Shown: piece by piece, positions 1 through 64,000 of the stretch | Layout: each line of letters starts with the position of its first letter | Numbering within the stretch: the first letter of the stretch is position 1 | Notes under the pieces: model-generated | Database searches by the model: none | What the model was told of the DNA's origin: nothing | What the model saw: only the letters and a program-made list of their open reading frames with translations | Translations under genes and position numbers: made by a program | Origin: Candidatus Poribacteria bacterium | GTDB lineage: Bacteria > Poribacteria > WGA-4E > WGA-3G | NCBI GenBank assembly: GCA_965261115.1 | Contig: OZ253447.1 | Location: 2,887,625 to 2,951,624 of the forward strand | Length of the DNA: 64,000 bases | Direction of reading: 5' to 3'

Positions 1-129
1 ATCCGTTCGGATCTGCCGCCAGTCGAGACTCGGTGGGTCTTGATTTGCGTCTAATGTATCTTCGTTTTGTGCAAACGCCGCACTGACGCTCAGGACCAGC
101 GCGACTGTTATTAATATTTTGGTTATCAT
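1..129 (-). CDS. Partial CDS (N-terminus only) of a secreted protein. Reverse complement reads MITKILITVALVLSVSAAFAQNED..., a signal peptide. The gene continues past the window start.
   Basis: Manual translation of the reverse strand from the ATG at 127-129. Hydrophobic h-region and an AFA-Q cleavage site. Confidence 0.4.
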   Translation of the reverse strand, partial: MITKILITVALVLSVSAAFAQNEDTLDANQDPPSLDWRQIRTD

Positions 130-898
130 ATTTATTTCTTCTTTCAAATAGAATTTACTAAAGTTTGGACGATATTGTAAAGTTTATGCTGCCTTGTCCA
201 AAGGCAGGGGCGTATTGGGTTGAAAATCACGGTTATGCGTAAGTTCTATTATAACACAATTTCACATTAAGACAAAATAATAATAATAATTTCATATTTA
301 GGGGTTTAAAGTCAGATGGGCGAGGGGACCTCGCCCCTACGATATCAGGTGGGTTTTCTTCAGGCGCGGAAGCCACCTTTGGCAAGATATTTACACACCC
401 ATTTCTTGATGGAATTTCGCGGTCAAATTAAATTTTCTTGACACCGTTCTTTAAATGTGTTATACTTAAAGGGTAAACGCAATTTTTTTGAGCATCGCCG
501 TGAAACTTCGTAAAACGGGGTGCGTAATTAACATCTAAATAGATTACCCAAAAAAGCGTTGAAGGGGAGGAGTAAGTCGTCCGGGCTTGCAAGAGATGGA
601 GACTCATCGGCTGAAAGGTCTCCTCAAGTTTCCTCGACTGAAGGTCGCCCTGGAGCTGCTCATCTGAACAATTGTAGGAGCGATCTCCGAATCGCGAATG
701 GTAGGAGCGATCTCCGAATCGCGAGTTGTAGGAGCGATCTCCGAATCGCGAATCGTAGGATGAGTCGGTGTGATGCCCGTTATCGCATCCCAAAGAGTGC
801 TCTTTCTCATTATTGTAGGAGGGCTTTATAAGCCCGATACCTTCAATGAAAATCAGAAAGAGAATTGGAGTGGTACCACGGTAAGGTCAGTATTAGGC

Positions 899-935
899 CC
901 TTCTCGTCTCCATGTTTGGAACGAGAAGGTTTTTT
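899..935 (+). terminator. Intrinsic-terminator-like hairpin (CCTTCTCGT..ACGAGAAGG) followed by TTTTTT, about 55 bp upstream of ilvB. Possible attenuator.
   Basis: 9-bp perfect inverted repeat plus T-run, seen directly. A second hairpin GTAGGGAT-g-ATCCCTAC follows at 952-968. Confidence 0.45.
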
Positions 936-988
936 AATTTTAACGATTCCTGTAGGGATGATCCCTACGACTTATAAGGAAAATTGGC

Positions 989-2665
989 ATGGAACTTTCA
1001 GGAGCACGAATCCTGGTTGATGGTCTCAAACGGGAAGGTGTCGAATATATCTTCGGTGTCAACGGTGGCGCAGCGATGCCGATTTTCGATGCCCTGTACG
1101 GCGAGACCGAAGTTAAATTAATTCCGATGCGGCATGAACAAGGGGCATCCCACGCCGCTGATGGCTATGCACGCGCCACAGGGAAAGTCGGTGTCGCACT
1201 CGCAACCTCCGGTCCCGGCGCAACCAACCTCGTCACTGGTATCGCAACCGCTTATATGGACTCCATTCCGATGGTCGCGATTACTGGACAGGTTTTCACA
1301 CACTATATCGGTAGTGATGCCTTCCAAGAATGCGATGTTATCGGTGTAACACGACCGATCTGTAAGCACAGTTACCTCATTAAAAGCAGTGACGAAATCG
1401 CAGATGTTGTCGCTGAAGCGTTTCATATCGCGAAAACCGGGAAACCGGGTCCTGTTATTATTGACATCGCCAAAGATGCACAGAACAATGAAACACTGTT
1501 TCAGTATCCAGAAACGGTTAACATCCGCAGCTACAAACCACAGGTGCATGGCGATCCTGCACAAATTGCTAAGGCGGCGGCACTGATTAAAGAAGCCAAA
1601 CGCCCTATGCTTTATGCCGGTGGCGGTGTCGTCCTTGCCGATGCCAGCGAGGAACTGCGGCAGCTCACCCTTAATACGCAAATCCCAATTACTGTTACTT
1701 TGATGGGACTCGGCGCGTTCCCTGAAACGCATCCCTTGGCAATGGAGATGCCCGGAATGCACGGCTCCTGTTGCGCAAATTACGCCTTCACCGATTCAGA
1801 TCTTATTATCGCTGTCGGAGCGAGATTTGACGATCGCGTTACAGGCGATCTCAGTAAATTCGCACCTAACGCAAAGAAAATCCATATTGATATTGACGCG
1901 TCTTGTATCGGGAAAAACGTACCTGTTGATGTCCCGATTGTTGGCGATGCGAAGAACGTCCTAACGGAACTCAACAAACAGGTCAGCACAGCCGATATCG
2001 ACCCATGGCGCGACCAAATTCAGGAATGGAAACAGAAGTACCCGTTTGAATACGAGCAGAAATCCGATATAGTCATGCCGCAATTCGTTATTGAGAAAAT
2101 CTACGAGCATTACAGTGATGCCATCGTTGTTGCGGATGTCGGGCAACACCAGATGTGGGCAGCGCAATACTTCAAATTCACTGAACCGCGACAGTGGCTC
2201 AATTCCGGTGGTCTCGGCACGATGGGCTTTAGCCTACCAGCGGCAATCGGGGCACAACTCGGATGTCCAGATAAAACCGTCGTCAATATCAATGGGGACG
2301 GCTCCTATATCATGACAATCCAAGAGTTGGTGCCAGCGGTTACCATGAAGCTGCCCCTTAAAGTCTTCATCATCAACAATATGTATTTGGGGATGGTGCG
2401 TCAATGGCAGGAATTGTTCCATGGCAAACGCTACTCCGCTGTTGATTACCACGACAACCCTGATTTCGCATTACTTGCACAAGCATTCGGTGCCACAGGC
2501 TTGCGGGTCGAACACCCCGAAGATGTCGAACCCGCATTGCTGAAAGCGAAGGGGATTACCGATGGTCCTGTCGTCATTGACTTCATTGTTGATGAAGAAG
2601 AGAACGTATTCCCGATGGTCCCAGCGGGTGCCGGACTTGGAGACGTTATCCGCGGGTTATCTTAA
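989..2665 (+). CDS. ilvB: Acetolactate synthase large subunit (biosynthetic, TPP-dependent).
   Basis: 558 aa. ALS/TPP-enzyme N-terminal signature (GVNGGAAMPIFDAL, ATSGPGATNLVTG) and C-terminal TPP-binding GDGS motif. RBS AAGGAAA 6 nt upstream. ilvN and ilvC follow. Confidence 0.93.
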   Translation: MELSGARILVDGLKREGVEYIFGVNGGAAMPIFDALYGETEVKLIPMRHEQGASHAADGYARATGKVGVALATSGPGATNLVTGIATAYMDSIPMVAITGQVFTHYIGSDAFQECDVIGVTRPICKHSYLIKSSDEIADVVAEAFHIAKTGKPGPVIIDIAKDAQNNETLFQYPETVNIRSYKPQVHGDPAQIAKAAALIKEAKRPMLYAGGGVVLADASEELRQLTLNTQIPITVTLMGLGAFPETHPLAMEMPGMHGSCCANYAFTDSDLIIAVGARFDDRVTGDLSKFAPNAKKIHIDIDASCIGKNVPVDVPIVGDAKNVLTELNKQVSTADIDPWRDQIQEWKQKYPFEYEQKSDIVMPQFVIEKIYEHYSDAIVVADVGQHQMWAAQYFKFTEPRQWLNSGGLGTMGFSLPAAIGAQLGCPDKTVVNINGDGSYIMTIQELVPAVTMKLPLKVFIINNMYLGMVRQWQELFHGKRYSAVDYHDNPDFALLAQAFGATGLRVEHPEDVEPALLKAKGITDGPVVIDFIVDEEENVFPMVPAGAGLGDVIRGLS

Positions 2666-2680
2666 CGATTTTTTAACTAT

Positions 2681-2825
2681 TAGGACTTACGCAGCCCCTT
2701 CGCAGGCGGGGTTTAAAACCCTGCCTGCGAAAACGTAGTCCGTAATGGAATGGAGGGGTTTTGCTTGGGGTCTTTGATAGGGGTCTTTGATAGGGTATTT
2801 CTGCGTATTTCTGCGTATTTTTTCA
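2681..2825. repeat. Family-A MITE-like dispersed repeat (copy 1). Terminal AGGACTTACGCA, palindromic core GCAGGCGGGGTTTAAAACCCTGCCTGC, tail TTTTGCTTGGGG/TTCTGCGTATTTCTGCGTATTT.
   Basis: Shares sequence blocks with repeats at 14908, 23062, 24862, 44631, 51643 and 55836. Confidence 0.7.
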
Positions 2826-2890
2826 GATATACGGAAAGGCACGTTGATAGCCCAAATCTTCCTGACCGAACCGCAAGGTAAAATTAAAAA

Positions 2891-3391
2891 ATGAACCCAG
2901 AAGAACGACATATCTTTTCCGTTTTAGTCGAAAACCGATTCGGAGTCCTCGCACGCGTTGCAGGACTTTTTAGCGGGCGCGGCTTTAATATTGACAGTCT
3001 CAACGTCGCTGAGACACACGACAAAAGCATCTCGCATATCACCCTTGTCACACACGGGGACGCGCAGATTATTGACCAGATCTACCAGCACCTAAACAGA
3101 CTCATTGACGTTATTGAGGTCACAGATCTCTCCACTGCTGGAACGCATGTTGAGCGTGAACTTGTCCTTATCAAGGTTGCTACCGACGATCCTCAAAAAC
3201 GCACCGAGATTTTACAAGTCGCAGAAGTCTTCCGGGGGCGGGTTATAGATATGAAGCCTGCCTCACTTGTCCTTGAAGTTACAGGGGATGAGGGTAAATT
3301 GAAAGCCGCGATTGATGTTTTCAATACCTACGGTATCCTTGAGTTAGCACGCACCGGCAAAATAGCGATGCTACGTGGATCTGAAAAATAA
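2891..3391 (+). CDS. ilvN: Acetolactate synthase small (regulatory) subunit, ACT domain.
   Basis: 166 aa. Typical IlvH/IlvN N-terminus (HIFSVLVENRFGVLARVAGLFSGRGFNIDSL). Directly downstream of ilvB. Confidence 0.9.
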   Translation: MNPEERHIFSVLVENRFGVLARVAGLFSGRGFNIDSLNVAETHDKSISHITLVTHGDAQIIDQIYQHLNRLIDVIEVTDLSTAGTHVERELVLIKVATDDPQKRTEILQVAEVFRGRVIDMKPASLVLEVTGDEGKLKAAIDVFNTYGILELARTGKIAMLRGSEK

Positions 3392-3398
3392 TCTTTTA

Positions 3399-3627
3399 AC
3401 GATCCGCAAGGAAATGTAAAAGTAAGCCCAAGCATCGCGCCGGGCTGGATATACGGAGAAAACCGTTTTTCCATACAGGGGACCCTGAGCGATCCGCAAG
3501 GAAATATAAAAAAACGATCCGCAAGGAAATATAAAAGTAAGCCCAAGCATCGCGCCGGGCTGGATATACGGAGAAAACCGTTTTTTTATACAGGGCTCCT
3601 GAACGATCCGCAAGGAAATATAAAAAT
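3399..3627. repeat. Tandem duplication in the ilvN-ilvC intergenic region. Two copies of a unit of about 103 bp plus 4 copies of CGATCCGCAAGGAAATATAAAA, the last being the ilvC RBS region.
   Basis: Direct repeats read from the sequence (3399-3420, 3490-3512, 3513-3534, 3603-3627). Confidence 0.7.
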
Positions 3628-4620
3628 ATGGCAACGATTTATTACGAGAGTGATGCTAATTTTGACCTACTGAAAGAGCGCACCGTCGCCGTCGTCGGTT
3701 ATGGCGCGCAAGGACGCGCACAGTCGCTAAACCTTAAGGACAGCGGTGCAAACGTAATCGTCGCATTATACGAGGGCAGCCGTTCAAAAGCCCGTGCAGA
3801 AGCGGAAGGCTTGACCGTCAAGAACGTCGAAGAAGCCGCAGCGATGGCAGACATCGTCCAAGTTCTCATACCTGACGAACGCCACGCAGCCGTCTATCGC
3901 GACCAGATTGCCCCAAATATGGAAGCAGGCAATATGCTCCTCGTCTCACACGGGTTCAGCGTACATTTTGGACAGATTGTGCCTGCTGGTGATATTGATG
4001 TCGCAATGATTGCACCGAAGGGACCCGGTTCCCTCGTCCGCGAGGTGTTTGAAGGCGGTGGCGGTGTACCGTGTCTCATCGCTATCCACCAAGATACCAC
4101 AGGCCTCGCTCGCGATGTCGCACTCGCTTATGCGAAAGGCATCGGCGGCACACGTGCCGGAGTCATCGAAACCACATTCCGTGAGGAAACCGAAACCGAT
4201 CTCTTCGGTGAGCAAGCCGTGTTGTGTGGCGGAACCGCTGCACTCATCAAAGCCGCCTTTGATACGCTCGTCGAAGCCGGTTATCAACCAGAGATGGCTT
4301 ATTTTGAGTGCCTTCACGAATTGAAATTGATTGTTGACCTCATCTATACCGGTGGATTGAGCAAAATGCGGAACGATGTTAGCAACACCGCTGAATACGG
4401 CGATTTAACGCGCGGTCCTCAACTCATTGACGACAGTGTCCGAGACAAGATGCGCCAAATCTTGAAAGACGTTCAAGGCGGTGTCTTCGCACGAGAGTGG
4501 GTCCTTGAAAATGAGGCGAATCAACCCGTCCTCGGCGCACTTCGGCGACAGGAAGCAGAACTCGAAATCGAAGAAGTCGGCAAAAATCTCCGCAGCATGA
4601 TGAGTTGGCTGGACGAATAG
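3628..4620 (+). CDS. ilvC: Ketol-acid reductoisomerase (class I, NADP).
   Basis: 330 aa. N-terminal Rossmann [21 protein letters not shown] and conserved KARI C-terminal domain. Confidence 0.93.
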
Positions 4621-4670
4621 AGAATCTCTTCCTCCGTAAGGTAGGTGGAGTTTTCAACCGCATCGATTAT

Positions 4671-5105
4671 ATGGATTCATCTGACAAGACGAATACTTTC
4701 TTAATCCGGGAGTGCCGTCCTGAGGAGGCAGAAGCACTTCTGACCTTGTGGCGGGCTGCTGGAACATCTCCGAGTGTCACAGATACGATCGCCGACATCC
4801 GAAGGATAATAGAAAGTCCCGCATTCGTGCTGATTGCTGAGGCGGATCAACGCATCCTTGGTTCCTTAATCGCCACTTTTGATGGATGGCGCGGGAACAT
4901 GTATCGGATCGCAGTTCACCCTGATTACCGACGGCGTGGCATTGGACGCGCCTTAGTCAAAGAAGGTGAAAGGTGTTTGGTGAAACAGGGAGCTAAACGC
5001 ATCACGGCACTCGTGGAAGAGAAGTATCCGTGGGCTATGGCGTTCTGGTCGAGTGTCGGTTATGAAATAGAGCCTGGAATATTAAGATTTTTCCGAAATC
5101 CATAG
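4671..5105 (+). CDS. GNAT family N-acetyltransferase.
   Basis: Acetyl-CoA binding motif RRRGIGRAL. The listed ORF begins at a TTG at 4605 overlapping ilvC. The ATG at 4671 is the more likely start. Confidence 0.75.
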   Translation: MDSSDKTNTFLIRECRPEEAEALLTLWRAAGTSPSVTDTIADIRRIIESPAFVLIAEADQRILGSLIATFDGWRGNMYRIAVHPDYRRRGIGRALVKEGERCLVKQGAKRITALVEEKYPWAMAFWSSVGYEIEPGILRFFRNP

Positions 5106-5137
5106 GCAGTGTGTGCCAGTATATGAGGAGGTTAGCC

Positions 5138-6262
5138 GTGAAATTCAGAGGACATCTACTTGACGATACCGTCAAAAGTGCTTACGGATTGGGGGTTGCT
5201 GATATAAACGGTGATGGCCAACTCGACATCATCGCAGGCTCCATAGGCGAACCCATCATCGCTTGGTACGAAGCACCTCACTGGAAAAGACACCCCGTAA
5301 CCGATCAGGACGGCGGGCACATTACCATTGCCCCTTATGATCTGACCGGCAATGGTACGCCTGATCTCATCGTCGGGAGCGGTTTTAACCGTGGTGTAAA
5401 CGCTGCTGGTGGTTATCTCCACTGGCTTGAAGCACCAACACAAGACGGACAGAACTGGAAAAGCCACCACATCGCTGACGTTCCCTTTATCCACCGCATT
5501 GCACTCGCAAATTTGTCGGAAAGCGGATCAAGCGCAGTGCCTTTCCTCATCGTCGCCTCCATCCGCGGTGAAGATGGCAAACCCGGCGAATGGCACAGTC
5601 CAGGCTCCCTCTGGTGCTATGAACTATCAGATACCCCGCGAGACACAACCTCTTGGCAATCTCACCTCCTTGACGACTCCCTCCACATCAACCACGGTTT
5701 GAGCATCAACGATGTTGACCAAGATGGACGCGATGACGTGCTGATTAGCTGCACTGAAGGCTTGATCTGGTACGAAGCTCCTGTTAACCCAATGACAGAC
5801 GACTGGGGCAAATGGATTATCAGTGATCGCGAGTGTAGCGATACCTATGCCGCAGACATTGATGGCGACGGAGTCAACGAAATCTTAGCGATTGAACCGT
5901 GGCACGGGAACAATCTCGTCTGGTATAAAGCTACTGGCGATCTACGAACCGATCCCTGGGAGCGTCACCTCATTGATGACACACTCAACCGTGGACACTC
6001 ACTCGCCGCCGTTGACGTTGATGGCGACGGTGTGTTAGAGGTGATCTGTGGCTACAACGGCGAAGGCACAAGCCTCCACCTCTACCGTCCAGAGAATCTC
6101 GCACAAAACCGCTGGAGCAAAGAGACGATCGACAACGGCACCTTAGGCGTTGGACAGATGCACGTCTTGGACATGAACGGAAACGGTAGATTGGACATCG
6201 TCGCCAGCGGTCTCAGCACCGGCAATGTGAAATGGTATGAAAACCAGCCTGGTAAGAACTAA
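5138..6262 (+). CDS. FG-GAP/VCBS repeat beta-propeller protein.
   Basis: At least five repeats of DxDGDGxxD(I/V) type (DINGDGQLDII, DVDQDGRDDVLI, DIDGDGVNEIL, DVDGDGVLEVI, DMNGNGRLDIV). Start proposed at GTG 5138, preceded by GAGGAGG. The listed ORF starts at GTG 5111. Confidence 0.7.
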   Translation: MKFRGHLLDDTVKSAYGLGVADINGDGQLDIIAGSIGEPIIAWYEAPHWKRHPVTDQDGGHITIAPYDLTGNGTPDLIVGSGFNRGVNAAGGYLHWLEAPTQDGQNWKSHHIADVPFIHRIALANLSESGSSAVPFLIVASIRGEDGKPGEWHSPGSLWCYELSDTPRDTTSWQSHLLDDSLHINHGLSINDVDQDGRDDVLISCTEGLIWYEAPVNPMTDDWGKWIISDRECSDTYAADIDGDGVNEILAIEPWHGNNLVWYKATGDLRTDPWERHLIDDTLNRGHSLAAVDVDGDGVLEVICGYNGEGTSLHLYRPENLAQNRWSKETIDNGTLGVGQMHVLDMNGNGRLDIVASGLSTGNVKWYENQPGKN

Positions 6263-6603
6263 GGGTGTTCGGATTCTAGCGCAGCTGCAAGCGTATCAGT
6301 TACCCATTGATTAAGATTCTTACCGCTGGCTTCGGCTGCCATGGCAATACTTGTGTGTATTTCAGGCGAAATGTTCAGTATCAAATTACCAGAATAAGGT
6401 TTCTGCGGTGGCCTCCCTGATTCTTCACACATTTCAAGGTAATCTTCAACCGCTTCTTCAAAAGCGGCTTGCAATTCGGCAACGGAGTCGCCATGAAAAC
6501 CGACGATATCCCTGATTCCGGCAATCTCTCCGATAAAGCAACCGTCTTCAGTGCTATATTCAATCCGGGCTGTATAGCCTTTGTATATCATTACATTCAT
6601 GGT
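6259..6603 (-). CDS. hicB: Type II toxin-antitoxin HicB-family antitoxin (HicB_lk type with C-terminal RHH), orphan (no hicA seen).
   Basis: YKGYTARIEYSTEDGCFIGEIAGIRDIVGFHGDSVAEL...YLEMCEE...NLNQWV matches the HicB antitoxin family pattern. Start ATG 6603 preceded by GGAGGAGG. The longer listed ORF is an in-frame upstream extension. Confidence 0.75.
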   Translation of the reverse strand, partial: TMNVMIYKGYTARIEYSTEDGCFIGEIAGIRDIVGFHGDSVAELQAAFEEAVEDYLEMCEESGRPPQKPYSGNLILNISPEIHTSIAMAAEASGKNLNQWVTDTLAAALESEHP

Positions 6604-6696
6604 ATTATTCCTACCTCCTCCAGAAAACGTCTTCGTAAGAAAATAATTTTCCATCTCCGCCATTGATACATCTGGAAATCAATCCTGCCAGCACAG

Positions 6697-7833
6697 TTAC
6701 CTATCCTCAATTGCCTCAACATTCGCGCGGGGCAGCGTCGTCTGTTCACCGTCCGCAAGTTCGACCCGTAACACCCGGACCTGCGCCTCTGTCTCCAAGT
6801 TTTGAAGTTCCACCGGCAGCTCCGTGACGCGTCCCAATTGTCCGAAATACGGCTCCCGAATAATCCGTACTAAGCTGCCAACTTCCAAAACACCGTCCAA
6901 CTTGTCATCCTTCCCCTCTTCCGCTGTTTCTATAGGGTCCGAGACCAACGGAATAACAATCTCTGGACGGACAACGCCTGCACGAATCTGTGTCGCACCG
7001 TTGATGGAAGTCTTCAGACCTTCTCGCGCTTTCAGGAGTGTGAATGTCTGATCCGCCATCGCGATACTTCCGAACCCTTCTGTAATAACAAGTGTGATCC
7101 CAATCTCCTCGGAACCGGTAATAGCGACACCAAGTTCATAGCCGAGCAGTTCTCGCAGGTCCGCGTCATCAATACCACCAGCAATGATACCCTTCACACC
7201 GTGCTCGATGGCTTGCTGAATCGCCGCCGTTGTGACCAACGAACCACCAACCAGAATGTTCTCTTTATGTTCTGACAGTATCTGTTCAGCGGTCAATGCA
7301 TCGCTCGACGATTCCGCAACAACGGTTAAATTTCCCACCGTTTCACCACCGATCCCGAAAATACCTTGGATATAGGTGCCGTAAGTCTCCACCGTGACAC
7401 CTTCATTTGGAACGGTCTCCGTTACTGTGCCATCTGTATAAGCTTTGACTTCAACAGGAATAGGCGGCTCGCGAAGGATAACCTGTCCGGTAACATCGGA
7501 AACCGATTCAATTGTACCATCAATCGGTGAACGCGCTTGCGATTTGAAAAGCCCGAAAAGCCCTTTTGTCGTAGCGATAATCTCGTCTTCTGAAACAACC
7601 TCGCCTACAGATTTGAGCATGTATTCCGCAATCTCTTCCGGTGGGACACTGAGTAGGTTCGCAACATTCACCAATTGAACGTTGCCCGGCAGATCCGCCT
7701 TCGCGACGACATCCTCTGCCTTAACTGTTACACCGGCTTGCACAAGGACCTCGCCTGTGAGTGGGAGCCGGCGTTCTTTTTCAATTGTCATCCCCTCGGT
7801 CACCTTAAGACCGGGGGTATATGCATGCACCAT
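6697..7833 (-). CDS. Hypothetical protein with a C-terminal KOW-like motif (GSLVRIIREPYFGQLGRV). No confident family assignment.
   Basis: 378-aa ORF with compositionally normal protein. Biotinyl/lipoyl-like N-terminal hairpin pattern. Not assignable without an HMM search. Confidence 0.5.
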   Translation of the reverse strand: MVHAYTPGLKVTEGMTIEKERRLPLTGEVLVQAGVTVKAEDVVAKADLPGNVQLVNVANLLSVPPEEIAEYMLKSVGEVVSEDEIIATTKGLFGLFKSQARSPIDGTIESVSDVTGQVILREPPIPVEVKAYTDGTVTETVPNEGVTVETYGTYIQGIFGIGGETVGNLTVVAESSSDALTAEQILSEHKENILVGGSLVTTAAIQQAIEHGVKGIIAGGIDDADLRELLGYELGVAITGSEEIGITLVITEGFGSIAMADQTFTLLKAREGLKTSINGATQIRAGVVRPEIVIPLVSDPIETAEEGKDDKLDGVLEVGSLVRIIREPYFGQLGRVTELPVELQNLETEAQVRVLRVELADGEQTTLPRANVEAIEDR

Positions 7834-8059
7834 TAAAAAGCCTCAATTTCAAGATATAATCTGCAATATAATTTTTACGTTATAAGTTTTCAATCTTCGG
7901 TCTTCAGTTACAAGAGGTTATCGGTAAATGAACACGCTCTTAATTGGTAACTGACAACTGATGACTGATAACTGCTCTAACTGAATATATAATATATTAT
8001 ACCATTTTCGTTGTGTTTGTGGTAGAATGAAATCAGAATTTAGATGAGGTGAGACAACA

Positions 8060-8908
8060 ATGGCAACGCAAAGCGTCAATTACAAAACCGACAAAATCAT
8101 GCCCACATGGACACAACTCGCTGAAATGGGACGTGAACTCCAATTCCACCCAAGCACCACTACCCATCCGAAGGTACTCACCCACGAACAAGTGGCTGAT
8201 TTCAACCAGGTCGGCTATATCAAAGGCATCTCAATCTTCAATGAAACCGAGATCGGTGAACACCGCCAATATTTTGACACGCTATTGGCGAACGTCCTCT
8301 CAGAAGGCGGAAGTAGTTACTCAATTATCTCCGCGCACATGAAATATGGGAAGGTCTATGACCTCCTCACGCATCCAAAGATTGTCGCCTGTGTGAAGGA
8401 TTTGGTTGGTGAAGACGTTATCGGCTGGGGCGCGCACTACTTCTGCAAAATGCCGCACGATCCAAAGAACGTCGGTTGGCATCAAGATGCCGGTTATTGG
8501 CCCCTCACACCCTCCAAAACCGTTACCGTCTGGCTCGCAATTGACGATGCCACTGTTGAAAATGGTGCGATGCGATTTATCGCAGGTTCGCATCACCTCG
8601 GACACTTAACGGCACGGAGCAGTGAACCCGACGAAAACAGCGTCCTGGGTCAAATCGTTGAAAACGCAGAAGAGCACGGTGAACCGGTGGATGTTGAACT
8701 CAAAGCAGGTGAAATCTCTATTCATACCGATCTGCTTTTACACGGTTCAAACGCCAATCCTTCACCAAAGCGACGATGCGGTCTCACGCTCCGCTACTGC
8801 ACCTCCGATGTCCGGGCATCTTTTCGCTGGGATAAGGAAGGTGTTGTCGTAAGTGGAAAAGACAGAAACGGACACTGGGGCAACCCACCACGACCTGCCG
8901 TCGATTAA
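8060..8908 (+). CDS. Phytanoyl-CoA dioxygenase (PhyH) family Fe(II)/2-oxoglutarate oxygenase.
   Basis: GWHQDAGYWPL ... MRFIAGSHHLGHL (HxD...H facial triad). RBS GAGGTGA upstream. Confidence 0.8.
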   Translation: MATQSVNYKTDKIMPTWTQLAEMGRELQFHPSTTTHPKVLTHEQVADFNQVGYIKGISIFNETEIGEHRQYFDTLLANVLSEGGSSYSIISAHMKYGKVYDLLTHPKIVACVKDLVGEDVIGWGAHYFCKMPHDPKNVGWHQDAGYWPLTPSKTVTVWLAIDDATVENGAMRFIAGSHHLGHLTARSSEPDENSVLGQIVENAEEHGEPVDVELKAGEISIHTDLLLHGSNANPSPKRRCGLTLRYCTSDVRASFRWDKEGVVVSGKDRNGHWGNPPRPAVD

Positions 8909-8936
8909 CCCAACAGACGCGAAGTCTCAAATCATG

Positions 8937-9659
8937 TTAGGTGATAATCTCTAAGAGTTCCGATAAAGTACGGATTTGAAGGTCGGGATGAAATGTAAAC
9001 CCTTCTGGAAGTGGGTCGTCGTCCTTATTAAACCAGATTATTGGCATAGGTACCTTCTTAGCACAGAGAACATCGAATGGATGGTCTCCTATATATACTG
9101 CTTTTTCAGGGTTAACTTGTGCTCTCTCTAAAGCCAGATGGAGTATTCTGGGATCCGGCTTTGAAATACCAACTTCTTCGGAAGCAATTATAAAATCGAA
9201 ATAGTCAGCAATTCCTTCCTTTTTACAAAGATCCGGCAGTATCTTAGGAAAATTGGAGACGATGCCAAGAGGCATTCCTTTTGCTTGAAGTCCATTTAAG
9301 ACCGTATGCGTTTCTGGAGATGTCCTCCAGTTTTGCGACGGTCCTTGAACATCCCGAAGCCTCTTGACTAAATCATCCAGATCTACTTTCCGATCTTTTA
9401 AAGCCGTTTCAAGCACAACGTATTCCCATTTCATGTCAAATTCTTCATCAGACATTCTCGGCGCGCCTTGCTGTTCTCGCATTATAGTTTGGGCAACCCA
9501 CAACTCACCCGCCTTACAACCCCGCTTAAGATCTTCCAATTCAACATCTATAGCAAGTTGCTGACACCTTGCGAGAAGGACTTCCTCCGAGGGCGGCGTT
9601 AGAAATAGTAGCGTCTGTCCAACGTCAAAAATAACGAATCTGATTTGGGTTACGTCCAT
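8937..9659 (-). CDS. HAD-IA family hydrolase.
   Basis: Motif I FDVGQTL, motif III K (ISKPDP), motif IV GDHPFD. Start taken at MDVTQIRFVIFDVG. Confidence 0.8.
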   Translation of the reverse strand: MDVTQIRFVIFDVGQTLLFLTPPSEEVLLARCQQLAIDVELEDLKRGCKAGELWVAQTIMREQQGAPRMSDEEFDMKWEYVVLETALKDRKVDLDDLVKRLRDVQGPSQNWRTSPETHTVLNGLQAKGMPLGIVSNFPKILPDLCKKEGIADYFDFIIASEEVGISKPDPRILHLALERAQVNPEKAVYIGDHPFDVLCAKKVPMPIIWFNKDDDPLPEGFTFHPDLQIRTLSELLEIIT

Positions 9660-9705
9660 GCTTACTTCGCTTTTTAATCTCCTGCGTTTTCGGGCATTGC
9701 CAACA

Positions 9706-10482
9706 TCAATTCTGAGTCTTGAGTGCACCCCAAGTTACCGCCAATTTCCCAACGGGTTCAACCGCCAATGCCAATGTATGCAATCTCCTCACGTCAGCAT
9801 CACTTAACGCCTCTTCAAAAATGGCAACTTCATCAATGGCACCGGCGTACCAGATACCACCCAAGTGCTGCGTGTAGGCGATTGTCGGCTTATGCGCGGC
9901 ACCGTAAGCGATGCTGATGGGATCAGGTGCTTCGGTAGTCTTTTTCAACTCACCGTCCAGATAGATGCGGACAGATTTTTTATTCTCAACAACCCCAACG
10001 ACATGATGCCACTCGCCATCAGTCGGAAACGGTACATAAGCGGAGGGCCAATGCTTTGCCGCGTTCGCCGTGTCCGCGCGAATCCAGATGCCAACATTAT
10101 TGTTATCAAGCAGTTGAATACCGTAGTTGTATTTGTCATAGATCGGATTTCGGGTGCCAAGGGTCGGTTTAATAACCGCCTCCATTGTCACAGAAGGGAA
10201 GAAGATATCCTCACCCATTCGTATCAAATCAACAGCACCGTCAAAATCGAAGGCTTCACTGCGAAACCCGTCGATTTGGTCGGGTTTGCCGATAATGGTG
10301 CCGCTGTTATTCCCGAAAACATCTTCAACGTCTTTTCCTTGAATAGTACCTTTATCAAAGGTCCAAAGTGCCACAAGCCCCATTTTTACTCTTGGGTCCT
10401 CGGCCGTTGCGGACTGAATCGCCGTGATAGAAATTACGAAACCGACTAAAAGCAGAGCAGAGACAGACAATTTCGTTTTCAT
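9706..10482 (-). CDS. Secreted LamG/concanavalin-A-like lectin domain protein.
   Basis: Signal peptide MKTKLSVSALLLVGFVISITAIQSATA. LamG_3-like blocks (LVALWTFD, AFDFDG, GEWHHVVGV, IYLDGEL, IDEVAIFEEALS). Confidence 0.75.
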   Translation of the reverse strand: MKTKLSVSALLLVGFVISITAIQSATAEDPRVKMGLVALWTFDKGTIQGKDVEDVFGNNSGTIIGKPDQIDGFRSEAFDFDGAVDLIRMGEDIFFPSVTMEAVIKPTLGTRNPIYDKYNYGIQLLDNNNVGIWIRADTANAAKHWPSAYVPFPTDGEWHHVVGVVENKKSVRIYLDGELKKTTEAPDPISIAYGAAHKPTIAYTQHLGGIWYAGAIDEVAIFEEALSDADVRRLHTLALAVEPVGKLAVTWGALKTQN

Positions 10483-10617
10483 GAATCATTCCTCCTTAGA
10501 TTCTGATTTCCTCCGCAGAAAATTATATCACCTAAGTTTACGGATTGGAAGCCCAAAGATTTATCTTTGGGAGGAAAATCCGCCCTCGTGAATTAGACCA
10601 AACGCCTAAAAAAACAG

Positions 10618-10646
10618 TTGACTTTGGTCTGAAATTGTGGTATACT
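10618..10646 (+). promoter_or_regulatory. Sigma70-type promoter inside the TnpB left end (TTGACT-17-TATACT), giving a structured leader of about 90 nt.
   Basis: Near-consensus -35/-10 with 17-bp spacing. The equivalent TTGACA-18-TACAAT sits at 30964-30993 in copy 2 although the spacer sequence differs. Confidence 0.6.
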
Positions 10647-10742
10647 TGTAGTATCGTGTTGGCAGACATTAGAAGCGTTGCCACTTGGTAATGTGTCTGC
10701 CTCCCACTTCTAAGGGGATAAACGCACGATACACGATATACC

Positions 10743-12038
10743 ATGAAACTGACTTTTAGATACCCTGTGTATCCGACACGGACACAACAAACAACATTAT
10801 TAACATGGCTTGAGCATCTTTGTGAACTTCAGAACTCTGCGCGCCACGATCGCAAAGTTGCTTGGGAGACTGAAGGTCAATCTATTTCTTGCGATGAGCA
10901 ACAAAAGAAGTTGACTATTGCGCGTGAAAAATATTCGGACTTTCGCGCGGTTCCACAAGATATGCAAGTATGTGCATTAGAACGCATGGATAAAGCCTTT
11001 GATGGTTTTTATCGACGTTGTAAAAACGGCACTGCGAAAAAAGGCTATCCAAGACACCGCAAACAGATTAAATCTATGACGTGGAAACTTCGCAAATATA
11101 CAAAAGTTGTTCGTCGGAAAACCAAAGACACTGAAAAACAAACAATACGTGTTCGCGAAAACCCGATCCGCGAAACCGCATGGAAACATGACCGTTTGAA
11201 AGTGCCGAAACTTGGCGAAGTGAAAATCTACATGCACCGCCCGCTTCAAGGTGATCCAACACAAGTCACGCTCGTCAAAAAAGCATCTGGTTGGTATGCT
11301 CATATTACCTGCGAGTTGCCAGATACTCCGAAAGTAGAGCCGACAGATGCGATCGCTGTTGACGTTGGCACCACACACTACCTAACGACTTCGGAAGGCG
11401 AAAAAGAAGATAACCCCCGCTGGTATCGTCAAGCCGAAGGGCTGCTCCACAAACACAATCAGACGATGGCACGCCGTAAAAAAGGCTCTAAACGCTGGTA
11501 TAAAGCCGTGCATGCCTCTGCCTTGCACCAAGAACGCACTACCAACAAACGCAAAGACTTTATCGGCAAACTCGTCTATAAACTTTATCATCATTCTGAA
11601 AATAACGTGTTAGTCGCTGAAGATTTAAGCGTGTCTAACATAGTTCGGAATAAACACCTCAGCAAGAGCATCTCCGATGCGTCTTGGGGAAAGTTCTTTG
11701 AGTGGGCTGGAAACATAGCCGAAAGAGACGGTTTCCACTTCCACCAAGTCGATCCTAAGAACACCTCGCAAACTTGCTCAAGTTGTGGTCAGAAAGCACC
11801 GAAAAAGTTATCGCTATCGGTGCGGACTTTCAGTTGTCAGTTTTGTGGCACGACTTTAGACCGAGACCACAACGCTGCGCTAAATATACTTTTTAAGGCA
11901 GCTGCTGCCTTTCGTGGAGAGCGGTGGGGTACCCCCCTCTATGAAACGAGAAACACAAACGAAGCACGAGACACGGGCTTTGAGACTGCTGAACAACTGT
12001 TATTGTTCAATGATCTCTTAACAAGCCCAAGTCTTTAG
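10743..12038 (+). CDS. tnpB: TnpB (IS605 OrfB family RuvC-like, RNA-guided nuclease). RuvC D/E/D and zinc finger intact.
   Basis: 431 aa. RuvC-I AVDVGTTHY, RuvC-II VAEDLSVSN, CxxC...CxxC zinc finger, RuvC-III LDRDHNAALNI. Confidence 0.9.
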   Translation: MKLTFRYPVYPTRTQQTTLLTWLEHLCELQNSARHDRKVAWETEGQSISCDEQQKKLTIAREKYSDFRAVPQDMQVCALERMDKAFDGFYRRCKNGTAKKGYPRHRKQIKSMTWKLRKYTKVVRRKTKDTEKQTIRVRENPIRETAWKHDRLKVPKLGEVKIYMHRPLQGDPTQVTLVKKASGWYAHITCELPDTPKVEPTDAIAVDVGTTHYLTTSEGEKEDNPRWYRQAEGLLHKHNQTMARRKKGSKRWYKAVHASALHQERTTNKRKDFIGKLVYKLYHHSENNVLVAEDLSVSNIVRNKHLSKSISDASWGKFFEWAGNIAERDGFHFHQVDPKNTSQTCSSCGQKAPKKLSLSVRTFSCQFCGTTLDRDHNAALNILFKAAAAFRGERWGTPLYETRNTNEARDTGFETAEQLLLFNDLLTSPSL

Positions 12039-12312
12039 GCTTGGGTAGTTGACGGAACCACGCGAGGCAACGGCGTGTCGCAATTGCATTGATCCACCCA
12101 GAAAATCGATGCGGATCCTTCAGGGTGCCAAGTTTCTGGTGGGCTTTCAGGAAGGTCTCTTGAACGATGTCCTCAGCAATATGGAAGTCCTGAATCGTCC
12201 GCCACACGGTTGCATGAACTTGTTTTTCGTACTTCTCCATTAATGTCGTGAAAGCTGTGTCGTCACCTGCAAGGGCACGGTGAACTAAGGCAACGTCATT
12301 ATTTCGCATCAA
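12007..12312 (-). pseudogene. 5' fragment (regions 1.2-2) of an ECF sigma-70 factor gene, truncated at the TnpB-1 right end. Paralog of the N-terminus of the 33083 sigma-fusion.
   Basis: 101 aa, about 55% identical to residues 1-90 of the 33083 protein (LxGDDxAFxTLxxKxxKxVHAxxWRxIxDFHIAEx). Homology stops where the reading frame enters the IS right end. No sigma region 4 downstream. Confidence 0.75.
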
Positions 12313-12428
12313 AACCTCCTGCTATCACCGTTAGGTGTGAATCTCAAATCTCAGTGTTCATCCGATTTTTAACCTACGTGACGCGAACTGAGCAGGAAAG
12401 GTTGCATAATTCTGCAAATTGACTGTTG

Positions 12429-12983
12429 CTATTCCGTGCCGTTGAGATCCTCCTCAGATTCTTCGTAGAAACTGTCGAAAATCTCAATATCATTTGGCGC
12501 GTATTTCTCTCCATAAGCGGACTTGATACCATTCCATAACCGGTTTAAAACGCTTTCACGCTTCAATTGGTTGTAGTTGATTTCGCCCGCCGCCTTCTCT
12601 ATGCAGTTGGCAACAATAACCAAAAGAACCTCTGGAATTTCGGCATCCTCATTGATGATATCGTCAACAGTTTCCCATACCGCGTGTTTAAATAGGGTTG
12701 GCAGGCGATTGATATGATGGAGTACCGCCTGTGTTACAAGCACAATGAAACAAGACAGGCGAGGTATAGCAATATCTTTCGCAGCATCGTGTGCACCCAG
12801 ATCCTCAGGTATACCAATTTCCTCCACATGTGCAACAACACCTTGGTGGATAAATCCTACGCGAAATTCAAAATTCTTGTGCAGCTCCTCTTGAAAATGT
12901 AGGGCGCAGTGCTCCGGTGTAATTCGTAAACACTCCGCTTTGAGTATCCGCTTGTCAATCGTTGTCTGTTTTTTCTTTCTCAT
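12429..12983 (-). CDS. Hypothetical protein.
   Basis: 184-aa ORF in the same-strand gene run 14890-12007. No recognisable motifs. Confidence 0.45.
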   Translation of the reverse strand: MRKKKQTTIDKRILKAECLRITPEHCALHFQEELHKNFEFRVGFIHQGVVAHVEEIGIPEDLGAHDAAKDIAIPRLSCFIVLVTQAVLHHINRLPTLFKHAVWETVDDIINEDAEIPEVLLVIVANCIEKAAGEINYNQLKRESVLNRLWNGIKSAYGEKYAPNDIEIFDSFYEESEEDLNGTE

Positions 12984-13053
12984 TAGTTGTTGAGCTTTCC
13001 TCCGAAATCTTTATACCTGAGAGGAAAGCTCGCTCCTATAAAGCTTAGTCAAT

Positions 13054-13848
13054 TTAAACCGTATCCAAAAACCCCAATTCACGCAATCGATCGATCCAGC
13101 GTTGCCGTCTTTCACTTCCAGCTGGATTTTCGACCCAACGTGGATCGTAGAGGGGTGTACCCGGTCGGTTAAAGTGTTCCGGACTCTTCGCATTGCTCCG
13201 CGCCCGATTCCGCGTGGCAGCAACCTCTTCAGGGGTCTTTGGGTTGTTATAATAAACCACTGTACACATCCGACGGTCTGCACTACCGCCCCAACTTGAG
13301 TGCCAGCACCGCATATCAAAAGCGACCACATCCCCCGGTTCCGATTTGCAAACATAGCCCGGCACATCACAAATCTCCAATCCCAGTGTATTCAAATTCT
13401 CACGTAGATCGTCGTGCAGCGACCTGTTATGAGAACCTGGGATCAGTCGCAACGCCCCACTTTCGGCATCGACAGGTTCGAGATAATACGCGAATTTCAC
13501 CCCGTAGCAGTCTTGGGTCGGATCCGCATTATGGTCCGGATGCCAACCGGTATTGCCGACATAACGGTTCGCATCCGAAACAACGAGAAATACGTCATCA
13601 CCATATAGTTGCTCTGCCACCTCGCAAAACCGTGGATCTTCTGGCAGACTTGTAAAGAATGGCGTTTCAGGTCCCATCATCGGCAGCCAATGTCGGCGCG
13701 TGCCATCAAATGGCGCATGGCGATACGCTGCCGCCATCGCCGCCTCAAATTCTTCCTGTATCGTGTTCAACTCGTCTCGGTCGAGTAATTGCCGAAAAAT
13801 CAGGAATCCCAAGGTGTGAAAGTGCTTGATTTGCTGTTCTGTAAGCAT
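13054..13848 (-). CDS. Phytanoyl-CoA dioxygenase (PhyH) family oxygenase, paralog 2.
   Basis: GWHPDHN...LRLIPGSH...H triad pattern. 264 aa. Confidence 0.75.
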   Translation of the reverse strand: MLTEQQIKHFHTLGFLIFRQLLDRDELNTIQEEFEAAMAAAYRHAPFDGTRRHWLPMMGPETPFFTSLPEDPRFCEVAEQLYGDDVFLVVSDANRYVGNTGWHPDHNADPTQDCYGVKFAYYLEPVDAESGALRLIPGSHNRSLHDDLRENLNTLGLEICDVPGYVCKSEPGDVVAFDMRCWHSSWGGSADRRMCTVVYYNNPKTPEEVAATRNRARSNAKSPEHFNRPGTPLYDPRWVENPAGSERRQRWIDRLRELGFLDTV

Positions 13849-13864
13849 GATGTTCCCCTATGTT

Positions 13865-14890
13865 TTATCGTGCTAACTTTTGTTGTAGTTTTGGGCTATC
13901 TACGACCTCCCGATTCACAATCCACGATGGAATTTTCCCAGAAGCCACGTCGATAATACTCCTACACGCACTCTTGGCGTTGCCATCAAAACACTCATCT
14001 GTCCAGCAGATACTGTGCGGCGTAACGATAACGTTATCAAGGCTTAAAAGCGGGTCATCATCGCTAATCGGTTCCTGCTCAAAGACATCAAGTCCCGCCC
14101 CTTGGATATGTCGATTCTCAAGTGCCGCTGTGAGTGCCTTTTGATCGACGATTGGACCGCGCGCCGTGTTAATCAAGTAAGCCGTCGGCTTCATCAGTCC
14201 GATACGTCTCTCATTGACAAGTCCACGCGTCTCGTCGTTCAGTGGGCAGCAGACACACACAAAATCAGCGGTTCGCATCAAAGTGTCCAAGTCAACGAGT
14301 TCTACGCCAACTTCCGCTGCCTCAGCAGGTGTGACGTACGGATCGTAGGTAATGTGGTGCATCCCGAAAGGTTTCGCCAGTTTGAACGCCTCCTTTCCAA
14401 TGTTACCCATACCGACAAGTCCGAGTGTCCTGCCGACTAACCCCATTCCCCTGTAGTTTTGCGTGTTTCTCCAGCCACCAGAACGCGTAAGCCGATCCTT
14501 GATTAACAACTGATGGCTCAGCGATAAGACAAAAGTCATGATGGAGGTCGCAACCGGACGGCGAACACCATCTGGCGCGATTGTCAGCAGCACACCATTT
14601 TCCGTACAGGCTTCCACATCCACCTTATCGTACCCGACACCAAATCGAGCGATGACTGCCAACTTGTCAGCACCAGCGAACGTCTCCGCTGTAATGCCCG
14701 CGCCCAATACTAAGAGCGCATCATAATCCTGCACCTGTGTTGCTTGTAACACAGGTGTATTTTCTGCGATATACTCCCAGTGTAGACCGGCACCATCAAA
14801 AAGAGGACCGGCGATGTCGTCTAAATCGCAGGTGTCATCCGGACCCAGAAAGTCGCGCGTAACACCTACGCGAAATACAGATTTATCCAT
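13865..14890 (-). CDS. D-isomer-specific 2-hydroxyacid dehydrogenase family (NAD-binding).
   Basis: GLVGMGNIGKEAFKLAKPFGM Rossmann motif. Catalytic R/E/H region TPHSICWTDE. Confidence 0.85.
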   Translation of the reverse strand: MDKSVFRVGVTRDFLGPDDTCDLDDIAGPLFDGAGLHWEYIAENTPVLQATQVQDYDALLVLGAGITAETFAGADKLAVIARFGVGYDKVDVEACTENGVLLTIAPDGVRRPVATSIMTFVLSLSHQLLIKDRLTRSGGWRNTQNYRGMGLVGRTLGLVGMGNIGKEAFKLAKPFGMHHITYDPYVTPAEAAEVGVELVDLDTLMRTADFVCVCCPLNDETRGLVNERRIGLMKPTAYLINTARGPIVDQKALTAALENRHIQGAGLDVFEQEPISDDDPLLSLDNVIVTPHSICWTDECFDGNAKSACRSIIDVASGKIPSWIVNREVVDSPKLQQKLAR

Positions 14891-14907
14891 TGTTATTCCT
14901 ATTCAAT

Positions 14908-14998
14908 AGGACTTACGCAGCCCCGTTTGCAGGCGAGGTTTGAAACCCCGCCTGCATTGCGTGGAATGTCCATTATCATGGAAAAATACGTAAGTCCT
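14908..14998. repeat. Family-A MITE-like repeat (copy 2) with terminal inverted repeats AGGACTTACGCA / CGTAAGTCCT.
   Basis: TIRs and the GCAGGCG..GAAACCCCGCCTGC palindrome seen directly. Confidence 0.7.
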
Positions 14999-15007
14999 GT
15001 TCAATTT

Positions 15008-16600
15008 TTATTTTTCAAGCCAAATGTGACGGAAATACCGCCATTTCAACGGATGGAGTTTAAGATCTTTAACCTTTTTGTTAATCACTAAAATCTGTTT
15101 TGCGTGTGCCAACGGCACCCACGGCACATCTTTGTGAAAAATCTGCTGCGCTTCTTGATAGAGCGAAACCCGCTGCTCGCGATCCGTAGTTGCTCTCGCC
15201 TGTTCTAAGACGCTTTGCATCTCATCACTTCGATAAAATGCGATGTTTCCGGCAGGCTTCTCCGCTGACGATTTACTCAAAAGAAAGTAGAGGAAATTAT
15301 CTGGATCACCGAGGTCGGCACTCCATCCTAACATCGCCATATCGTGCTCACCATTTTTCGTTTTCTCAAGATAGGTGCCCCAATCGTAGGTCACAATTTT
15401 CGTCTCAACGCCAATATTGCGCAATTCGGATTGCAATACTTCAGCAAGCGCACGTCCGTCTGGAATATAGGGACGCGGAACCGGCAGTGCCCAAAGCGTC
15501 GTCTCAAACCCATCTGGGTAACCTGCCTCCGCAAGCAGTTGCTTTGACAATTCAGGATCGTAGGCGTAATCCTCAACAGAATCATCATAACTCCAGAGCG
15601 TCGGCGGGATCGGGTTCTTCGCTGGAATTCCCAAACCTTGATACAGATGTTCAATAATCGCCGATTTGTTAATGGCGTGGTTAATAGCGAGCCGGACTTT
15701 GTGATTGCCGAACGGCGGTTTGTCCATGTTCATCGCCAAGTAACCGATGCTCATACCGGGCTGCGATAGCAATTCAAGCGACGCATCCTCTCGAATCTGT
15801 TGCAGATCATCCGGATTCGGAAACTCCATCGCGTGGAGACTCCCTTGCTGAAGTTCAATGAGCCGCACCGAATTGTCAGGAATAGAGCGGAAGATAACTC
15901 GGTCTAATATAGGACGACCGCCCCAATAAGTATCGTTTGCCGCAAGCACGACTTTATCACCTCTATCCCACTGCACGAACTTGAACGGACCCGTCCCAAC
16001 GGGATTGTTGGAAAACTCGTCTCCCCATTTTTGCACCGCTGTTGGACTGACAATAGAGAATGGGGTTATGGCAATCGTATAGATAAATGGCGCATAAGCC
16101 GTCTTAAGCCGAATTTGGACAGTAAATTCATCAACAGCAGTAATTGTATCCACAATCTCTGTCAAACCGGTGGCTATCCAGTAAACATAACTACCACCAA
16201 CGTTATGGAATGGATGTGTCTCATCGTGCTGTCGATTCAGCGAAAAAAGAACGGCTTCGGCGTTGAAGGGGGTACCGTCATGGAAGGTTACGCCTTGCCG
16301 CAAGTGAAAAGTCCACGTCAAACCATCTTCTGAACTCTCCCAACTTGTAGCGAGACCCGCTTCAATTTCAGTGCTCCCATCTTTGTATTCAACGAGTGTA
16401 TCGTAGATGTTGTCGCAAACTTTGAAAGATTCCCCATCTTCCTCAAGTGCTGGATCCAAACCCACAGAATCGCCACCGCGCCCAAAAATTAGAGTGCCGC
16501 CGCGCTTCAGATGCGAATCTGCAAACGCCGGTGAAGACACCACAAACAGTAGTATCAGAACAATGCATGAGAAGACCTGTGCGTAAAATCTGTTTTGCAT
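15008..16600 (-). CDS. ABC transporter substrate-binding protein, family 5 (oligopeptide/dipeptide/nickel type).
   Basis: 530 aa with signal peptide. SBP_bac_5 patterns (D..GLTWTFHLRQGVTFHDG, GTGPFKF). Confidence 0.8.
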   Translation of the reverse strand: MQNRFYAQVFSCIVLILLFVVSSPAFADSHLKRGGTLIFGRGGDSVGLDPALEEDGESFKVCDNIYDTLVEYKDGSTEIEAGLATSWESSEDGLTWTFHLRQGVTFHDGTPFNAEAVLFSLNRQHDETHPFHNVGGSYVYWIATGLTEIVDTITAVDEFTVQIRLKTAYAPFIYTIAITPFSIVSPTAVQKWGDEFSNNPVGTGPFKFVQWDRGDKVVLAANDTYWGGRPILDRVIFRSIPDNSVRLIELQQGSLHAMEFPNPDDLQQIREDASLELLSQPGMSIGYLAMNMDKPPFGNHKVRLAINHAINKSAIIEHLYQGLGIPAKNPIPPTLWSYDDSVEDYAYDPELSKQLLAEAGYPDGFETTLWALPVPRPYIPDGRALAEVLQSELRNIGVETKIVTYDWGTYLEKTKNGEHDMAMLGWSADLGDPDNFLYFLLSKSSAEKPAGNIAFYRSDEMQSVLEQARATTDREQRVSLYQEAQQIFHKDVPWVPLAHAKQILVINKKVKDLKLHPLKWRYFRHIWLEK

Positions 16601-16917
16601 AAATTTCTCCGGTGTGTATTGAAAAAATATACTCCATAATACAGGCTTTTCTGCGAAATGTCAAGCCGACTTTTTTCTCACAACTGATAAATACCATCAT
16701 CTCTATGGTCTCTATACCCCCTTACGCCTACCGTACTACGGAGATTTGAAACCGCATTCGCCTAAAAATCGTTTTATTATAGGGCATAGTATCTCAATTA
16801 ATAGGTAGCGAATTCTGAATATCCGTAGTTCAAGGCATACGCGCGTTTTAAAGCATTACAGGTAAGACTATGGTGTAAATCTCCCGCTGTGAATACATCG
16901 CGTCCAAAAAATAAAAT

Positions 16918-19014
16918 ATGTTATCTTTTGAACAACTCATCCAGCATTTAACAGACACAACGCAGCCGAACATTGTGCGAAGCCTTGCTATCACTGGGCT
17001 TGTCGCGCAACACAATGCTCAGGGAGTGAAGTTTTTAATTGAGGCACTTGACGACGCTGACGCAGTGATACGGCGCGAGGCAGCGAAGGCACTTCAGGAC
17101 TTGGATGCCACAAGCGCAATAGAACCGCTCCTCCACACACTGCAAGCAGAATCAAATGATATAACGCTTTGGGCAGTGATTGAAGCGATCAGCGAATTGG
17201 GGACACCCAGTGTGCTTCCGGTGCTCGAATCGCTTCTTAACGTTGATTCTATGCTCACACGGATAGAAATCAAGAAAAGTATCTCCCGAATCCGAGCCCG
17301 CCATGCCGATGCCACTGCTACTACATCCGCAAAGGTGGCGGCATCTAAACCACGTGACGAAACTATAGAAATTGATGAACCACAGCCGACAGTAAACCCT
17401 AAAAATCCACAAACGCCTTCAAATGAAGCAGAGATAGAACGATCTCAGGTCCCCCCACAAGATTCTCCATCACCTCACGCCAGGCAAACGACTCAGACAG
17501 ACGTATCGAACGATACACCTATACAAAAAACAGAAGGAACCGAAACAGATGAAGCATCAGTTAACAAACAACCGAATATCTCTATAGAATTAACGTCCGC
17601 AAATCCGCTTACCGAGCCAACGCAAGATACTATACACACTGTAACAGTACCGGAAAAACCAACTGAAACAGTGAACGATGCACAGATAAATGAAACCGAG
17701 CCTACAGATACAAAGGAAACAGTCGAGAATCTGCTTACCGATCCCGATGAAAGGGTTCCAACGGATTCGGAGGACGGAGTTGAAGCGATAGAGGATACGC
17801 CGTCGGCTGATGAAGAGGATACGCAATCTGACGAAGCGTCGGTTGAAACTATCGGCGAGGGAGAAGGGACCGAGACAGGCGCAGCTGATGCGGAATCACC
17901 ACTACAAGAGGACGATACGGATATAAAGGATTTATCGGAAACGATCGCACAATCGCCGCGACTCGCAGGTTCGTCCGTTAACCTACCTATATTAGCCCCC
18001 AATGCCAACACTGTGCCATATCATCCAAAAAGTGCTTCACTTGAACCAACACACGCCAATTTTTTCCTCACGCTGCTGCACCCAAGCAAGTATCTCTCCA
18101 AACAATGGATATCCCGAACGCGCGCGTATCTAATATTGTGGGGTGTACTCATTGCTGCTGTCATCGGTTTCACGCAACATCAGAAGCATTTCAGGGCAGA
18201 GTCAGCACCACTATTTCATATTGGGCTTTCCGCTGATGAACTGCCGGAATTCGTAAAACGCTCCTTAGCAGAGGGGGATTTTTACATTCAAGAAGGTTTC
18301 TATAGAAAAGCTATTAGCTCTTACGAACTGAGCCGTAGATTCGGCGTACTTCCTGCTCGCTTCTATAGGAAACTCGGGTTCGCATACTTCAAGGAAAGGC
18401 AATACGCACTTGCCGTTGAAGCGTATGAACTGTTTTTAGAGGCACGGAACAACGAAACACCTGATGTGTTTGTCGCTGAAGCCTCGCTTTCAAATATATA
18501 CCCGCTCACTTCGGCTGGAGAACAGATGACGCAGGACTACGAAACCTATAATATCCTTGGCAAGGCGTATGCGAAACTTGGACGTGTGTCAGATGCACAG
18601 CGCGCTTATAAGCACGCGATACGGCTCGCGCCAAAGTATGGCGAAGCGTACAACAACCTCGCCCGCCTTTATGCCGACAACTACCAGCAACCATTAACAG
18701 CAAATTTTGGAAATCCACGCGTTTTCCGAAAATTAAGGCTCGCCGAAGCATTGGCATATACAGCGGTCACGCTAAATCCGAATGTAGCCGCATATCATGA
18801 TACCTTAGGCTGGATTTTGTCGAAACGCGGACAGGTGAATAAGGCAGTGAAAACTTTAGAACGGGCTATTGATCTTCAAAAAGACGCTATTGAACCGCAC
18901 TACCATCTCGCACAAGTCGCACTTGAAACCAACGATCGGAAAAAAGCCGTAAAAGCGATCCGGAACGTGTTCAAACTCAAACCCGCCTTTGTGTCTATCG
19001 AAACCGGCGAATAG
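16918..19014 (+). CDS. HEAT-repeat / acidic low-complexity linker / single TM / TPR-repeat protein.
   Basis: N-terminal PBS-lyase-type HEAT repeats. About 250 aa rich in T/E/D/P. TM helix LILWGVLIAAVIGF. C-terminal TPR repeats (AYNNLARLY, AYHDTLGWIL). Confidence 0.65.
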   Translation: MLSFEQLIQHLTDTTQPNIVRSLAITGLVAQHNAQGVKFLIEALDDADAVIRREAAKALQDLDATSAIEPLLHTLQAESNDITLWAVIEAISELGTPSVLPVLESLLNVDSMLTRIEIKKSISRIRARHADATATTSAKVAASKPRDETIEIDEPQPTVNPKNPQTPSNEAEIERSQVPPQDSPSPHARQTTQTDVSNDTPIQKTEGTETDEASVNKQPNISIELTSANPLTEPTQDTIHTVTVPEKPTETVNDAQINETEPTDTKETVENLLTDPDERVPTDSEDGVEAIEDTPSADEEDTQSDEASVETIGEGEGTETGAADAESPLQEDDTDIKDLSETIAQSPRLAGSSVNLPILAPNANTVPYHPKSASLEPTHANFFLTLLHPSKYLSKQWISRTRAYLILWGVLIAAVIGFTQHQKHFRAESAPLFHIGLSADELPEFVKRSLAEGDFYIQEGFYRKAISSYELSRRFGVLPARFYRKLGFAYFKERQYALAVEAYELFLEARNNETPDVFVAEASLSNIYPLTSAGEQMTQDYETYNILGKAYAKLGRVSDAQRAYKHAIRLAPKYGEAYNNLARLYADNYQQPLTANFGNPRVFRKLRLAEALAYTAVTLNPNVAAYHDTLGWILSKRGQVNKAVKTLERAIDLQKDAIEPHYHLAQVALETNDRKKAVKAIRNVFKLKPAFVSIETGE

Positions 19015-19029
19015 CGACGCTATAGGATG

Positions 19030-22000
19030 CTAACGGATAATAGAAAGTTTCCCAACACGCCGATCCGAGTCAGACGAAAGCACATAGATATAAATACCGC
19101 TACTGATCCCCGATACATTCCAAACTTTTTTCTCCCGCTCACGTTCCGTCTTAGCGAACGACGCAATACAGTTACCACTAACATCGTAGATATAAATATT
19201 AGTCCCCACAGGCAGGTTATCAAACGTAACCTGATCGTATTCTACAGGATTCGGATAGACAATTGTCTCTGTAAGTTTGGCGGATGGCAGCGTTATCGTC
19301 AGTGTTGTTGCACCGTCTTCAAGGTCGGCACCGTGTATGTCTGAAAGTTGTAATGCCTCAATCTGATAGCGGCTGCCCGTCCGAAAGACCACAGCAGGAA
19401 ATGTGAGCACAACCCGCTGTCGCGTCTTATCAAGAATCGCCGAACGAGGTGTGTAACGTTCCGACCCGCTTTCTATATCGTGCTGCTTGTCGAGGCGGTA
19501 GCGTCCAACCTGTGCCGCGGAAATCCCCATCGGTTTGTCAAACATCAATGAAAGTTGATTCGGTGGCGAATACACCACGTCGCGCAACCGCGGTCGCCGA
19601 GTTGCAACAACAGATACCGGTGTAGATTGCGCTGACAATTTACCCTTTGAATCTCGATACGTAAGCCCGTACCAATAAGTTTGCCCTGTTGTGAGTCCTG
19701 TGTCTGTAAAGCTTGTCTCCTGAATCCCTTCGCGAATCTGTTTCAGTGAATCCTTACTTTCACCACGATAGAGGGTATATGTTGCAGCGTTTCGCACTAT
19801 CTGCCACGAAAGCCTCACGGATGTCGATCCAATAGGTTTCGCGGTAACCCCCCACGGTTCCCTGAACTGGTCCCTTGATTGCAAGTTCAAGGCTGTAGGT
19901 GTTCCAAAGACGGTTAAGGCATTGTTGTTATTGAACAACAAAACATTCGCACCATCCCCATTCGTATCTACTACAATCGGATTGAAAGTGTTTGTCGCAG
20001 CATGATGCCAGATCGGACGATAATCTATGCCATCATATTGCACAAGGTAGCAGTTCGGCGCGAGGGTAAGGCATAATTCATTCCGTCCGTCGTTGTTCGC
20101 GTCCGCAATCGTCATCCCGTTCCCACCATCTCGCACATCACGAATACGTTGTGTCCATGCGGGACGGTAAGTATTATCGCCATCGGACGTGAAAACAGTT
20201 AAAAGCCAGTGGTTATACCGATTGTCAAGTGTGAGGGGACCGACCTCAGTACCTGTCATCGCGCAGACAGCAAACTCCGCTTTACCATCACCATCCATGT
20301 CCCCGGCAGCAAAGAGTTGAGCACTACCTTCCGGCAGTCTAACTGTCCATGTCTGTCCATATTGGTCGTTTCCAATCGTCTCGTACACAAATAGATCCCC
20401 GTCATTATCCCCAATTAAAATTTCCATCTGTCCATCGTTATCAAAATCACCTGTGGCAGCATTCGCACGGATGCCGTTATTGCCTAACGTCGGATTTTCA
20501 AGGGTAGCGATAGTGCGATGATTGTTATTTCCGTCTGCTTCGTATACCAAAACGGAATTGGTGGTATCGTCGCGAGTAAAAATCTCAGGCTTGTTATCTG
20601 CATCCGCATCTACGATTGCTATGCTCCAATTCCCTTGTGATTCCCAGATACGTTCCGTTGGAAACCCGTTTTGTGTGGGCTGTTCCAATAAGAACGTCAC
20701 ACTCGGAGAATTACACAGTATCTCTATAAGTCCGTCGTCGTCTGTGTCCACGACCGCCCGCGGTAGGAAGGGTTCAGGGAATGCGAAGATTTGTCTAAAT
20801 GTCCCATCATCCGCGATCTCAATAATCTGTACCAGATTTGTACCCATTTTCGCAGTGATAAGCTCGAGTCTTCCGTTTCTATTTATATCCACGGGTGTGT
20901 CTACAGCGTGCAACGCATCTGCGGTTGGTGTTCCTACTGAGAGATGCAATGGATAAATCGGCGCGTTTTGAACCTCAATCTCATACAATACACCTTTGTT
21001 GTCATCAACCCACAACACTCCCGCGCGATTTGCCACGGACAAACGATACCTATAAGCACCAGCGGATATACCTAAATCAGGCAAATTCACGATATGAAGA
21101 AGATTCTCTGAATCTGAGCGGACAGTCCTAACGACGCTCCCGTTTGGCTGAAATATTTCTATGCCGCCAATAGATACTTCATCTGTCTGCCACATCACTA
21201 CTGATTCAACGTTGTTTCCGACAAACCATGGCTGCGATTCATGCATAGAAATGTGTGGGACCATCCGATTCACTTCAACGACGGTCCTGTCTCTTTTGAT
21301 GTCGCCGTTTCTCGATTTAACGCTCAGCCGCACTGTATATTGACCCTCCGATAAGCCGGAAGTATCCCACTTGTACAAGCAGACATTGAATTTCGGTCTC
21401 GTTTGCACAGTTCCCAACGGAAACCATAAATCCGGTACTTCACCGATCCCATATTCTAACCGATACTCAGTAAATCCAATCCCACCGGCGCTGCCAAAAA
21501 TCTCAATTTCTCCAACATTACTGGATTCTGTAGTTTGTAGGGACACCTGATGAGTATCAATTTGTGCAATCAGCCCTGTTGAAGCAGTAAGTGCGGCGGA
21601 CGCATCAACCAAACCGCCACCAACGAGACTACTAATAAAAAGCGGTCCTGCAGTGCTAATGAGGGTTGCCTGAATCTCTGCCTTAGTATAATTCGGGTTC
21701 GCTGACAAAACTAAAGCAGCAACGCCAGATACATGCGCAGCCGCCATGGAGGTACCAGATAAGTTTTGATACCCACCGTTCAAATCGGTACTGAGAATTT
21801 CGACACCTGGGGCAGCGACGTCAATTGTCGCACCGAAATTGGAATCGGCGTACAGCTGCCGCTCCGCATCAATCCCCGCTACGGAGATAACAGTTTTCAG
21901 CCCGGCAGGGTACAACGATCCGACTGCACCATCATTTCCAGCGGCAGCAACCAGCACACACCCACGGGCGTAAGCATACGCTACAGCGTCTTCTATGATA

Positions 22001-22896
22001 AAAGCATTCACCGTGTCTCCCCAACTCATGTTAATCACCTGTGCACCGTTATCAGCAGCATAAACAATAGCAGCGGCAGCGTCGTCATTTTGGAAATATG
22101 TACCACCTCCAAATTTGAAACCGGCTCTCACAGGCATCAAGCGGCAATTCCAAGCGATCCCCGCGATCCCAATCCCGTTGTTCGGCCTCGCCGCGATGAT
22201 ACCAGAGACGTGTGTCCCGTGTCCTGTTTCGTCCTGCGGCTCGTTATCTCGTACTTTCCAATCGCCGTTACCAGATAGAACGGGCGCGTCGCTAAAGTCC
22301 CAACCGTGAATATCATCAACATAGCCGTTTCCATCATCATCAATCCGGTTCCCGCGGATCTCACCAGCGTTTTGCCAAAGCTGCGAACGAAAGTCCGGGT
22401 GTTGTATATCTATACCGCTATCTACAACCGCTACTGTTACTGCTGGATTCCCCTGTTCAAGATGCCACGCTTGCGGCATATTCATTAAAACTAAATTCCA
22501 CTGTTCACGATAGTTCGGATCGTTCGGAGTTGTTTCGGCACAAGGGCGATTGAGACGGTTCATCTCAACCGCTTCAATTGCAGGATGCCTTGCATACCGT
22601 TGCTGCAACGGTTCTAATGCCCAGTCTACTGGAAACCGAATGAGATGGTTACGACGGAGACGTGGATGTTGTCCGGCAGGTGTAGTCGGTGAAAAAACAG
22701 GCGAAACAGATAGCGCACCGAGTTTTCTACTCAACGCGTCAAGATGCTTGCTGGAAACATCCGGACGTAGACGTACAATCAGTTCACCGGGGGTATAAAA
22801 CCTTTGAGAAAAGCTGTCTGAATTGCTCTGTGCAAAGACGAATTGGACATTTATGAACGACACGAGAATATAGATATAGATAGATATTTTCGTCAT
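19030..22896 (-). CDS. Secreted S8 (subtilisin) family peptidase with FG-GAP/VCBS repeats, an FN3-like region and a T9SS C-terminal sorting domain.
   Basis: Signal peptide. Catalytic D (VAVVDSGID), H (HGTHVSGII) and S (GTSMAAAHVSG). C-terminal tail VYPNPV...IYIYDVSGNCI...SGIYIYVL...KLSII matches the T9SS CTD pattern. Confidence 0.85.
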   Translation of the reverse strand: MTKISIYIYILVSFINVQFVFAQSNSDSFSQRFYTPGELIVRLRPDVSSKHLDALSRKLGALSVSPVFSPTTPAGQHPRLRRNHLIRFPVDWALEPLQQRYARHPAIEAVEMNRLNRPCAETTPNDPNYREQWNLVLMNMPQAWHLEQGNPAVTVAVVDSGIDIQHPDFRSQLWQNAGEIRGNRIDDDGNGYVDDIHGWDFSDAPVLSGNGDWKVRDNEPQDETGHGTHVSGIIAARPNNGIGIAGIAWNCRLMPVRAGFKFGGGTYFQNDDAAAAIVYAADNGAQVINMSWGDTVNAFIIEDAVAYAYARGCVLVAAAGNDGAVGSLYPAGLKTVISVAGIDAERQLYADSNFGATIDVAAPGVEILSTDLNGGYQNLSGTSMAAAHVSGVAALVLSANPNYTKAEIQATLISTAGPLFISSLVGGGLVDASAALTASTGLIAQIDTHQVSLQTTESSNVGEIEIFGSAGGIGFTEYRLEYGIGEVPDLWFPLGTVQTRPKFNVCLYKWDTSGLSEGQYTVRLSVKSRNGDIKRDRTVVEVNRMVPHISMHESQPWFVGNNVESVVMWQTDEVSIGGIEIFQPNGSVVRTVRSDSENLLHIVNLPDLGISAGAYRYRLSVANRAGVLWVDDNKGVLYEIEVQNAPIYPLHLSVGTPTADALHAVDTPVDINRNGRLELITAKMGTNLVQIIEIADDGTFRQIFAFPEPFLPRAVVDTDDDGLIEILCNSPSVTFLLEQPTQNGFPTERIWESQGNWSIAIVDADADNKPEIFTRDDTTNSVLVYEADGNNNHRTIATLENPTLGNNGIRANAATGDFDNDGQMEILIGDNDGDLFVYETIGNDQYGQTWTVRLPEGSAQLFAAGDMDGDGKAEFAVCAMTGTEVGPLTLDNRYNHWLLTVFTSDGDNTYRPAWTQRIRDVRDGGNGMTIADANNDGRNELCLTLAPNCYLVQYDGIDYRPIWHHAATNTFNPIVVDTNGDGANVLLFNNNNALTVFGTPTALNLQSRDQFREPWGVTAKPIGSTSVRLSWQIVRNAATYTLYRGESKDSLKQIREGIQETSFTDTGLTTGQTYWYGLTYRDSKGKLSAQSTPVSVVATRRPRLRDVVYSPPNQLSLMFDKPMGISAAQVGRYRLDKQHDIESGSERYTPRSAILDKTRQRVVLTFPAVVFRTGSRYQIEALQLSDIHGADLEDGATTLTITLPSAKLTETIVYPNPVEYDQVTFDNLPVGTNIYIYDVSGNCIASFAKTEREREKKVWNVSGISSGIYIYVLSSDSDRRVGKLSIIR

Positions 22897-23061
22897 GATT
22901 CTTTGTTTATTTACTGGCTCGGATTGCCTCCGTTTTGTTGGGACTATACTGGCTGTATTTACCTGCTATGTATTTAGAATTGCATTTCTAAATCCAATCT
23001 GATATATTAATAGTATGGATTTCAGAGAGAAAAAACAAATATTTTTGTATGTTCTCATAAA

Positions 23062-23200
23062 GATAACTTACACATTCCTCTTAAAGTCCCCCTGATAAGG
23101 GGGATTTAGGGGGTGTTTTTGATAGGGTGTTTCTTAAAAATACCGAAACTGCTACTTTTGCGTAAAAGTGTCGCATATTTACTCAATTTGCGTAAGTCTT
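23062..23200. repeat. Family-A MITE-like repeat (copy 3). Left TIR degenerate (AACTTACACATT), right TIR GCGTAAGTCTT. Contains GTCCCCCTGATAAGGGGGATTTAGGGGG.
   Basis: Shared blocks with 44631 and 51643 copies. Confidence 0.65.
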
Positions 23201-23222
23201 AATAAATATAAGGAATAAACGC

Positions 23223-24860
23223 ATGAAAGCCTCAGAACTCACCGTAAAATGTTTGGAAAACGAAAACGTTGATTATATTTTCGGGATACCGGGCGAAGAA
23301 AACCTGGATCTCATGGATGCCTTATTGGAATCCGAAATTCAATTCATTCAAACGCGCGACGAACGCGGTGCCGCCTTCATGGCAGATGTCTACGGTCGCC
23401 TCACTGGGCGCGCCGGTGTCTGTCTCGCCACCCTCGGTCCCGGAGCCATGAACCTCGTCACCGGAGTCGCTGATGCCAATATGGATAGAGCACCGCTCGT
23501 CGCAATCACCGGGCAAGCCAGCCTGGACAGGATGCACAAGGAATCGCATCAATACATGGATGTCGTCTCTGTTTTCAAACCGATGACGAAATGGAATACG
23601 CTCCTCCATCTACCCGAAATCATCCCCGAATCAATAAGCAAAGCCTTCAAAGTCGCAACAGGTGAAAAACCCGGTGCCACCCATATCGACTTTCCTGAAG
23701 ATGTAGCAAAGATGCAAATCGACGCGGAACCTGTCCCACACGACTTTCCCAGTGAAGCGGAACCTGTCGTCTCTTGTTTGCAACGCGCCGCACAGTTGAT
23801 TAATGATGCGAAACAACCGATTATCCTCGCAGGCAACGGAGTCATCCGTCAAAACGCCTCCCGGATGCTGACCCAATTCGCAGAAATGACCAATATTCCT
23901 GTTGCACACACCTTTATGGGTAAAGGCAGCATTCCGTGGACGCATCGACTCTCTCTTCTGAGTGTCGGGTTACAAGCACACGATTTTGTTTCCTGCGGAT
24001 TCGACCGCGCAGACCTCGTTATTGCCATGGGCTATGATATTGTCGAATACCATCCAAGCCTTTGGAACCCAAATCGGGACAAAAAACTCATCCATATTGA
24101 CACCGAACCGAGTGAAAGCGATGCCGCTTACGTCACTGATGTCGAAATGGTGGGCAACATCCGCCAGAGTCTCAGACACCTCATGGCACAAGAAATTTAT
24201 CCCAAAGATGCGGAATACGCCTCAAACACTTTAAGGAAAATCATACTCGATCAACTTGACGAGCATCGCGATGACGCAGATTTTCCGATGAAACCCCAAA
24301 AAGTTCTCAGCGATATCCGTTCCGTACTCGCTGAAGACGATATCCTTATTTCCGATGTCGGCGCACACAAAATGTGGATTGCACGCATGTATCCATGTTA
24401 TCAACCCAATACATGCATCATTTCCAATGGATTCGCCGCTATGGGGATCGCGCTCCCCGGGGCTTTCGTCGCCAAACTCATCTACCCAGAGCGTAAATGT
24501 TTGGCAGTCTGCGGCGATGGTGGGTTCATGATGAACTCGCAGGAACTCGAAACCGCTGTCCGAACCGGTGTTCCTTTTGTGACCCTTATTTTCAATGATG
24601 AGGCTTACGGACTCATTGAGTGGAAACAGATGAACGGCTTTGGTAGACCCGCACACATTGACTTCACTAACCCCGATTTTGTTAAGTATGCTGAAGCCTT
24701 CGGTGCCAAAGGTTACAGAGTTGAAGGCAGTGACGAACTCGTCCCAATACTCAAAGATGCGTTTAGGCAGCAGGTGCCTTCGGTCATTGATTGCCCTGTC
24801 AACTACGCAGAAAATCTACGTCTAACGGATGAACTTGGACAACTCACATGCCCAATTTAA
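23223..24860 (+). CDS. Acetolactate-synthase-like thiamine-pyrophosphate enzyme (second TPP paralog, possibly catabolic AlsS-like).
   Basis: 545 aa. TPP_enzyme N/M/C architecture (GIPGEENLDLMDAL, ATLGPGAMNLVTG, GDGGFMMNSQE). Confidence 0.8.
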   Translation: MKASELTVKCLENENVDYIFGIPGEENLDLMDALLESEIQFIQTRDERGAAFMADVYGRLTGRAGVCLATLGPGAMNLVTGVADANMDRAPLVAITGQASLDRMHKESHQYMDVVSVFKPMTKWNTLLHLPEIIPESISKAFKVATGEKPGATHIDFPEDVAKMQIDAEPVPHDFPSEAEPVVSCLQRAAQLINDAKQPIILAGNGVIRQNASRMLTQFAEMTNIPVAHTFMGKGSIPWTHRLSLLSVGLQAHDFVSCGFDRADLVIAMGYDIVEYHPSLWNPNRDKKLIHIDTEPSESDAAYVTDVEMVGNIRQSLRHLMAQEIYPKDAEYASNTLRKIILDQLDEHRDDADFPMKPQKVLSDIRSVLAEDDILISDVGAHKMWIARMYPCYQPNTCIISNGFAAMGIALPGAFVAKLIYPERKCLAVCGDGGFMMNSQELETAVRTGVPFVTLIFNDEAYGLIEWKQMNGFGRPAHIDFTNPDFVKYAEAFGAKGYRVEGSDELVPILKDAFRQQVPSVIDCPVNYAENLRLTDELGQLTCPI

Positions 24861-24861
24861 C

Positions 24862-24950
24862 GCTTTCTGTAGGAGCGAGTGTTTTTGCTTGGGGTATTTG
24901 CTTGGGGTATTTGCTTGGGTGTTTCTGCGTATTTCTGCGTATTTCTTGTC
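24862..24950. repeat. Partial family-A repeat (tail module TTTTGCTTGGGGTATTTG x3 + TTCTGCGTATTTCTGCGTATTT).
   Basis: Same tail as 2761-2825. Confidence 0.55.
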
Positions 24951-25074
24951 GCTCGCGATCCATAATGATTGCTGATTTTATATTTTACGCTTCATTCAGA
25001 CGCTAATCGTGGTTTTAGTCTATTTGCTTTCGGAGATACTTCGTTTTTTCTAAAGGAGGACACAGTACCTAAAA

Positions 25075-26115
25075 ATGGCAGTTTCAACAATTGAGTGGGC
25101 AGACGGCAGAATTCGGATGATTGATCAGACGCTGTTACCCAACGAATTCAAGCACATTTATTGTGATGATCTCCCTTCAACGTGGGAGGCAATTAAATCT
25201 TTGCGGGTCCGAGGCGCGCCCGCCATCGGCATCGCTGGCGCATTGGGCGCAGTACTCGGAATTTGGAATTCCACCGCGAAAACCTACGAGGGATTCGCTG
25301 CTGAACTCAAATCCGCAACCGATTACCTCGCAACATCGAGACCGACAGCCGTCAATCTTTTTTGGGCACTGGATCGAATGACCCGCACAGCAGAAGAAAA
25401 CAGTCATCTCACAATTCCTGAACTCAAAGAAGTCCTGCTCGCTGAGGCGCTGGAAATTATTGATGAGGATAAGGCAATGTGTCGGGCTATCGGGCAACAC
25501 GGCATGGCGTTGCTGAACGAAAACGATACCATTCTGACGCACTGCAACGCTGGTGGACTAGCTACATCTGACTACGGCACGGCGTTGGCTGTTATGTTTA
25601 GCGCACACGAAGCCGGTAAACAAATCCAAGTTTACGCCGATGAGACGCGCCCCTTACTGCAAGGCGCACGCCTCACTACTTGGGAACTCATGCAAGCAGG
25701 GATTGATGTAACCCTTATCTGTGATAACATGGCGGCACAAGTCATGAAAGAGGGCAAAATCCAATGCGTTATTGTCGGTGCTGACCGGATTGCTGCAAAC
25801 GGTGACACCGCGAACAAGATCGGCACCTATAACGTCGCTATCCTCGCAGAGGCACACGGCATCCCATTTTATGTTGCTGCACCCACTTCGACGCTCGACT
25901 TCGCCCTTGAAACCGGAGCAGAAATTCCTATTGAGCAGCGGGCAGCAGAAGAAGTAACAGAAGGATTCGGCAAACTTACCGCCCCGGAAGGCGTGAAGGT
26001 TTACAGTCCCGCATTCGATGTTACGCCGGCAGCGTTAGTCACAGCGATTATCACCGAAAAAGGGGTCGCACGCGCTCCCTATACAGATAGCCTAAAGGCG
26101 TTACGGGACTCGTAG
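25075..26115 (+). CDS. mtnA: S-methyl-5-thioribose-1-phosphate isomerase (methionine salvage).
   Basis: 346 aa. eIF-2B/MtnA family (IRMIDQTLLP, VRGAPAIGIAGA, CDNMAA). Confidence 0.85.
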   Translation: MAVSTIEWADGRIRMIDQTLLPNEFKHIYCDDLPSTWEAIKSLRVRGAPAIGIAGALGAVLGIWNSTAKTYEGFAAELKSATDYLATSRPTAVNLFWALDRMTRTAEENSHLTIPELKEVLLAEALEIIDEDKAMCRAIGQHGMALLNENDTILTHCNAGGLATSDYGTALAVMFSAHEAGKQIQVYADETRPLLQGARLTTWELMQAGIDVTLICDNMAAQVMKEGKIQCVIVGADRIAANGDTANKIGTYNVAILAEAHGIPFYVAAPTSTLDFALETGAEIPIEQRAAEEVTEGFGKLTAPEGVKVYSPAFDVTPAALVTAIITEKGVARAPYTDSLKALRDS

Positions 26116-26116
26116 T

Positions 26117-27406
26117 TTACGCTGCTTTTGCTATGTTCGAGCGGGTACCGCTTATGTCAAAGCAATCGTACTGATTCGTATTCATAATCCGAGTCGCAAA
26201 CGCCATCGCCTGTTTTTCCGTGAGGTAACCGTCAGCAATTTCGGCTTCAAGGGCGCGTCGGATTTCGTTCCGTGCTTGGATCGCGTACGCCATCGCACTG
26301 GTCGGCCACCCCGTATCACCGCCGAAAGCGAACAATTTATTTGACGGCACCGCATGGATACACCGACGCAGGAAATCACGCGAACTATACGGATCAATGC
26401 TCCATGCCCAGCAGAAATCAACCCAGATGTTGCGATAGTGCTTGGCAAGCGCGACCAGTTCATCGTTGTAGGGGTAAGCAATGTGCATCAGAACAAACTT
26501 CGCGTCAAGATAACGAGCGAAAAGCGCACACATATTGCCAGCAGGGATACGACGCACCGGCATCCGGTCATTACCGGCATAATAGCCAGTGTGAATTTTG
26601 AAAGGGAGGTTGTGTTCAATTGTGAGCTCAACGCCACGCGCCCAGCACCAATCACCAAGGCACAAACGCGTCGCCTCATCAATATCTGAAGCGGATTTTG
26701 TGAGTACAGCGTTAAGTGCAGTAGAAGCCTCTGCATCGCTCCTTTCGCGCCAATCGAGCGTGCGGTTATAAGCATGTTGCGATTTTACAGCGATCGCACA
26801 AGGGGCGTGCTTAGCAAAGATCGTTTCCATAGCACGCTTGAGTGAGGCAAGGTCGTTAACTTCAACGCCTGTCTCCGCATGGATAGCACTCGGGTCAACC
26901 TGTCCACCACAGAATGTTGCCCACGAAAGATCGTAGAGAAAAAAATCGGGACCGGAGGTGTCCGGTGTGCACTGCCAACTAAAATCGTCTGTTTGAATGT
27001 GATCAAGGTTCGCGATGTCGTGTAAAATCTGATAACGCTTGCCCGGAGTGCGAAGCGTCTTTAGATTATTGGCACCCGCGAGTCCATCGCCTGTCAGTTC
27101 GTCGAGTCCATAGATGTGTTTCGCGATGAGGCTAACTGCCTCGCCATATCCAGTAAACTGCGTCGCTTCCCACGCTTCGCGGATACCTTCAAACCGTGAT
27201 GCAACGTCTTGAGAAGCGTCCATCAGGTTACCCATCGCTTCTGGGGAGGCACCGGCGGTTACCAAGTCCGCAGGCACATAGTTACCGAACAGATCTTGGA
27301 GGATATCAGGTCCATTCTCAACCCATTCAGCTTCGCGCTTCATGTGTTCGTGTGTATCAACAAGGCGAATGGATTGGATGTGGTGTGTTAAATCGGTGGT
27401 TGCCAT
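26117..27406 (-). CDS. Amidohydrolase-2 family metal-dependent hydrolase (TIM barrel).
   Basis: N-terminal metal-binding HxH (VDTHEHM). 429 aa. Confidence 0.65.
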   Translation of the reverse strand: MATTDLTHHIQSIRLVDTHEHMKREAEWVENGPDILQDLFGNYVPADLVTAGASPEAMGNLMDASQDVASRFEGIREAWEATQFTGYGEAVSLIAKHIYGLDELTGDGLAGANNLKTLRTPGKRYQILHDIANLDHIQTDDFSWQCTPDTSGPDFFLYDLSWATFCGGQVDPSAIHAETGVEVNDLASLKRAMETIFAKHAPCAIAVKSQHAYNRTLDWRERSDAEASTALNAVLTKSASDIDEATRLCLGDWCWARGVELTIEHNLPFKIHTGYYAGNDRMPVRRIPAGNMCALFARYLDAKFVLMHIAYPYNDELVALAKHYRNIWVDFCWAWSIDPYSSRDFLRRCIHAVPSNKLFAFGGDTGWPTSAMAYAIQARNEIRRALEAEIADGYLTEKQAMAFATRIMNTNQYDCFDISGTRSNIAKAA

Positions 27407-27496
27407 GAAAAATCTCCTATGAAAATTGAAACGGTGTATCCGTAGGTCTCGTACCAGGGCTATTTAGTTCTCGGTTTTTTCGTCCAATTTTGGACC

Positions 27497-27537
27497 CCCC
27501 AGGCCCGGTAGGTGCGGTTTGAAACCGCACCGGGCTT
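27497..27537. repeat. Family-B REP-like palindrome CCCGGTAGGTGCGGTTTGAAACCGCACCGGGC.
   Basis: Perfect hairpin. Related copies at 52436-52573, 55541-55660 and 41745-41790. Confidence 0.7.
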
Positions 27538-27606
27538 GAGAAAGAAGATTCAAAAACTTAGAAAATCCGATGATTTATCTAAAACTAAATCACCCTGATC
27601 TCGTAC

Positions 27607-27637
27607 TTGACAAATGTGTTGAGTTGTGGTTTAATAT
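27607..27637 (+). promoter_or_regulatory. Sigma70-like promoter (TTGACA-17-TTTAAT) about 340 nt upstream of the cold-shock-domain gene. Implies a long 5' UTR.
   Basis: Consensus -35 with a 5/6 -10. Long leaders are characteristic of csp genes. Confidence 0.45.
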
Positions 27638-27975
27638 ATTAAAATGTCTTGGCAACTTGTCTCTCTTTACGGTATTATAGCGTGGAATCTTAAACAGAGA
27701 AAAACAGAGAAGACGAGATTCGCTCTATTATAAGAGGGGCAACGGTTTGTGTCAAGAAAAACCGCACATTCGACAGAGCCATTTAGTTTTCGGCTTTTCA
27801 GTACGATCCAACGATGCTCGTACGCCATAAGGTGTGCTTACGGTACAGTTGAGTGGCTCTAACAAATTCGGGAGCCTCAGGTGTAGACTTCCAATGAATG
27901 TGAAATGCTCGCGCAGGAACGCGAATGGTTACAGTCGCCTTCTTGATGAGGGACCAGACCACAGGAGCATATATA

Positions 27976-28932
27976 ATGCCTACAGGACGGATTAAGTACT
28001 ATAATTTCGATAAAGGTTTCGGGTTTATAGCACAAGATAGCAGCGATGCGGATGTCTTCTTACACAGTTCCGCTATTAAGCAACCTGAATACGAAGAACT
28101 CCGCGTCGGGCAACGCGTGAAGTACAGTGTCGTCGAAGGTGAAAAAGGACTCGTTGCCCAAAACGTTGAAGTCTTATTGACACCAACGGAACGCCGCTGG
28201 CTGCGACAGGGGAAGGCGATTATCCCTCGCGGGTACGCCGGATTCCCAGGGCAGAACCAAGGGCAATTTACGAATGACGAGGCAGCACCCGCCTCTCAGA
28301 AAAAAGTAGACAAAACGGAATCAACTCGAGAGCGCACCGAGCGTGATGATGCCTTAACCCCTTCAGATTCAACATCAAAGCAACTCAGCCAACCCACCCC
28401 AACAAAAGAACCCCATGATGCAGATGCATCAACACAAGAAGGAAACGAACAACCTTCAAAGCAACTCAGCTTCGGTGACCTCTACATCCTCAAGCAAATT
28501 AACTTTGAAACATCAATGTTCTTCGCATTGTATGACGCTATACAACTCCCTGCTACTGTCCTTGAAATGACGCTTTCCAGCTTGACACTCAATAGCAATG
28601 GCAGCGAACAGCACATCCCTAAAACGGATGTTAAATATTGCTACAAAGATATTGATGCTGAGAGAGTTCAAGCAGCAGTACAGATTGATGAAGACGTTAA
28701 AACGCAGCAACTGAAACAATTACCCGCTGATGCACAGGCGTGTGAGATTGATACAGAAGCCGTGCGGCATGCCCGAAAAAATGGTGCCGCAATTCAGATT
28801 ACGCTTCGAGAGGGAGAAATCTTTCGCGGTACTGTGGATTGGGTGAGTCCTTATGAAATTAAACTCATTTTAGAGAATGGATCGAAGGTCGTTATCTTCC
28901 GGCACGCCATCTACAATCTTTCCGTAGATTAG
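27976..28932 (+). CDS. Cold-shock domain (CspA-like) protein with a long acidic linker and a C-terminal Hfq/Sm-like domain.
   Basis: N-terminus GRIKYYNFDKGFGFIAQD...DVFLHSSAI (RNP1/RNP2 motifs). C-terminus AIQITLREGEIFRGTVDWVSPYEIKLILENGSKVVIFRHAIYNL resembles the Hfq Sm1/Sm2 signature (YKHAIST). Start taken at MPTGRIKYY. Confidence 0.65.
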   Translation: MPTGRIKYYNFDKGFGFIAQDSSDADVFLHSSAIKQPEYEELRVGQRVKYSVVEGEKGLVAQNVEVLLTPTERRWLRQGKAIIPRGYAGFPGQNQGQFTNDEAAPASQKKVDKTESTRERTERDDALTPSDSTSKQLSQPTPTKEPHDADASTQEGNEQPSKQLSFGDLYILKQINFETSMFFALYDAIQLPATVLEMTLSSLTLNSNGSEQHIPKTDVKYCYKDIDAERVQAAVQIDEDVKTQQLKQLPADAQACEIDTEAVRHARKNGAAIQITLREGEIFRGTVDWVSPYEIKLILENGSKVVIFRHAIYNLSVD

Positions 28933-28942
28933 GTACTTCCCT

Positions 28943-29512
28943 ATGAAAGCATATTACGAACTCCTTGATGAGATTCAGCGTGATGTCCAACGCCTGCGTG
29001 AAGAATCCGGAGGTGTACCATGTCCATCCACCTGTTTCGCCTGCTGCCATAACACGGCGACAATGGCGATCAGTGAGGTTGAAGCTCGGGACCTAAAAAT
29101 CGGTTTGGAGGCACTGCCAGCGCAGCTCCGCACGCACATCCGTAGTAAAGCGGAACGCAGCATCAAAAAATTGGAGGCACACGGACACAATATCGAAACC
29201 ATCATGCCAGATACAGGCATGAAAGCGATTGGCGTGGTAAGAGGTACACCTGAAGGTGAATGTCCTATGCTCATCGGTGGTGTCTGTTCTGTTTACGAAC
29301 ACCGTCCGGTCATCTGCCGGGTCTGGGGATACCCAATTCATAACGGCAATGACTTAGCCTGCTGCCACAAAACCTTCCTCGGTAAACGGAATCGCTTCCA
29401 ACCCCTCAATTATAACCACTATTGGAAGACATGTCAAAACCTCAGCACCGAATTGGGTGCCACTCAGAAAACGCCGAACTGCTACCTCGTCGCGCAATTG
29501 CTCTCGGAGTAA
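28943..29512 (+). CDS. YkgJ-family Zn/Fe-chelating cysteine-cluster protein.
   Basis: CPSTCFACCHN ... CPMLIGGVCSVYEHRPVICRVWG pattern. Confidence 0.7.
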   Translation: MKAYYELLDEIQRDVQRLREESGGVPCPSTCFACCHNTATMAISEVEARDLKIGLEALPAQLRTHIRSKAERSIKKLEAHGHNIETIMPDTGMKAIGVVRGTPEGECPMLIGGVCSVYEHRPVICRVWGYPIHNGNDLACCHKTFLGKRNRFQPLNYNHYWKTCQNLSTELGATQKTPNCYLVAQLLSE

Positions 29513-29549
29513 AATCCTGACACACCATTTTTGGAACTGTGGAGGTTCC

Positions 29550-30545
29550 ATGAAAAACAGATTTAGCCTTTCCTATTTCTTTTATCTCACATCTGTCTTG
29601 AGCCTCCTGCTCTGTTTCGGTTGTGGAGACGCAGAAGACGAACAAGCGGCAACTAATCCTACCAACAATACGTTCCTCGGCGAACTTGATGAACCATCGC
29701 GACACCCCGCTGAACAACAGCGATGGTTGACAGAGGAAGACCGGAAAAAGTTGAAGGACGCTGAAAAATGGGTACACTTGACAGTTGAAGACTGGGTAAA
29801 TTTAAAAGACAGAGATTGGGAAAAATTGAAAGGCAAAGATTGGGTCAGATTAACAAACGCGGAAGTTAGAAAATTCATGAACCTTGAGATTCCAAAAGGT
29901 TGGGTCGCTGAGACGAAAGACGAGGCGTTACGTGAAAAATTTGGCACGGCAGCTTTCTTCCAAAAGGTTGGAGACATCCCGCAGGCTCGCTATGATGTAG
30001 AGTTTGATCGAAAGTATTGGACAGGGAAAGGTGGGCCTATACTTGTAACACCTGAGTTTGCTAAGCACCTTGTTGGATATTACGCAGCAAACTATTTTCT
30101 TGTTCCAACTGAAGCGCATAAGCGTTTGCTTGAAGATCAAATAAAGCAGTTAAAATCTATAATCGCACAAGAAAAACGTCGCTTTATGGAGCAGCTCAGA
30201 ATAGAAGATCCTGAAGCTTGGGTAGAAGACATGCGGACCCTCCTCATTAGCAAACATGGCAACATTCCTGAAGTTGACACCGTTGTTAATTTTCTACGGA
30301 AATTGGAACTAAATCTACCCAGAACAGACGAGGAATGTTTTGCCTATATTAGGGTATACAGTGCGCTCTATATTGTTGATTCTAAGACTGCTTCAATTTA
30401 TGAATCTTATGCTTGGCTTGAAGCTTCACACCAGCTGATACCTATCATCGGGGATCCCCCGCAACAGACAGGCGCGCTTGAGAAATACCGAGCGGCACGC
30501 GCAGCAGGCATATCCTTCTATAACATAAAATGGGGCGATGATTAG
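29550..30545 (+). CDS. Hypothetical lipoprotein.
   Basis: MKNRFSLSYFFYLTSVLSLLLCFGCG lipobox. Start at ATG 29550 inside the longer listed ORF. Confidence 0.55.
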   Translation: MKNRFSLSYFFYLTSVLSLLLCFGCGDAEDEQAATNPTNNTFLGELDEPSRHPAEQQRWLTEEDRKKLKDAEKWVHLTVEDWVNLKDRDWEKLKGKDWVRLTNAEVRKFMNLEIPKGWVAETKDEALREKFGTAAFFQKVGDIPQARYDVEFDRKYWTGKGGPILVTPEFAKHLVGYYAANYFLVPTEAHKRLLEDQIKQLKSIIAQEKRRFMEQLRIEDPEAWVEDMRTLLISKHGNIPEVDTVVNFLRKLELNLPRTDEECFAYIRVYSALYIVDSKTASIYESYAWLEASHQLIPIIGDPPQQTGALEKYRAARAAGISFYNIKWGDD

Positions 30546-30877
30546 CACACATCAGGTGTCTTAGACGTGCTTTCGCTTAACTCGCGTAAGAATTGGAAAG
30601 TATAAATCCCAGTACGGTGTCCATCACTCCACACCAAACGCACTGCATAGCGTCCGACGCGCTGAATATCCACGAGCCGTAAATTTTCAAAAAAGTCATC
30701 GGACGGTAAAATATGGAAGGGGTCTTTTCCCAAACGTACCGCATCGCAATGGGCGCATGGACATTTTTCGCGGAGGAAACGGTAGGACAGTTCGCTACGG
30801 TACGAATCTTTCCATTGAATTTCCAAACTCGTGTCGCCTCTTTCAATACGAGTCGGTTGGACTTTTTGCATAATCAC
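30542..30877 (-). CDS. DUF971-like protein (gamma-butyrobetaine hydroxylase-like N-terminal domain).
   Basis: LEIQWKDSYRSELSYRFLREKCPCAHC pattern. 111 aa. Confidence 0.55.
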   Translation of the reverse strand: MIMQKVQPTRIERGDTSLEIQWKDSYRSELSYRFLREKCPCAHCDAVRLGKDPFHILPSDDFFENLRLVDIQRVGRYAVRLVWSDGHRTGIYTFQFLRELSESTSKTPDVC

Positions 30878-30883
30878 CCAAAG

Positions 30884-32340
30884 TTTACGGATTGGAAGCC
30901 CGCTACTTCAGCGGGGGGAGGAAAATCCGCCCTCGTGGAAAGGACCAAAACGTTCCTTTTTTCTTGACATTCGGTCCAAGATTATGATACAATAATTCTA
31001 TCGTGTTGGCAGACATGTTTAGCATTACCGCTTGGTAATGTGTCTGCCTCCCACTAAACAGGGGATAAACGCACGATACACGATATACCATGAAATTAGC
31101 CTTTGAATATCCTGTATATCCTACAAAAACACAGGAACAAACATTGTTAAGATGGTTTGAGCACCTGTGTGAACTTCAGAACTCTGCGCGGAACAATCGC
31201 AAGTTTGCGCACGAGGCAGAAGGACGTTTTATTTCGCGATATGACCAGGAACAACTTTTGAAGATTGCCCGTGAGAAATATGACGATTTTCGGGAAGTCC
31301 CTCAAGATTTCCAAGTGTCTGTTCTCAAGCGTGTTGACAAAGCCTTTGATGCGTTCCGCAGACGGTGTAAAGAAGGCGCGGAGAAAAAGGGATACCCTCG
31401 CTACAAAAAGCGTGTGCGTTCTCTGACGTGGTGCTTGCGAAAGCACACACTCAAAACAGGTGAACGTGTCCGTCAAAACCCGATAAAAGAAACCGACTTT
31501 CGCCATAATCGCTTGAAAGTGCCCAAGTTGGGTGAAGTCAAGATACGCATGCACCGCCCACTTCAAGGTGACCCGAAAGAAGTGACGATCGTCAAAAAAG
31601 CAAGTGGTTGGTATGCCCATATTACTTGTGAACTCCCCGATACCCCGAAAGTTGAACCGACAGACGCACTTGCCGTTGACGTTGGCACGACACACTACCT
31701 AACGACTTCCGAAGGCGAAAAGGTAGAGAACCCGCGTTGGTATCGTCAATCAGAAGGCTTACTCCGAAAACATTCCAAAAGCCTTTCTCGAAAGAAAAAA
31801 AGTAGTCAGCGTTGGCAGAAACAACAACACACCCTCGCTTTGCACCATGAGCGAACTGTTAACAAACGCAAAGACTTTATCGGCAAACTCGTCTACAAAC
31901 TTTTTCATCATTGCGAAAATAACGTCCTGATCGCTGAAGACCTCAGCGTATCTAACATGGTTGAGAACAAACACCTCAGCAAGAGCATTTCGGATGCGTC
32001 TTGGGGGAAGTTCTTTGAGTGGTGTGGAAACATAGCCGAAAGAGACGGTTTCCACTTCCATCAAGTCGATCCCAAGCACACTTCGCAAACGTGTTCTGCT
32101 TGTGGTAAGAAGTCGCCGAAGAAACTTTCGTTGGCGATACGCACCTTTGATTGTAGTTTTTGTGGCAACTCTATAGATAGAGACCACAACGCTGCAATCA
32201 ACATACTTTTGCGGGCGGCTCGCGTCCATCGTGGAGAGCGTTGGGTTACTAACCTCTGTGAAACGAAAAACTTACCGGTAGACCGGTAGGAAACCTGTTA
32301 GCATTCTTAACAGGTTTCCCCCATGCTTTAGCTGGGGGTA
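30884..32340 (+). mobile_element. Second non-autonomous IS605-type element (tnpB only). Left end about 205 bp, homologous to copy 1. Two hairpins after the stop: GGAAACCTGTTA..TAACAGGTTTCC and CCCCCA..TGGGGG.
   Basis: Left-end identity blocks with 10533-10742. Promoter TTGACA-18-TACAAT at 30964-30993. Confidence 0.75.
31090..32289 (+). CDS. tnpB: TnpB (IS605 OrfB family), copy 2, catalytic residues intact.
   Basis: 399 aa. ALAVDVGTTHY, IAEDLSVSN, CSACGKK...CSFCGNSIDRDHNAAINI. About 75% identical to copy 1 over most of its length, with a divergent C-terminus. Confidence 0.9.
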   Translation: MKLAFEYPVYPTKTQEQTLLRWFEHLCELQNSARNNRKFAHEAEGRFISRYDQEQLLKIAREKYDDFREVPQDFQVSVLKRVDKAFDAFRRRCKEGAEKKGYPRYKKRVRSLTWCLRKHTLKTGERVRQNPIKETDFRHNRLKVPKLGEVKIRMHRPLQGDPKEVTIVKKASGWYAHITCELPDTPKVEPTDALAVDVGTTHYLTTSEGEKVENPRWYRQSEGLLRKHSKSLSRKKKSSQRWQKQQHTLALHHERTVNKRKDFIGKLVYKLFHHCENNVLIAEDLSVSNMVENKHLSKSISDASWGKFFEWCGNIAERDGFHFHQVDPKHTSQTCSACGKKSPKKLSLAIRTFDCSFCGNSIDRDHNAAINILLRAARVHRGERWVTNLCETKNLPVDR

Positions 32341-32465
32341 CTATGACTGCTCAAACAGGTTGTAGAGAAAAAAAAACGGTTGCTAATTTGTGCGACCGCA
32401 AGCAGCCTCGCAAATCAACAACCGTTCAAGGCATCGCGGAATCTAAGGATTGCGCCTGCTATTCG

Positions 32466-32723
32466 TTATTCAAAGTACTCCGCGTTGATATCAATGAACT
32501 CTTCCCATTCTTCAGGAACGTCTTCTTCCATGAAGATAGCTTCGACGGGACATTCGGGTTCACATACACCACAATCGATGCACTCTTCTGGGTCGATGTA
32601 AAGCATATTAACTTCTTCAAACTCGTCAGCATCCGGTAGAGGGTGGATGCAGTCCACTGGGCATACATCAACGCACGAACTATCCTTAACATCAATACAC
32701 GGTTCGCAAATCACATACGTCAT
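32466..32723 (-). CDS. Ferredoxin, 7Fe (3Fe-4S + 4Fe-4S) FdxA-type.
   Basis: CxxxxxxCxxxCP and CxxCxxCxxxCP cysteine patterns. 85 aa. Acidic C-terminus. Confidence 0.85.
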
Positions 32724-33082
32724 GTTTTGGAAAACTCCTTTCCACTGGATTTATAGTAACAACTTCACGCAATAGGCGAGATTAGCCAATTTGATGAAGA
32801 AGGGATAAAAAACATCGTCATATATGGCGGATTTTTTTTGCTCTGTCTCCTGAGTTGCGATCAAGACACAATAATAATACCACATGCACCTTATTTTGTC
32901 AAATTACATTTCCAACAGATTTTACCTTCATGGAACCGCGCCAGTTTAAAATCCAAATTATTACAACTTTTCCAAATTATGCACCCTTTTCCAATCAAAC
33001 GCTGGTCTTTAATTATAAAGCGTAAAGCAGCGTTTTAAATTTAAACAGTTTCAACGCTATTCACTAACTATGGAGAACTCTG

Positions 33083-36000
33083 ATGGTAGAAAGCGATGTT
33101 CAACTGATTCGCAGAATCTTATCAGGCGATGACGCGGCGTTCAGCACCTTAGTCCAGAAACACCAAAAGAGCGTCCACGCGCTTATCTGGCGGAAGATTG
33201 GGGATTTCCATATTGCTGAAGAGATTACCCAAGACACTTTCCTCCGAGTATACAAGAGTCTCGCAACGCTCAAAGATCCCAATCTGTTTGCTGGATGGCT
33301 CTATGTTATCGCAAATCGGCTTTGCATTAATTGGAGCGAGAAAAACAATACAGCGATACAATCCTTGGAAGACACACCTATGGAAGACATAGAGGAATCC
33401 GCTTATACGCACTATCTGATAGAGCAACGCGAGGGGGAAGTCTCCGATTATCACTGCGAAATCGTCCAAAAACTGCTCCAGAAATTGCCAGAGAGTGAAC
33501 GCACAGTCGTGACACTCTACTATCTCGGTGAAATGACAGCGAAGGAAATCGCTAAGTTCTTAGGCGTATCCGTAAACACAATTAAAAGCCGGATTCGCCG
33601 AGCGCGAGCGCGTTTACAAAATCACGAAGAACTTTTGATCAGCGAAACACTTGGGAGTGTCCAATTACCTACCAACCTAACCGATAACATTATACAAGAG
33701 GTTGCCAACATAAAACAGACACCCGCTCCGGTTGGAAAACCCTTGCTGCCATGGGCGGCTTTTGGAACCGCTGCTGTTTTGGTCATGTTGTTGCTCGGTG
33801 TCAGCAATCAATATCTGACCCGTTTTCAGCAGCCATATAGTTTTGAAGCACAATCCGAACCCACAGTCGAAATCGTTGACGCACCTATCACACTCGATAT
33901 TGACGCAAAACCCGCTGTGCGAAATCAAGTTGGGCGTGCTTTTATCCCGGGCAACGGTAGTGGGAACGGCTTACAAGTTTCCGAGACAGTCTCATCAACC
34001 AATACGCTGGAAATTTCCCCTAAGTTTTCTACATCACAGTGGACTCAGGCAGATGGACCGCAAGGCAGCACCGTCTTTGACATCTTTGCTACATCTAAGA
34101 GGAGGCTTTACGCCATTACACCGTCAGGTATCTACAAACTAACACCCGATGCCACCGCGTGGACACTTACCAACACCAGCGTCCCCATTGGTGGATCGCG
34201 AATGCACATGGCAGAGCATGAAGACACGCTCTATATTGTTTCCGATGATGGCGTGTTCACTTCAACCGATGCTGGTGAGACGTGGAACGCATTTTGCCGC
34301 CGACCCAAAGGACATGCTGTCGGATTTATCATCACGGATGAAGCACAAGGACACGATTCACAAACACGTCTTGCAATGTATCTCGCACTTCAAGATAAAG
34401 GCGTTTTCCGATCTACTGATTCAGGGGCACAGTGGACGCTGCTTAACAATGGGTTGGAGAGTGAAAATGTCTTCGCAGTGACCGCAATTGGAAACACAGT
34501 ATTTGCTGGCACAAACAGAGGGCTTTACCGCCTCAATTCAAGGGCTTGGCAACAATTGCCTGTGGCTACATCCGAAGTTATTCATTCTTTAGTCGCACAT
34601 GAAAACAACCTCTATGTCGTGACGGGGCACGATCTTTTTACCTTGGGATTGCTTGAATCAAGACTAAAAGATGAAGGACAAATCGTCCGAGGCTACAACG
34701 CCAGTGCTAACAGACTCTTCCACTCAACTGATTTAGGAGCATCATGGACCGAGATAACACCTAAAAATAAATCTCCGTTTGCAAGAACACCAAAGGGTAT
34801 GAAGCTTATGGCTGCCGGTGATACACTCTTACTACTCGGTATCACCGAATTACGTTCAAGGGACAACGGGAGAACTTGGACAGACCTCGGATCCGATAGG
34901 AACCTGTTTACACAGGGGCGCTTCTCAACTGTAGCAATAGACGAGAATACGTTCTATAACGTTAGTGTATCCGGTGTCCATCGGACAATTGATGCGGGTG
35001 AGTCGTGGCAACCGTTTATGACCGGGATGGCAGGGACCAGAATGCTGGATTTAGTCGCGCTCAACGATAGACTCTACATGCATACCGGTAACGACGTTTT
35101 CCAATCAAGTGACGGCGGCGCGTCGTGGAAAAATGTTCCTATTAATTTGGGCGGCCCCACGCTTAAAGCCATAAAAAAGCGGCAGGCGCAAGGAAATTTC
35201 CCAATTGATTCAAGATTAGTAGCCGCTGACAACACGCTGTATGGGATCGTACCTACGGAACACGACCTACGCGTTTTCCATTTGCCGGTCAGTAACGATG
35301 CGTTCGTCCCTGTCCACAAGATACCCTCTTTGGTTGGAAGATCACCCTCCTCTAATGTGTGGACAAGAGAGGCTTTAGCCTTTAATGTGTGGACCAGCGT
35401 TGAAGAGGTGAATCAGGCACACATGACTGATGGTTCTGAAGAGACCGATAGCGTACCGGTTACGCTGTATTTTATGAAAAAACACTGGGAAGCCGGTGGG
35501 TTCGCAGTTAGAGACGGGACGTTCTACGCGGAGTGCCAACGGCGGCTTTTCAAATGGGAACCCGGCAGTCAAGAATGGAGAAATACCAAACTCATAGATA
35601 CCAGTGAACTGCCTGACAACGAATTAGATCACGGATTCAAGTTGGCGGTTTCAGCAGAAACCGTCTATGTCGGGAAACGGGATGGTAAACTCTTTCAATC
35701 GCTTGATGGTGGAGACACTTGGAAAGACCTGACATCAAGTCTTCCCCTTCATTTTACCCGTTTCAACGAGATAATCTGTGTAGGCGCAACGGTTTACGTC
35801 GCAACTGATGAAGGGGTCTTGTCCTCACAGAATGGAGAATACTGGCGCGTGGTAACCGATAAGATGAGTACACCTATCGTCATAGACAGATTCGCTGTAG
35901 ATGGCACTACGGTTTATGGTGCTGGCGATACGGGGGTCTATCACTTAAAAAGCGAATGGCAGCAGATTTCTCCAGAAGTTCCAGATAAAGTCATATCTCT

Positions 36001-36097
36001 CGTCGTTAGCAACGACAAACTTTACATTGCTACCGAACAGCACGGTCTATTTCACATCTCACTTGAAGCAGAAAAATGGGTAGGAGGAAAACCATGA
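33083..36097 (+). CDS. ECF sigma-70 factor fused to a single TM helix and a large extracytoplasmic BNR/Asp-box beta-propeller domain (Ycf48/sialidase-like).
   Basis: N-terminal sigma regions 2 and 4 (DFHIAEEITQDTFLRVY, LYYLGEMTAKEIAKFLGVSVNTIKSRIRRAR). TM LLPWAAFGTAAVLVMLLLGV. At least 7 SxDxGxTW/SW Asp-box repeats (STDAGETW, STDSGAQW, STDLGASW, SRDNGRTW, TIDAGESW, SSDGGASW, SLDGGDTW). Confidence 0.8.
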   Translation: MVESDVQLIRRILSGDDAAFSTLVQKHQKSVHALIWRKIGDFHIAEEITQDTFLRVYKSLATLKDPNLFAGWLYVIANRLCINWSEKNNTAIQSLEDTPMEDIEESAYTHYLIEQREGEVSDYHCEIVQKLLQKLPESERTVVTLYYLGEMTAKEIAKFLGVSVNTIKSRIRRARARLQNHEELLISETLGSVQLPTNLTDNIIQEVANIKQTPAPVGKPLLPWAAFGTAAVLVMLLLGVSNQYLTRFQQPYSFEAQSEPTVEIVDAPITLDIDAKPAVRNQVGRAFIPGNGSGNGLQVSETVSSTNTLEISPKFSTSQWTQADGPQGSTVFDIFATSKRRLYAITPSGIYKLTPDATAWTLTNTSVPIGGSRMHMAEHEDTLYIVSDDGVFTSTDAGETWNAFCRRPKGHAVGFIITDEAQGHDSQTRLAMYLALQDKGVFRSTDSGAQWTLLNNGLESENVFAVTAIGNTVFAGTNRGLYRLNSRAWQQLPVATSEVIHSLVAHENNLYVVTGHDLFTLGLLESRLKDEGQIVRGYNASANRLFHSTDLGASWTEITPKNKSPFARTPKGMKLMAAGDTLLLLGITELRSRDNGRTWTDLGSDRNLFTQGRFSTVAIDENTFYNVSVSGVHRTIDAGESWQPFMTGMAGTRMLDLVALNDRLYMHTGNDVFQSSDGGASWKNVPINLGGPTLKAIKKRQAQGNFPIDSRLVAADNTLYGIVPTEHDLRVFHLPVSNDAFVPVHKIPSLVGRSPSSNVWTREALAFNVWTSVEEVNQAHMTDGSEETDSVPVTLYFMKKHWEAGGFAVRDGTFYAECQRRLFKWEPGSQEWRNTKLIDTSELPDNELDHGFKLAVSAETVYVGKRDGKLFQSLDGGDTWKDLTSSLPLHFTRFNEIICVGATVYVATDEGVLSSQNGEYWRVVTDKMSTPIVIDRFAVDGTTVYGAGDTGVYHLKSEWQQISPEVPDKVISLVVSNDKLYIATEQHGLFHISLEAEKWVGGKP

Positions 36098-36774
36098 AAG
36101 TTTCAGTAAGCACGCTTCTGATCGCCTTACTTATGATACTCCCTCCCGCTTTCGCAGCGGCAGAAACCAAACAGACTTCTGACGTTACCAGTCTTTATCA
36201 CCTCGTCAACATCTTAGGCATTCAGGTATCGCTGGCGCGAATTGAAGACACTCTCACCGAGAAAAGTGAAGGACATCGGGTCGCCGGTTTCGCAACGCTC
36301 ATTGATGCCGCCAAGGAAATCGGACTCGAATTGCAAGAACGCAATCTCAATTACGAAGAACTTCGGAAGTTTAAAACGCCTGTCATCGCGCAGCTCAGGA
36401 CCACATTTGAGGACAAAGATCCGACAAATGTGGACCCTATCGCTGGGCATTTCATCGTCGTTGAGTATACAAACAAAAAATGGGTGCGCTTCTTTGATAC
36501 ACCAAACAGGTTTCTATATCAGGCAGCCACTGTTGTCTCTCGAGACCGATTTTTGGACCGCTGGACGGGACATGTCCTCGCACTCTCAGAAAACCAATGT
36601 CAGCAAAAACAACCGGTTTTAAATGCTTCACCCACGTTGCTGGATTTAGACGCCTTAATCACACTACAGCATGACCATGCCGATCCAGACTTAGCGGGAT
36701 ATCAATTCCCTGTCCGTCTTAAAAACCGAAGCGATATTCCGATACAAATCGTCGCTGTTGCATCTAATACGTGA
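36094..36774 (+). CDS. Secreted hypothetical protein, possibly peptidase C39-like fold.
   Basis: Signal peptide MKVSVSTLLIALLMILPPAFAAAE. GGAGGA RBS. Weak C39-like HF(I/V)VV motif. Confidence 0.35.
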   Translation: MKVSVSTLLIALLMILPPAFAAAETKQTSDVTSLYHLVNILGIQVSLARIEDTLTEKSEGHRVAGFATLIDAAKEIGLELQERNLNYEELRKFKTPVIAQLRTTFEDKDPTNVDPIAGHFIVVEYTNKKWVRFFDTPNRFLYQAATVVSRDRFLDRWTGHVLALSENQCQQKQPVLNASPTLLDLDALITLQHDHADPDLAGYQFPVRLKNRSDIPIQIVAVASNT

Positions 36775-36831
36775 CATACCGTCGTCGCTAAACCTAAAGC
36801 AGATGTCATCCCTGCAGGGAAAAACGCTGTT

Positions 36832-37563
36832 TTGGGAATCGGTTCGACTGCAGTTGCAGTCCACAGGACCTCTTTTATGACTGTCCATGTTCAGACAGAT
36901 TCACCACAACGACCGTTCACTTTTATCTCTTTCGGACGCGCAAGGGAATTCCCTGTCGTCTTCGTCCCTGAGAACATCTATGTGGAAAGTACCGGGACAT
37001 CGCAACCCAAGAAAACCGCCGGACTTAAAAACCCTCGTGAGACGGCTCTAATGATTCAGAATATTAAAAGTTCACAGGAATGGATTCAGCCTGTTCTCCG
37101 CGGTGACAACGTCGTTTATCCATGGCGCACTGCTGATATTGAGTTGAATTTTGAAGCCGAGCAGATGCCCAAAGGAAATTTTAACGAGAAACTCACAGTT
37201 GAATATATTGACCACAAAGGCGAAATAAGGACCATCAAATTACCGATCTCTGGAGACGGAAGTCAAGTCTATACACTCGCGCCCGAACGTTTTTTCTTCG
37301 GACAAGTTAATTCCGGCGAGGAAAATACGAAAGTATTGGTACTGAAGAATCTGACGAGCACTGAGCTCCAGATCGAAAAAACCGAAACCGATATCGGAAC
37401 AATTACAGTAAAAAGACAAGAGAACAGTAACAACTATCAATTAACGCTAACGTTGCCATCGGTTTTAACAAAAGGCATCCTGAAAAGCGAAGTTCGACTC
37501 CGGACGAACCACCCAAAGATGCCTATTATCAAGATACCAATTTTTGCATTTGTCACAAAGTAG
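36832..37563 (+). CDS. Hypothetical secreted protein (Ig-like, DUF1573-like?).
   Basis: 243-aa ORF. Beta-rich composition. No confident family. Confidence 0.35.
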   Translation: MGIGSTAVAVHRTSFMTVHVQTDSPQRPFTFISFGRAREFPVVFVPENIYVESTGTSQPKKTAGLKNPRETALMIQNIKSSQEWIQPVLRGDNVVYPWRTADIELNFEAEQMPKGNFNEKLTVEYIDHKGEIRTIKLPISGDGSQVYTLAPERFFFGQVNSGEENTKVLVLKNLTSTELQIEKTETDIGTITVKRQENSNNYQLTLTLPSVLTKGILKSEVRLRTNHPKMPIIKIPIFAFVTK

Positions 37564-37609
37564 AAGCATTCTGTATCCAAATTTCTGAAAATAAGTAAGG
37601 AGTTATCCG

Positions 37610-39250
37610 ATGCAATATCTCAGAGGTACATTTCTAATAATTCTCATTGGCATTTTAATAATTCCAATCATGCTATCCGCAGCACCGCATGAACCCTCGC
37701 CTGCAGGCGGCGGTTGGCTTGAACTGAATCCCAAACTCGGGCAACTCCAAACGGACGCACCTTGGTTGCCCGAGCTTACCGAGCCGCTCACAATTGAAGC
37801 GTGGATCTACGTAGACGAGACATTGCCTAAGCAAGTCCGCTTTTCTCTCGTCGGTCAAACGGACCGATTCAGCTGCTTTATGATTGGACTGCCTGTGGAC
37901 GAAGATAGAGATAATGTGATGGATACCCGACTCGGTATCCTTTCCAATGGGACTAAAGAACCTTCAATGGTGACGAAAATGGAAAGTCTGCCGATCCGTC
38001 AGTGGGTGCATTATGTCGCGACAATCGACCGCGGTGCTGCTATCGGCAGCGACGGTCTTATTAGAGGAGGTGGCCCGGATGGGAGCGAACTGCCAGTGCC
38101 AAATGAGAATCGTCTTGTGCTTGGTGGTATGCCAACTCTGACGAATCTGCCAGCACCCCTGGGTGACAAAATGCGTTTCGCTTCAGGCGTTTATATTGAT
38201 GAGCTGCGGATTAGCACCGTTGTTCGCTATAAAGGAGACTACGACGTGCCGACACACGCGTTCACCGCAGATACGGACACCATAGGACTCTATCATTTCG
38301 ATGAAGTGTCAAAACAACGCTATGAAGATAGTTCAAATTCCCAGATTCCCTTAATCCGAAATGAGATAGATCCTGAGATGCTTGCGAAGATTGAGGCAGC
38401 GACAGCCTCACCTGTACTGCCAAAAAGTGAAGCGGAGCTGCTGCAACTTATCCGCGAAGGGATTACCTACTACGATAGCCTGCTTGAAAGCGGACGCGTT
38501 GACTTTCTGCGAGAGACTACCAGTGTTGCCTCTGATGGGAACCCTATGGGACGCGCCCCCAGTGGTACCTGGAAGGGGACTTTCGAGTTTTCAGGACGCA
38601 AAATGAGATGCCGCGTGACACGAGATGTTATTCAGTACGATTCTGACCGAAACATTCCAATTACGGGAACAGAGCAATACGCTTATGATGGTGAAACATT
38701 TGAGAGACTCCGGAAAACATTTAACGGTATTGTACTGAGTCGCAGAAGCGAAATCGTCGATGACCCGTCTAATGATCCACGCCTCTGGGGATGGGATCTC
38801 AGTGGTGGGAAAGATTCTCTCACCATGCTTATTGATGGACTTGATATCGAAAGTATTAAAGAGGTGCGTTTCAACGAGAGTGATGTTTATCATATCAAAG
38901 GAAATGCGTTTGGTTTCGCGATGGAATTGTGGCTGAACCCAAAGAAAAGTTATCGACCCGAACGCGTTATGTCTGCTCAACCCATGATTGCCATGACGAG
39001 GGATTTCAAGTTCAAAGAGGTCGCACCCGATCTCTGGTTCCCAGAATCTGCAAAGGGGGTTATGACTGTAACCGATATGAAGACCGGCATGAAAACCGAC
39101 ATCACGACCACAACGATACAATTCACAAACATTCAGGTTAACGACCCTATTCCTGACTCCCGATTTTCCATTGAACCACCCCCCGGGGCAACAGTGTATG
39201 ATATGCGGACTCGAGAAAGTTTTGAAGTCCCAGCGGAGAAAAACAAATGA
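37610..39250 (+). CDS. Secreted two-domain protein, paralog 1 of 3: N-terminal LamG(Laminin_G_3)-like domain + C-terminal LolA-like domain.
   Basis: Signal peptide. LamG_3 blocks (LTIEAWIYVDE, RQWVHYVATIDRG, LVLGG, YIDELRIS). C-terminus ELWLNPKK...FSIEPPPGATVYD resembles the LolA/RseB-type ends (LWVKRPN...FTFTPPQGVTVDD). Confidence 0.6.
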   Translation: MQYLRGTFLIILIGILIIPIMLSAAPHEPSPAGGGWLELNPKLGQLQTDAPWLPELTEPLTIEAWIYVDETLPKQVRFSLVGQTDRFSCFMIGLPVDEDRDNVMDTRLGILSNGTKEPSMVTKMESLPIRQWVHYVATIDRGAAIGSDGLIRGGGPDGSELPVPNENRLVLGGMPTLTNLPAPLGDKMRFASGVYIDELRISTVVRYKGDYDVPTHAFTADTDTIGLYHFDEVSKQRYEDSSNSQIPLIRNEIDPEMLAKIEAATASPVLPKSEAELLQLIREGITYYDSLLESGRVDFLRETTSVASDGNPMGRAPSGTWKGTFEFSGRKMRCRVTRDVIQYDSDRNIPITGTEQYAYDGETFERLRKTFNGIVLSRRSEIVDDPSNDPRLWGWDLSGGKDSLTMLIDGLDIESIKEVRFNESDVYHIKGNAFGFAMELWLNPKKSYRPERVMSAQPMIAMTRDFKFKEVAPDLWFPESAKGVMTVTDMKTGMKTDITTTTIQFTNIQVNDPIPDSRFSIEPPPGATVYDMRTRESFEVPAEKNK

Positions 39251-39449
39251 TGTGTTCCAGTTTGCTTTCGCCACAAAGTGGGAGCGTTTCGCCTCTGAAC
39301 TCTCTAAAAATACCTAAGGAAACGTGAGTTTGAAGAAAAAAATGATTTATCACGTAACCCAACAACCCAACGCTGTCAGGGTGAGAATGCGTCCACTTTC
39401 CAGTAACGAACAAGACCATCGTCAGTGAAATGAAAGGAGGGTCAATCCG

Positions 39450-39902
39450 ATGACTCGCTTAAATTTAACGTTAATTTTCCTTGTATGCGTCCTTGCGTCT
39501 ATTGGCATCGTCTTTGCACAAGATGACTTTTCACAACAGGGTGGCACCGTCCGCGGACAGATTGTTGATACAACTGAAAGGCAGATGCCGATTGAAGGGG
39601 TTAGAGTCGTCATTGTCGCTACAGATGGTACGGAATTTGAAACAACGACGGATGCCAATGGTGAATATGAAAAATCAGGTATTCCCGCAGGCCGCTATCT
39701 CATCAGTATCTATAAAGACGAATACGGTGATCGACTGGGGAAACCTGTAACAATTGCTAATGGCGGTGATCATTATGTCCCGCTGAAAATGACCAAAAAG
39801 AACACTATCCTTGACTTTTTCCAAAGTTCCGTGCCCATGTACTGGGTGCTGATCCTCTGTGTTATCATAGTGATTTTAATTTTCTCACGCACAAATCGAT
39901 GA
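39450..39902 (+). CDS. Carboxypeptidase-regulatory-like (CarbopepD_reg) domain protein with a C-terminal TM anchor.
   Basis: GTVRGQIVD...GVRVVIVATDGTEFETTTDANGEYEKSGIPAGRYLISI pattern. Signal peptide and C-terminal hydrophobic helix. Confidence 0.65.
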   Translation: MTRLNLTLIFLVCVLASIGIVFAQDDFSQQGGTVRGQIVDTTERQMPIEGVRVVIVATDGTEFETTTDANGEYEKSGIPAGRYLISIYKDEYGDRLGKPVTIANGGDHYVPLKMTKKNTILDFFQSSVPMYWVLILCVIIVILIFSRTNR

Positions 39903-40035
39903 CACACCAGAGGCATTCAGTTAGCAACAGTTGGCTCTCTGAAACCGGAAATCTGCAAAGATTCTCAATCAAAAAAGAAACGTTTAATTTTCTATATGCC
40001 GACCCTCAAATAATTATTGTCTAAGGAACTATCCC

Positions 40036-41667
40036 ATGAAATACATCAGATGTCCATTCCTAATCATTCTAATCGGCATTTTAATGATGCCGACCATACT
40101 ATTCGCAACACCCCACGAACCCTCGCCTGCAGGTGGCAGTTGGCTTGAACTGAATCCCAAACTCGGGCAAGTCCAAACCGATGCGCCTTGGTTCCCCGAA
40201 CTCACTGGAATGCTTACAATTGAAGCGTGGATCTACGTAGACGAGCCATTGCCGAAGCAAATTATCTTTTCTCTCGTCGGTCAAACAGACCGTTTTAACT
40301 GTTGTATAGAGGGAACGCCTATGGACCAGGACAAAAATGGTGCCCTTGATACACGGATCGGGATCTTGTCCCAAGGAACCGCTGAACATTCAGGAACGAT
40401 GGTCGGAATCCTGCCGGTGCGTCAGTGGGTACATTACGTGGTAACAATTGACCGAGGTGCCGCTGTTGGACGCGACGGTTATATTGCAGAAGGAGTTAAT
40501 GGGAGCGAACTGCCAGCCCCAAATACGAATCCTCTTGTGCTTGGAGGTATTCCAGTTATATCGGGAATCCCAATGCCTAGATTCAAAGCGCGTTTCGCTT
40601 CAGGCATCTATATTGACGAGTTGAGAATCAGCAGCGTTGTCCGTTATAAAGGCAAATACGATGTACCAACAAATGCGTTTACCGCAGATGCGGATACCAT
40701 AGGACTCTATCACTTTGATACACCGTCAGATCAACGCTATGAAGATAGCTCAAGTTACAAGGTACCGTTAGTCCGCGGTGAAATAGATCCTGAGATTCTC
40801 GCGAAGAGTGAAGAAACAACAAAAACGCCGCTGTCAAAAAGCGAAGAAGAGTTATTGCAACTCATTCGTGAAGGAGTCGCCTATTACGATAGCCTGCTTG
40901 AAAGCGGACGTGTTGATTTTCTTCGGGAGACCACCAGTGTTGCATCTGATGGGCTATCGGGGATGAGACGTGCTCCCATTGGTACTTGGAAGGGAACTTT
41001 CGAGTTTTCGGGACGCAAAATGAGATGCATTGTGACACGAGATGCTATTCAGTACGACCCGGACCGAAATATACCGATTACGGGGACACAACAATACGCT
41101 TACGATGGTGAAACCTTTGAGCGACTTCGAGACACATTCAATGGTATAGTGTTAAGTCGCAGAAGCAAAATCGTCGATGACCCGTCTGATGATCCACGCT
41201 TCTGGGGATGGAATCTCAGTGGTGGGGAAAAATCTCTCATCATGCTCATTGATGAACTTGATATCGAAAGTATTAAAGAGGTGCGTTTCAACGAGAGTGA
41301 TGTCTATCATATCAAAGGAAATGCGCACGGTCTCGCGATGGAATTGTGGCTGAACCCAAAGAAAAACTATCGACCCGAACGTTATATGTTTGCTCAACCT
41401 ATGCTTGCTGTGATAAAGGATTTCAAATTCAAAGAAGTGGCACCCGACCTCTGGTTCCCAGAATCTGGCAAGTGGGTTACGGCTATAACCGATGCCCAGA
41501 CAGGCACAAAAACTGATGTTACGACCACGACCATGCAATTCACAAATATTCGGATTAACGAACCTATCCCTGAATCCCGATTTTCCATTGAACCACCCTC
41601 TGGTGCAACAGTATTCGACATGCGGACCCAAGAAAGCTTTGAAGTCCCAGCGGAAAACAACAAATGA
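40036..41667 (+). CDS. Secreted LamG-like + LolA-like protein, paralog 2 (most divergent in the central region).
   Basis: Collinear with 37610 and 41883 proteins. Conserved TAAGGAACTATCCCATG start context. Confidence 0.6.
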   Translation: MKYIRCPFLIILIGILMMPTILFATPHEPSPAGGSWLELNPKLGQVQTDAPWFPELTGMLTIEAWIYVDEPLPKQIIFSLVGQTDRFNCCIEGTPMDQDKNGALDTRIGILSQGTAEHSGTMVGILPVRQWVHYVVTIDRGAAVGRDGYIAEGVNGSELPAPNTNPLVLGGIPVISGIPMPRFKARFASGIYIDELRISSVVRYKGKYDVPTNAFTADADTIGLYHFDTPSDQRYEDSSSYKVPLVRGEIDPEILAKSEETTKTPLSKSEEELLQLIREGVAYYDSLLESGRVDFLRETTSVASDGLSGMRRAPIGTWKGTFEFSGRKMRCIVTRDAIQYDPDRNIPITGTQQYAYDGETFERLRDTFNGIVLSRRSKIVDDPSDDPRFWGWNLSGGEKSLIMLIDELDIESIKEVRFNESDVYHIKGNAHGLAMELWLNPKKNYRPERYMFAQPMLAVIKDFKFKEVAPDLWFPESGKWVTAITDAQTGTKTDVTTTTMQFTNIRINEPIPESRFSIEPPSGATVFDMRTQESFEVPAENNK

Positions 41668-41711
41668 TGTGTTCCAGTTGCTTTCGTCACAAAGTAGGAG
41701 CATTTCGCGTC

Positions 41712-41860
41712 TGAACCATAAGCGTCAATTTAAAAAAAATAACCGCTTCGGTCCCAGACCCGGTAGGTTCGGTTTCCTAACCGAACCGGAACTTAAGCAC
41801 AAACTTTTCATAACCCAAAAATCCTCTTGAGTTCCGTAGGAACGGTATGTTTATAGAATA
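41712..41860. repeat. Family-B/C REP-like composite repeat (ACCATAAGCGTCAATTTAA ... CCCGGTAGGTTCGGTTTCCTAACCGAACCGG ... GTTCCGTAGGAACGGTATGTTTATAG).
   Basis: Near-collinear with 55570-55705. Hairpins carry compensatory changes. Confidence 0.65.
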
Positions 41861-41882
41861 AAAATGCGTAAGGAACTATCCC

Positions 41883-43514
41883 ATGCAATATATCAAAGAC
41901 ACATTCCTAATCATTCTAATCGGCATTTTAATGACGCCGACCATATTATTCGCAACACCCCACGAACCCTCTCCTGCGGGTGGCGGTTGGCTTGAACTAA
42001 ATCCTAAACTCGGGCAAGTCCAAACGGATGCACCTTGGTTGCCCGAGCTTACCGGGACGCTCACGATTGAAGCGTGGATCTACGTAGACGAGACGTTACC
42101 CAAGCAAGTCACCTTTTCTCTCGTCGGTCAAACAGACCGATTCAGCTGCTTCATGACTGGAATTCCTGCAGACGAAAATAGAGATAATGTGATGGATACT
42201 CGGATCGGTATCCTTTCCAATGGGACTAAAGACCCTTCAATGGTGACGGACACAGACCATCTACCGATTCGTCAGTGGGTGCATTATGTCGCGACAATCG
42301 ACCGCGGTGCTGCTATCGGCAGCGATGGGCTTATTTTAGAAGGTGGAAGTGATGGGAGCGAACTGCCAGTGCCAAATGAAAATCGGCTTGTGCTTGGTGG
42401 TATGCCAACTTTGACGAAACTGCCAGCACCCCTGCTGGGTGACAAAATGCGTTTCGCTTCAGGAGTCTATATTGACGAACTAAGAATCAGCGGCGTTGTC
42501 CGTTACAAAGGCAACTACGATGTGCCGACAAAGGCATTCACCGCAGATACTGATACTATAGGACTCTATCATTTCGATGAAGGCTCAAAACAACGTTATG
42601 AAGATAGCTCAAATTCCCAGATTCCCTTAATCCGCAGTGAGATAGATCCTGAGATGCTTGCGAAGATTGAGGCAGCGACAGCTTCGCCTGTGCTACCAAA
42701 AAGCGAAGAAGAGCTGCTTCAGCTGATCCGCGAAGGGATTGCCTATTACGATAGCCTGCTTGAAAGCGGACGCGTCGATTTTCTTCGCGAGACTACCAGC
42801 GTCGCCTCTACTGTGATCCCTCCTGAACTCGGACGTTTCCCCAGTGGTACTTGGAAAGGAACTTTCGAGTTTTCGGGACGCAAAATAAGGGGCATTGTGA
42901 CGCAAGATGTTATTCAGTACGAGCCTGACCGAAACATTCCAATTAAAGGCACAGAGCAGTACGCGTATGATGGCGAAACATTTGAAACACTCCGAAATAC
43001 ATCTCACCATACTTTGTTGGAACGAAGAAGCGAAGTCGTCCATGATTCATTTGATGATCCACGCTTCTGGGGATGGAATCTCAGCGGTGGGGATAGGTCT
43101 CTTATAATGATTATTGATGGACTTGAGATCGAAAGTATTAAAGAGGTGCGTTTCAATGATAGTGAAGTCTATCATATCAAAGGAGATATGTTTGGTGGTA
43201 CTATAGAATTGTGGCTGAATCCTAAAAAAAGTTACCGACCCGAACGCTTTAGGAGTTCTAATCTCATGCTTTCGATGACAAAGGATTTCAAGTTCAAAGA
43301 GGTCGCACCCGACCTCTGGTTCCCGGAATCCGCCAAGTGGATTGACACCATCGCGAAAATCAATATTAGAACCACAACCGTGCAATTCACAAACATTCGG
43401 ATTAACGAACCTATCCCTGAATCTCGGTTTTCCATTGAACCACCCCCTGGCGCAACAGTGTTCGACATGCGAACCCGAGAAAGTTTTGAAATCCCAGCGG
43501 AGAAAAGTAAATGA
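41883..43514 (+). CDS. Secreted LamG-like + LolA-like protein, paralog 3 (closest to paralog 1, short deletion near the C-terminus).
   Basis: About 80% identical to the 37610 protein. Confidence 0.6.
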   Translation: MQYIKDTFLIILIGILMTPTILFATPHEPSPAGGGWLELNPKLGQVQTDAPWLPELTGTLTIEAWIYVDETLPKQVTFSLVGQTDRFSCFMTGIPADENRDNVMDTRIGILSNGTKDPSMVTDTDHLPIRQWVHYVATIDRGAAIGSDGLILEGGSDGSELPVPNENRLVLGGMPTLTKLPAPLLGDKMRFASGVYIDELRISGVVRYKGNYDVPTKAFTADTDTIGLYHFDEGSKQRYEDSSNSQIPLIRSEIDPEMLAKIEAATASPVLPKSEEELLQLIREGIAYYDSLLESGRVDFLRETTSVASTVIPPELGRFPSGTWKGTFEFSGRKIRGIVTQDVIQYEPDRNIPIKGTEQYAYDGETFETLRNTSHHTLLERRSEVVHDSFDDPRFWGWNLSGGDRSLIMIIDGLEIESIKEVRFNDSEVYHIKGDMFGGTIELWLNPKKSYRPERFRSSNLMLSMTKDFKFKEVAPDLWFPESAKWIDTIAKINIRTTTVQFTNIRINEPIPESRFSIEPPPGATVFDMRTRESFEIPAEKSK

Positions 43515-44632
43515 TGTCTTTCAGACGCATCGTTAAAAAAATATTGTCTACAAACTACGCATTTTACTGCGCTTTGCTAAGTGCAGCATTTCTTTTCATA
43601 GGACAACCAACCGTAGCACAACCACCAGTAATTGAACCACACCTGCTTTCTGACGAAGCCGCACAACTGTTGGAGCACATCAAAACGAAAGCAGCCGAAT
43701 ATGACGCACAATTCAAAAGCGGTGAGGTCGAATTCTCGATCACGCTACATCAAAAAATTCCGCAAAGAACGGACATCTTTGAAGACCTTTTAGGATGGTT
43801 TCAGAATACCCTGATGCGAACGCCGAAAGAAGAAAAAGTCCCATCGTATGAAGAGAAGGGGGTTTGGGACATCATCTACCGATTTGATGGCGAACGCGAA
43901 TTTTACGATGTTAAAGCACGTAAGAAGATGGAACTCGACGGAAGACCGCTCCGAGATTGGCAAGAGACGCACTATCAATATCTGATAGACGGCAAAACGC
44001 TGCGTATGCGCAAACGTACCGGTAGTGGATGGAAACGGGACCCACGACAAGCAACGTCATCGCAGCTTTTTGAAGACAAGTTTAATCCGCGTTGGTGGGG
44101 CAGGCTTCCACACGGACTCACCTTTCGCAGCTTCATTCGCAAACACGATCCGATTGATGTTAAAACCGTTGAAACCGACGGCACGCGAGACCACTACCTC
44201 AGACTTTACAGAAAAGCGCAACAAGGATCTGACAAAGCTTGGACTCACGAAATCTGGATACATCCGCAGAAGGATTACCACGCCACTCGTGTGATACAAT
44301 ACGGACGACTGGCTACAGAAATTGACCCACAAGGCACACTGAAAGAAGCATTTTTCCTGACCCGTAAGACCTATCAACTGACACAATATGAACCGGGAAT
44401 ATGGTTTCCGAAAACCGTCACCCAAGAACACTTTAACGGAGGTCTTATGGAAGAAATCCTCCCAGACACCCCAGAATCTGAACACCCTATGATTATGAGC
44501 GAAGCACTCATTCCGCAGTCGTTCCGCGAAGATAAACTTACATGGCCCCGGATGAAGATAACCATGCAAGTACAACGCGCCGCCTTCAATATCCCGATCG
44601 CGGAGGAAGACCTACGTTTTTCAAACGAATAG
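43511..44632 (+). CDS. Secreted LolA-like domain protein (no LamG domain).
   Basis: Signal peptide. IWIHPQKDYHATRV and YEPGIWFPKT blocks parallel the paralog C-terminal domains. Confidence 0.45.
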   Translation: MMSFRRIVKKILSTNYAFYCALLSAAFLFIGQPTVAQPPVIEPHLLSDEAAQLLEHIKTKAAEYDAQFKSGEVEFSITLHQKIPQRTDIFEDLLGWFQNTLMRTPKEEKVPSYEEKGVWDIIYRFDGEREFYDVKARKKMELDGRPLRDWQETHYQYLIDGKTLRMRKRTGSGWKRDPRQATSSQLFEDKFNPRWWGRLPHGLTFRSFIRKHDPIDVKTVETDGTRDHYLRLYRKAQQGSDKAWTHEIWIHPQKDYHATRVIQYGRLATEIDPQGTLKEAFFLTRKTYQLTQYEPGIWFPKTVTQEHFNGGLMEEILPDTPESEHPMIMSEALIPQSFREDKLTWPRMKITMQVQRAAFNIPIAEEDLRFSNE

Positions 44633-44830
44633 AACTTACGCATTTCCTCTTAAAGTCCCCCTGATAAGGGGGATTTAGGGGGTTTCTTCAGAGCCATTCA
44701 ATTGTCCCATATATATTGCAAGTCCCCTGATAAGGGGACGTTTTCCTTGGGGTATTTGATAGGGTATTTCTGCGTATTTCTTCTATAGGGGGTTTCTTCA
44801 GAGCCATTCAATTGTCCCATAATTTCGATT
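44631..44830. repeat. Family-A MITE-like repeat (copy 4) with an internal duplication of GGGGTTTCTTCAGAGCCATTCAATTGTCCCATA.
   Basis: Seen directly. Contains GTCCCCCTGATAAGGGGGATTTAGGGGG. Confidence 0.65.
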
Positions 44831-44961
44831 TTGCACCTAAAACGCTGCCATATAGGATTCTCACTAAGATATTTTTATTTCAGAATATCAAACTATGTAT
44901 GAGATACCTTGTGCCAAAATTTCCTAACGGTAAAGGAAAAATTAAACGCATCGCAAAAAAT

Positions 44962-44990
44962 TTGACAAACCTAAATTTATATGGTAGTAT
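44962..44990 (+). promoter_or_regulatory. Sigma70-type promoter TTGACA-17-TAGTAT upstream of recJ.
   Basis: Consensus -35 with a 5/6 -10. Confidence 0.45.
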
Positions 44991-45075
44991 ATCAATATTC
45001 AAAAAAGCGTCGCCTCCAAATCCCTAAATGTAACACAAAGCGCAGATTTCCTTTCTCGACGACGATAGGAACATC

Positions 45076-47655
45076 ATGAAAAAACCCACCCATAAGCAGT
45101 GGCGGTTCAGAGATTCAGATATTGACAGTAGTTTGGCATTAGCCGCTGAGGTGGGTGTCTCTCCTTTTGCTGCGCAACTGCTAATCAATCGTGAAATAAA
45201 AACTGCTACCGAAGCAAAAGCCTACCTTTTCCCAACTTTTGATGAACTTCACTCCCCGTTTGAATTAGCCGATATGGACAAAGCCGTGGAACGGATACAC
45301 ACGGCGATCTCACGGGGTGAGAAAATCTGTGTCTATGGCGATTATGATACCGATGGCACCACCGCCACTGCACTGTTGCTGAATACATTCCGTCAGATGG
45401 ATGTTCCCGCCGATTACTATATCCCGAGCCGGTTTGATGAAGGCTACGGTCTCAGCGAAGACGCTATCAAAAAAATTCACAAGAAAAACGAGGCAAAGTT
45501 GATAATCACTGTAGACTGTGGTATCACGTCGGTTAAGGAGGTCGCGTTAGCCAACCAACTCGGTATGGATGTTATTGTTACCGACCACCACCAACCAGAA
45601 CAGGAACAGCCACCAGCACACGCGCTAATTTCACCTAAGATTCCGGGGAATGAATATCCCTACACAGAACTCGCGGGCGTCGGTTTAGCCTTCAAATTAG
45701 CACAAGGATTAATAGACGATAGAAGCTTTCTTGAATCACTCTTGGATCTGGTTGCATTGGGCACTGTCGTAGACATGGCATCGCTCACTGGCGAGAATCG
45801 CATTTTGAGTCGTTTAGGATTGGCGGAACTTGATAAACGGGAACGTCCCGGAATTCATGCGCTATGTGAAGCAGCCGGTCATAAAATTGATACACCGCTC
45901 GACGGATATGCACTCTCTTTTAAATTAGGACCCCGAATTAACGCCGCGGGAAGAATGGATACCGCACACAAAGTGGTTGAACTACTTACCACCGACGCTG
46001 AGGATGTTGCAACCCGGATCGCCTCTCAACTCAATCAGGCAAATCGGGATCGACAAGATTTGGAAAAACATATCCAAGATCAAGCAGCGGAGCTCATTGA
46101 AAAAGAGGTCGATGATGACACCGTAGGGATTGTTGTCGCCAGTGATAAGTGGGACGAAAAGGCACAAGGTGTGGTCGGCATTGTCGCCGCACGCCTGATG
46201 CAATCCTATTACAAACCTACCATCGTCCTCGCAATTAACGGCGATACAGCGACGGGTTCCGGGCGTTGTATTGAAGGAATGAACCTTGCCAATAGTCTCG
46301 TCGCCTGCACTGATTTGCTCGTGAAACACGGTGGACACGCAGCGGCAGCAGGGTTAACAATCGAAACCAGAAATATTCCCAAATTCAAGGACGCTTTCAA
46401 CAAATACGCTTCTGAACATCTCACAGAGGAGGCACTCCAACCGAAGCTCGACCTTGAGCTTGAAACGCATCTTTCGCTTTTAACGTTAGACACACTAAAG
46501 GAACTTGAGCAATTTGAACCGTTTGGACAGGAAAATCCATCCCCGCTTTTTGGTAAACGACGCGTCAAAGTTGCTGACGGCACACCCAGAACAATGGGAC
46601 AGGATGGAAGCCACCTGAAAATGTTCGTCAGCGACGGTGGCGGGAGACACTGTGCCATCGCATGGGGAGCCGGCGACCAACTCGTTACTTTCAAACGTCC
46701 CAACGTCTCACTTGACATCGCCTTCTCGCCACAGATCAACGAGTGGCAAGGCACCCAATCCGTACAACTTATCCTTAAAGATTGGGAAATACACGCTGAA
46801 GGCAGGGACGTGAACTGGGATGTTTTTCCCAGACTTGATGATGAATCCTCCGTAAAAATTGCCGATAGGCGCAATACCAAGAAAAGGGACTATCTTTTAA
46901 AGTTGCTTCAACGAGAAGAATCTTGTATAATTTATGTACAGGATACAGAAATGCTGGACTTTTTGCTCACAAGACTCCTACCAGAGAGCATTGAGGGGAT
47001 TGCGAGGCACGATGAGACAACATCCACTGAAGAGGAAGCAACGTTATTGCAGCAATTGGCGCATGGCGAACTCAGGACAATCGCCTCAAGTACCAGTTTA
47101 TCAAGGCACGAAGCATTTCCTTTCGTAAAGCATGTTGTCTTTTGCCATCTCACGCCGAGTCCAGACCTCTTTTTTAAGCGATGCGCGCCCGCTTTCGCAA
47201 CGAAAGAAACCTCCTGCCTGCATCTCATCTACGGCGATGCAGACGGAACGGAGATACAGAATTGGGTCGCCAAAAAATATCCCGAAAAAGTCGAATTACA
47301 GCAATTGTACGGCGGGATACGTAAAACCATACAGTCAAATGGAGCAGCGGGATACCCTGAAACGGCAATGTTAAATGGCGCACTGGGGGCTCCCGCGACA
47401 GTTGAAACCGGACTCACTATCTTTGAAGAATTGAAGTTTATTGAGCGGTACGCGGAATCAGGACACAGGCTTGTGAAACTCCGGACTGCTCAGAAAAGTG
47501 ATTTATCTCGTTCGCCAACTTACGTAAGAGGGCAATGGATCAAGCAGACAAGCCCTTCTTTCATTGAGTTTCAGTTGAAAGAAAACATTGAATCTATGTG
47601 GGAGCGTGTGGAAAATGAGTGTCAAATCCTTAATAACCCAGATGCAAGCATATAA
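45076..47655 (+). CDS. recJ: Single-stranded-DNA-specific exonuclease RecJ (DHH + DHHA1) with a C-terminal extension of about 290 aa.
   Basis: DHH motifs (VYGDYDTDGTTA, DHHQ). DHHA1 GGGH region. 859 aa versus about 570 typical. Confidence 0.85.
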   Translation: MKKPTHKQWRFRDSDIDSSLALAAEVGVSPFAAQLLINREIKTATEAKAYLFPTFDELHSPFELADMDKAVERIHTAISRGEKICVYGDYDTDGTTATALLLNTFRQMDVPADYYIPSRFDEGYGLSEDAIKKIHKKNEAKLIITVDCGITSVKEVALANQLGMDVIVTDHHQPEQEQPPAHALISPKIPGNEYPYTELAGVGLAFKLAQGLIDDRSFLESLLDLVALGTVVDMASLTGENRILSRLGLAELDKRERPGIHALCEAAGHKIDTPLDGYALSFKLGPRINAAGRMDTAHKVVELLTTDAEDVATRIASQLNQANRDRQDLEKHIQDQAAELIEKEVDDDTVGIVVASDKWDEKAQGVVGIVAARLMQSYYKPTIVLAINGDTATGSGRCIEGMNLANSLVACTDLLVKHGGHAAAAGLTIETRNIPKFKDAFNKYASEHLTEEALQPKLDLELETHLSLLTLDTLKELEQFEPFGQENPSPLFGKRRVKVADGTPRTMGQDGSHLKMFVSDGGGRHCAIAWGAGDQLVTFKRPNVSLDIAFSPQINEWQGTQSVQLILKDWEIHAEGRDVNWDVFPRLDDESSVKIADRRNTKKRDYLLKLLQREESCIIYVQDTEMLDFLLTRLLPESIEGIARHDETTSTEEEATLLQQLAHGELRTIASSTSLSRHEAFPFVKHVVFCHLTPSPDLFFKRCAPAFATKETSCLHLIYGDADGTEIQNWVAKKYPEKVELQQLYGGIRKTIQSNGAAGYPETAMLNGALGAPATVETGLTIFEELKFIERYAESGHRLVKLRTAQKSDLSRSPTYVRGQWIKQTSPSFIEFQLKENIESMWERVENECQILNNPDASI

Positions 47656-49822
47656 TCCCGAAGCAGAGATTGAGCTCCTTGAGCGTTGCTACCGTTTCGC
47701 ACAAGACGCACATAAAGGGCAAAAACGAAAATCCGGAGAACCTTATTTTTCCCATTGTGTCGAAACCGCTGAAATACTCGCCGAACTACACTTAGATACC
47801 CATACAATCTGCGCCGGACTTCTGCATGATGTCCTTGAAGATACAGGTATCACCCGTGAAGAACTGCAAGTACGGTTCGGCGCTAACATCGCAAATCTTG
47901 TTGAAGGGGTCACAAAGATCGGGCAATATAGACCGAGTGTTACCTCCCCAACTGCCAGCACGACAATCACTGTTGAAGAGCGCGTTCATCGAAAACGCCA
48001 AGCGGAAACCTACCGAAAACTCCTCTTAGCAACAGCAGAAGATATACGGGTCATCCTCATTAAACTTGCAGATCGACTGCATAACATGCAAACACTGGAC
48101 TTCCTACCGAGTGAGAAAAGCCAACGCATCGCAAAGGAGACATTGGAGATTTACGCACCGATCGCACACCTATTCGGGATTTGGCGTATCATGAGCCGCC
48201 TTGAAGATCTCGCATTCAAGCACCTTTACCCCGACGAATATCGGAAAATTGCCGAACTTTTGAACCAGAAACTCGTTGAGCGCGAAGCCTACTGTGATAA
48301 AATGGTCAAGGAAATTCGCCAAGTCCTTGAAGAACGGGACATCTACGCCGATGTTCACGGCAGAACAAAACATATCTATAGCATCTATCAGAAAATGCAA
48401 CAGAGAGGGATCCCTTTCAGCGAAATCCGGGACCTCGTCGGTCTCCGGGTCCTTGTTAAAACCGATGCTGACTGTTACACCGCACTTGGCGCACTCCACT
48501 ATGAATGGAGTTACCATCCTGACCGACTTGAGGATTTTATCGGTCAACCTAAGAACAACGGGTATCGGTCACTCCATACCACGATTTTAGATGACGGTAA
48601 ACCTGTCGAAATCCAGATTCGCACATATCAGATGCATAAAATCGCTGAGCGTGGCATTGCTGCGCATTGGAATTATAAAGAAGGGATCCCAGCAAGCGAA
48701 CTAGAACGCTCCATTTTCGCCAGCTACCAGCGAATATTAGAGGACATGGAGAGACAGGACAGTCCGCATCAGTTTTTAGAATCCATACAGGAATTCTTCC
48801 AAGGTGAAGTGTACGTTTTTTCGCCGAAAGGCGACCTTTTTCGGTTACCAGCAGGCGCGACTGTTATCGACTTCGCCTATAAAATCCATACGGACATTGG
48901 ACATACATGTGTCGGCGCAGATGTCAATGGGGCTATCGCACCGCTCCGGCGGGTCCTTGAGAATGGCGACCAAGTTAATATTCGGACACAGGCAAATGGA
49001 AAACCGAGTCGAAGCTGGATACGGCATGGGCATGTGAAAACCGCTACCGCACGCAGTAAGATTAGGCATTGGTTCCGTGAAAAGGATAGGGCGGATGCCC
49101 TGGAGTTAGGCAAGCGACTTCTTACAGGCGAGCTGCGAAGTTCTTATCTGAATGCACGGGATTATCTGAATTCTCCGAAACTCCGAGACGTTGCTAAACA
49201 ACTCAAACTCAAAAACCTTGAAGAACTTTTTGTCCGTATCGGCAGAGGACACGAATCAGCTATCCATGTCATCAATCTCTTGAAACCTGAGGCACCGAAA
49301 CCTGAAACCGAAACTGTAGAAGATGATAAACCGGAACAGAAATCGGAATCATCACCCGCCATCCAACTTGAGAACGATATTGACTTAGGGATGGTGCGGA
49401 TCATGAAATGCTGTAACCCGATCCCGGGTGACCAAGTCGTCGGTTATGTCACACGAGGCCGCGGCCTTTCCGTACATAGAACCGGATGCATGCGTATACT
49501 CGATGAACCCGAACGACTCGTAGCAGTCAAATGGCCCGAAAAACCACTTTCCGAAAACGGAAGCCACCCACCTGATATCTACCCCGTCAAAATCCTCGTC
49601 GAATGCAGTGATCGTCCCGGAATGCTCGGCGAAATCACCACCGCCATCGCTGAATACAAGGTAAATATCCGCTGTGGAACCTTCCAACCCTCTACTGTCC
49701 ATCTTGATGCTACAGCCGCTGACAACTTGACAATAGATGTTACGGGGGCGGAACAACTCGATAAAGTCATGCAAGCGATTCGACAGCTAAAAGGTGTGCA
49801 ACGTGTCACCCGCATGTCCTAA
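47615..49822 (+). CDS. rel: Bifunctional (p)ppGpp synthetase/hydrolase, RelA/SpoT family (HD, synthetase, TGS, ACT).
   Basis: HD motif HLDTHTICAGLLHDVLEDT. Synthetase motif GRTKHIYSIYQKM...LVGLRVLV. C-terminal ACT. Start chosen at ATG 47615. The listed ORF begins at TTG 47588 inside recJ. Confidence 0.88.
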   Translation: MSVKSLITQMQAYNPEAEIELLERCYRFAQDAHKGQKRKSGEPYFSHCVETAEILAELHLDTHTICAGLLHDVLEDTGITREELQVRFGANIANLVEGVTKIGQYRPSVTSPTASTTITVEERVHRKRQAETYRKLLLATAEDIRVILIKLADRLHNMQTLDFLPSEKSQRIAKETLEIYAPIAHLFGIWRIMSRLEDLAFKHLYPDEYRKIAELLNQKLVEREAYCDKMVKEIRQVLEERDIYADVHGRTKHIYSIYQKMQQRGIPFSEIRDLVGLRVLVKTDADCYTALGALHYEWSYHPDRLEDFIGQPKNNGYRSLHTTILDDGKPVEIQIRTYQMHKIAERGIAAHWNYKEGIPASELERSIFASYQRILEDMERQDSPHQFLESIQEFFQGEVYVFSPKGDLFRLPAGATVIDFAYKIHTDIGHTCVGADVNGAIAPLRRVLENGDQVNIRTQANGKPSRSWIRHGHVKTATARSKIRHWFREKDRADALELGKRLLTGELRSSYLNARDYLNSPKLRDVAKQLKLKNLEELFVRIGRGHESAIHVINLLKPEAPKPETETVEDDKPEQKSESSPAIQLENDIDLGMVRIMKCCNPIPGDQVVGYVTRGRGLSVHRTGCMRILDEPERLVAVKWPEKPLSENGSHPPDIYPVKILVECSDRPGMLGEITTAIAEYKVNIRCGTFQPSTVHLDATAADNLTIDVTGAEQLDKVMQAIRQLKGVQRVTRMS

Positions 49823-49883
49823 ATCCAATCTATAGCAGTCTCAATACTCTGATATTGGGGGAACACGCTCCGGATGTGATATG

Positions 49884-50096
49884 CTATACAGCGGTGGGCA
49901 TTCTCGATATAACTTTAGCGACCCTTCCACTCTTCAGACATTTCGTACATACACGGATCCGCCTCGGACCTGCCTCCGTTTGAACCCGAACCCGTTGAAG
50001 ATTTGGAAGCCAACGCCGCTTTGTGTGCCGAAATGATTTACTAATCTGGTTACCCGCCATCGGGCGTTTACTACAAATACTACAGACGCGTGACAT
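49884..50096 (-). CDS. rpmB: 50S ribosomal protein L28.
   Basis: MSRVCSICSKRPMAGNQISKSFRHTKRRWLPNLQ...VCTKCLKSG. RBS AAGGAGAT. Confidence 0.85.
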   Translation of the reverse strand: MSRVCSICSKRPMAGNQISKSFRHTKRRWLPNLQRVRVQTEAGPRRIRVCTKCLKSGRVAKVISRMPTAV

Positions 50097-50312
50097 CTTG
50101 ATATCTCCTTTTTCTTTCCGCTAAAATGTTGGTTAAACCTAAACATTAATAATACCACAATTCGGACTGAAAAGCAAATTTTCTTTAAAACACATCCCCG
50201 AATTCCAGCCTTCCAAACCCCGCACAACCTGCGATTCAGATCAACTGAAAACCATCCCTCTAACCACTGACAGCTGACTGCCGATGGCTGACGGCTGATA
50301 ACTAAAAATAGA

Positions 50313-50342
50313 TGTGACTTTTTCGGAAGAATCTGGTATACT
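50313..50342 (+). promoter_or_regulatory. Putative promoter TGTGAC-18-TATACT ending 8 nt before the glycosyltransferase ATG (possible leaderless mRNA).
   Basis: Sequence inspection only. Confidence 0.3.
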
Positions 50343-50349
50343 ATGCACT

Positions 50350-51642
50350 ATGAAAGTTGCTTATATTACCGCAGGTGCTGCTGGCATGTACTGCGGAACT
50401 TGTATCCACGACAATATGGTCGCCACTGTCCTAAAGAAGCAAGGTCATAATGTTTCACTGATCCCTACCTATACGCCCACCCGGACGGATGAAGCAAATG
50501 TCAGCATGAGTCGCGTCTTTTTCGGCGGTGTGAACGTCTATCTTCAGCAAAAACTCTCCATCTTTAGGCACACCCCATGGACATTCGACAAACTACTCGA
50601 CAATCCAGCGCTGTTGAATGGATTAGCAAGGTTCAGCGGCGCAACAGATGCCAGCGATCTCGGACAACTCACGGTCTCTATGCTCAGTGCTGAGCAAGGG
50701 TATCAACGGAAGGAATTAACGAAATTAGTCAAATGGCTTGCTGAGGAGAACAAACCCGATATCGTCTATCTCACCAACTCCATGTTAGTAGGCTTCACCA
50801 GAGAGATAAAAAAGGCGTTGGATGTACCAGTTATCTGCGCGCTTCAAGGCGAAGATATCTTCCTGCAAGATCTAATCGAACCCTACAAGACAGAAGCGTT
50901 AGCGCTCCTCCGAGAACGGGCAGTAGATGCAGACGGCTTCGTCGCACCATGTAACTACTACGCACAATTCATGGCAGACGCATATCTTGATGTCCCGCTT
51001 GATAAAATCCATATCGTCCCGCTCGGATTAAACGTAGACGGTCACGGCTTACCTGTCGAAAAACCTGAACCGCCACCTTTCATTATCGGCTATCTGGCGC
51101 GTATCTGCCCTGAAAAAGGGTTGCACATCTTAGTAGATGCTTTCCAGATAATCGCTGAAGCAATGGGCGCGAATAACGTTCAACTCCATGTCGCAGGATA
51201 CCTCGGAAAGAAAGATGAACCGTATTTAGAGGAACTCATTAATCAGATTCAGGCATCCGGTTTGTCAGAAAGTTTTGTGCATCACGGCGAGGTAACCCGT
51301 ACCGAAAAAATTGATTTCCTTAACCGTTTACATGTCTTCTCTGTTCCCACTGTTTACCGTGAATCCAAAGGTCTATCCATTATAGAGTCGCTTGCCAACG
51401 GTGTACCGGTTGTCCAACCTCAGCACGGCACGTTTCCAGAAATGATCAGCGCAACTGAAGGTGGAATCCTCGTGGCACCTGAATCGGCTGAGGCAGTAGC
51501 GATGGGCATCATGGAACTCCTTAACGATGCCGAGCAACGCGAACATCTCGGAAAAACCGGCAAAATGAATGTCCATCAAAAATTTAACGACACAGCCGTA
51601 GCAGAGCAACTCTTAAAAGTATTTGAAAAGTATACCGAATAG
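50350..51642 (+). CDS. Glycosyltransferase family 4 (GT-B, glycos_transf_1).
   Basis: 431 aa. C-terminal EGLSIIESLANGVPVV motif typical of GT4. Confidence 0.8.
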   Translation: MKVAYITAGAAGMYCGTCIHDNMVATVLKKQGHNVSLIPTYTPTRTDEANVSMSRVFFGGVNVYLQQKLSIFRHTPWTFDKLLDNPALLNGLARFSGATDASDLGQLTVSMLSAEQGYQRKELTKLVKWLAEENKPDIVYLTNSMLVGFTREIKKALDVPVICALQGEDIFLQDLIEPYKTEALALLRERAVDADGFVAPCNYYAQFMADAYLDVPLDKIHIVPLGLNVDGHGLPVEKPEPPPFIIGYLARICPEKGLHILVDAFQIIAEAMGANNVQLHVAGYLGKKDEPYLEELINQIQASGLSESFVHHGEVTRTEKIDFLNRLHVFSVPTVYRESKGLSIIESLANGVPVVQPQHGTFPEMISATEGGILVAPESAEAVAMGIMELLNDAEQREHLGKTGKMNVHQKFNDTAVAEQLLKVFEKYTE

Positions 51643-51850
51643 GACTTAGGCATTTGCTCTTAAAGTCCCCCTGATAAGGGGGATTTAGGGGGTTGTGGTA
51701 TTTATTTGAAAAGCGTACCGAACAGGACTTACGCATTAAAGTCCCCCTGATAAGGGGATTTAGGAGTGTTTTTGCTGGAGGTGTTTTGCTTGGGTATTTC
51801 TGCGGATTTCTTAAAAATACCGAAATTACTGCTTTTTGCGTAAGTCCTAC
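51643..51850. repeat. Family-A MITE-like repeat (copy 5, composite) bounded by AGGACTTAGGCA / TGCGTAAGTCCT.
   Basis: Two GTCCCCCTGATAAGGGG cores. TIRs seen directly. Confidence 0.65.
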
Positions 51851-51913
51851 CTAATATTCAACTATAGGCGCGCTTCGTCCGCGCGTTATCAGAAAATTAG
51901 AAAGGAATAGATC

Positions 51914-52399
51914 ATGTCTAAAATATGGCTAATTTTTGTTTTCATGACTGTCTCGGCATGGGGACTTTACGGGGTTTTTCTACATCAGGGACAGGGTGCT
52001 ATGGGAGACCTTAAGGTGGATCCGAATGTACGCTACAAAGCATTCCTCTTTGTGGGCATCGCCTACCTTCTTGCAGCAGTTATCGGTTCTGCATTAATGC
52101 TTATCCTTAATGGGTCCGACTGGCAATTTACAGCTGGAGGTGTCACTTGGTCGTTTGTTGCAGGGCTTGTCGGTGCTATTGGCGCGTTCGGCGTTCTGCT
52201 CGCCTTCGGCGCAGGGGGTAGACCCGCTGTTGTGATGTCTATCGTTTTCGCAGGCGCACCTATCGTAAATGCCATCGTCGCGACGCTCTCACATCCACCT
52301 GCCGGTGGATGGGGCGCAGTCCGATGGCAGTTTATAGCAGGCATCCTGCTCGCAGCACTCGGCGGTTGTTTGGTGATGCTTTATAGACCCACCTCATAG
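51914..52399 (+). CDS. Hypothetical integral membrane protein (about 5 TM helices).
   Basis: Hydrophobic helices throughout. 161 aa. Confidence 0.5.
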   Translation: MSKIWLIFVFMTVSAWGLYGVFLHQGQGAMGDLKVDPNVRYKAFLFVGIAYLLAAVIGSALMLILNGSDWQFTAGGVTWSFVAGLVGAIGAFGVLLAFGAGGRPAVVMSIVFAGAPIVNAIVATLSHPPAGGWGAVRWQFIAGILLAALGGCLVMLYRPTS

Positions 52400-52435
52400 C
52401 ACGTCGAAAAGCCGCCGTAAACTCCCTCTTTCGCT

Positions 52436-52573
52436 GGCGGGGTTTGCTGAGGTTTAATAAAATAAATCGGTAATCCCCAGGCCCGGTAGGTGCGGTTTGC
52501 TGAGGTTTAATAAAATAAATCGGTAATCCCCAGGCCCGGTAGGTGCGGTTTGGAACCGCACCGGGTCTTAGGC
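52436..52573. repeat. Tandem pair of a 58-bp unit ending in the family-B palindrome CCCGGTAGGTGCGGTTTG(G)AACCGCACCGGG.
   Basis: Direct duplication of GGTTTGCTGAGGTTTAATAAAATAAATCGGTAATCCCCAGGCCCGGTAGGTGCGGTTTG. Confidence 0.7.
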
Positions 52574-52818
52574 ACAAACACTGTGGTAACCTCATTGGAT
52601 ACTTTATGAAATTACCGAATTAAAAAAATAATCTTCATTAACCCCGCCAATTTTTGGGTGTATAAACAATTGTAGGTTCCACTATAGCGTATCTTGGAAA
52701 GGCGGCTGAATTTCCTATCCCCTGCCTCGCTCGATTCAATCGTTTTACAACAAAGTGCACTTTTTACTATCCTTTTCATGTGACATGTCTCTAATAAGCA
52801 AGAAGAGGGAGAATTGTC

Positions 52819-53403
52819 ATGCATTCTGAAGAATTGATTGACGCGAGTGATGCTGAACTGGTCGTCGTCGCACTTGCCGGTAATACACAGGCTTTTGATG
52901 TATTAGTGACCCGCTATCGACGGGCTATGTTGACTGTGGCACAACAGATTGTCCGAAATTCCGCAGACGCGGAAGATGTCGTACAGGATGCACTTTTGCG
53001 GGCTTTTGAGGCATTACCACAACTCTCAGATTTGAATCGGTTCGGCGCGTGGCTGCATTCAATTACCCGAAACCGTGCCTTGCGTTACTACAGAAATGCC
53101 AGTCGCTATCAACCCCAGGAGGATATGGAGCCACACCTCAATAGAGTCTCCGATACATCGGCGGCGGATCCCGCCCGCATTGTGGAAAGCGAATCGACGC
53201 AGCAGGCTGTTCGAGATGCTATTCAGAGCATGCCCGCAGACTATCAGGCAGTTATCGAACTCTATTACTGGGCAGAAATGCCCCAAAAACGGATGGCTGA
53301 ATTCCTTTCCCTGCCCCTCACGACTGTAAAATGGCGGCTTCGTAAGGCGAAAGAGATGCTAAAAGCAAATTTAGAAAAACTCGGCTACGGCGAAGATGTG
53401 TGA
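52819..53403 (+). CDS. ECF-subfamily RNA polymerase sigma-70 factor.
   Basis: Region 2 (DAEDVVQDALLRAF) and region 4 (ELYYWAEMPQKRMAEFLSLPLTTVKWRLRKAK). 194 aa. Confidence 0.85.
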   Translation: MHSEELIDASDAELVVVALAGNTQAFDVLVTRYRRAMLTVAQQIVRNSADAEDVVQDALLRAFEALPQLSDLNRFGAWLHSITRNRALRYYRNASRYQPQEDMEPHLNRVSDTSAADPARIVESESTQQAVRDAIQSMPADYQAVIELYYWAEMPQKRMAEFLSLPLTTVKWRLRKAKEMLKANLEKLGYGEDV

Positions 53404-53440
53404 CAAACTTTAGGAAACTTACTTATGAACCCATACGGAG

Positions 53441-54862
53441 GTGGATACCATGGAACAACACAGACAGGAGAGGCAGCAGGAACTCAGGGCACTTTTCCAC
53501 ATGTTGGACCACACCGCAAAGATCGCAGAGGATGCAGCCTTGACGGACACCCTTAGCGGCGGTGAAACGCGGTGCATCACCCAATTCAATAACACCCTCG
53601 CACGTTTAGCGGAACTCAACGCCGTGCCTGATGGACTTTTCGACGAACTCCAGCCTGAAGCGTCTTTTGGTCAAATCGGGATCGCCTGCCATCAACTCGC
53701 AGCTTACCTTAATGAAGGATTAGATACAACCAAGGATTCCAAGGGATGGTTCGCCAGCTTTTTCGGTGAACGCTTCATGGAACATCTAACGGAAGAGGCG
53801 ACAGATCAACCCCTCGGAGATATGATCCGACAAGCTGTGCCTGACTTCTTGACCGAGACAACATTAGAAGACATCGTCGAAACTTTTCCCGTTGCAGCCG
53901 GCGGAAAACTCACAATTGATGCTGACTGTGGCGAGATTGACGTGCAGAGCACAGAGGACGATACCGTCTCCGTCCGGATTCAACGCGCCGCCCAGATAAA
54001 AGCAAATCGGCGAGCAGCCGAAATCCTCAAGAATCTTGATGTTCAGATAGCGCATGAGGCATCCGATGTTAAAATTGAAGCGAAGTTCACAGGAAACGCA
54101 AAACGATGGCTGAAGCGGAAAAACGATCTTGATGTGCAGTTTGATATCCGCGTACCACGGCACTATAACCTTGATTTGCAAACTGCATCCGACGACATTG
54201 CCGTTGTGAATGTTACAGGAGACGTGAACGTGGAAACATTCAACGCAGGACTCCGTCTGCAAGAGATTACCGGTCGTATTGATGCGGTCACATCCGTTGG
54301 GAATATTGATCTCAAGGGGTTTAATGGAGATGCGGTGCTTCAAACGAAGGGTGGGAATATTACACTTGCAGCGGGTTTCGGCGATGTTAAAGCCAAAACC
54401 TCAGGTGGAAACGTACAGGCTGTTCAGGTCAGAGGTGCGGTTAATGGACAAACCTCCGGCGGCAATGTTACGCTACGCGAATGCAAAGGTGGCGCTGACC
54501 TGAAAACGGCTGGCGGGAGTATAGAGGTCGAAAATGACGGACCCGTCCTTGCGAAAACGAGTGGCGGTTCCATTCGCTGCCAACTTCAAAAGGCAGCCAC
54601 CAGTGAAAACTTACTGTTAGATTTGGAGACAATGGGCGGGAGCGTAAATGTCTCGCTTGTCCCTGATATTGCAGCGGCTGTCGAGGCAACAGTACTCGGT
54701 GGCTCAGTAACGACGGAATTCCCAGTAACTGTAGAAGCATCGGGTACGGTAAAACCTGATCGGTTACAAGGGACTATTAATGGCGGCGGTCCGCTCCTAA
54801 AACTCCGTGCCGTCGGTGGCAATATTATCCTTAGGAAGATGGATGATGAAACAGAGGAATAG
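53441..54862 (+). CDS. Putative anti-sigma factor / DUF4097 (putative-adhesin beta-helix) domain protein.
   Basis: Immediately downstream of the ECF sigma. N-terminal helical domain. Repeated GGN(I/V)T / SGGNV / GGSI strands typical of DUF4097. Confidence 0.65.
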   Translation: MDTMEQHRQERQQELRALFHMLDHTAKIAEDAALTDTLSGGETRCITQFNNTLARLAELNAVPDGLFDELQPEASFGQIGIACHQLAAYLNEGLDTTKDSKGWFASFFGERFMEHLTEEATDQPLGDMIRQAVPDFLTETTLEDIVETFPVAAGGKLTIDADCGEIDVQSTEDDTVSVRIQRAAQIKANRRAAEILKNLDVQIAHEASDVKIEAKFTGNAKRWLKRKNDLDVQFDIRVPRHYNLDLQTASDDIAVVNVTGDVNVETFNAGLRLQEITGRIDAVTSVGNIDLKGFNGDAVLQTKGGNITLAAGFGDVKAKTSGGNVQAVQVRGAVNGQTSGGNVTLRECKGGADLKTAGGSIEVENDGPVLAKTSGGSIRCQLQKAATSENLLLDLETMGGSVNVSLVPDIAAAVEATVLGGSVTTEFPVTVEASGTVKPDRLQGTINGGGPLLKLRAVGGNIILRKMDDETEE

Positions 54863-54863
54863 C

Positions 54864-55232
54864 ATGCTGGATAACAGGCGGAGCGAGTTGATGTTAGTCG
54901 GATTACTTGTGTGGTTCGTCCTGAGCGTAGGCATTTTTATTTCGCTTCTGATCCCCTTTGTCGTGCCGCAACACCAGTTAGCGCAGTTTATCCCCGAATG
55001 CGATTGGCAATCGCAATTGCACAAACCGTGTGCTTTTTGTGGGATGAGTACCGCATTCTACGCCATCTCGCGCGGCGATTTCGTCCAGGCACATCGTTTA
55101 AACCCGTTAAGCCTCTACATCTACTCTATTTTTTTCCTAAATACGTTCTTCGCAGTGATTACCTTAAAACCAAGCACACGTCTTGTTAAAAATATAACAG
55201 CGACGCTCCATCGCGACAGCGCGTTCTCATAA
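54864..55232 (+). CDS. DUF2752 membrane protein.
   Basis: CAFCGMSTAFYAISRGDF (CxxCG-TRA-like) motif. TM helices. Start ATG 54864 directly after the previous stop. Confidence 0.6.
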   Translation: MLDNRRSELMLVGLLVWFVLSVGIFISLLIPFVVPQHQLAQFIPECDWQSQLHKPCAFCGMSTAFYAISRGDFVQAHRLNPLSLYIYSIFFLNTFFAVITLKPSTRLVKNITATLHRDSAFS

Positions 55233-55233
55233 T

Positions 55234-55497
55234 TTGGAGATCATCATGGGTCTATTATCAATCTTCAGTTTGATTTGGGGGATATTGGCTACGCTTGGAT
55301 TGGCAGTTGCGTTCATTCCATGCTTCGGATCCCTCAATTACCTTAACATTCCATTCGCGGTGTTCGGTTTGCTTTTTAGCATCTTGGCTATCGTTTTATC
55401 ATCAAAAAAAGAACCCGCCATTGCCGGATTAATCCTTTGTGCCGTAGCCATTTTCTTAGGCGGCATCCGACTCGTCATAGGCTTCGGCATTTTCTAA
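55234..55497 (+). CDS. Small hypothetical membrane protein (3 TM).
   Basis: 87 aa, hydrophobic. Stop/start overlap with the upstream gene. Confidence 0.45.
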   Translation: MEIIMGLLSIFSLIWGILATLGLAVAFIPCFGSLNYLNIPFAVFGLLFSILAIVLSSKKEPAIAGLILCAVAIFLGGIRLVIGFGIF

Positions 55498-55540
55498 TAC
55501 CATTTCTAAAAGTTTATATCGCATTCACCGCACCTTTTAC

Positions 55541-55900
55541 ACAGATCCAGTAGGTGCGGTTTTGCTGCGTACCATAAGTGTCAATTTAAGAAAATAATAA
55601 CCTTGTTTTCCCAGGCCCGGTAGGTTCGGTTTCCTAACCGAACCGGATACGACGCGGAAACCTTGAAGATTTCAAAAAACCTCTTCAGTCCCGTAGGGGA
55701 CGGTATGTTTATAGCAGCGTTTTCAAGCAAAAACCCAAGCCCCGTAGGGGCGGCATGTTTATATCGGTGTTCCAAAATACTGTGAAACAATCTCTAAATT
55801 GACACCTATGGTGCGGTTTTGCTGCGTACTCGCCTGCCCCCTTGATAAGGGTGTGTTTTTGCTTGGGTATTTATGCGTATTCTTGTCACTCGCGATGCTT
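55541..55900. repeat. Composite repeat region: family-B/C hairpins (CAGTAGGTGCGGTTTTGCTGCGTAC twice, CCCGGTAGGTTCGGTTTCCTAACCGAACCGG, GTCCCGTAGGGGAC, GCCCCGTAGGGGC) plus a partial family-A tail (55836-55900).
   Basis: Collinear with 41712-41860 and 52436-52573 elements. Confidence 0.6.
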
Positions 55901-56018
55901 CCGCGAAAATGATCAAAAAACTGACAATTAAATGGCTCTAATTCAGCCTTAAACCCATTGATTTGTTCCCCCGCTTTATGCTATAATTCTCCTAACATTA
56001 CAAGCAAAGGATTCAGGT

Positions 56019-58466
56019 ATGGCAATAAAGAAATCACAACTCTACGCGTCGCTCTGGCAAAGCTGCGACGAACTCCGCGGCGGGATGGATGCATCACAAT
56101 ACAAAGACTATATCCTGACGCTGCTCTTCATGAAATACGTCTCCGATAAAGCGGAAAATGATCCCTACGCACTCATCACCGTTCCAGAAGGCGGTGGCTT
56201 CTCGGATATGGTGGCACTGATCGGGAACAGAGACATCGGCGAAAAAATTAACGTCATTATCGGGGCATTCGCGAAGGCAAACGATCTCAACGGTGTTATT
56301 GATCAGGCGGACTTTGATGACAGTAGTAAACTCGGCAGCGGTAAAGAGAAGCAGGACAGGCTCTCTAAACTCGTCGCTATTTTCAACGATCTCGACCTAA
56401 GCGCGAACCGAGCCGAAGGAGACGACCTCTTAGGCGATGCGTATGAATACCTCATGCGACACTTCGCTACGGAATCAGGGAAAAGCAAGGGACAGTTCTA
56501 CACACCTGCTGAAGTCTCCCGCATCATGGCGAAGGTCATCGGCATCGGACCCGGGACGCAACAGGATCAAACCATTTACGACCCTACCTGCGGTTCCGGC
56601 TCACTCCTGCTTAGGGCAACAGACGAGGCACCGCGGATCTATGGACAGGAAAAAGACAATGCCACCCATGCCCTTGCACGGATGAACATGATCCTCCACG
56701 ATAACATCACCGCTGACCTACGCCACGGCAACACACTCGCCGCACCCGATTTCACTGACGATGATCGCTTGAAAACCTTCGATTTTGCTGTCGCCAATCC
56801 ACCTTTCTCAGACAAAGCATGGACCAACGGGATCATCCCTGAAAATGATCCTTACAGCCGTTTTGAATACGGTGTCCCACCCGCCAAAAATGGCGATTAC
56901 GCCTTCCTGCTCCATTTCATTGCCTCGCTCAAGAGTAAAGGTAAAGGCGCGATTATTCTGCCGCACGGTGTCCTGTTCCGCGGCAATAGGGAAGCGGACA
57001 TCCGCACTGAACTCATCCGCCACCGCTATATTAAAGGCATCATCGGTCTGCCCGCAAACCTGTTCTACGGGACGGGGATCCCAGCGTGTATCCTCGTTAT
57101 CGACAAAGAGAACGCACACGTCCGAAACGGTATCTTTATGATTGACGCGAGCAACGGGTTCATCAAGGATGGAAACAAGAACCGGCTCCGCGCCCAAGAC
57201 ATCCACAAAATCGTTGTTGTCTTCAATGAACAGAGGGAATTACCGCGCTACTCACGTATGGTGCCAATTTCTGAAATCGCTGACCCCGCAAACGCCTATA
57301 ACCTCAATATCCCGCGCTATATCGATACCAGTGAACCCGAAGATTTACACGACCTCGGCGCACACCTCAACGGCGGCATCCCTGACACTGATATTGATGC
57401 ACTCAACGACTATTGGACGGTCTTCCCGACACTCCGTAATGCTCTATTTGAAGCTAACGGTAGACCGGGATACAGCGACCCGCTCGTGGAAACGCAACAC
57501 ATAAAAACGACAATCCTCACGCATCCGGAATTCAACGCTTATCAACAGCAGGTCTCGACAGTTTTTCACGGATGGCGCGAGACACACGAACAACGCCTGC
57601 TTGCTATTGATGTCGGCACGCCGCCGAGGGAAATCATCTGGACGTTATCGGACGATCTCCTCTCCCGTTTCAACGACCTGCAACTCTTGGATCGGTATGA
57701 TGTCTATCAGAAACTAATGGATTATTGGGACGAGGTGATGCAGGACGATGCCTATCTCATCGCGTCGGACGGGTGGGTCAAAGCCGCAAAACCTCGTGAA
57801 GTCATCCAAAGCAAACAGGTTAAAGAGACTCCCGATCTCGTCATCAAAAAGCGTAAATACAAGATGGACCTGATTCCACCGGCGTTGATCGTTGCACGCT
57901 ATTTCACCGATGAACAAGAAATTATCGAGATGTTGGCGGCACAGCAAGCGACCGCTGCGAGTGCGTTAGAAGAATACATTGAGGAACACACCGGTGAAGA
58001 CGGATTGCTCGCCGATGCTGTCAACGACAGTGGCAATATTACTGCCAGCAGTGTCAAGGAACGCCTCAAGGCACTTGCTCCCGATTTGACAACGCTTCAC
58101 GAGACACAGGACAACGATGACGAACAGAATGCGCTTGAACACTGCCTCTCCTTGCTTGATGCAAAGTCGAAAGCAGAGAAAGCCGTGAAGGATGTCCAAC
58201 TCGCGCTTGATGAACAGGTATTGGCGCATTATGCAACGCTCACCGAGACCGAAATCAAGGTGCTTGTGGTTGAAGATAAATGGTTCGCCAGTATTCACGC
58301 AGCGATTGACGGTGAAGTTCAGCGTTTGACGCAGGCACTCGCGGCGCGCGTTCAGGAATTGGAGGAACGCTATGCACAGCCATTATCAGAGTTAGCACAA
58401 GAGGTCGAGACGTTTAGTGCAAAGGTAGAAGCGCATCTGAGGAGAATGGGGGTTGATTCGGTATGA
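56019..58466 (+). CDS. hsdM: Type I restriction-modification system DNA methyltransferase subunit (N6-adenine), long form with a coiled-coil C-terminal extension.
   Basis: HsdM_N helical domain (YKDYILTLLFMKYVSDK). SAM motif I (DPTCGSGSLL). Motif IV ANPPFS. 815 aa. Confidence 0.88.
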   Translation: MAIKKSQLYASLWQSCDELRGGMDASQYKDYILTLLFMKYVSDKAENDPYALITVPEGGGFSDMVALIGNRDIGEKINVIIGAFAKANDLNGVIDQADFDDSSKLGSGKEKQDRLSKLVAIFNDLDLSANRAEGDDLLGDAYEYLMRHFATESGKSKGQFYTPAEVSRIMAKVIGIGPGTQQDQTIYDPTCGSGSLLLRATDEAPRIYGQEKDNATHALARMNMILHDNITADLRHGNTLAAPDFTDDDRLKTFDFAVANPPFSDKAWTNGIIPENDPYSRFEYGVPPAKNGDYAFLLHFIASLKSKGKGAIILPHGVLFRGNREADIRTELIRHRYIKGIIGLPANLFYGTGIPACILVIDKENAHVRNGIFMIDASNGFIKDGNKNRLRAQDIHKIVVVFNEQRELPRYSRMVPISEIADPANAYNLNIPRYIDTSEPEDLHDLGAHLNGGIPDTDIDALNDYWTVFPTLRNALFEANGRPGYSDPLVETQHIKTTILTHPEFNAYQQQVSTVFHGWRETHEQRLLAIDVGTPPREIIWTLSDDLLSRFNDLQLLDRYDVYQKLMDYWDEVMQDDAYLIASDGWVKAAKPREVIQSKQVKETPDLVIKKRKYKMDLIPPALIVARYFTDEQEIIEMLAAQQATAASALEEYIEEHTGEDGLLADAVNDSGNITASSVKERLKALAPDLTTLHETQDNDDEQNALEHCLSLLDAKSKAEKAVKDVQLALDEQVLAHYATLTETEIKVLVVEDKWFASIHAAIDGEVQRLTQALAARVQELEERYAQPLSELAQEVETFSAKVEAHLRRMGVDSV

Positions 58467-59692
58467 GTCAGAGGATGACAGGAGACACTTTTCCATCTGA
58501 GTGGCACTTGATGCAACTTGGGGATTTATTTGAGGCAAAGGCTGGCGGTGATATTGTTCAATCAAGATCTAATGATGTGCAAGATGATTGCTATCCATAT
58601 CCAATCTATGCGAACGGTCTTGAACAGCAAGGTCTTTATGGCTTCAGCAACTATGCCGAGGAACCAGCTGACTCAATCACTGTTACTGCAAGAGGGACTT
58701 TAGGAAAAGCTTTCTATAGGAACACCCCTTTTGTCGCTATTGGCAGACTTTTAGTCTTGAAGCCTAAGGTTTCACTTGACGCGCGCTTTTTTTGCGAGTA
58801 TATCAATTATGGTATCCACTTTGCTGTTGAGAGTACAGGAGTTCCTCAATTGACGGCTCCGCAAATCTCTCGCTATTGGCTGCCTGTTCCCACTGTACCA
58901 GAACAACGTGCCATTGCCGAGGCATTGTCAGATGTGGATGGGTTGCTCAACGCGTTGGAGGCACTCATCGCTAAAAAGCGAGCCATCAAGCAGGCCACGA
59001 TGCAGCAACTGCTAACCGGTAAAACGCGCCTGCCGGGGTTTAGCAGAACATGGGAAAAAACAGAGATGGGACACATTGGTTCAATCTACGGTGGCTTGTC
59101 TGGGAAAAGTAAAGTTGATTTTGAAGGTGGTAATGCACGTTATGTGACATTTCTGGGTGTTTTGGAGAATGTTATCCTTAATATACGCCACACCGAGCGT
59201 GTTCATGTTGGTCCTGGGGAATCACAGAATAGTGTTATGGAAGGCGATTTATTATTCAACGCTTCATCCGAAACTCCGGGGGATCTCGCAATAGGGGCAG
59301 TCATGGGGGAACAATTAGATAACTTGTATCTCAACAGTTTCTGTTTTGGCTTTCGAGTTCACGATGAAAATAAATATATGCCATTGTTCTTGGCTTATTT
59401 TTTCAGAGGATCTGTCGGACGTTCTATTATGAATGCACTTGCACAAGGTGCTACGCGATACAATGTGTCAAAGAGTCAATTTCTCTCACTTGAATTATCA
59501 ATTCCACCTTGTGACGAACAACACGCTATCGTCTCCGTTCTCTCTGATATGGATGCCGAGATTGCCGCATTGGAGCAGCGTCGAGACAAAACTCGCGCCA
59601 TCAAACAGGGGATGATGCAGCAGCTCCTCACGGGACGCGTGCGGTTGTCTGAATCGCGGATTATCGCGGATGACACGGATAACGCGGATTAG
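58463..59692 (+). CDS. hsdS: Type I R-M specificity subunit with two target-recognition domains.
   Basis: Central and distal conserved helices (LPVPTVPEQRAIAEALSDVDGLLNALE... and IPPCDEQHAIVSVLSDMDAEIAALEQRR...). Overlaps hsdM by 4 nt. Confidence 0.85.
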   Translation: MSQRMTGDTFPSEWHLMQLGDLFEAKAGGDIVQSRSNDVQDDCYPYPIYANGLEQQGLYGFSNYAEEPADSITVTARGTLGKAFYRNTPFVAIGRLLVLKPKVSLDARFFCEYINYGIHFAVESTGVPQLTAPQISRYWLPVPTVPEQRAIAEALSDVDGLLNALEALIAKKRAIKQATMQQLLTGKTRLPGFSRTWEKTEMGHIGSIYGGLSGKSKVDFEGGNARYVTFLGVLENVILNIRHTERVHVGPGESQNSVMEGDLLFNASSETPGDLAIGAVMGEQLDNLYLNSFCFGFRVHDENKYMPLFLAYFFRGSVGRSIMNALAQGATRYNVSKSQFLSLELSIPPCDEQHAIVSVLSDMDAEIAALEQRRDKTRAIKQGMMQQLLTGRVRLSESRIIADDTDNAD

Positions 59693-59727
59693 GGAGACTT
59701 GGTGTTTGTCGCGTTTTTTATCTGACA

Positions 59728-59870
59728 TTCTATAGACATAGCACTCCACTGGAGTGCAAGAAGGTCCGCAACCTATCTCTATAGACATATCACGCCTCTG
59801 GCGTGAGGAAATATCCACAACCTGTTTCTATAAACATATCACGCCTCTGGCGTGAGGAAGGGAAACCTCT
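59728..59870. repeat. Three short hairpin modules CTATAGACATA-[CACNCCNCTGGNGTG]-AGGAA spaced about 50 bp apart.
   Basis: CACTCCACTGGAGTG, CACGCCTCTGGCGTG x2, each preceded by TCTATA(G/A)ACATA. Confidence 0.6.
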
Positions 59871-59904
59871 GAACGGACATGTAACCTATAGGCGCGAAGT
59901 GTTG

Positions 59905-60640
59905 AAAATGGATGTTTGAAAATTGATCTCTTTGCTCCAGCGGAGCAATATGTCTATAGAATATTCATGCCCAACCGGCTGCACTCCAGCGGAGTGCTAT
60001 GTCAATTGCACGAAAATATGGATACATCACGTATCTGGCGTGAGGAGAATCGCCGAATATTGAAAATGGATATTGGAAATCAATCTCTTTGCTCCAGCGG
60101 AGCAATATGTCTATAGAATATTCATGCCCAACCGGCTGCACTCCAGCGGAGTGCTATGTCAATTGCACGAAAATATGGATACATCACGTATCTGGCGTGA
60201 GGAGAATCGCCGAATATTGAAAATGGATATTGGAAATCAATCTCTTTGCTCCAGCGGAGCAATATGTCTATAGAATATTCATGCCCAACCGGCTGCACTC
60301 CAGCGGAGTGCTATGTCAATTGCACGAAAATATGGATACATCACGTATCTGGCGTGAGGAGAATCGCCGAATATTGAAAATGGATATTGGAAATCAATCT
60401 CTTTGCTCCAGCGGAGCAATATGTCTATAGAATATTCATGCCCAACCGGCTGCACTCCAGCGGAGTGCTATGTCAATTGCACGAAAATATGGATACATCA
60501 CGTATCTGGCGTGAGGAGAATCGCCGAATATTGAAAATGGATATTGGAAATCAATCTCTTTGCTCCAGCGGAGCAATATGTCTATAGAAAGCGGATTGCC
60601 AACGGGCTGCACTCCAGCGGAGTGCTATGTACCTAAACTT
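59905..60640. repeat. Tandem array of about 4.4 copies of a 157-bp unit. Each unit carries three hairpin modules (TTGCTCCAGCGGAGCAA, GCACTCCAGCGGAGTGC, CACGTATCTGGCGTG) flanked by (TCTATAGACATA/TATGTCTATAGA)-type arms.
   Basis: Four identical 66-aa phantom ORFs at a 157-nt offset reveal perfect tandem copies. A final hairpin GCACTCCAGCGGAGTGC at 60618-60634 lies about 90 bp upstream of tnpA. Confidence 0.8.
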
Positions 60641-60642
60641 TT

Positions 60643-60672
60643 TTGACACACAATAGGCGATGCAGATATAAT
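60643..60672 (+). promoter_or_regulatory. Consensus sigma70 promoter TTGACA-18-TATAAT driving the tnpA operon.
   Basis: Perfect -35 and -10 hexamers read directly. Confidence 0.6.
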
Positions 60673-60725
60673 ATGCGGAACTTACCGCGATAAATATAAC
60701 AAACCTTGGAGATCTATAAAAACCT

Positions 60726-61205
60726 ATGGCAGATACTTATACCCAACTCTATGTGCATATTGTGTTTTCTGTGAAAGGTAGACACGCGCTTATCCCCAAA
60801 GAGCACAAGTCGGAGCTCCACAAATACATCACCGGCATCATCACCAACAAAGAACAAAAATTGATTCAAATCAATTCAATGCCAGATCATATCCATATCT
60901 TAATCGGGATGACACCGAATGTCACGTTGTCTGGTTTAGTGAAAGACATCAAAGTAAATTCGACGCGCTTTATCAATCAGAAGCGTTGGACAGTGGGACA
61001 ATTTTCGTGGCAAACAGGTTACGGGGCGTTCAGTTATTCACATTCTCAGATCCCCAAGATCGCTACATATATTGAAAATCAGGAGATCCATCATTCGGAA
61101 CAGACATTCCGAGATGAGTATCTTGCGTTTTTGGAGCATTATGAGGTTACGTATGATTTGAAGTATGTTTTTGACTCGGTCGTAGATACCGCTTCTGAGG
61201 AATAA
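60726..61205 (+). CDS. tnpA: IS200/IS605-family Y1 HUH transposase (TnpA). Possibly REP-associated (RAYT-like) or domesticated.
   Basis: LYVHIVFSVKGRH (like IS200 HIVFAPKYRR). HUH motif DHIHILIGMTPNVTLSGLVKDIKVNSTRF. Catalytic Tyr in WQTGYGAFS. 159 aa. No tnpB adjacent. Confidence 0.8.
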   Translation: MADTYTQLYVHIVFSVKGRHALIPKEHKSELHKYITGIITNKEQKLIQINSMPDHIHILIGMTPNVTLSGLVKDIKVNSTRFINQKRWTVGQFSWQTGYGAFSYSHSQIPKIATYIENQEIHHSEQTFRDEYLAFLEHYEVTYDLKYVFDSVVDTASEE

Positions 61206-61240
61206 CCTACAGCACACGATTTTTTGTGGAGGGCTAAGCA

Positions 61241-62029
61241 ATGTCAATAAAATCTATAGAACAAGACTTTATTGATAAAGTCTCGGCAAAAGTTCGGGTT
61301 TTACCTGATGGCAGAGACCGTTTTCGCGTGTTTACCCCTTTCCGGTTTGACGACGGTGACCACATAGTTATTGTTCTGAAAAAAGAACACGCAGGTTGGG
61401 TGCTCTCGGACGAAGGGCATACCTATATGCACCTCACCTATGATATAAGCGAAAAGAAATTATTTAGCGGGACGCGCCATCAAATTATTTCAAATGCCCT
61501 GTCTACGTTTAAAGTTGAAGATCGTTTTGGAGAATTAATTTTTAAGGTTCAAGAGACGCGTTTTGGTGACGCGTTATACGCCTTTGCCCAAGCACTTGTG
61601 AAGATGGGTGACGTGTTATGCTTGTCAAAAGAACAGACACAATCGACATTTATGACAGATTTTGAAGCACTGTTCCATGAAGTTGTTCCTGAAGCGGACA
61701 GGACCTTCGGTTGGTACGATCCAGAGCGAGATCAAGCGAAAAAATATACAGTTGATTGTCGAATCAATGGAATGCCTGAACCGTTTTTTGTATACGCCCT
61801 TGCCAATAACGATAGAATCCGAGATGCTACAATCAAAGTACAAAAAGTGATACAATGGGGCATTCCATTTCGTCCTTTGGGAATTTTCCAAGATAGAGAA
61901 GCTGCCAATGGTCAGGTGGTTGCTCGTTTTGATGATGTATGTCCTGTGCAATTTTCCAATCTTGAAGTAAATCGGCAAGAAATCGTAGATTATCTTGGTG
62001 AGAATATTCAAGGAGTACTTAGGCAATAG
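61241..62029 (+). CDS. Hypothetical protein (262 aa) in an operon with tnpA and the ATPase.
   Basis: 35-bp gap after tnpA with GGAGGG RBS. No recognisable motifs. Confidence 0.45.
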   Translation: MSIKSIEQDFIDKVSAKVRVLPDGRDRFRVFTPFRFDDGDHIVIVLKKEHAGWVLSDEGHTYMHLTYDISEKKLFSGTRHQIISNALSTFKVEDRFGELIFKVQETRFGDALYAFAQALVKMGDVLCLSKEQTQSTFMTDFEALFHEVVPEADRTFGWYDPERDQAKKYTVDCRINGMPEPFFVYALANNDRIRDATIKVQKVIQWGIPFRPLGIFQDREAANGQVVARFDDVCPVQFSNLEVNRQEIVDYLGENIQGVLRQ

Positions 62030-62058
62030 TAAGGTTAAGAAACTGGAGGTAGCCATTC

Positions 62059-63618
62059 ATGCTTGAAAGACGCTTAGAAGGACTCTGGAGAGACTTGCAA
62101 GGCAAAAAACCACACCTGCCGCATTTCCTATCGGAAATCCGCTTAGACGGTATCCGTGGATTTAATAATCTACGGGTCGTATTCGACTATCCAGTGAGCG
62201 TCATCGCAGGGGGGAATACCACTGGTAAATCAACCGTGCTTTTTGCTGCGGCATGCGCCTATAAAGTGCCGAAAGCAGGTGTTAGGGATTATGTGCCATC
62301 CACACTGTTTCCTGACTACCGTCCAAAACTCGAAGGACGGGAGGATGTGCGCCAAGAGGTTACAATAGAGTTCAATTACCTGACGCTTGACGGACCGCTT
62401 TCTATGCGTTGGCGACGCGGTAAAGGTTGGAATCGCAGTTTCTTGGGCCGTAAAAATGCCAGTCAGCCGGAGCGACAACTCTACCTTAGAACACTAAGCA
62501 ATCTGAGCAACCCATCTGAAGTTCGCAGTGTTCTTAATATGTCACGCTTGAAATCTCAACCGGAAGAAACACCGCTGACAGCCGCACAGATTGAGTTTGC
62601 ACATCAGATGCTTCCCTTTAGGTATTCGGAGGTGGTCGATCTATCCGACGGCAAAAAGAATCTTCTCTTTGCATCACAAGAAGGCGGTGCTGCTTACTCT
62701 GAATTACACATGGCTGCAGGGGAACGCGCGATCCTTCGGCTGTCACAAGAAATCACACAACTTAATGGAGCACTCGTTCTAATTGATGAAGTAGAAGCAG
62801 GACTACATCCTTGGGTACAGCAACTCCTTATGTTGCATTTACAGCAATTAGCACTCCGTAACGATCTGCAGATTATTGTAACATCTCACAGTCCAGTCGT
62901 TCTCGACTCCGTTCCACTCAACGGCAGGATTTTTCTTGACCGAGACGACGCGTCAGGCGAGGTTGTTGTGCGCCCAGCATATCGTGACTTAATTCAGAAC
63001 GCGCTCTATGGACGTTCCAATGAAGCACTCAAACTGCTCTGTGAAGACGAGATTGCCGAAAGTATTTTGGAAGGTGTCCTTGATTACCTGCTGCCCCAAG
63101 AGAGAATCAAGTGGGAATCGGTTCATATTGGTCGCGACACGGGCGCGGACGAGTTCCCGATGCACGCCCGTTCTTTATCAAAATTCGGTCAACTTCAAGA
63201 TACCGTCTTCATTCTTGATGGGGACCAACGCGGTGGTGAAATAGAAGGTAAAATACAGGAAGCGGCGGGGCCCGCTGTCAACATCTCAATACTGTTCCTT
63301 CCTGGCAGAGAGTCCCCGGAAAGTTGGATGTGGGACAGGATAAAAGATATCCGTTCTGACGTAGTAATTGAACAGCTGGGTATTGAACGTTCAGTTCTAA
63401 CAAATGTAATGAGCCAGTTAGATGCAACGTATAACTTGGCATCCGAGTCACTTTCAGATATTGCAAAAAACAAATTCCATAGTTTATCCGATGAGTTGCG
63501 CAGGGACACAACAGAGATATGCCGGATTGTCGCACGTCTTGAATCAGATAATAGAGATAGTGATATTCAACCCCTCGTGAGTGATTTGCGAGGTATTTTC
63601 AGGCAGTGGCGTGGGTAA
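62059..63618 (+). CDS. OLD-family-like ABC-type ATPase with a C-terminal TOPRIM-like region (possible class-1 OLD nuclease / PARIS-AriA-like).
   Basis: Walker A GGNTTGKST. Walker B/D-loop LVLIDEVEAGLHP. H-loop TSHSP. C-terminal acidic cluster LLCEDEIAESILEG followed about 85 aa later by FILDGDQRGGE, which parallels the TOPRIM E...DxD arrangement. Confidence 0.55.
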   Translation: MLERRLEGLWRDLQGKKPHLPHFLSEIRLDGIRGFNNLRVVFDYPVSVIAGGNTTGKSTVLFAAACAYKVPKAGVRDYVPSTLFPDYRPKLEGREDVRQEVTIEFNYLTLDGPLSMRWRRGKGWNRSFLGRKNASQPERQLYLRTLSNLSNPSEVRSVLNMSRLKSQPEETPLTAAQIEFAHQMLPFRYSEVVDLSDGKKNLLFASQEGGAAYSELHMAAGERAILRLSQEITQLNGALVLIDEVEAGLHPWVQQLLMLHLQQLALRNDLQIIVTSHSPVVLDSVPLNGRIFLDRDDASGEVVVRPAYRDLIQNALYGRSNEALKLLCEDEIAESILEGVLDYLLPQERIKWESVHIGRDTGADEFPMHARSLSKFGQLQDTVFILDGDQRGGEIEGKIQEAAGPAVNISILFLPGRESPESWMWDRIKDIRSDVVIEQLGIERSVLTNVMSQLDATYNLASESLSDIAKNKFHSLSDELRRDTTEICRIVARLESDNRDSDIQPLVSDLRGIFRQWRG

Positions 63619-63645
63619 ATCATAAGGAATTAACACAGAATAATT

Positions 63646-64000
63646 ATGAGCACCATCCGTATTTTCATCAGCAGTGTACAAAGAGAATTCGCACAAGAAC
63701 GCGAGGCACTATGCAACTATCTGCGCGGCGATCCGTTGATGCGACGGTTCTTTGATGTATTCCTGTTTGAGGATGTACCAGCATCAGATCGTCGTCCGGA
63801 TTCGCTGTATCTGGACGAAGTTGATCAGTCCGATATCTACGTAGGATTGTTCGGAGACGACTACGGATCGGAGGACACAGACGGCATATCACCGACAGAA
63901 CGGGAGTTTGATCAGGCAACCGCCTCCGGTGTCCATCGCCTGATTTTCGTGAAAGGTGCAAACGACGACAAGCGGCACCCGAAGATGCAGGCACTCATCC
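63646..64000 (+). CDS. DUF4062-domain protein, N-terminal part only (runs off the window).
   Basis: Manual translation: MSTIRIFISSVQREFAQEREALCNYLRGDPLMRRFFDVFLFEDVPASD... open to the window end. RBS AAGGAA. 27-bp gap after the ATPase gene. Confidence 0.55.
   Translation, partial: MSTIRIFISSVQREFAQEREALCNYLRGDPLMRRFFDVFLFEDVPASDRRPDSLYLDEVDQSDIYVGLFGDDYGSEDTDGISPTEREFDQATASGVHRLIFVKGANDDKRHPKMQALI

Follow-up and report, generated by a model that had tools for sequence, protein, structure and literature searches.

Downstream of a gene for a membrane-tethered ECF sigma factor, a sponge-symbiont Candidatus Poribacteria encodes a set of exported proteins built around a ~300-aa domain, here termed X, which structure prediction confirms as an enlarged LolA-superfamily half-barrel about twice the size of LolA. 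Comparisons of encoded proteins show that in other Poribacteria the predicted extracytoplasmic domain of this sigma family is X, not the propeller. A search of 1.84 billion representatives gave 67 clusters of X homologs, and all genome loci with X (56/56) come from Candidatus Poribacteria, to which the domain appears essentially confined. The X domain is probably part of a lineage-specific envelope-sensing pathway.

The operon and its tethered sigma factor

The genes form a plus-strand run, from the sigma fusion gene to the X-only gene, at 33083-44632 of the window (the whole 64,000-nt stretch analysed):

33083-36097, + strand: ECF sigma factor (Sigma70_r2/r4) with a TM helix and a BNR/Sortilin-type propeller, 1004 aa
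36094-37563, + strand: single exported gene with signal peptide, C39-like papain-fold and DUF1573/Ig-like domains, and one in-frame TGA
36076/36094-36774, + strand: Peptidase_C39-like ORF, alternative starts 36076 or 36094
36772-36774, + strand: in-frame TGA, candidate selenocysteine or programmed readthrough codon, identical position in most orthologs
36793-36836, + strand: conserved RNA hairpin, candidate bacterial SECIS-like element, ~20 nt 3' of the UGA
36832-37563, + strand: DUF1573 ORF
37610-39250, + strand: LamG-X paralog 1, 546 aa
39261-39283, + strand: duplication scar, relic of the DUF1573 gene 3' end (TTTGCTTTCGCCACAAAGTGG, compared with TTTGCATTTGTCACAAAGTAG at 37543-37563)
39450-39902, + strand: CarboxypepD_reg protein, 150 aa, Pfam E 3.8e-13
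40036-41667, + strand: LamG-X paralog 2, 543 aa
41883-43514, + strand: LamG-X paralog 3, 543 aa
43511-44632, + strand: X-only protein, 373 aa
44722-44739, + strand: terminator-like hairpin at the operon end (consensus scan only)
44962-44990, after the terminator-like hairpin: sigma70-like promoter for recJ (consensus scan only)

ORFs and Pfam matches bear out the gene order of a sequence-only reading of this DNA, which had placed the cluster downstream of an ECF sigma-TM-BNR fusion. The whole operon lies on one strand, with intergenic gaps of 47-216 nt where genes do not overlap and ATGA overlaps at the sigma/C39 junction (ATG 36094 overlaps the sigma stop) and the paralog 3/X-only junction, where start and stop overlap by 4 nt. 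By consensus scan, the sole terminator-like site within the operon lies 3' of the X-only gene; recJ and relA follow directly. In orthologous loci, LamG-X copies are spaced by only ~20 nt. This layout suggests that the sigma fusion gene and the genes for its exported partners are probably co-transcribed, and from it we infer co-regulation of the cluster with the sigma fusion. A promoter search upstream of the genes returned candidate motifs and established no ECF-type promoter; one motif chosen post hoc, G[GA]AAC-N15-17-TC..AA, is present seven times against 1.9 expected, and its conservation was looked for in orthologous loci and not found.

The sigma fusion is a membrane-tethered ECF sigma factor with a periplasmic BNR β-propeller. 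Residues 1-182 hold sigma2/sigma4 (NCBIfam TIGR02937, 88.5 bits against a cut-off of 42.9) and are followed by a ~40-aa linker and one TM helix (~residues 222-245); between sigma4 and the TM helix there are only those ~40 aa and no recognisable anti-sigma domain. The juxtamembrane motif PYSFEAQSEPTVEIVD is conserved, and the extracytoplasmic part is a ~700-aa BNR/Asp-box β-propeller region. Pfam matches are Sigma70_r2, Sigma70_r4_2, BNR, Sortilin-Vps10 and DUF6242, and the propeller matches the NCBIfam F510_1955 family glycosylhydrolase at 131 bits, under the cut-off of 175.

Orthologs of the fusion occur in ~20 Poribacteria loci. The order sigma-TM-propeller, C39-like, DUF1573, one to four LamG-X copies, an optional X gene and recJ (L002-5, L041, L043-L056, L058/59) is kept in ~20 species-level genomes with 70-90% protein identity. 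Four species besides these encode sigma-TM-X as a single ORF of 594-625 aa (L021, L026, L027 and L028), as does P0201, and in the syntenic P0130/L001 sigma-TM runs into the X-only gene through an independent in-frame deletion of window positions 33900-43598. Association with the ECF sigma factor is thus stronger than first proposed, resting on synteny, recurrent fusion and one in-frame deletion. A further locus (L007) carries TM-XA followed by XB and then directly a stand-alone ECF sigma gene. Across loci, X is partnered with LamG, a C39-like domain, ECF sigma-TM or another X domain, and in L009-L024 there are many C39-like-X fusions at a great distance from any sigma gene; therefore, X is not exclusively sigma-linked.

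The X domain and the LamG-X paralogs

X forms the ~300-aa C-terminal domain of each LamG-X paralog. Paralog 1 begins with a signal or anchor, followed by Laminin_G_3, a linker helix and an A-type X; the X-only protein consists of a signal peptide and a B-type X that is 25-27% identical to the last ~300 aa of the paralogs (tblastn E 6e-6 to 8e-9). The AF2 model of the X-only protein (pLDDT 85.5, pTM 0.80, 13 predicted strands) matched DUF1329 (4z48, E 4e-6) and LolA structures (E 2e-4 to 3e-2, probability ~1) in Foldseek. In the paralog model the C-terminal half is confident and the LamG part has pLDDT 25-55; its X domain matched DUF1329 (E 2e-7), more than 20 LolA/LolB/LprG structures, and MucB at E 1.3e-3 with a TM-score of 0.24. 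The LolA-like assignment of the C-terminal domain is therefore upheld by two independent models, with Foldseek probability 1.0 to DUF1329, LolA, LolB and LprG. Profile searches did not carry it: X falls under every Pfam and NCBIfam threshold, LolA_like and DUF2092 match only below the Pfam threshold (E 0.01-0.06), and X has no MucB_RseB Pfam match.

As claimed, there are three paralogs in tandem (543-546 aa), although their pairwise identities (76.3%, 81.9% and 73.4%) span 73-82% rather than 60-80%. The predicted Laminin_G_3 domain of each paralog exceeds the Pfam gathering cut-off of 27.6 bits, with scores of 31.7-34.2, and its fusion to a LolA-like domain, flagged as unusual, was found only in Poribacteria. 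Across the paralogs dN/dS is ~0.23, which argues that all are maintained. Copy number varies from one to four with mosaic recombination between copies, and the DUF1573 3'-end relic recurs after paralog 2 (41678-41704) and in intergenic regions of three orthologous loci (L041, L044, L048). The conserved start context is present at all three paralogs: TAAGGAACTATCCCATG precedes paralogs 2 and 3 without a mismatch and paralog 1 with three mismatches (3 matches against 0.08 expected). As a regulatory motif it was rejected, being merely an AAGGA ribosome-binding site copied with the duplication.

The CarboxypepD_reg protein described among the paralogs is indeed there and bears a signal peptide as well as a TM helix at its C terminus, but is absent from every orthologous locus examined: tblastn of 57 related loci gave no match, and L058/L059 lack the gene. 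By this comparison the gene was inserted in this genome only, as an accessory outside the conserved operon.

A C39-like/DUF1573 gene with an in-frame TGA

What had been counted as two further secreted proteins is one gene. The C39-like and DUF1573 ORFs share a reading frame with only TGA 36772-36774 between them, uninterrupted homologs of 474-484 aa combine PF03412 and PF07610 in one protein, dN/dS directly past the TGA is 0.17, equal to the flanks, and no conserved start codon downstream of the TGA was found in orthologs; together these observations argue for a single gene across the TGA. Of 18 orthologous loci, 16 have the TGA at exactly this position (GGA in one, a deletion in one), and its context, N-T-[TGA]-H-T, corresponds in alignment to N-C-x-C-T in DUF1573 homologs, making it a candidate selenocysteine or readthrough site. 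The hairpin at 36793-36836 has an MFE z-score of -2.5 and a consensus structure kept in 16 orthologs, two pairs showing compensatory changes; as a candidate SECIS-like element it overlaps coding sequence, and the evidence is modest. The Peptidase_C39 match scores 35.9 bits against a cut-off of 22; throughout the TGA clade the catalytic Cys of the C39-like domain is replaced by Ser, and the His motif GHFIVVE is retained.

Possible roles and comparison with known systems

The direct fusion of X to sigma-TM suggests that X would give this sigma family a ligand-binding module for sensing or regulation, and by analogy with LolA, LprG and RseB a hydrophobic ligand would be expected. We tentatively read the locus as a lineage-specific operon for extracytoplasmic signalling, with the LamG-X and X-only proteins as sensing partners of the tethered sigma factor. 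These proteins could act in trans as co-receptors, binding glycan via LamG and a lipid-like ligand via X, and may gate the proteolysis that frees the sigma domain from the membrane, analogous to RseB/MucB control of RseA/MucA cleavage and IutY-type regulated intramembrane proteolysis; copy-number variation and paralog recombination would diversify ligand specificity. Counting against signalling, the resemblance to MucB is weak, and neither a second RseB-type domain nor a recognisable anti-sigma domain is present.

A somewhat unlikely alternative is that the LamG-X and X-only proteins are effectors switched on by the sigma factor, not regulators, serving as periplasmic or surface lipid or lipoprotein carriers (LolA/LprG-like) or as LamG-mediated sponge-glycan matrix binders that remodel the envelope or mediate host contact. 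ECF sigma operons commonly contain their own target genes, the predicted fold of X is that of the LolA/LolB/LprG carriers, LamG_3 is lectin-like, variable copy number with mosaic recombination is typical of surface or ligand-binding families, and numerous C39-like-X genes lack a neighbouring sigma gene. However, this leaves unexplained why at least five independent genomes carry X, covalently attached, in the propeller's place on this sigma family, and the paralogs lack a lipobox and outer-membrane or secretion signals. Improbable is a glycan-sensing operon, resembling ECF-sigma/anti-sigma control of polysaccharide utilisation loci, in which the glycoside-hydrolase-like propeller and LamG recognise host or algal polysaccharide and X is only a scaffold or dimerisation domain. 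The subthreshold F510_1955 match, the BNR/Sortilin models and a LamG_3 in every paralog fit such sensing, but the conserved operon has no transporter, SusC/D-like or CAZyme genes before recJ and relA, no module is more conserved or more widely recombined than X, and X occurs without LamG in the older TM-XA and XB arrangements. Chance proximity of a lineage-specific paralog expansion to a sigma gene, with no functional link, is very improbable and already disfavoured: the array is variable (0-4 copies), wholly deleted in L001 and interrupted by an unrelated gene in this window, but gene order and protein identity are conserved across ~20 species-level genomes in overlapping or tightly spaced genes, and sigma-TM-X fusions recur.

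For extracytoplasmic signalling, the closest functional parallel may be RseB/MucB, which in the periplasm regulate the sigmaE anti-sigma factor RseA/MucA and gate its cleavage. The X proteins are likewise exported, with a predicted LolA-like fold, and their genes share an operon with that of an ECF sigma factor held by a membrane tether that must be cleaved; by this analogy they may work alike, and we infer an RseB-like sigma-regulating role. Unlike RseB/MucB, X lacks the two-domain RseB architecture, and the operon has no separate anti-sigma factor. As in LolA, LolB, LprG and DUF1329 (Pfam clan LolA_LolB; 4z48, 2w7q, 7z6w, 8orn, 3mh8), X is modelled as a long antiparallel β-sheet that does not close, preceded by a helix at the N terminus, and the motifs W-[LI]-x-P-x-K-x-Y-R-P and P-x-(I/L)-W-F-P in its C-terminal region align weakly with the profile ends of LolA_like, DUF2092 and TIGR00547. 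It differs from this superfamily in length (~300 against ~180 aa), with TM-scores of only 0.4-0.58, and lacks a LolCDE/LolB context.

The LamG part resembles the concanavalin-like Laminin_G_3 lectins (PF13385), nearly all of the 120 listed LamG-X homologs scoring above the Pfam threshold. The C39-like domain shares its Pfam match and GHFIVVE His motif with the C39 and C39-like domains (CLD) of ABC exporters; theirs are cytoplasmic, whereas this one is exported, has Ser for the catalytic Cys and is unattached to an ABC transporter. A Sec form of DUF1573 with a UGC motif is listed in prokaryotic selenoproteome surveys (PMC9312934, PMC13188914), and the conserved in-frame UGA in the Cys motif region of DUF1573 makes the present protein a similar Sec candidate, with the motif T-U-H-T rather than U-G-C and a fused C39-like domain. 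In the paper that classifies ECF sigma factors (PMC7826278), none of the terms BNR, propeller, LolA and Poribacteria appears in the main text. The sigma fusion shares with IutY (ECF243), SCO4117 (ECF52) and ECF48/53 the combination of sigma2-sigma4, TM helix and extracytoplasmic domain in one polypeptide, and activation by proteolysis has been shown or proposed for the sigma/anti-sigma fusions IutY and ECF48/52/53 (PMC8999054). In contrast to these, the Poribacteria fusion is without a FecR-like or zinc-finger anti-sigma domain, and its predicted sensor is a BNR propeller or X.

A conserved operon behind a tethered ECF sigma factor

An unbroken series of genes on the + strand runs from 33083 to 44632 and opens with a sigma fusion, in which an ECF sigma factor, a transmembrane (TM) helix and a BNR propeller are joined in one polypeptide. 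Its members are:

33083-36097, + strand, sigma fusion of 1004 aa: by Pfam, ECF sigma regions 2 and 4 and a BNR/Sortilin-type propeller region, with a single TM helix between them
36094-37563, + strand, a Peptidase_C39-like ORF followed by a DUF1573 ORF
37610-39250, + strand, paralog 1, 546 aa: LamG followed by a C-terminal LolA-like domain, X
between paralogs 1 and 2, + strand, a CarboxypepD_reg ORF of 150 aa
40036-41667, + strand, paralog 2, 543 aa, LamG-X
41883-43514, + strand, paralog 3, 543 aa, LamG-X
43511-44632, + strand, an X-only ORF of 373 aa, whose start overlaps the paralog 3 stop by 4 nt

The sigma part is an ECF (group 4) sigma factor by its Pfam domains (Sigma70_r2, E 4e-11; Sigma70_r4_2, E 7e-18), and TIGR02937 scores 88.5 bits on it against a cut-off of 42.9 (NCBIfam). 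The three tandem paralogs described in the sequence-only reading are real, with pairwise identities of 76.3%, 81.9% and 73.4%, and the X-only protein is homologous to their C-terminal ~300 aa at 25-27% identity. The start context said to be common to all three matches exactly ahead of paralogs 2 and 3 but carries three mismatches ahead of paralog 1; it is an AAGGA ribosome-binding site duplicated along with the gene.

A tblastn survey of the window proteins against all related loci retrieved recovered the order sigma-TM-propeller, C39-like, DUF1573, one or more LamG-X genes, an optional X-only gene and then recJ in about 20 species-level genomes, with the genes 3' of the sigma gene overlapping or tightly packed on the same strand. 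The number of LamG-X genes varies among these loci (L numbers):

one copy: L003-5, L043, L046, L049, L050, L053, L054, L056
two copies: L002, L041, L047, L048, L052, L055, L058/59
three copies: the window
four copies: L044

The CarboxypepD_reg gene, present among the paralogs in the window as first read, is missing from all orthologous loci and is therefore ruled out as a component of the conserved system. A terminator-like hairpin follows the X-only gene only. Co-regulation of these genes is best inferred from this operon structure rather than from a defined promoter. A block upstream of the sigma gene is conserved, and a search for ECF promoters gave, post hoc, the motif G[GA]AAC-N15-17-TC..AA ahead of the sigma gene and of paralogs 2 and 3; the motif is missing from the orthologous intergenic regions, some of which span only ~20 nt, and was rejected as an ECF promoter. 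Sigma70-type sites were not enriched (13 vs 18.9 expected).

In neighbour-joining trees the three window copies group with copies from other genomes and not with each other, which makes the paralog lineages old, with differential loss since. The LamG and X trees conflict: the closest pair in the window is paralogs 1 and 3 by LamG (87.6%) but paralogs 1 and 2 by X (81.4%), a conflict that points to recombination between paralogs. Remnants of the DUF1573 gene's 3' end lie after paralogs 1 and 2, and also in other genomes; they mark the unit of tandem duplication. Pairwise dN/dS of the paralogs is about 0.23 (LamG 0.17-0.33, X 0.18-0.27), and purifying selection acts on all copies. Positive selection was considered and rejected, as pairwise and sliding-window dN/dS stayed at or below 0.8 throughout.

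Several further features of the window lie outside this operon:

550-914, + strand, T-box leader match (Rfam), at the gathering threshold (93.1 against 93 bits)
10743-12038, + strand, a second TnpB-like ORF, adjoining a truncated ECF sigma paralog
12007-12312, - strand, the truncated ECF sigma paralog, 101 aa, sigma region 2 only, 55% identical to the operon's sigma
31090-32289, + strand, an IS605 OrfB/TnpB-type gene (OrfB_IS605 and a Cas12f1-like TNB domain) between GBBH-like and ferredoxin genes
52846-53421, + strand, a separate, stand-alone ECF sigma gene sharing 28% identity with the sigma of the operon

Segment 30877-32343 is missing from the syntenic locus L001, so that the IS605-type gene is an insertion upstream of the operon relative to L001 and stands outside the system. 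The truncated sigma paralog looks like a sigma-fusion gene severed by a mobile element, and the T-box leader match precedes a 558-aa ORF (989-2665). The sigma gene at 52846-53421 is followed by a DUF4097 protein in syntenic loci, forming an ordinary sigma/putative anti-sigma pair that is conserved downstream in most orthologous loci.

Fold, architecture and distribution of domain X

AlphaFold2 modelled the 373-aa X-only protein from a 56-sequence alignment (21-92% identity) with a pLDDT of 85.5 and a pTM of 0.80; the model has a helix at the N-terminus and, after it, some 13 long strands in antiparallel arrangement. Foldseek searches of the PDB with this model returned a DUF1329 protein first (4z48, E 4e-6) and LolA of several species at E 2e-4 to 3e-2 with a probability of ~1. 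The separately built model of paralog 1, confident from residue ~270, agreed and with stronger scores, matching DUF1329 (E 2e-7) and more than 20 chains of LolA, LolB and LprG with a probability of 1.0; its match to MucB was more remote (E 1.3e-3, TM 0.15-0.24). TM-scores of X against the matched folds reach just 0.4-0.58, since X is almost double LolA in size. The C-terminal half-barrel proposed from the sequence is thus present in both models and matched by Foldseek, and the predicted membership of X in the LolA/LolB/RseB-like fold superfamily stands, at superfamily level.

Assignment to any one known family fails at the level of sequence models. On the paralogs' C-termini, LolA_like (PF17131) and DUF2092 (PF09865) score 13-16 bits, below their Pfam cut-offs of 30 and 21.2, and such sub-threshold matches occur in just 4/56 and 3/56 X-family members; LolA TIGR00547 scores 18.5 against a cut-off of 112. 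MucB_RseB has no Pfam match in the window proteins or the 56 family members, which lack the two-domain RseB/MucB architecture, and a PDB-sequence profile search with the X alignment found nothing relevant beyond one spurious helix match. X is therefore neither LolA proper nor RseB proper by these tests, and Pfam holds no model for its family. The profile check suggested for both halves of the paralogs accordingly bears out LamG_3 but not LolA_like: Laminin_G_3 (PF13385) scores 31.7-34.2 bits in all three paralogs, above the Pfam gathering threshold of 27.6, and is precomputed for nearly all homologs listed.

The LamG half is poorly modelled in the full-length paralog 1 model (pLDDT 25-55) because the alignment was shallow, all rows but one being 74-89% identical to the query; Foldseek matches of this half to neurexin and laminin LG domains have probabilities of just 0.1-0.28. 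An invariant PAGG-G/S-W motif near the N-terminus was considered as a double-glycine leader cut by the C39-like protein and rejected, since it suits the start of the LamG_3 domain, is missing from TM-XA and XB, the older forms (A-type and B-type X domains), and would face a C39-like domain without its Cys.

Family members combine X with varied partners:

with LamG, as in the window
preceded by a TM anchor at the N-terminus plus a linker, in proteins of about 390-410 aa (P0222 and others)
as the sole domain (B-type)
as a tandem X-X pair (P0140)
after a degenerate C39-like domain, in proteins of about 472 aa (23 of the 56 aligned members, e.g. P0180)
behind an ECF sigma factor and TM helix

Among the best 120 of 222 paralog 1 homologs, all are at least 73% identical and every one with a named source comes from Candidatus Poribacteria. 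A survey with one genome for each GTDB species gave 56 loci, in Poribacteria in all but three, those being 'uncultured bacterium' MAGs, and searching all 1.84 billion representative proteins by HMMER with the X profile yielded only about 67 clusters. The X family is therefore narrow and specific to one lineage.

An in-frame TGA in the C39-like/DUF1573 gene

The two further secreted proteins reported downstream of the sigma fusion turn out to be one gene, whose C39-like and DUF1573 ORFs lie in the same frame, parted solely by a TGA at 36772-36774. This codon occupies the same position in 16 of 18 orthologous loci (GGA in one, a deletion in one). The 20 codons after it evolve at a dN/dS of 0.17, against 0.17-0.18 in the flanks, and the orthologs have no conserved start codon or RBS downstream of it. 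More distant poribacterial homologs are single proteins of 474-484 aa with C39 and DUF1573 domains; their N-C-x-C-T aligns with N-T-[TGA]-H-T, so that, without a one-residue shift of the alignment, the UGA falls opposite the x in C-x-C. A conserved hairpin (36793-36836, 21-65 nt after the UGA) with two compensatory pairs and a variable apical loop, a candidate SECIS-like element, lies within the coding sequence. TGA is also the ordinary stop of the paralogs in the same operon. No tRNA-Sec occurs in the window or the related loci, which is uninformative since they hold no tRNA of any kind.

A selenocysteine (Sec) form of DUF1573 with a UGC motif is already catalogued (PMC9312934, PMC13188914), Sec-containing hydrogenases are reported from Poribacteria MAGs (PMC13582414), and SelA/SelB have been reported in sponge-symbiont bins (PMC5649159). 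Together, the conservation of the TGA, the constraint around it, the uninterrupted homologs, the hairpin and the loss of Cys from the part before the TGA indicate, from comparative sequence, that the codon is decoded, with selenocysteine or programmed readthrough the likely means. The gene caller splits the gene into two in L058/L059, and its annotation as two genes is probably an error shared by many MAGs.

The motif of the C39 catalytic Cys could be read in 14 of the 17 clade loci, the window included, and all of these have Ser in its place ((T/A/S/P)-S-D vs A-C-G), while the His is retained; the Cys/His dyad of Peptidase C39 is thus absent from the TGA clade. The part before the TGA is otherwise Cys-free in 16/17 orthologs. 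In the uninterrupted distant homologs the catalytic Cys (A-C-G) is intact.

Association of X with the sigma factor and comparison with known systems

X and the propeller interchange on the sigma tether. In L021, L026, L027 and L028, and likewise in P0201, a paralogous sigma-TM region is joined straight to X in a single ORF of 594-625 aa. L001 belongs to a genome syntenic with the window and has lost, in frame, exactly the segment matching window 33900-43598; gone with it are the C39/DUF1573 gene, the propeller and every LamG-X gene, and sigma-TM now runs straight into the X-only gene, giving P0130 (L001 10001-11836). Of all the evidence that X works together with this sigma family and serves as its sensor domain, these sigma-X fusions weigh most. 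L007 carries a TM-XA and XB pair followed directly by a stand-alone ECF sigma gene. Two side observations concern these loci: a LamG-only gene and two unknown ORFs are inserted upstream of the L001 sigma gene (7274-9962), and L028 holds three tethered ECF sigma genes of the sigma-fusion family within about 11.5 kb (9065-20525), one sigma-TM-X and two sigma-TM-propeller, indicating lineage-specific expansion.

Propeller-type and X-type fusions (window, L021, L026-L028) share the juxtamembrane motif PYSF(E/Q)AQ(S/L)(E/D)PT(V/I)EIVD, a candidate cleavage or docking site, which in the window reads as follows:

33750-33830, + strand, PYSFEAQSEPTVEIVD, periplasmic, sigma fusion residues ~248-268

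We hypothesize that X binds a ligand, probably hydrophobic, and serves as a sensing or regulatory module, with the LamG-X and X-only proteins acting in trans on the tethered sigma factor. By analogy with RseB/MucB, which gates cleavage of RseA/MucA, these proteins could gate proteolytic release of sigma, while LamG would contribute glycan recognition and paralog diversity would contribute specificity. Comparable gating has been proposed for sigma/anti-sigma fusions (PMC8999054). We advance this model tentatively, as a possibility that falls somewhat short of an even chance. Its main rival, that the LamG-X and X-only proteins are instead the sigma factor's output, as lipid carriers or host-binding proteins, is somewhat less likely. 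A broader reading of the sensing model is more doubtful still: X would represent a hitherto undescribed kind of extracytoplasmic sensor on membrane-tethered ECF sigma factors, within a whole signalling cascade unique to sponge symbionts, in which trans-acting LamG-X and X co-receptors bind a host-derived glycan or lipid cue and the Cys-free, Sec-containing C39-like/Ig protein is the site-1 protease or redox partner that frees the sigma domain.

Poribacteria are uncultivated, widespread sponge symbionts, and the operon is a concrete, testable candidate for how they sense their host. Every component falls in a known superfamily. As far as the literature consulted shows, the enlarged LolA-like domain, its LamG fusion and the conserved operon are undescribed, as is a LolA-like domain forming the extracytoplasmic part of a tethered ECF sigma factor. 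The system offers a one-polypeptide ECF sigma factor whose outer domain can be either a BNR propeller or an enlarged LolA-like fold, together with lectin-LolA-like fusion proteins in a variable array, and it widens the tie of the LolA/RseB fold to ECF sigma control beyond Proteobacteria, into a new architecture.

The C39-like/DUF1573 gene resembles DUF1573-type selenoproteins in that its in-frame UGA is conserved and is flanked on either side by coding constraint. Like RseB/MucB, X proteins are encoded in the operon of an ECF sigma factor, although they lack the MucB_RseB two-domain architecture. Just ~40 residues separate the end of sigma4 (~182) from the TM helix (~222), with no Pfam match to an anti-sigma domain (FecR-like or ZAS) between them, and in lacking a recognisable anti-sigma domain the window's sigma fusion differs from the IutY/ECF243 and ECF52-type sigma/anti-sigma fusions.

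Follow-up and report, generated by a model that had tools for sequence, protein, structure and literature searches.

In the window, by which we mean the whole 64,000-nucleotide stretch of Candidatus Poribacteria DNA analyzed here, the region between hsdS and tnpA is best read as a REPtron/BIME-like cluster, in which the hairpin repeats are probably the cognate single-stranded DNA substrates of the adjacent Y1 transposase and have been locally amplified in tandem (we put the probability of this reading at roughly 0.8). Such a system supports the RAYT-REP idea of an earlier note on this DNA, which had suggested that the hairpins may be REP- or left-end-like substrates of tnpA, amplified in tandem. 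The inverted flanks of tnpA and the dispersal of the repeats speak for that idea, but the picture of a canonical RAYT with a GTAG-tagged REP does not hold. In sequence the enzyme falls outside the canonical RAYTs, and the mobile unit, instead of a GTAG-tagged REP, appears to be a doublet in which two hairpins follow each other directly, with a leader of the ACATA type. The partnership is of a known kind (REP/RAYT), here with an IS200-like subclass and a repeat design previously undescribed for it. The features of the cluster and of the gene beside it are as follows (R1 is a covariance model).

59729–59855, plus strand: three forward modules recurring every 49 nt, with starts at 59729, 59778 and 59827 (module map; Tandem Repeats Finder)
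59902–60630, unstranded: tandem array with a 157-bp unit (Tandem Repeats Finder: period 157, 4.6 copies, 97% matches)
59926–60480, minus strand: four amplified reverse doublets, at 59926–60009, 60083–60166, 60240–60323 and 60397–60480 (R1; module map)
60027–60514, plus strand: four degenerate forward hairpins TCACGTATCTGGCGTGA, at 60027, 60184, 60341 and 60498 (weak R1 matches, 15 bits)
60554–60637, minus strand: reverse doublet nearest tnpA, modules at −166 and −117 relative to the ATG (R1, 85.6 bits)
60643–60672, plus strand: predicted sigma-70-type promoter for tnpA, TTGACA-18 nt-TATAAT (consensus match 12/12)
60726–61205, plus strand: tnpA, encoding a 159-aa Y1 HUH transposase (Pfam Y1_Tnp, 1.3e-28)
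61206–61229, plus strand: 3'-flank remnant CCTACAGCACACGATTTTTTGTGG (alignment A4; module map)

The elementary repeat is a direct doublet of 78 nt, in which ACATA and a 7-3-7 hairpin are followed by a 20-nt linker and then by TCTATAGACATA and another 7-3-7 hairpin. Every copy has an ACATA / TCTATAGACATA leader. From locus to locus the 20-nt linkers stay conserved (ATATCCACAACCT, for instance, occurs both in the window and in locus L002), and within arrays they are repeated identically. In a motif search of the window, TCTATAGACATA with up to two mismatches was matched 16 times compared to 3.0 expected, and GCACTCCAGCGGAGTGC 12 times compared to 0.15 expected. Compensatory changes maintain the doublet stems: 96.7% of cells were paired, and 163 had changed on both sides compared to 46 ± 5 after shuffling, with none of 500 shuffles reaching 163. 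Sliding the partner columns lowered pairing to 32–51%. Hairpin A was left outside the search pattern.

The modules noticed earlier upstream of the array are indeed three in number. Each consists of a leader (TCTATAGACATA or TCTATAAACATA) and a 17-nt 7-3-7 hairpin, the hairpins being, in order, GCACTCCACTGGAGTGC, TCACGCCTCTGGCGTGA and TCACGCCTCTGGCGTGA, and modules 1 and 2 together make one complete forward doublet. Tandem Repeats Finder reported the set as 59729–59859 (period 49, 2.7 copies), R1 scored 82.0 bits over 59729–59812, and the predicted single-stranded fold of the forward modules had an energy of −18.8 kcal/mol (z = −5.7).

Unit-by-unit comparison placed the near-identical core of the 157-bp array at 59916–60589. 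Units 2–4 (60073–60229, 60230–60386 and 60387–60543) are identical to one another at 157 of 157 positions, the unit at 59916–60072 has three mismatches to the others, and a 46-nt partial unit closes the array, with identity stopping at 60589, right behind TATGTCTATAGA(A). This comes to ~4.3 near-perfect copies in the assembled sequence, close to the ~4.4 that had been claimed. One unit contains one reverse doublet and one degenerate forward hairpin. The earlier count of three hairpins per unit therefore stands as a count, but only two of them are perfect 7-3-7 hairpins (TTGCTCC-AGC-GGAGCAA and GCACTCC-AGC-GGAGTGC); the third is the degenerate TCACGTATCTGGCGTGA, two mismatches from TCACGCCTCTGGCGTGA, and its four copies are remnants of a forward TCACGCC-type module. 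The amplified reverse doublets score 82.3 bits each (R1, E = 3.7e-21) and read on the minus strand as GCAATTGACATA-GCACTCCGCTGGAGTGC, a 20-nt linker and TCTATAGACATA-TTGCTCCGCTGGAGCAA.

No other stretch of the window matches R1 as well as the tnpA-proximal doublet, which folds into two hairpins (z = −2.9) and forms the conserved left inverted end of the tnpA cassette. The last hairpin ends at 60625 and the tnpA ATG follows 100 bp on, at 60726, with the predicted promoter lying between them; its hexamers, TTGACA/TATAAT, are also visible in locus L002 (5925–5954). TnpA has the motifs DHIH, WQ and YIENQEIHH (D54-H55-I-H57, W95-Q96 and Y115-I-E-N-Q119-E-I-H122-H123), whose residues are invariant in alignment A3, and C-terminal residues conserved in the same alignment (F128, E131, Y132, L136, Y143, K146 and Y147). 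In alignment with ISDra2 TnpA, the HUH motif and the YIENQ Tyr are conserved. In a PDB sequence search the closest solved structures were 2FYX and 2XM3 (E = 8e-10 to 8e-9); only IS200-family transposases were matched, and the E. coli RAYT structure was unmatched at E ≤ 10. Homology to solved TnpA structures fixes the predicted fold. TnpA passed the NCBIfam IS200 model NF033573 (76.4 bits, cut-off 55) and failed REP_Tyr_transpos (NF047646; 29.8 bits, cut-off 80), and an exact look-up of the protein returned no record. With its intact ORF, its HUH and Tyr motifs and the 12/12 match of the predicted promoter upstream, tnpA looks functional. It is the only tnpA in the 64-kb window, in which tnpB is absent. 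On the other side of the array, hsdS (58463–59692) matched Methylase_S at 1.7e-32, and Pfam domain matches thus bear out both genes between which the array had been placed. The other neighbors of the array are type I R-M genes, a DUF1828 protein and an AAA ATPase. An Rfam search of 58500–61500 at E ≤ 1 matched nothing.

We compared nine tnpA loci (the window and L001, L002, L003, L008, L014, L017, L035 and L064; TnpA 68–89% identical). A reverse doublet is present at about −168/−119 from the start codon in all nine, and a forward doublet at about +18/+67 past the stop codon in eight. The exception is the window, where homology to the other loci ends at 61229, exactly where those carry ACATA-GCACTCC, and a DUF1828 gene starts at 61241, behind the 3'-flank remnant. 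This stop in homology indicates that the right-hand doublet is absent in the window, which hence has only the upstream flank. The gene order hsdM-hsdS-tnpA is common to the window, L002, L064 and L014, and the context DisA-PPIase-LAM ... YgjP-Band_7 to L001, L002, L008 and L064. LAM, PPIase, DisA, YgjP, Band_7 and hsdR were sought in the window and none was found, so the window shares only the hsdM-hsdS-tnpA segment. The tnpA neighborhood is kept across genomes with TnpA 87–89% identical to that of the window, and the exact TnpA protein is encoded at one place on a 5.24-Mb chromosome. Among 80 metagenome loci with TnpA 54–66% identical, module density was 2.34 per kb at up to 300 bp from the gene compared to 0.036 per kb beyond 600 bp. 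At least one flanking leader-plus-hairpin module was found in 50 of the 80, and the downstream leader clustered at +43 to +57.

The repeats are also found far from tnpA. A lack of other copies of the hairpin in the genome would, by the earlier note, have refuted its reading, and that is not what was seen: a strict search pattern, TCTATAGACATANNNCNCCNNNGGNG, matched at least 120 stretches, of which about 116 were from Candidatus Poribacteria MAGs, scattered over the chromosomes. Chromosome OY764073.1 (5.24 Mb), which also carries tnpA locus L003, has at least seven separate doublet sites, and related Poribacteria chromosomes have at least 4–7 each. Among the matches listed, tnpA was present in only five of 120 stretches, and the dispersed doublets occurred as singles, inverted dimers and arrays, most copies being isolated doublets. 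Only one of 125 modules lay inside an ORF of ≥200 aa, although such ORFs make up 72% of bases. In the other 63 kb of the window, R1 found just two degenerate dispersed copies.

55680–55765, minus strand: diverged dispersed doublet, AAACATG-CCGCCCCTACGGGGCTT, a 20-nt linker and CTATAAACATA-CCGTCCCCTACGGGAC (R1 39.4 bits, E = 3.4e-9), intergenic and upstream of hsdM
41823–41900, minus strand: dispersed single module, TCTATAAACATA-CCGTTCCTACGGAAC (R1 26.6 bits, E = 1.4e-5), between two 543-aa ORFs

Both adjoin a GTAG-type hairpin. That hairpin family of the window was considered as the real partner of tnpA and rejected, since it occurs in none of the nine tnpA flanks and ACATA-type doublets occur in all nine. 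The module pattern had no match in a scan of viral contigs, which leaves a phage origin without support.

Tandem arrays bearing the modules were found at seven of the nine tnpA loci compared to three of 115 dispersed loci among the matches listed, an enrichment of ~130-fold (odds ratio 131, Fisher p = 5.5e-8). Arrays at the other loci have units of 101–191 bp in 2.3–4.8 copies with 92–98% matches. Each array has a different period (101, 103, 109, 116, 124, 129, 134, 136, 157 and 191), which indicates that the amplifications were independent. Three junctions fall at the outer edge of the leader. The 157-bp array ends behind TATGTCTATAGA, at 60588/9; internal and terminal copies of hairpin A diverge after TATGT; and the right doublet is lost at 61229, just before the ACATA position of the other loci.

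IS608 and ISDra2 are the closest relatives of TnpA by protein sequence and structure. Their transposases recognize subterminal hairpins in single-stranded DNA, with the cleavage site set by a 5' guide beside the hairpin foot. By analogy with these enzymes and with E. coli TnpA-REP, TnpA would bind the hairpins in single-stranded DNA, for example on the lagging-strand template, recognizing the shape of the stem together with the 5' leader. It would cut at the leader's 5' edge or close to it and form a 5'-phosphotyrosine link, and the strand would then be rejoined to a second module that had likewise been cut. If equivalent direct modules exchanged strands in this way, whole units could be gained or lost, leaving perfect tandem copies like the 157-bp units, and transfer to far sites could seed dispersed doublets and inverted dimers. 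Preferential action in cis would build up arrays beside tnpA.

An ordinary autonomous IS200-family insertion sequence, with the doublets as its ends and the dispersed copies as MITE-like deletion derivatives, would fit the passing score of TnpA against the NCBIfam IS200/IS605 equivalog model and the fact that, among solved structures, IS transposases (those of ISDra2 and IS608, for example) are nearest to it. The head-to-head doublet dimers also resemble the tnpA cassette minus its gene. However, the ends of IS200/IS605 elements carry their hairpins on one strand and the element is multiplied as a unit, whereas here one doublet end is the inverted counterpart of the other and it is the small repeats that are multiplied. 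In addition, tnpA sits at a syntenic site, keeping the same neighborhood across genomes with 87–89% identical TnpA; the exact protein is encoded once on the 5.24-Mb chromosome, and the window has a single tnpA and no tnpB. On this evidence we consider an ordinary insertion sequence improbable. A CRISPR-like or guide-RNA array, with 29-nt leader-plus-hairpin repeats and 20-nt spacers processed to small RNAs, would account for the regular 49-nt spacing as a 29-nt structured element plus a 20-nt variable segment. We give it next to no credence and reject it since the linkers are conserved between genomes and repeated identically within arrays; most genomic copies, besides, are isolated doublets rather than arrays, Rfam had no match at E ≤ 1, and the neighbor genes are not cas-like. 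The earlier caution that this is not a true repeat-spacer array was sound, the 20-nt linkers being conserved between loci and not unique spacers.

Another possibility keeps the REP-like modules but derives the 157-bp array from host slippage or RecA-dependent unequal exchange without the transposase. We regard this as unlikely, while giving it real weight. About 45 nt of homology (module plus flank) bounds the array, and module density peaks beside tnpA, so that homologous substrates are commonest there, which could alone explain the enrichment of arrays. The Poribacteria genomes examined also have frequent tandem arrays of unrelated sequence, and junctions at leader edges are likewise expected if the modules are merely units of homology. 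Counting for a role of the transposase are the odds ratio of 131 for arrays at tnpA and the match between array ends and leader edges; dispersed inverted dimers offer repeated homology too, yet they are seldom amplified. TnpA-REP strand transfer, moreover, is able to assemble tandem BIMEs in vitro (PMC3333891). The perfect array could also be an assembly artefact, a collapsed or expanded repeat, as three units are 100% identical and short-read assemblers can misjudge such copy numbers. We find this highly improbable: high-identity arrays with other periods are present in six other independently assembled tnpA loci, those of L003, L014, L017, L035 and L064 lie on complete, chromosome-scale assemblies, and the two outermost units deviate from the internal ones as they would in a real locus.

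The reading of a transposase with its own amplified repeats can be set beside the E. coli REPtron, in which tnpA-REP (RAYT) is flanked by REP/BIME clusters, including tandem BIME-2 (Ton-Hoang 2012, PMC3333891; Nunvar 2010, PMC2817692; Bertels & Rainey 2011, PMC3116915). In both, a Y1 HUH gene lies between inverted short extragenic hairpin repeats, the repeats are spread over the genome singly, in REPIN-like inverted pairs and in tandem clusters, copies in tandem are near-identical within a locus and vary between genomes, and stems are kept by compensatory changes. BIME-2 clusters in E. coli are conserved tandem copies in variable number (PMC3333891), and the present array resembles that type in its 157 bp × 4.3 copies with three identical units and in number and linker that vary between genomes. 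The two systems differ in the protein, which is class 2 with Y---NP in the REPtron and here class 1, IS200-like, with Y---Q--HH and no 4ER8-type sequence match. They also differ in the leader, GT[AG]G compared to ACATA / TCTATAGACATA, and in the unit, here a direct doublet of short 7-3-7 hairpins in a 49-nt phase. Classical REPs typically reach hundreds of copies, whereas the copies here are so far tens at most (at least 4–7 per genome).

By its motifs, TnpA would belong to TnpA-Y1 subclass 1.2, whose signature it carries: DH[IV]H, WQ, Y---Q--HH, a length of ~150 aa and a conserved C-terminal tail (PMC6006769 Table 1). It also appears to share with that subclass low copy number and gene behavior unlike that of an insertion sequence (PMC6006769). 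Subclass 1.2 is listed as 'REP: no', with a distribution in Cyanobacteria and Bacteroidetes (Quentin, Siguier, Chandler & Fichant 2018, PMC6006769), unlike the members seen here in Poribacteria and diverse metagenomes, which have inverted leader-plus-hairpin flanks and dispersed copies. A possible counterpart, IS200 Group 3 (Bertels, Gallie & Rainey 2017, PMC5581495), is without duplicates or plasmid copies and is flanked by genome-abundant 16-mers (about 21 occurrences), and its authors suggested that it may be RAYT-like; the paper gives no repeat sequence or architecture. TIRtrons (TIRYT; Di Nocera 2013, PMC3733652) were compared as well: most TIRYTs belong to subclass 2.1 and have HTH tails and a GGGGWSAS motif (PMC6006769), and the subclass 2.1, HTH-tail and GGGGWSAS features are all absent here. 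A literature search on the leader sequence, on REP/RAYT in Poribacteria and on newer studies of subclass 1.2 yielded no relevant work.

Among domesticated bacterial transposases that keep up a population of tiny repeats, REP/RAYT is the chief example, and to our knowledge it has been characterized almost entirely for class 2 enzymes and GTAG-tagged REPs in Proteobacteria. The present analysis connects an IS200-like subclass of class 1 with one particular repeat of very different design, both in Poribacteria and in 50 of the 80 more distant metagenomic homologues, and with this link the orphan subclass 1.2 gains a candidate DNA substrate. The link suggests either several origins of repeat-keeping Y1 enzymes or an origin that predates class 2. 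Testable predictions follow as to the strand bound and cleavage at the leader edge. A broader proposal, to which we would give slightly less than even odds, is that the Y---Q--HH IS200-like Y1 proteins (subclass 1.2) form a second RAYT-type lineage with a repeat grammar of its own, widespread in uncultured bacteria, and that the perfect arrays are footprints of recent strand transfer in cis, placing cleavage and joining at the 5' edge of the leader. If so, the grammar of this lineage would be direct doublets of 7-3-7 hairpins with CTATA[AG]ACAT-type leaders, and its hosts would include, besides Poribacteria, many lineages of sediment and soil.

The doublets and arrays also matter in practice, as they will fragment short-read assemblies of Poribacteria. 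Several public proteins carry an N-terminal extension that is a translated hairpin, which points to wrong start-codon calls.

Both the 157-bp tandem array beside the Y1 transposase gene tnpA and the looser modules upstream of it, described in the earlier note, are real: Tandem Repeats Finder reported a period-157-bp array at 59902-60630 (4.6 copies, 97% matches) and a period-49-bp array at 59729-59859 (2.7 copies). Unit-by-unit comparison upheld the description of the copies as identical for units 60073-60229, 60230-60386 and 60387-60543 (157/157), but not for unit 59916-60072, which has three mismatched positions. Unit identity ends at 60589, directly past TATGTCTATAGA(A). Three hairpins per unit had been counted correctly, but only two of them are perfect 7-3-7 hairpins (TTGCTCC-AGC-GGAGCAA and GCACTCC-AGC-GGAGTGC), the third (TCACGTATCTGGCGTGA) being degenerate. 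Hairpin motif counts in the window far exceed chance expectation. Read in the appropriate orientation, each module combines a leader of 12 nt (either TCTATAGACATA or a degenerate version with ACATA at its end) with a 17-nt hairpin plus a linker of 20 nt, which sets a 49-nt phase, and the 157-bp unit holds one reverse doublet (two modules in direct orientation) and a forward-module remnant. Folded as single-stranded DNA, the doublets give both of the anticipated hairpins (z-scores -2.9 and -5.7). The array is unlikely to be an assembly artefact, because analogous arrays exist in independent chromosome-scale assemblies.

Features of the array region (window positions)
56019-58466, hsdM
58463-59692, hsdS, intact in the window, 409 aa
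59729-59855, + strand, three forward modules in 49-nt phase
60554-60637, - strand, last reverse doublet, 100 bp upstream of tnpA
60643-60672, + strand, putative sigma-70 promoter, 12/12 consensus match, between the last doublet and tnpA
60726-61205, Y1 transposase gene tnpA
within 61206-63618, downstream of tnpA, DUF1828 gene and AAA ATPase gene with weak PtuA/MADS3/AbiEii-like similarity

Scanning a genome collection with the pattern TCTATAGACATANNNCNCCNNNGGNG, for which we estimated ~17 chance matches, yielded at least 120 matching stretches. Among the matches listed, ~116 were in Candidatus Poribacteria MAGs and only 5/120 stretches carried tnpA; viral contigs gave no match to the module pattern. 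In its dispersed form the repeat is a direct doublet of 78 nt: ACATA plus hairpin A, the 20-nt linker, then TCTATAGACATA plus hairpin B. Across 98 doublet copies, 96.7% of cells were paired, and cells changed on both sides numbered 163 compared to 46 in shuffles (0/500 shuffles as high), a pairing signal that was lost on sliding the partner columns. Covariation of hairpin A is unbiased, because this hairpin lies outside the search pattern. Only 1/125 modules fell inside ORFs of at least 200 aa, though such ORFs hold 72% of bases. A covariance model picked out two further, diverged copies of the family in intergenic parts of the window, one at 55680-55765 (39 bits) and the other at 41823-41900 (27 bits); hairpin copies therefore exist beyond the array, and their absence from the rest of the genome is what the earlier note had held would count against its proposal.

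The Poribacteria copies are spread along chromosomes, with at least seven sites on OY764073.1, which also carries a tnpA locus (L003). Hairpin variants follow lineage: genomes with the L035-type TnpA (68% identical) have GCGCTCC/TCGCTCC doublets at tnpA and dispersed, and on OY764073.1 the tnpA copies and most of the dispersed ones share a TAC loop. This fits enzyme-repeat co-evolution, and could also arise from shared ancestry alone. A genuine doublet, accompanied by an inverted partner, was seen in a Pyrinomonadaceae MAG labelled Acidobacteria (L094 2841-2960, DASTQB010000296.1); either the family extends past Poribacteria with a near-identical leader or the contig is mis-binned. One doublet subfamily (L091, L098, L109, L111, L112, L117 and others) sits in a ~170-bp element with its own inverted termini, AAGTTGCCACCTA ... 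TAGTAGCAACTT, which suggests small mobile elements of a composite or nested kind.

The window TnpA had 3027 homologues at E < 1e-10, the nearest 91% identical. Nine tnpA loci were compared, of which one is that of the window, three came in through homologues and five from the pattern scan. A reverse doublet lies at ~-168/-119 relative to the ATG in 9/9, and a forward doublet at ~+18/+67 past the stop codon in 8/9, so a single doublet, in inverted copies, stands on both sides of tnpA, the layout seen in REPtrons. The window departs from this on the 3' side: its right-hand doublet is missing, and homology to the other loci stops at 61229, the exact leader edge where they have ACATA-GCACTCC; the DUF1828 gene comes next. 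The reading of the array as a locally amplified, BIME-like cluster, whose REP-like doublets belong to the Y1 transposase next to it much as in a REPtron, is well supported. We infer both TnpA binding of the repeats and the cleavage position.

High-identity arrays containing modules occurred at 7/9 tnpA loci compared to 3/115 dispersed loci among the matches listed (Fisher p = 5.5e-8). Their periods all differ (101 to 191 bp), and the arrays therefore arose independently. Three junctions fall at the leader's outer edge: the right end of the window array, the internal/terminal hairpin-A divergence point and the right-hand doublet deletion. These tandem arrays match the picture of E. coli BIME-2, whose tandem copies stay alike at any one locus and differ in number among strains, and TnpA-REP can build tandem BIMEs in vitro through strand transfer (PMC3333891). 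Host recombination or slippage is a serious alternative source of the 157-bp array. We favour transposase-mediated strand transfer, with a presumed part for the enzyme in amplification; the transfer would be cis-biased and occur between equivalent modules.

The RAYT-REP relationship proposed earlier is well supported for the REPtron-like arrangement of doublets with tnpA and fails for canonical RAYT membership. Sequence places TnpA outside the canonical RAYTs: against NCBIfam models it scores 76.4 bits for IS200/IS605 (cut-off 55, passed) and 29.8 bits for RAYT (cut-off 80, failed). Its PDB relatives are ISDra2 TnpA and IS608 TnpA, and the E. coli RAYT was not among the PDB sequence matches even at E <= 10. 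The invariant motifs (DHIH, WQ, YIxNQExHH) and conserved C-terminal tail agree with those of TnpA-Y1 subclass 1.2, which Quentin et al. 2018 describe as low-copy, unlike an insertion sequence and mainly limited to Cyanobacteria and Bacteroidetes, and score 'REP: no' (PMC6006769). It may be the same clade as IS200 'Group 3' of Bertels et al. 2017, which is without duplicates and has abundant flanking 16-mers (PMC5581495). The GTAG tag of canonical REPs is absent from the tnpA-linked repeat, which has an ACATA-type leader instead. Because canonical membership fails on the protein tests and this tag, we treat the pair as a doublet repeat with an ACATA leader joined to an IS200-like enzyme of subclass 1.2 type. 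Our literature search found no description of the TCTATAGACATA / ACATA leader type, nor of any repeats for subclass 1.2.

To follow the repeat link past Poribacteria, we examined 80 metagenome loci encoding homologues 54-66% identical, scoring TAYARAYAK followed by a 6-8-bp stem as a module. The density of these leader-plus-hairpin modules was 2.34 per kb up to 300 bp from the gene, compared to 0.036 per kb at distances above 600 bp. One or more flanking modules were present in 50/80, with the downstream leader at +43 to +57.

The gene order hsdM-hsdS-array-tnpA recurs in three other tnpA loci (L002, L064, L014), and the wider DisA-PPIase-LAM ... YgjP-Band_7 surroundings are common to L001, L002, L008 and L064. 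This recurrence points to long residence of tnpA at one site as opposed to gene transposition. In several relatives, hsdS beside the arrays is fragmented or in pieces (L002 3508-4812; L014 1637-1918; L064 1481-2674), and in L001 and L008 the entire hsdM-hsdS pair is absent, an hsdR fragment being the sole remainder. Another stretch, L037, has hsdM, hsdS, the doublet and the DUF1828 gene without tnpA. The DUF1828 and AAA ATPase genes look like a defence-type pair lodged within the type I R-M locus. Public gene calls for several TnpA homologues (P0029, P0031, P0040, P0048, P0078) carry 20-45-residue N-terminal extensions containing '..SAPAERYV..'; these are the translated upstream hairpin module (GCTCCAGCGGAGCGATATGTC), the start codons being mis-annotated owing to the repeat.

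The window also holds a second REP-like family of canonical GTAG type, CCCGGTAGGTKCGGTTT..AACCGMACCGGG, with six copies compared to 0 expected by chance, and a dispersed intergenic repeat, TCCCCCTGATAAGGGGGATTTAGGGGG, whose hairpin leads into a G-run and which has 'ctcttaaag' in front of it.

Other repeats in the window (all + strand)
27504-27540, GTAG-type
41759-41795, GTAG-type
52482-52570, GTAG-type, two in tandem
55546-55562, GTAG-type, degenerate
55616-55650, GTAG-type
23087-23113, 44656-44682 and 51666-51692, three identical copies of TCCCCCTGATAAGGGGGATTTAGGGGG; variant at 44722

The probable partner of the GTAG-type family is another RAYT, of class 2, outside the window. At 41.8 kb and 55.6 kb the GTAG-type copies have an ACATA-type module 60-80 bp away, and the two types are likewise adjacent in the repeat-bearing stretches L021 and L117.
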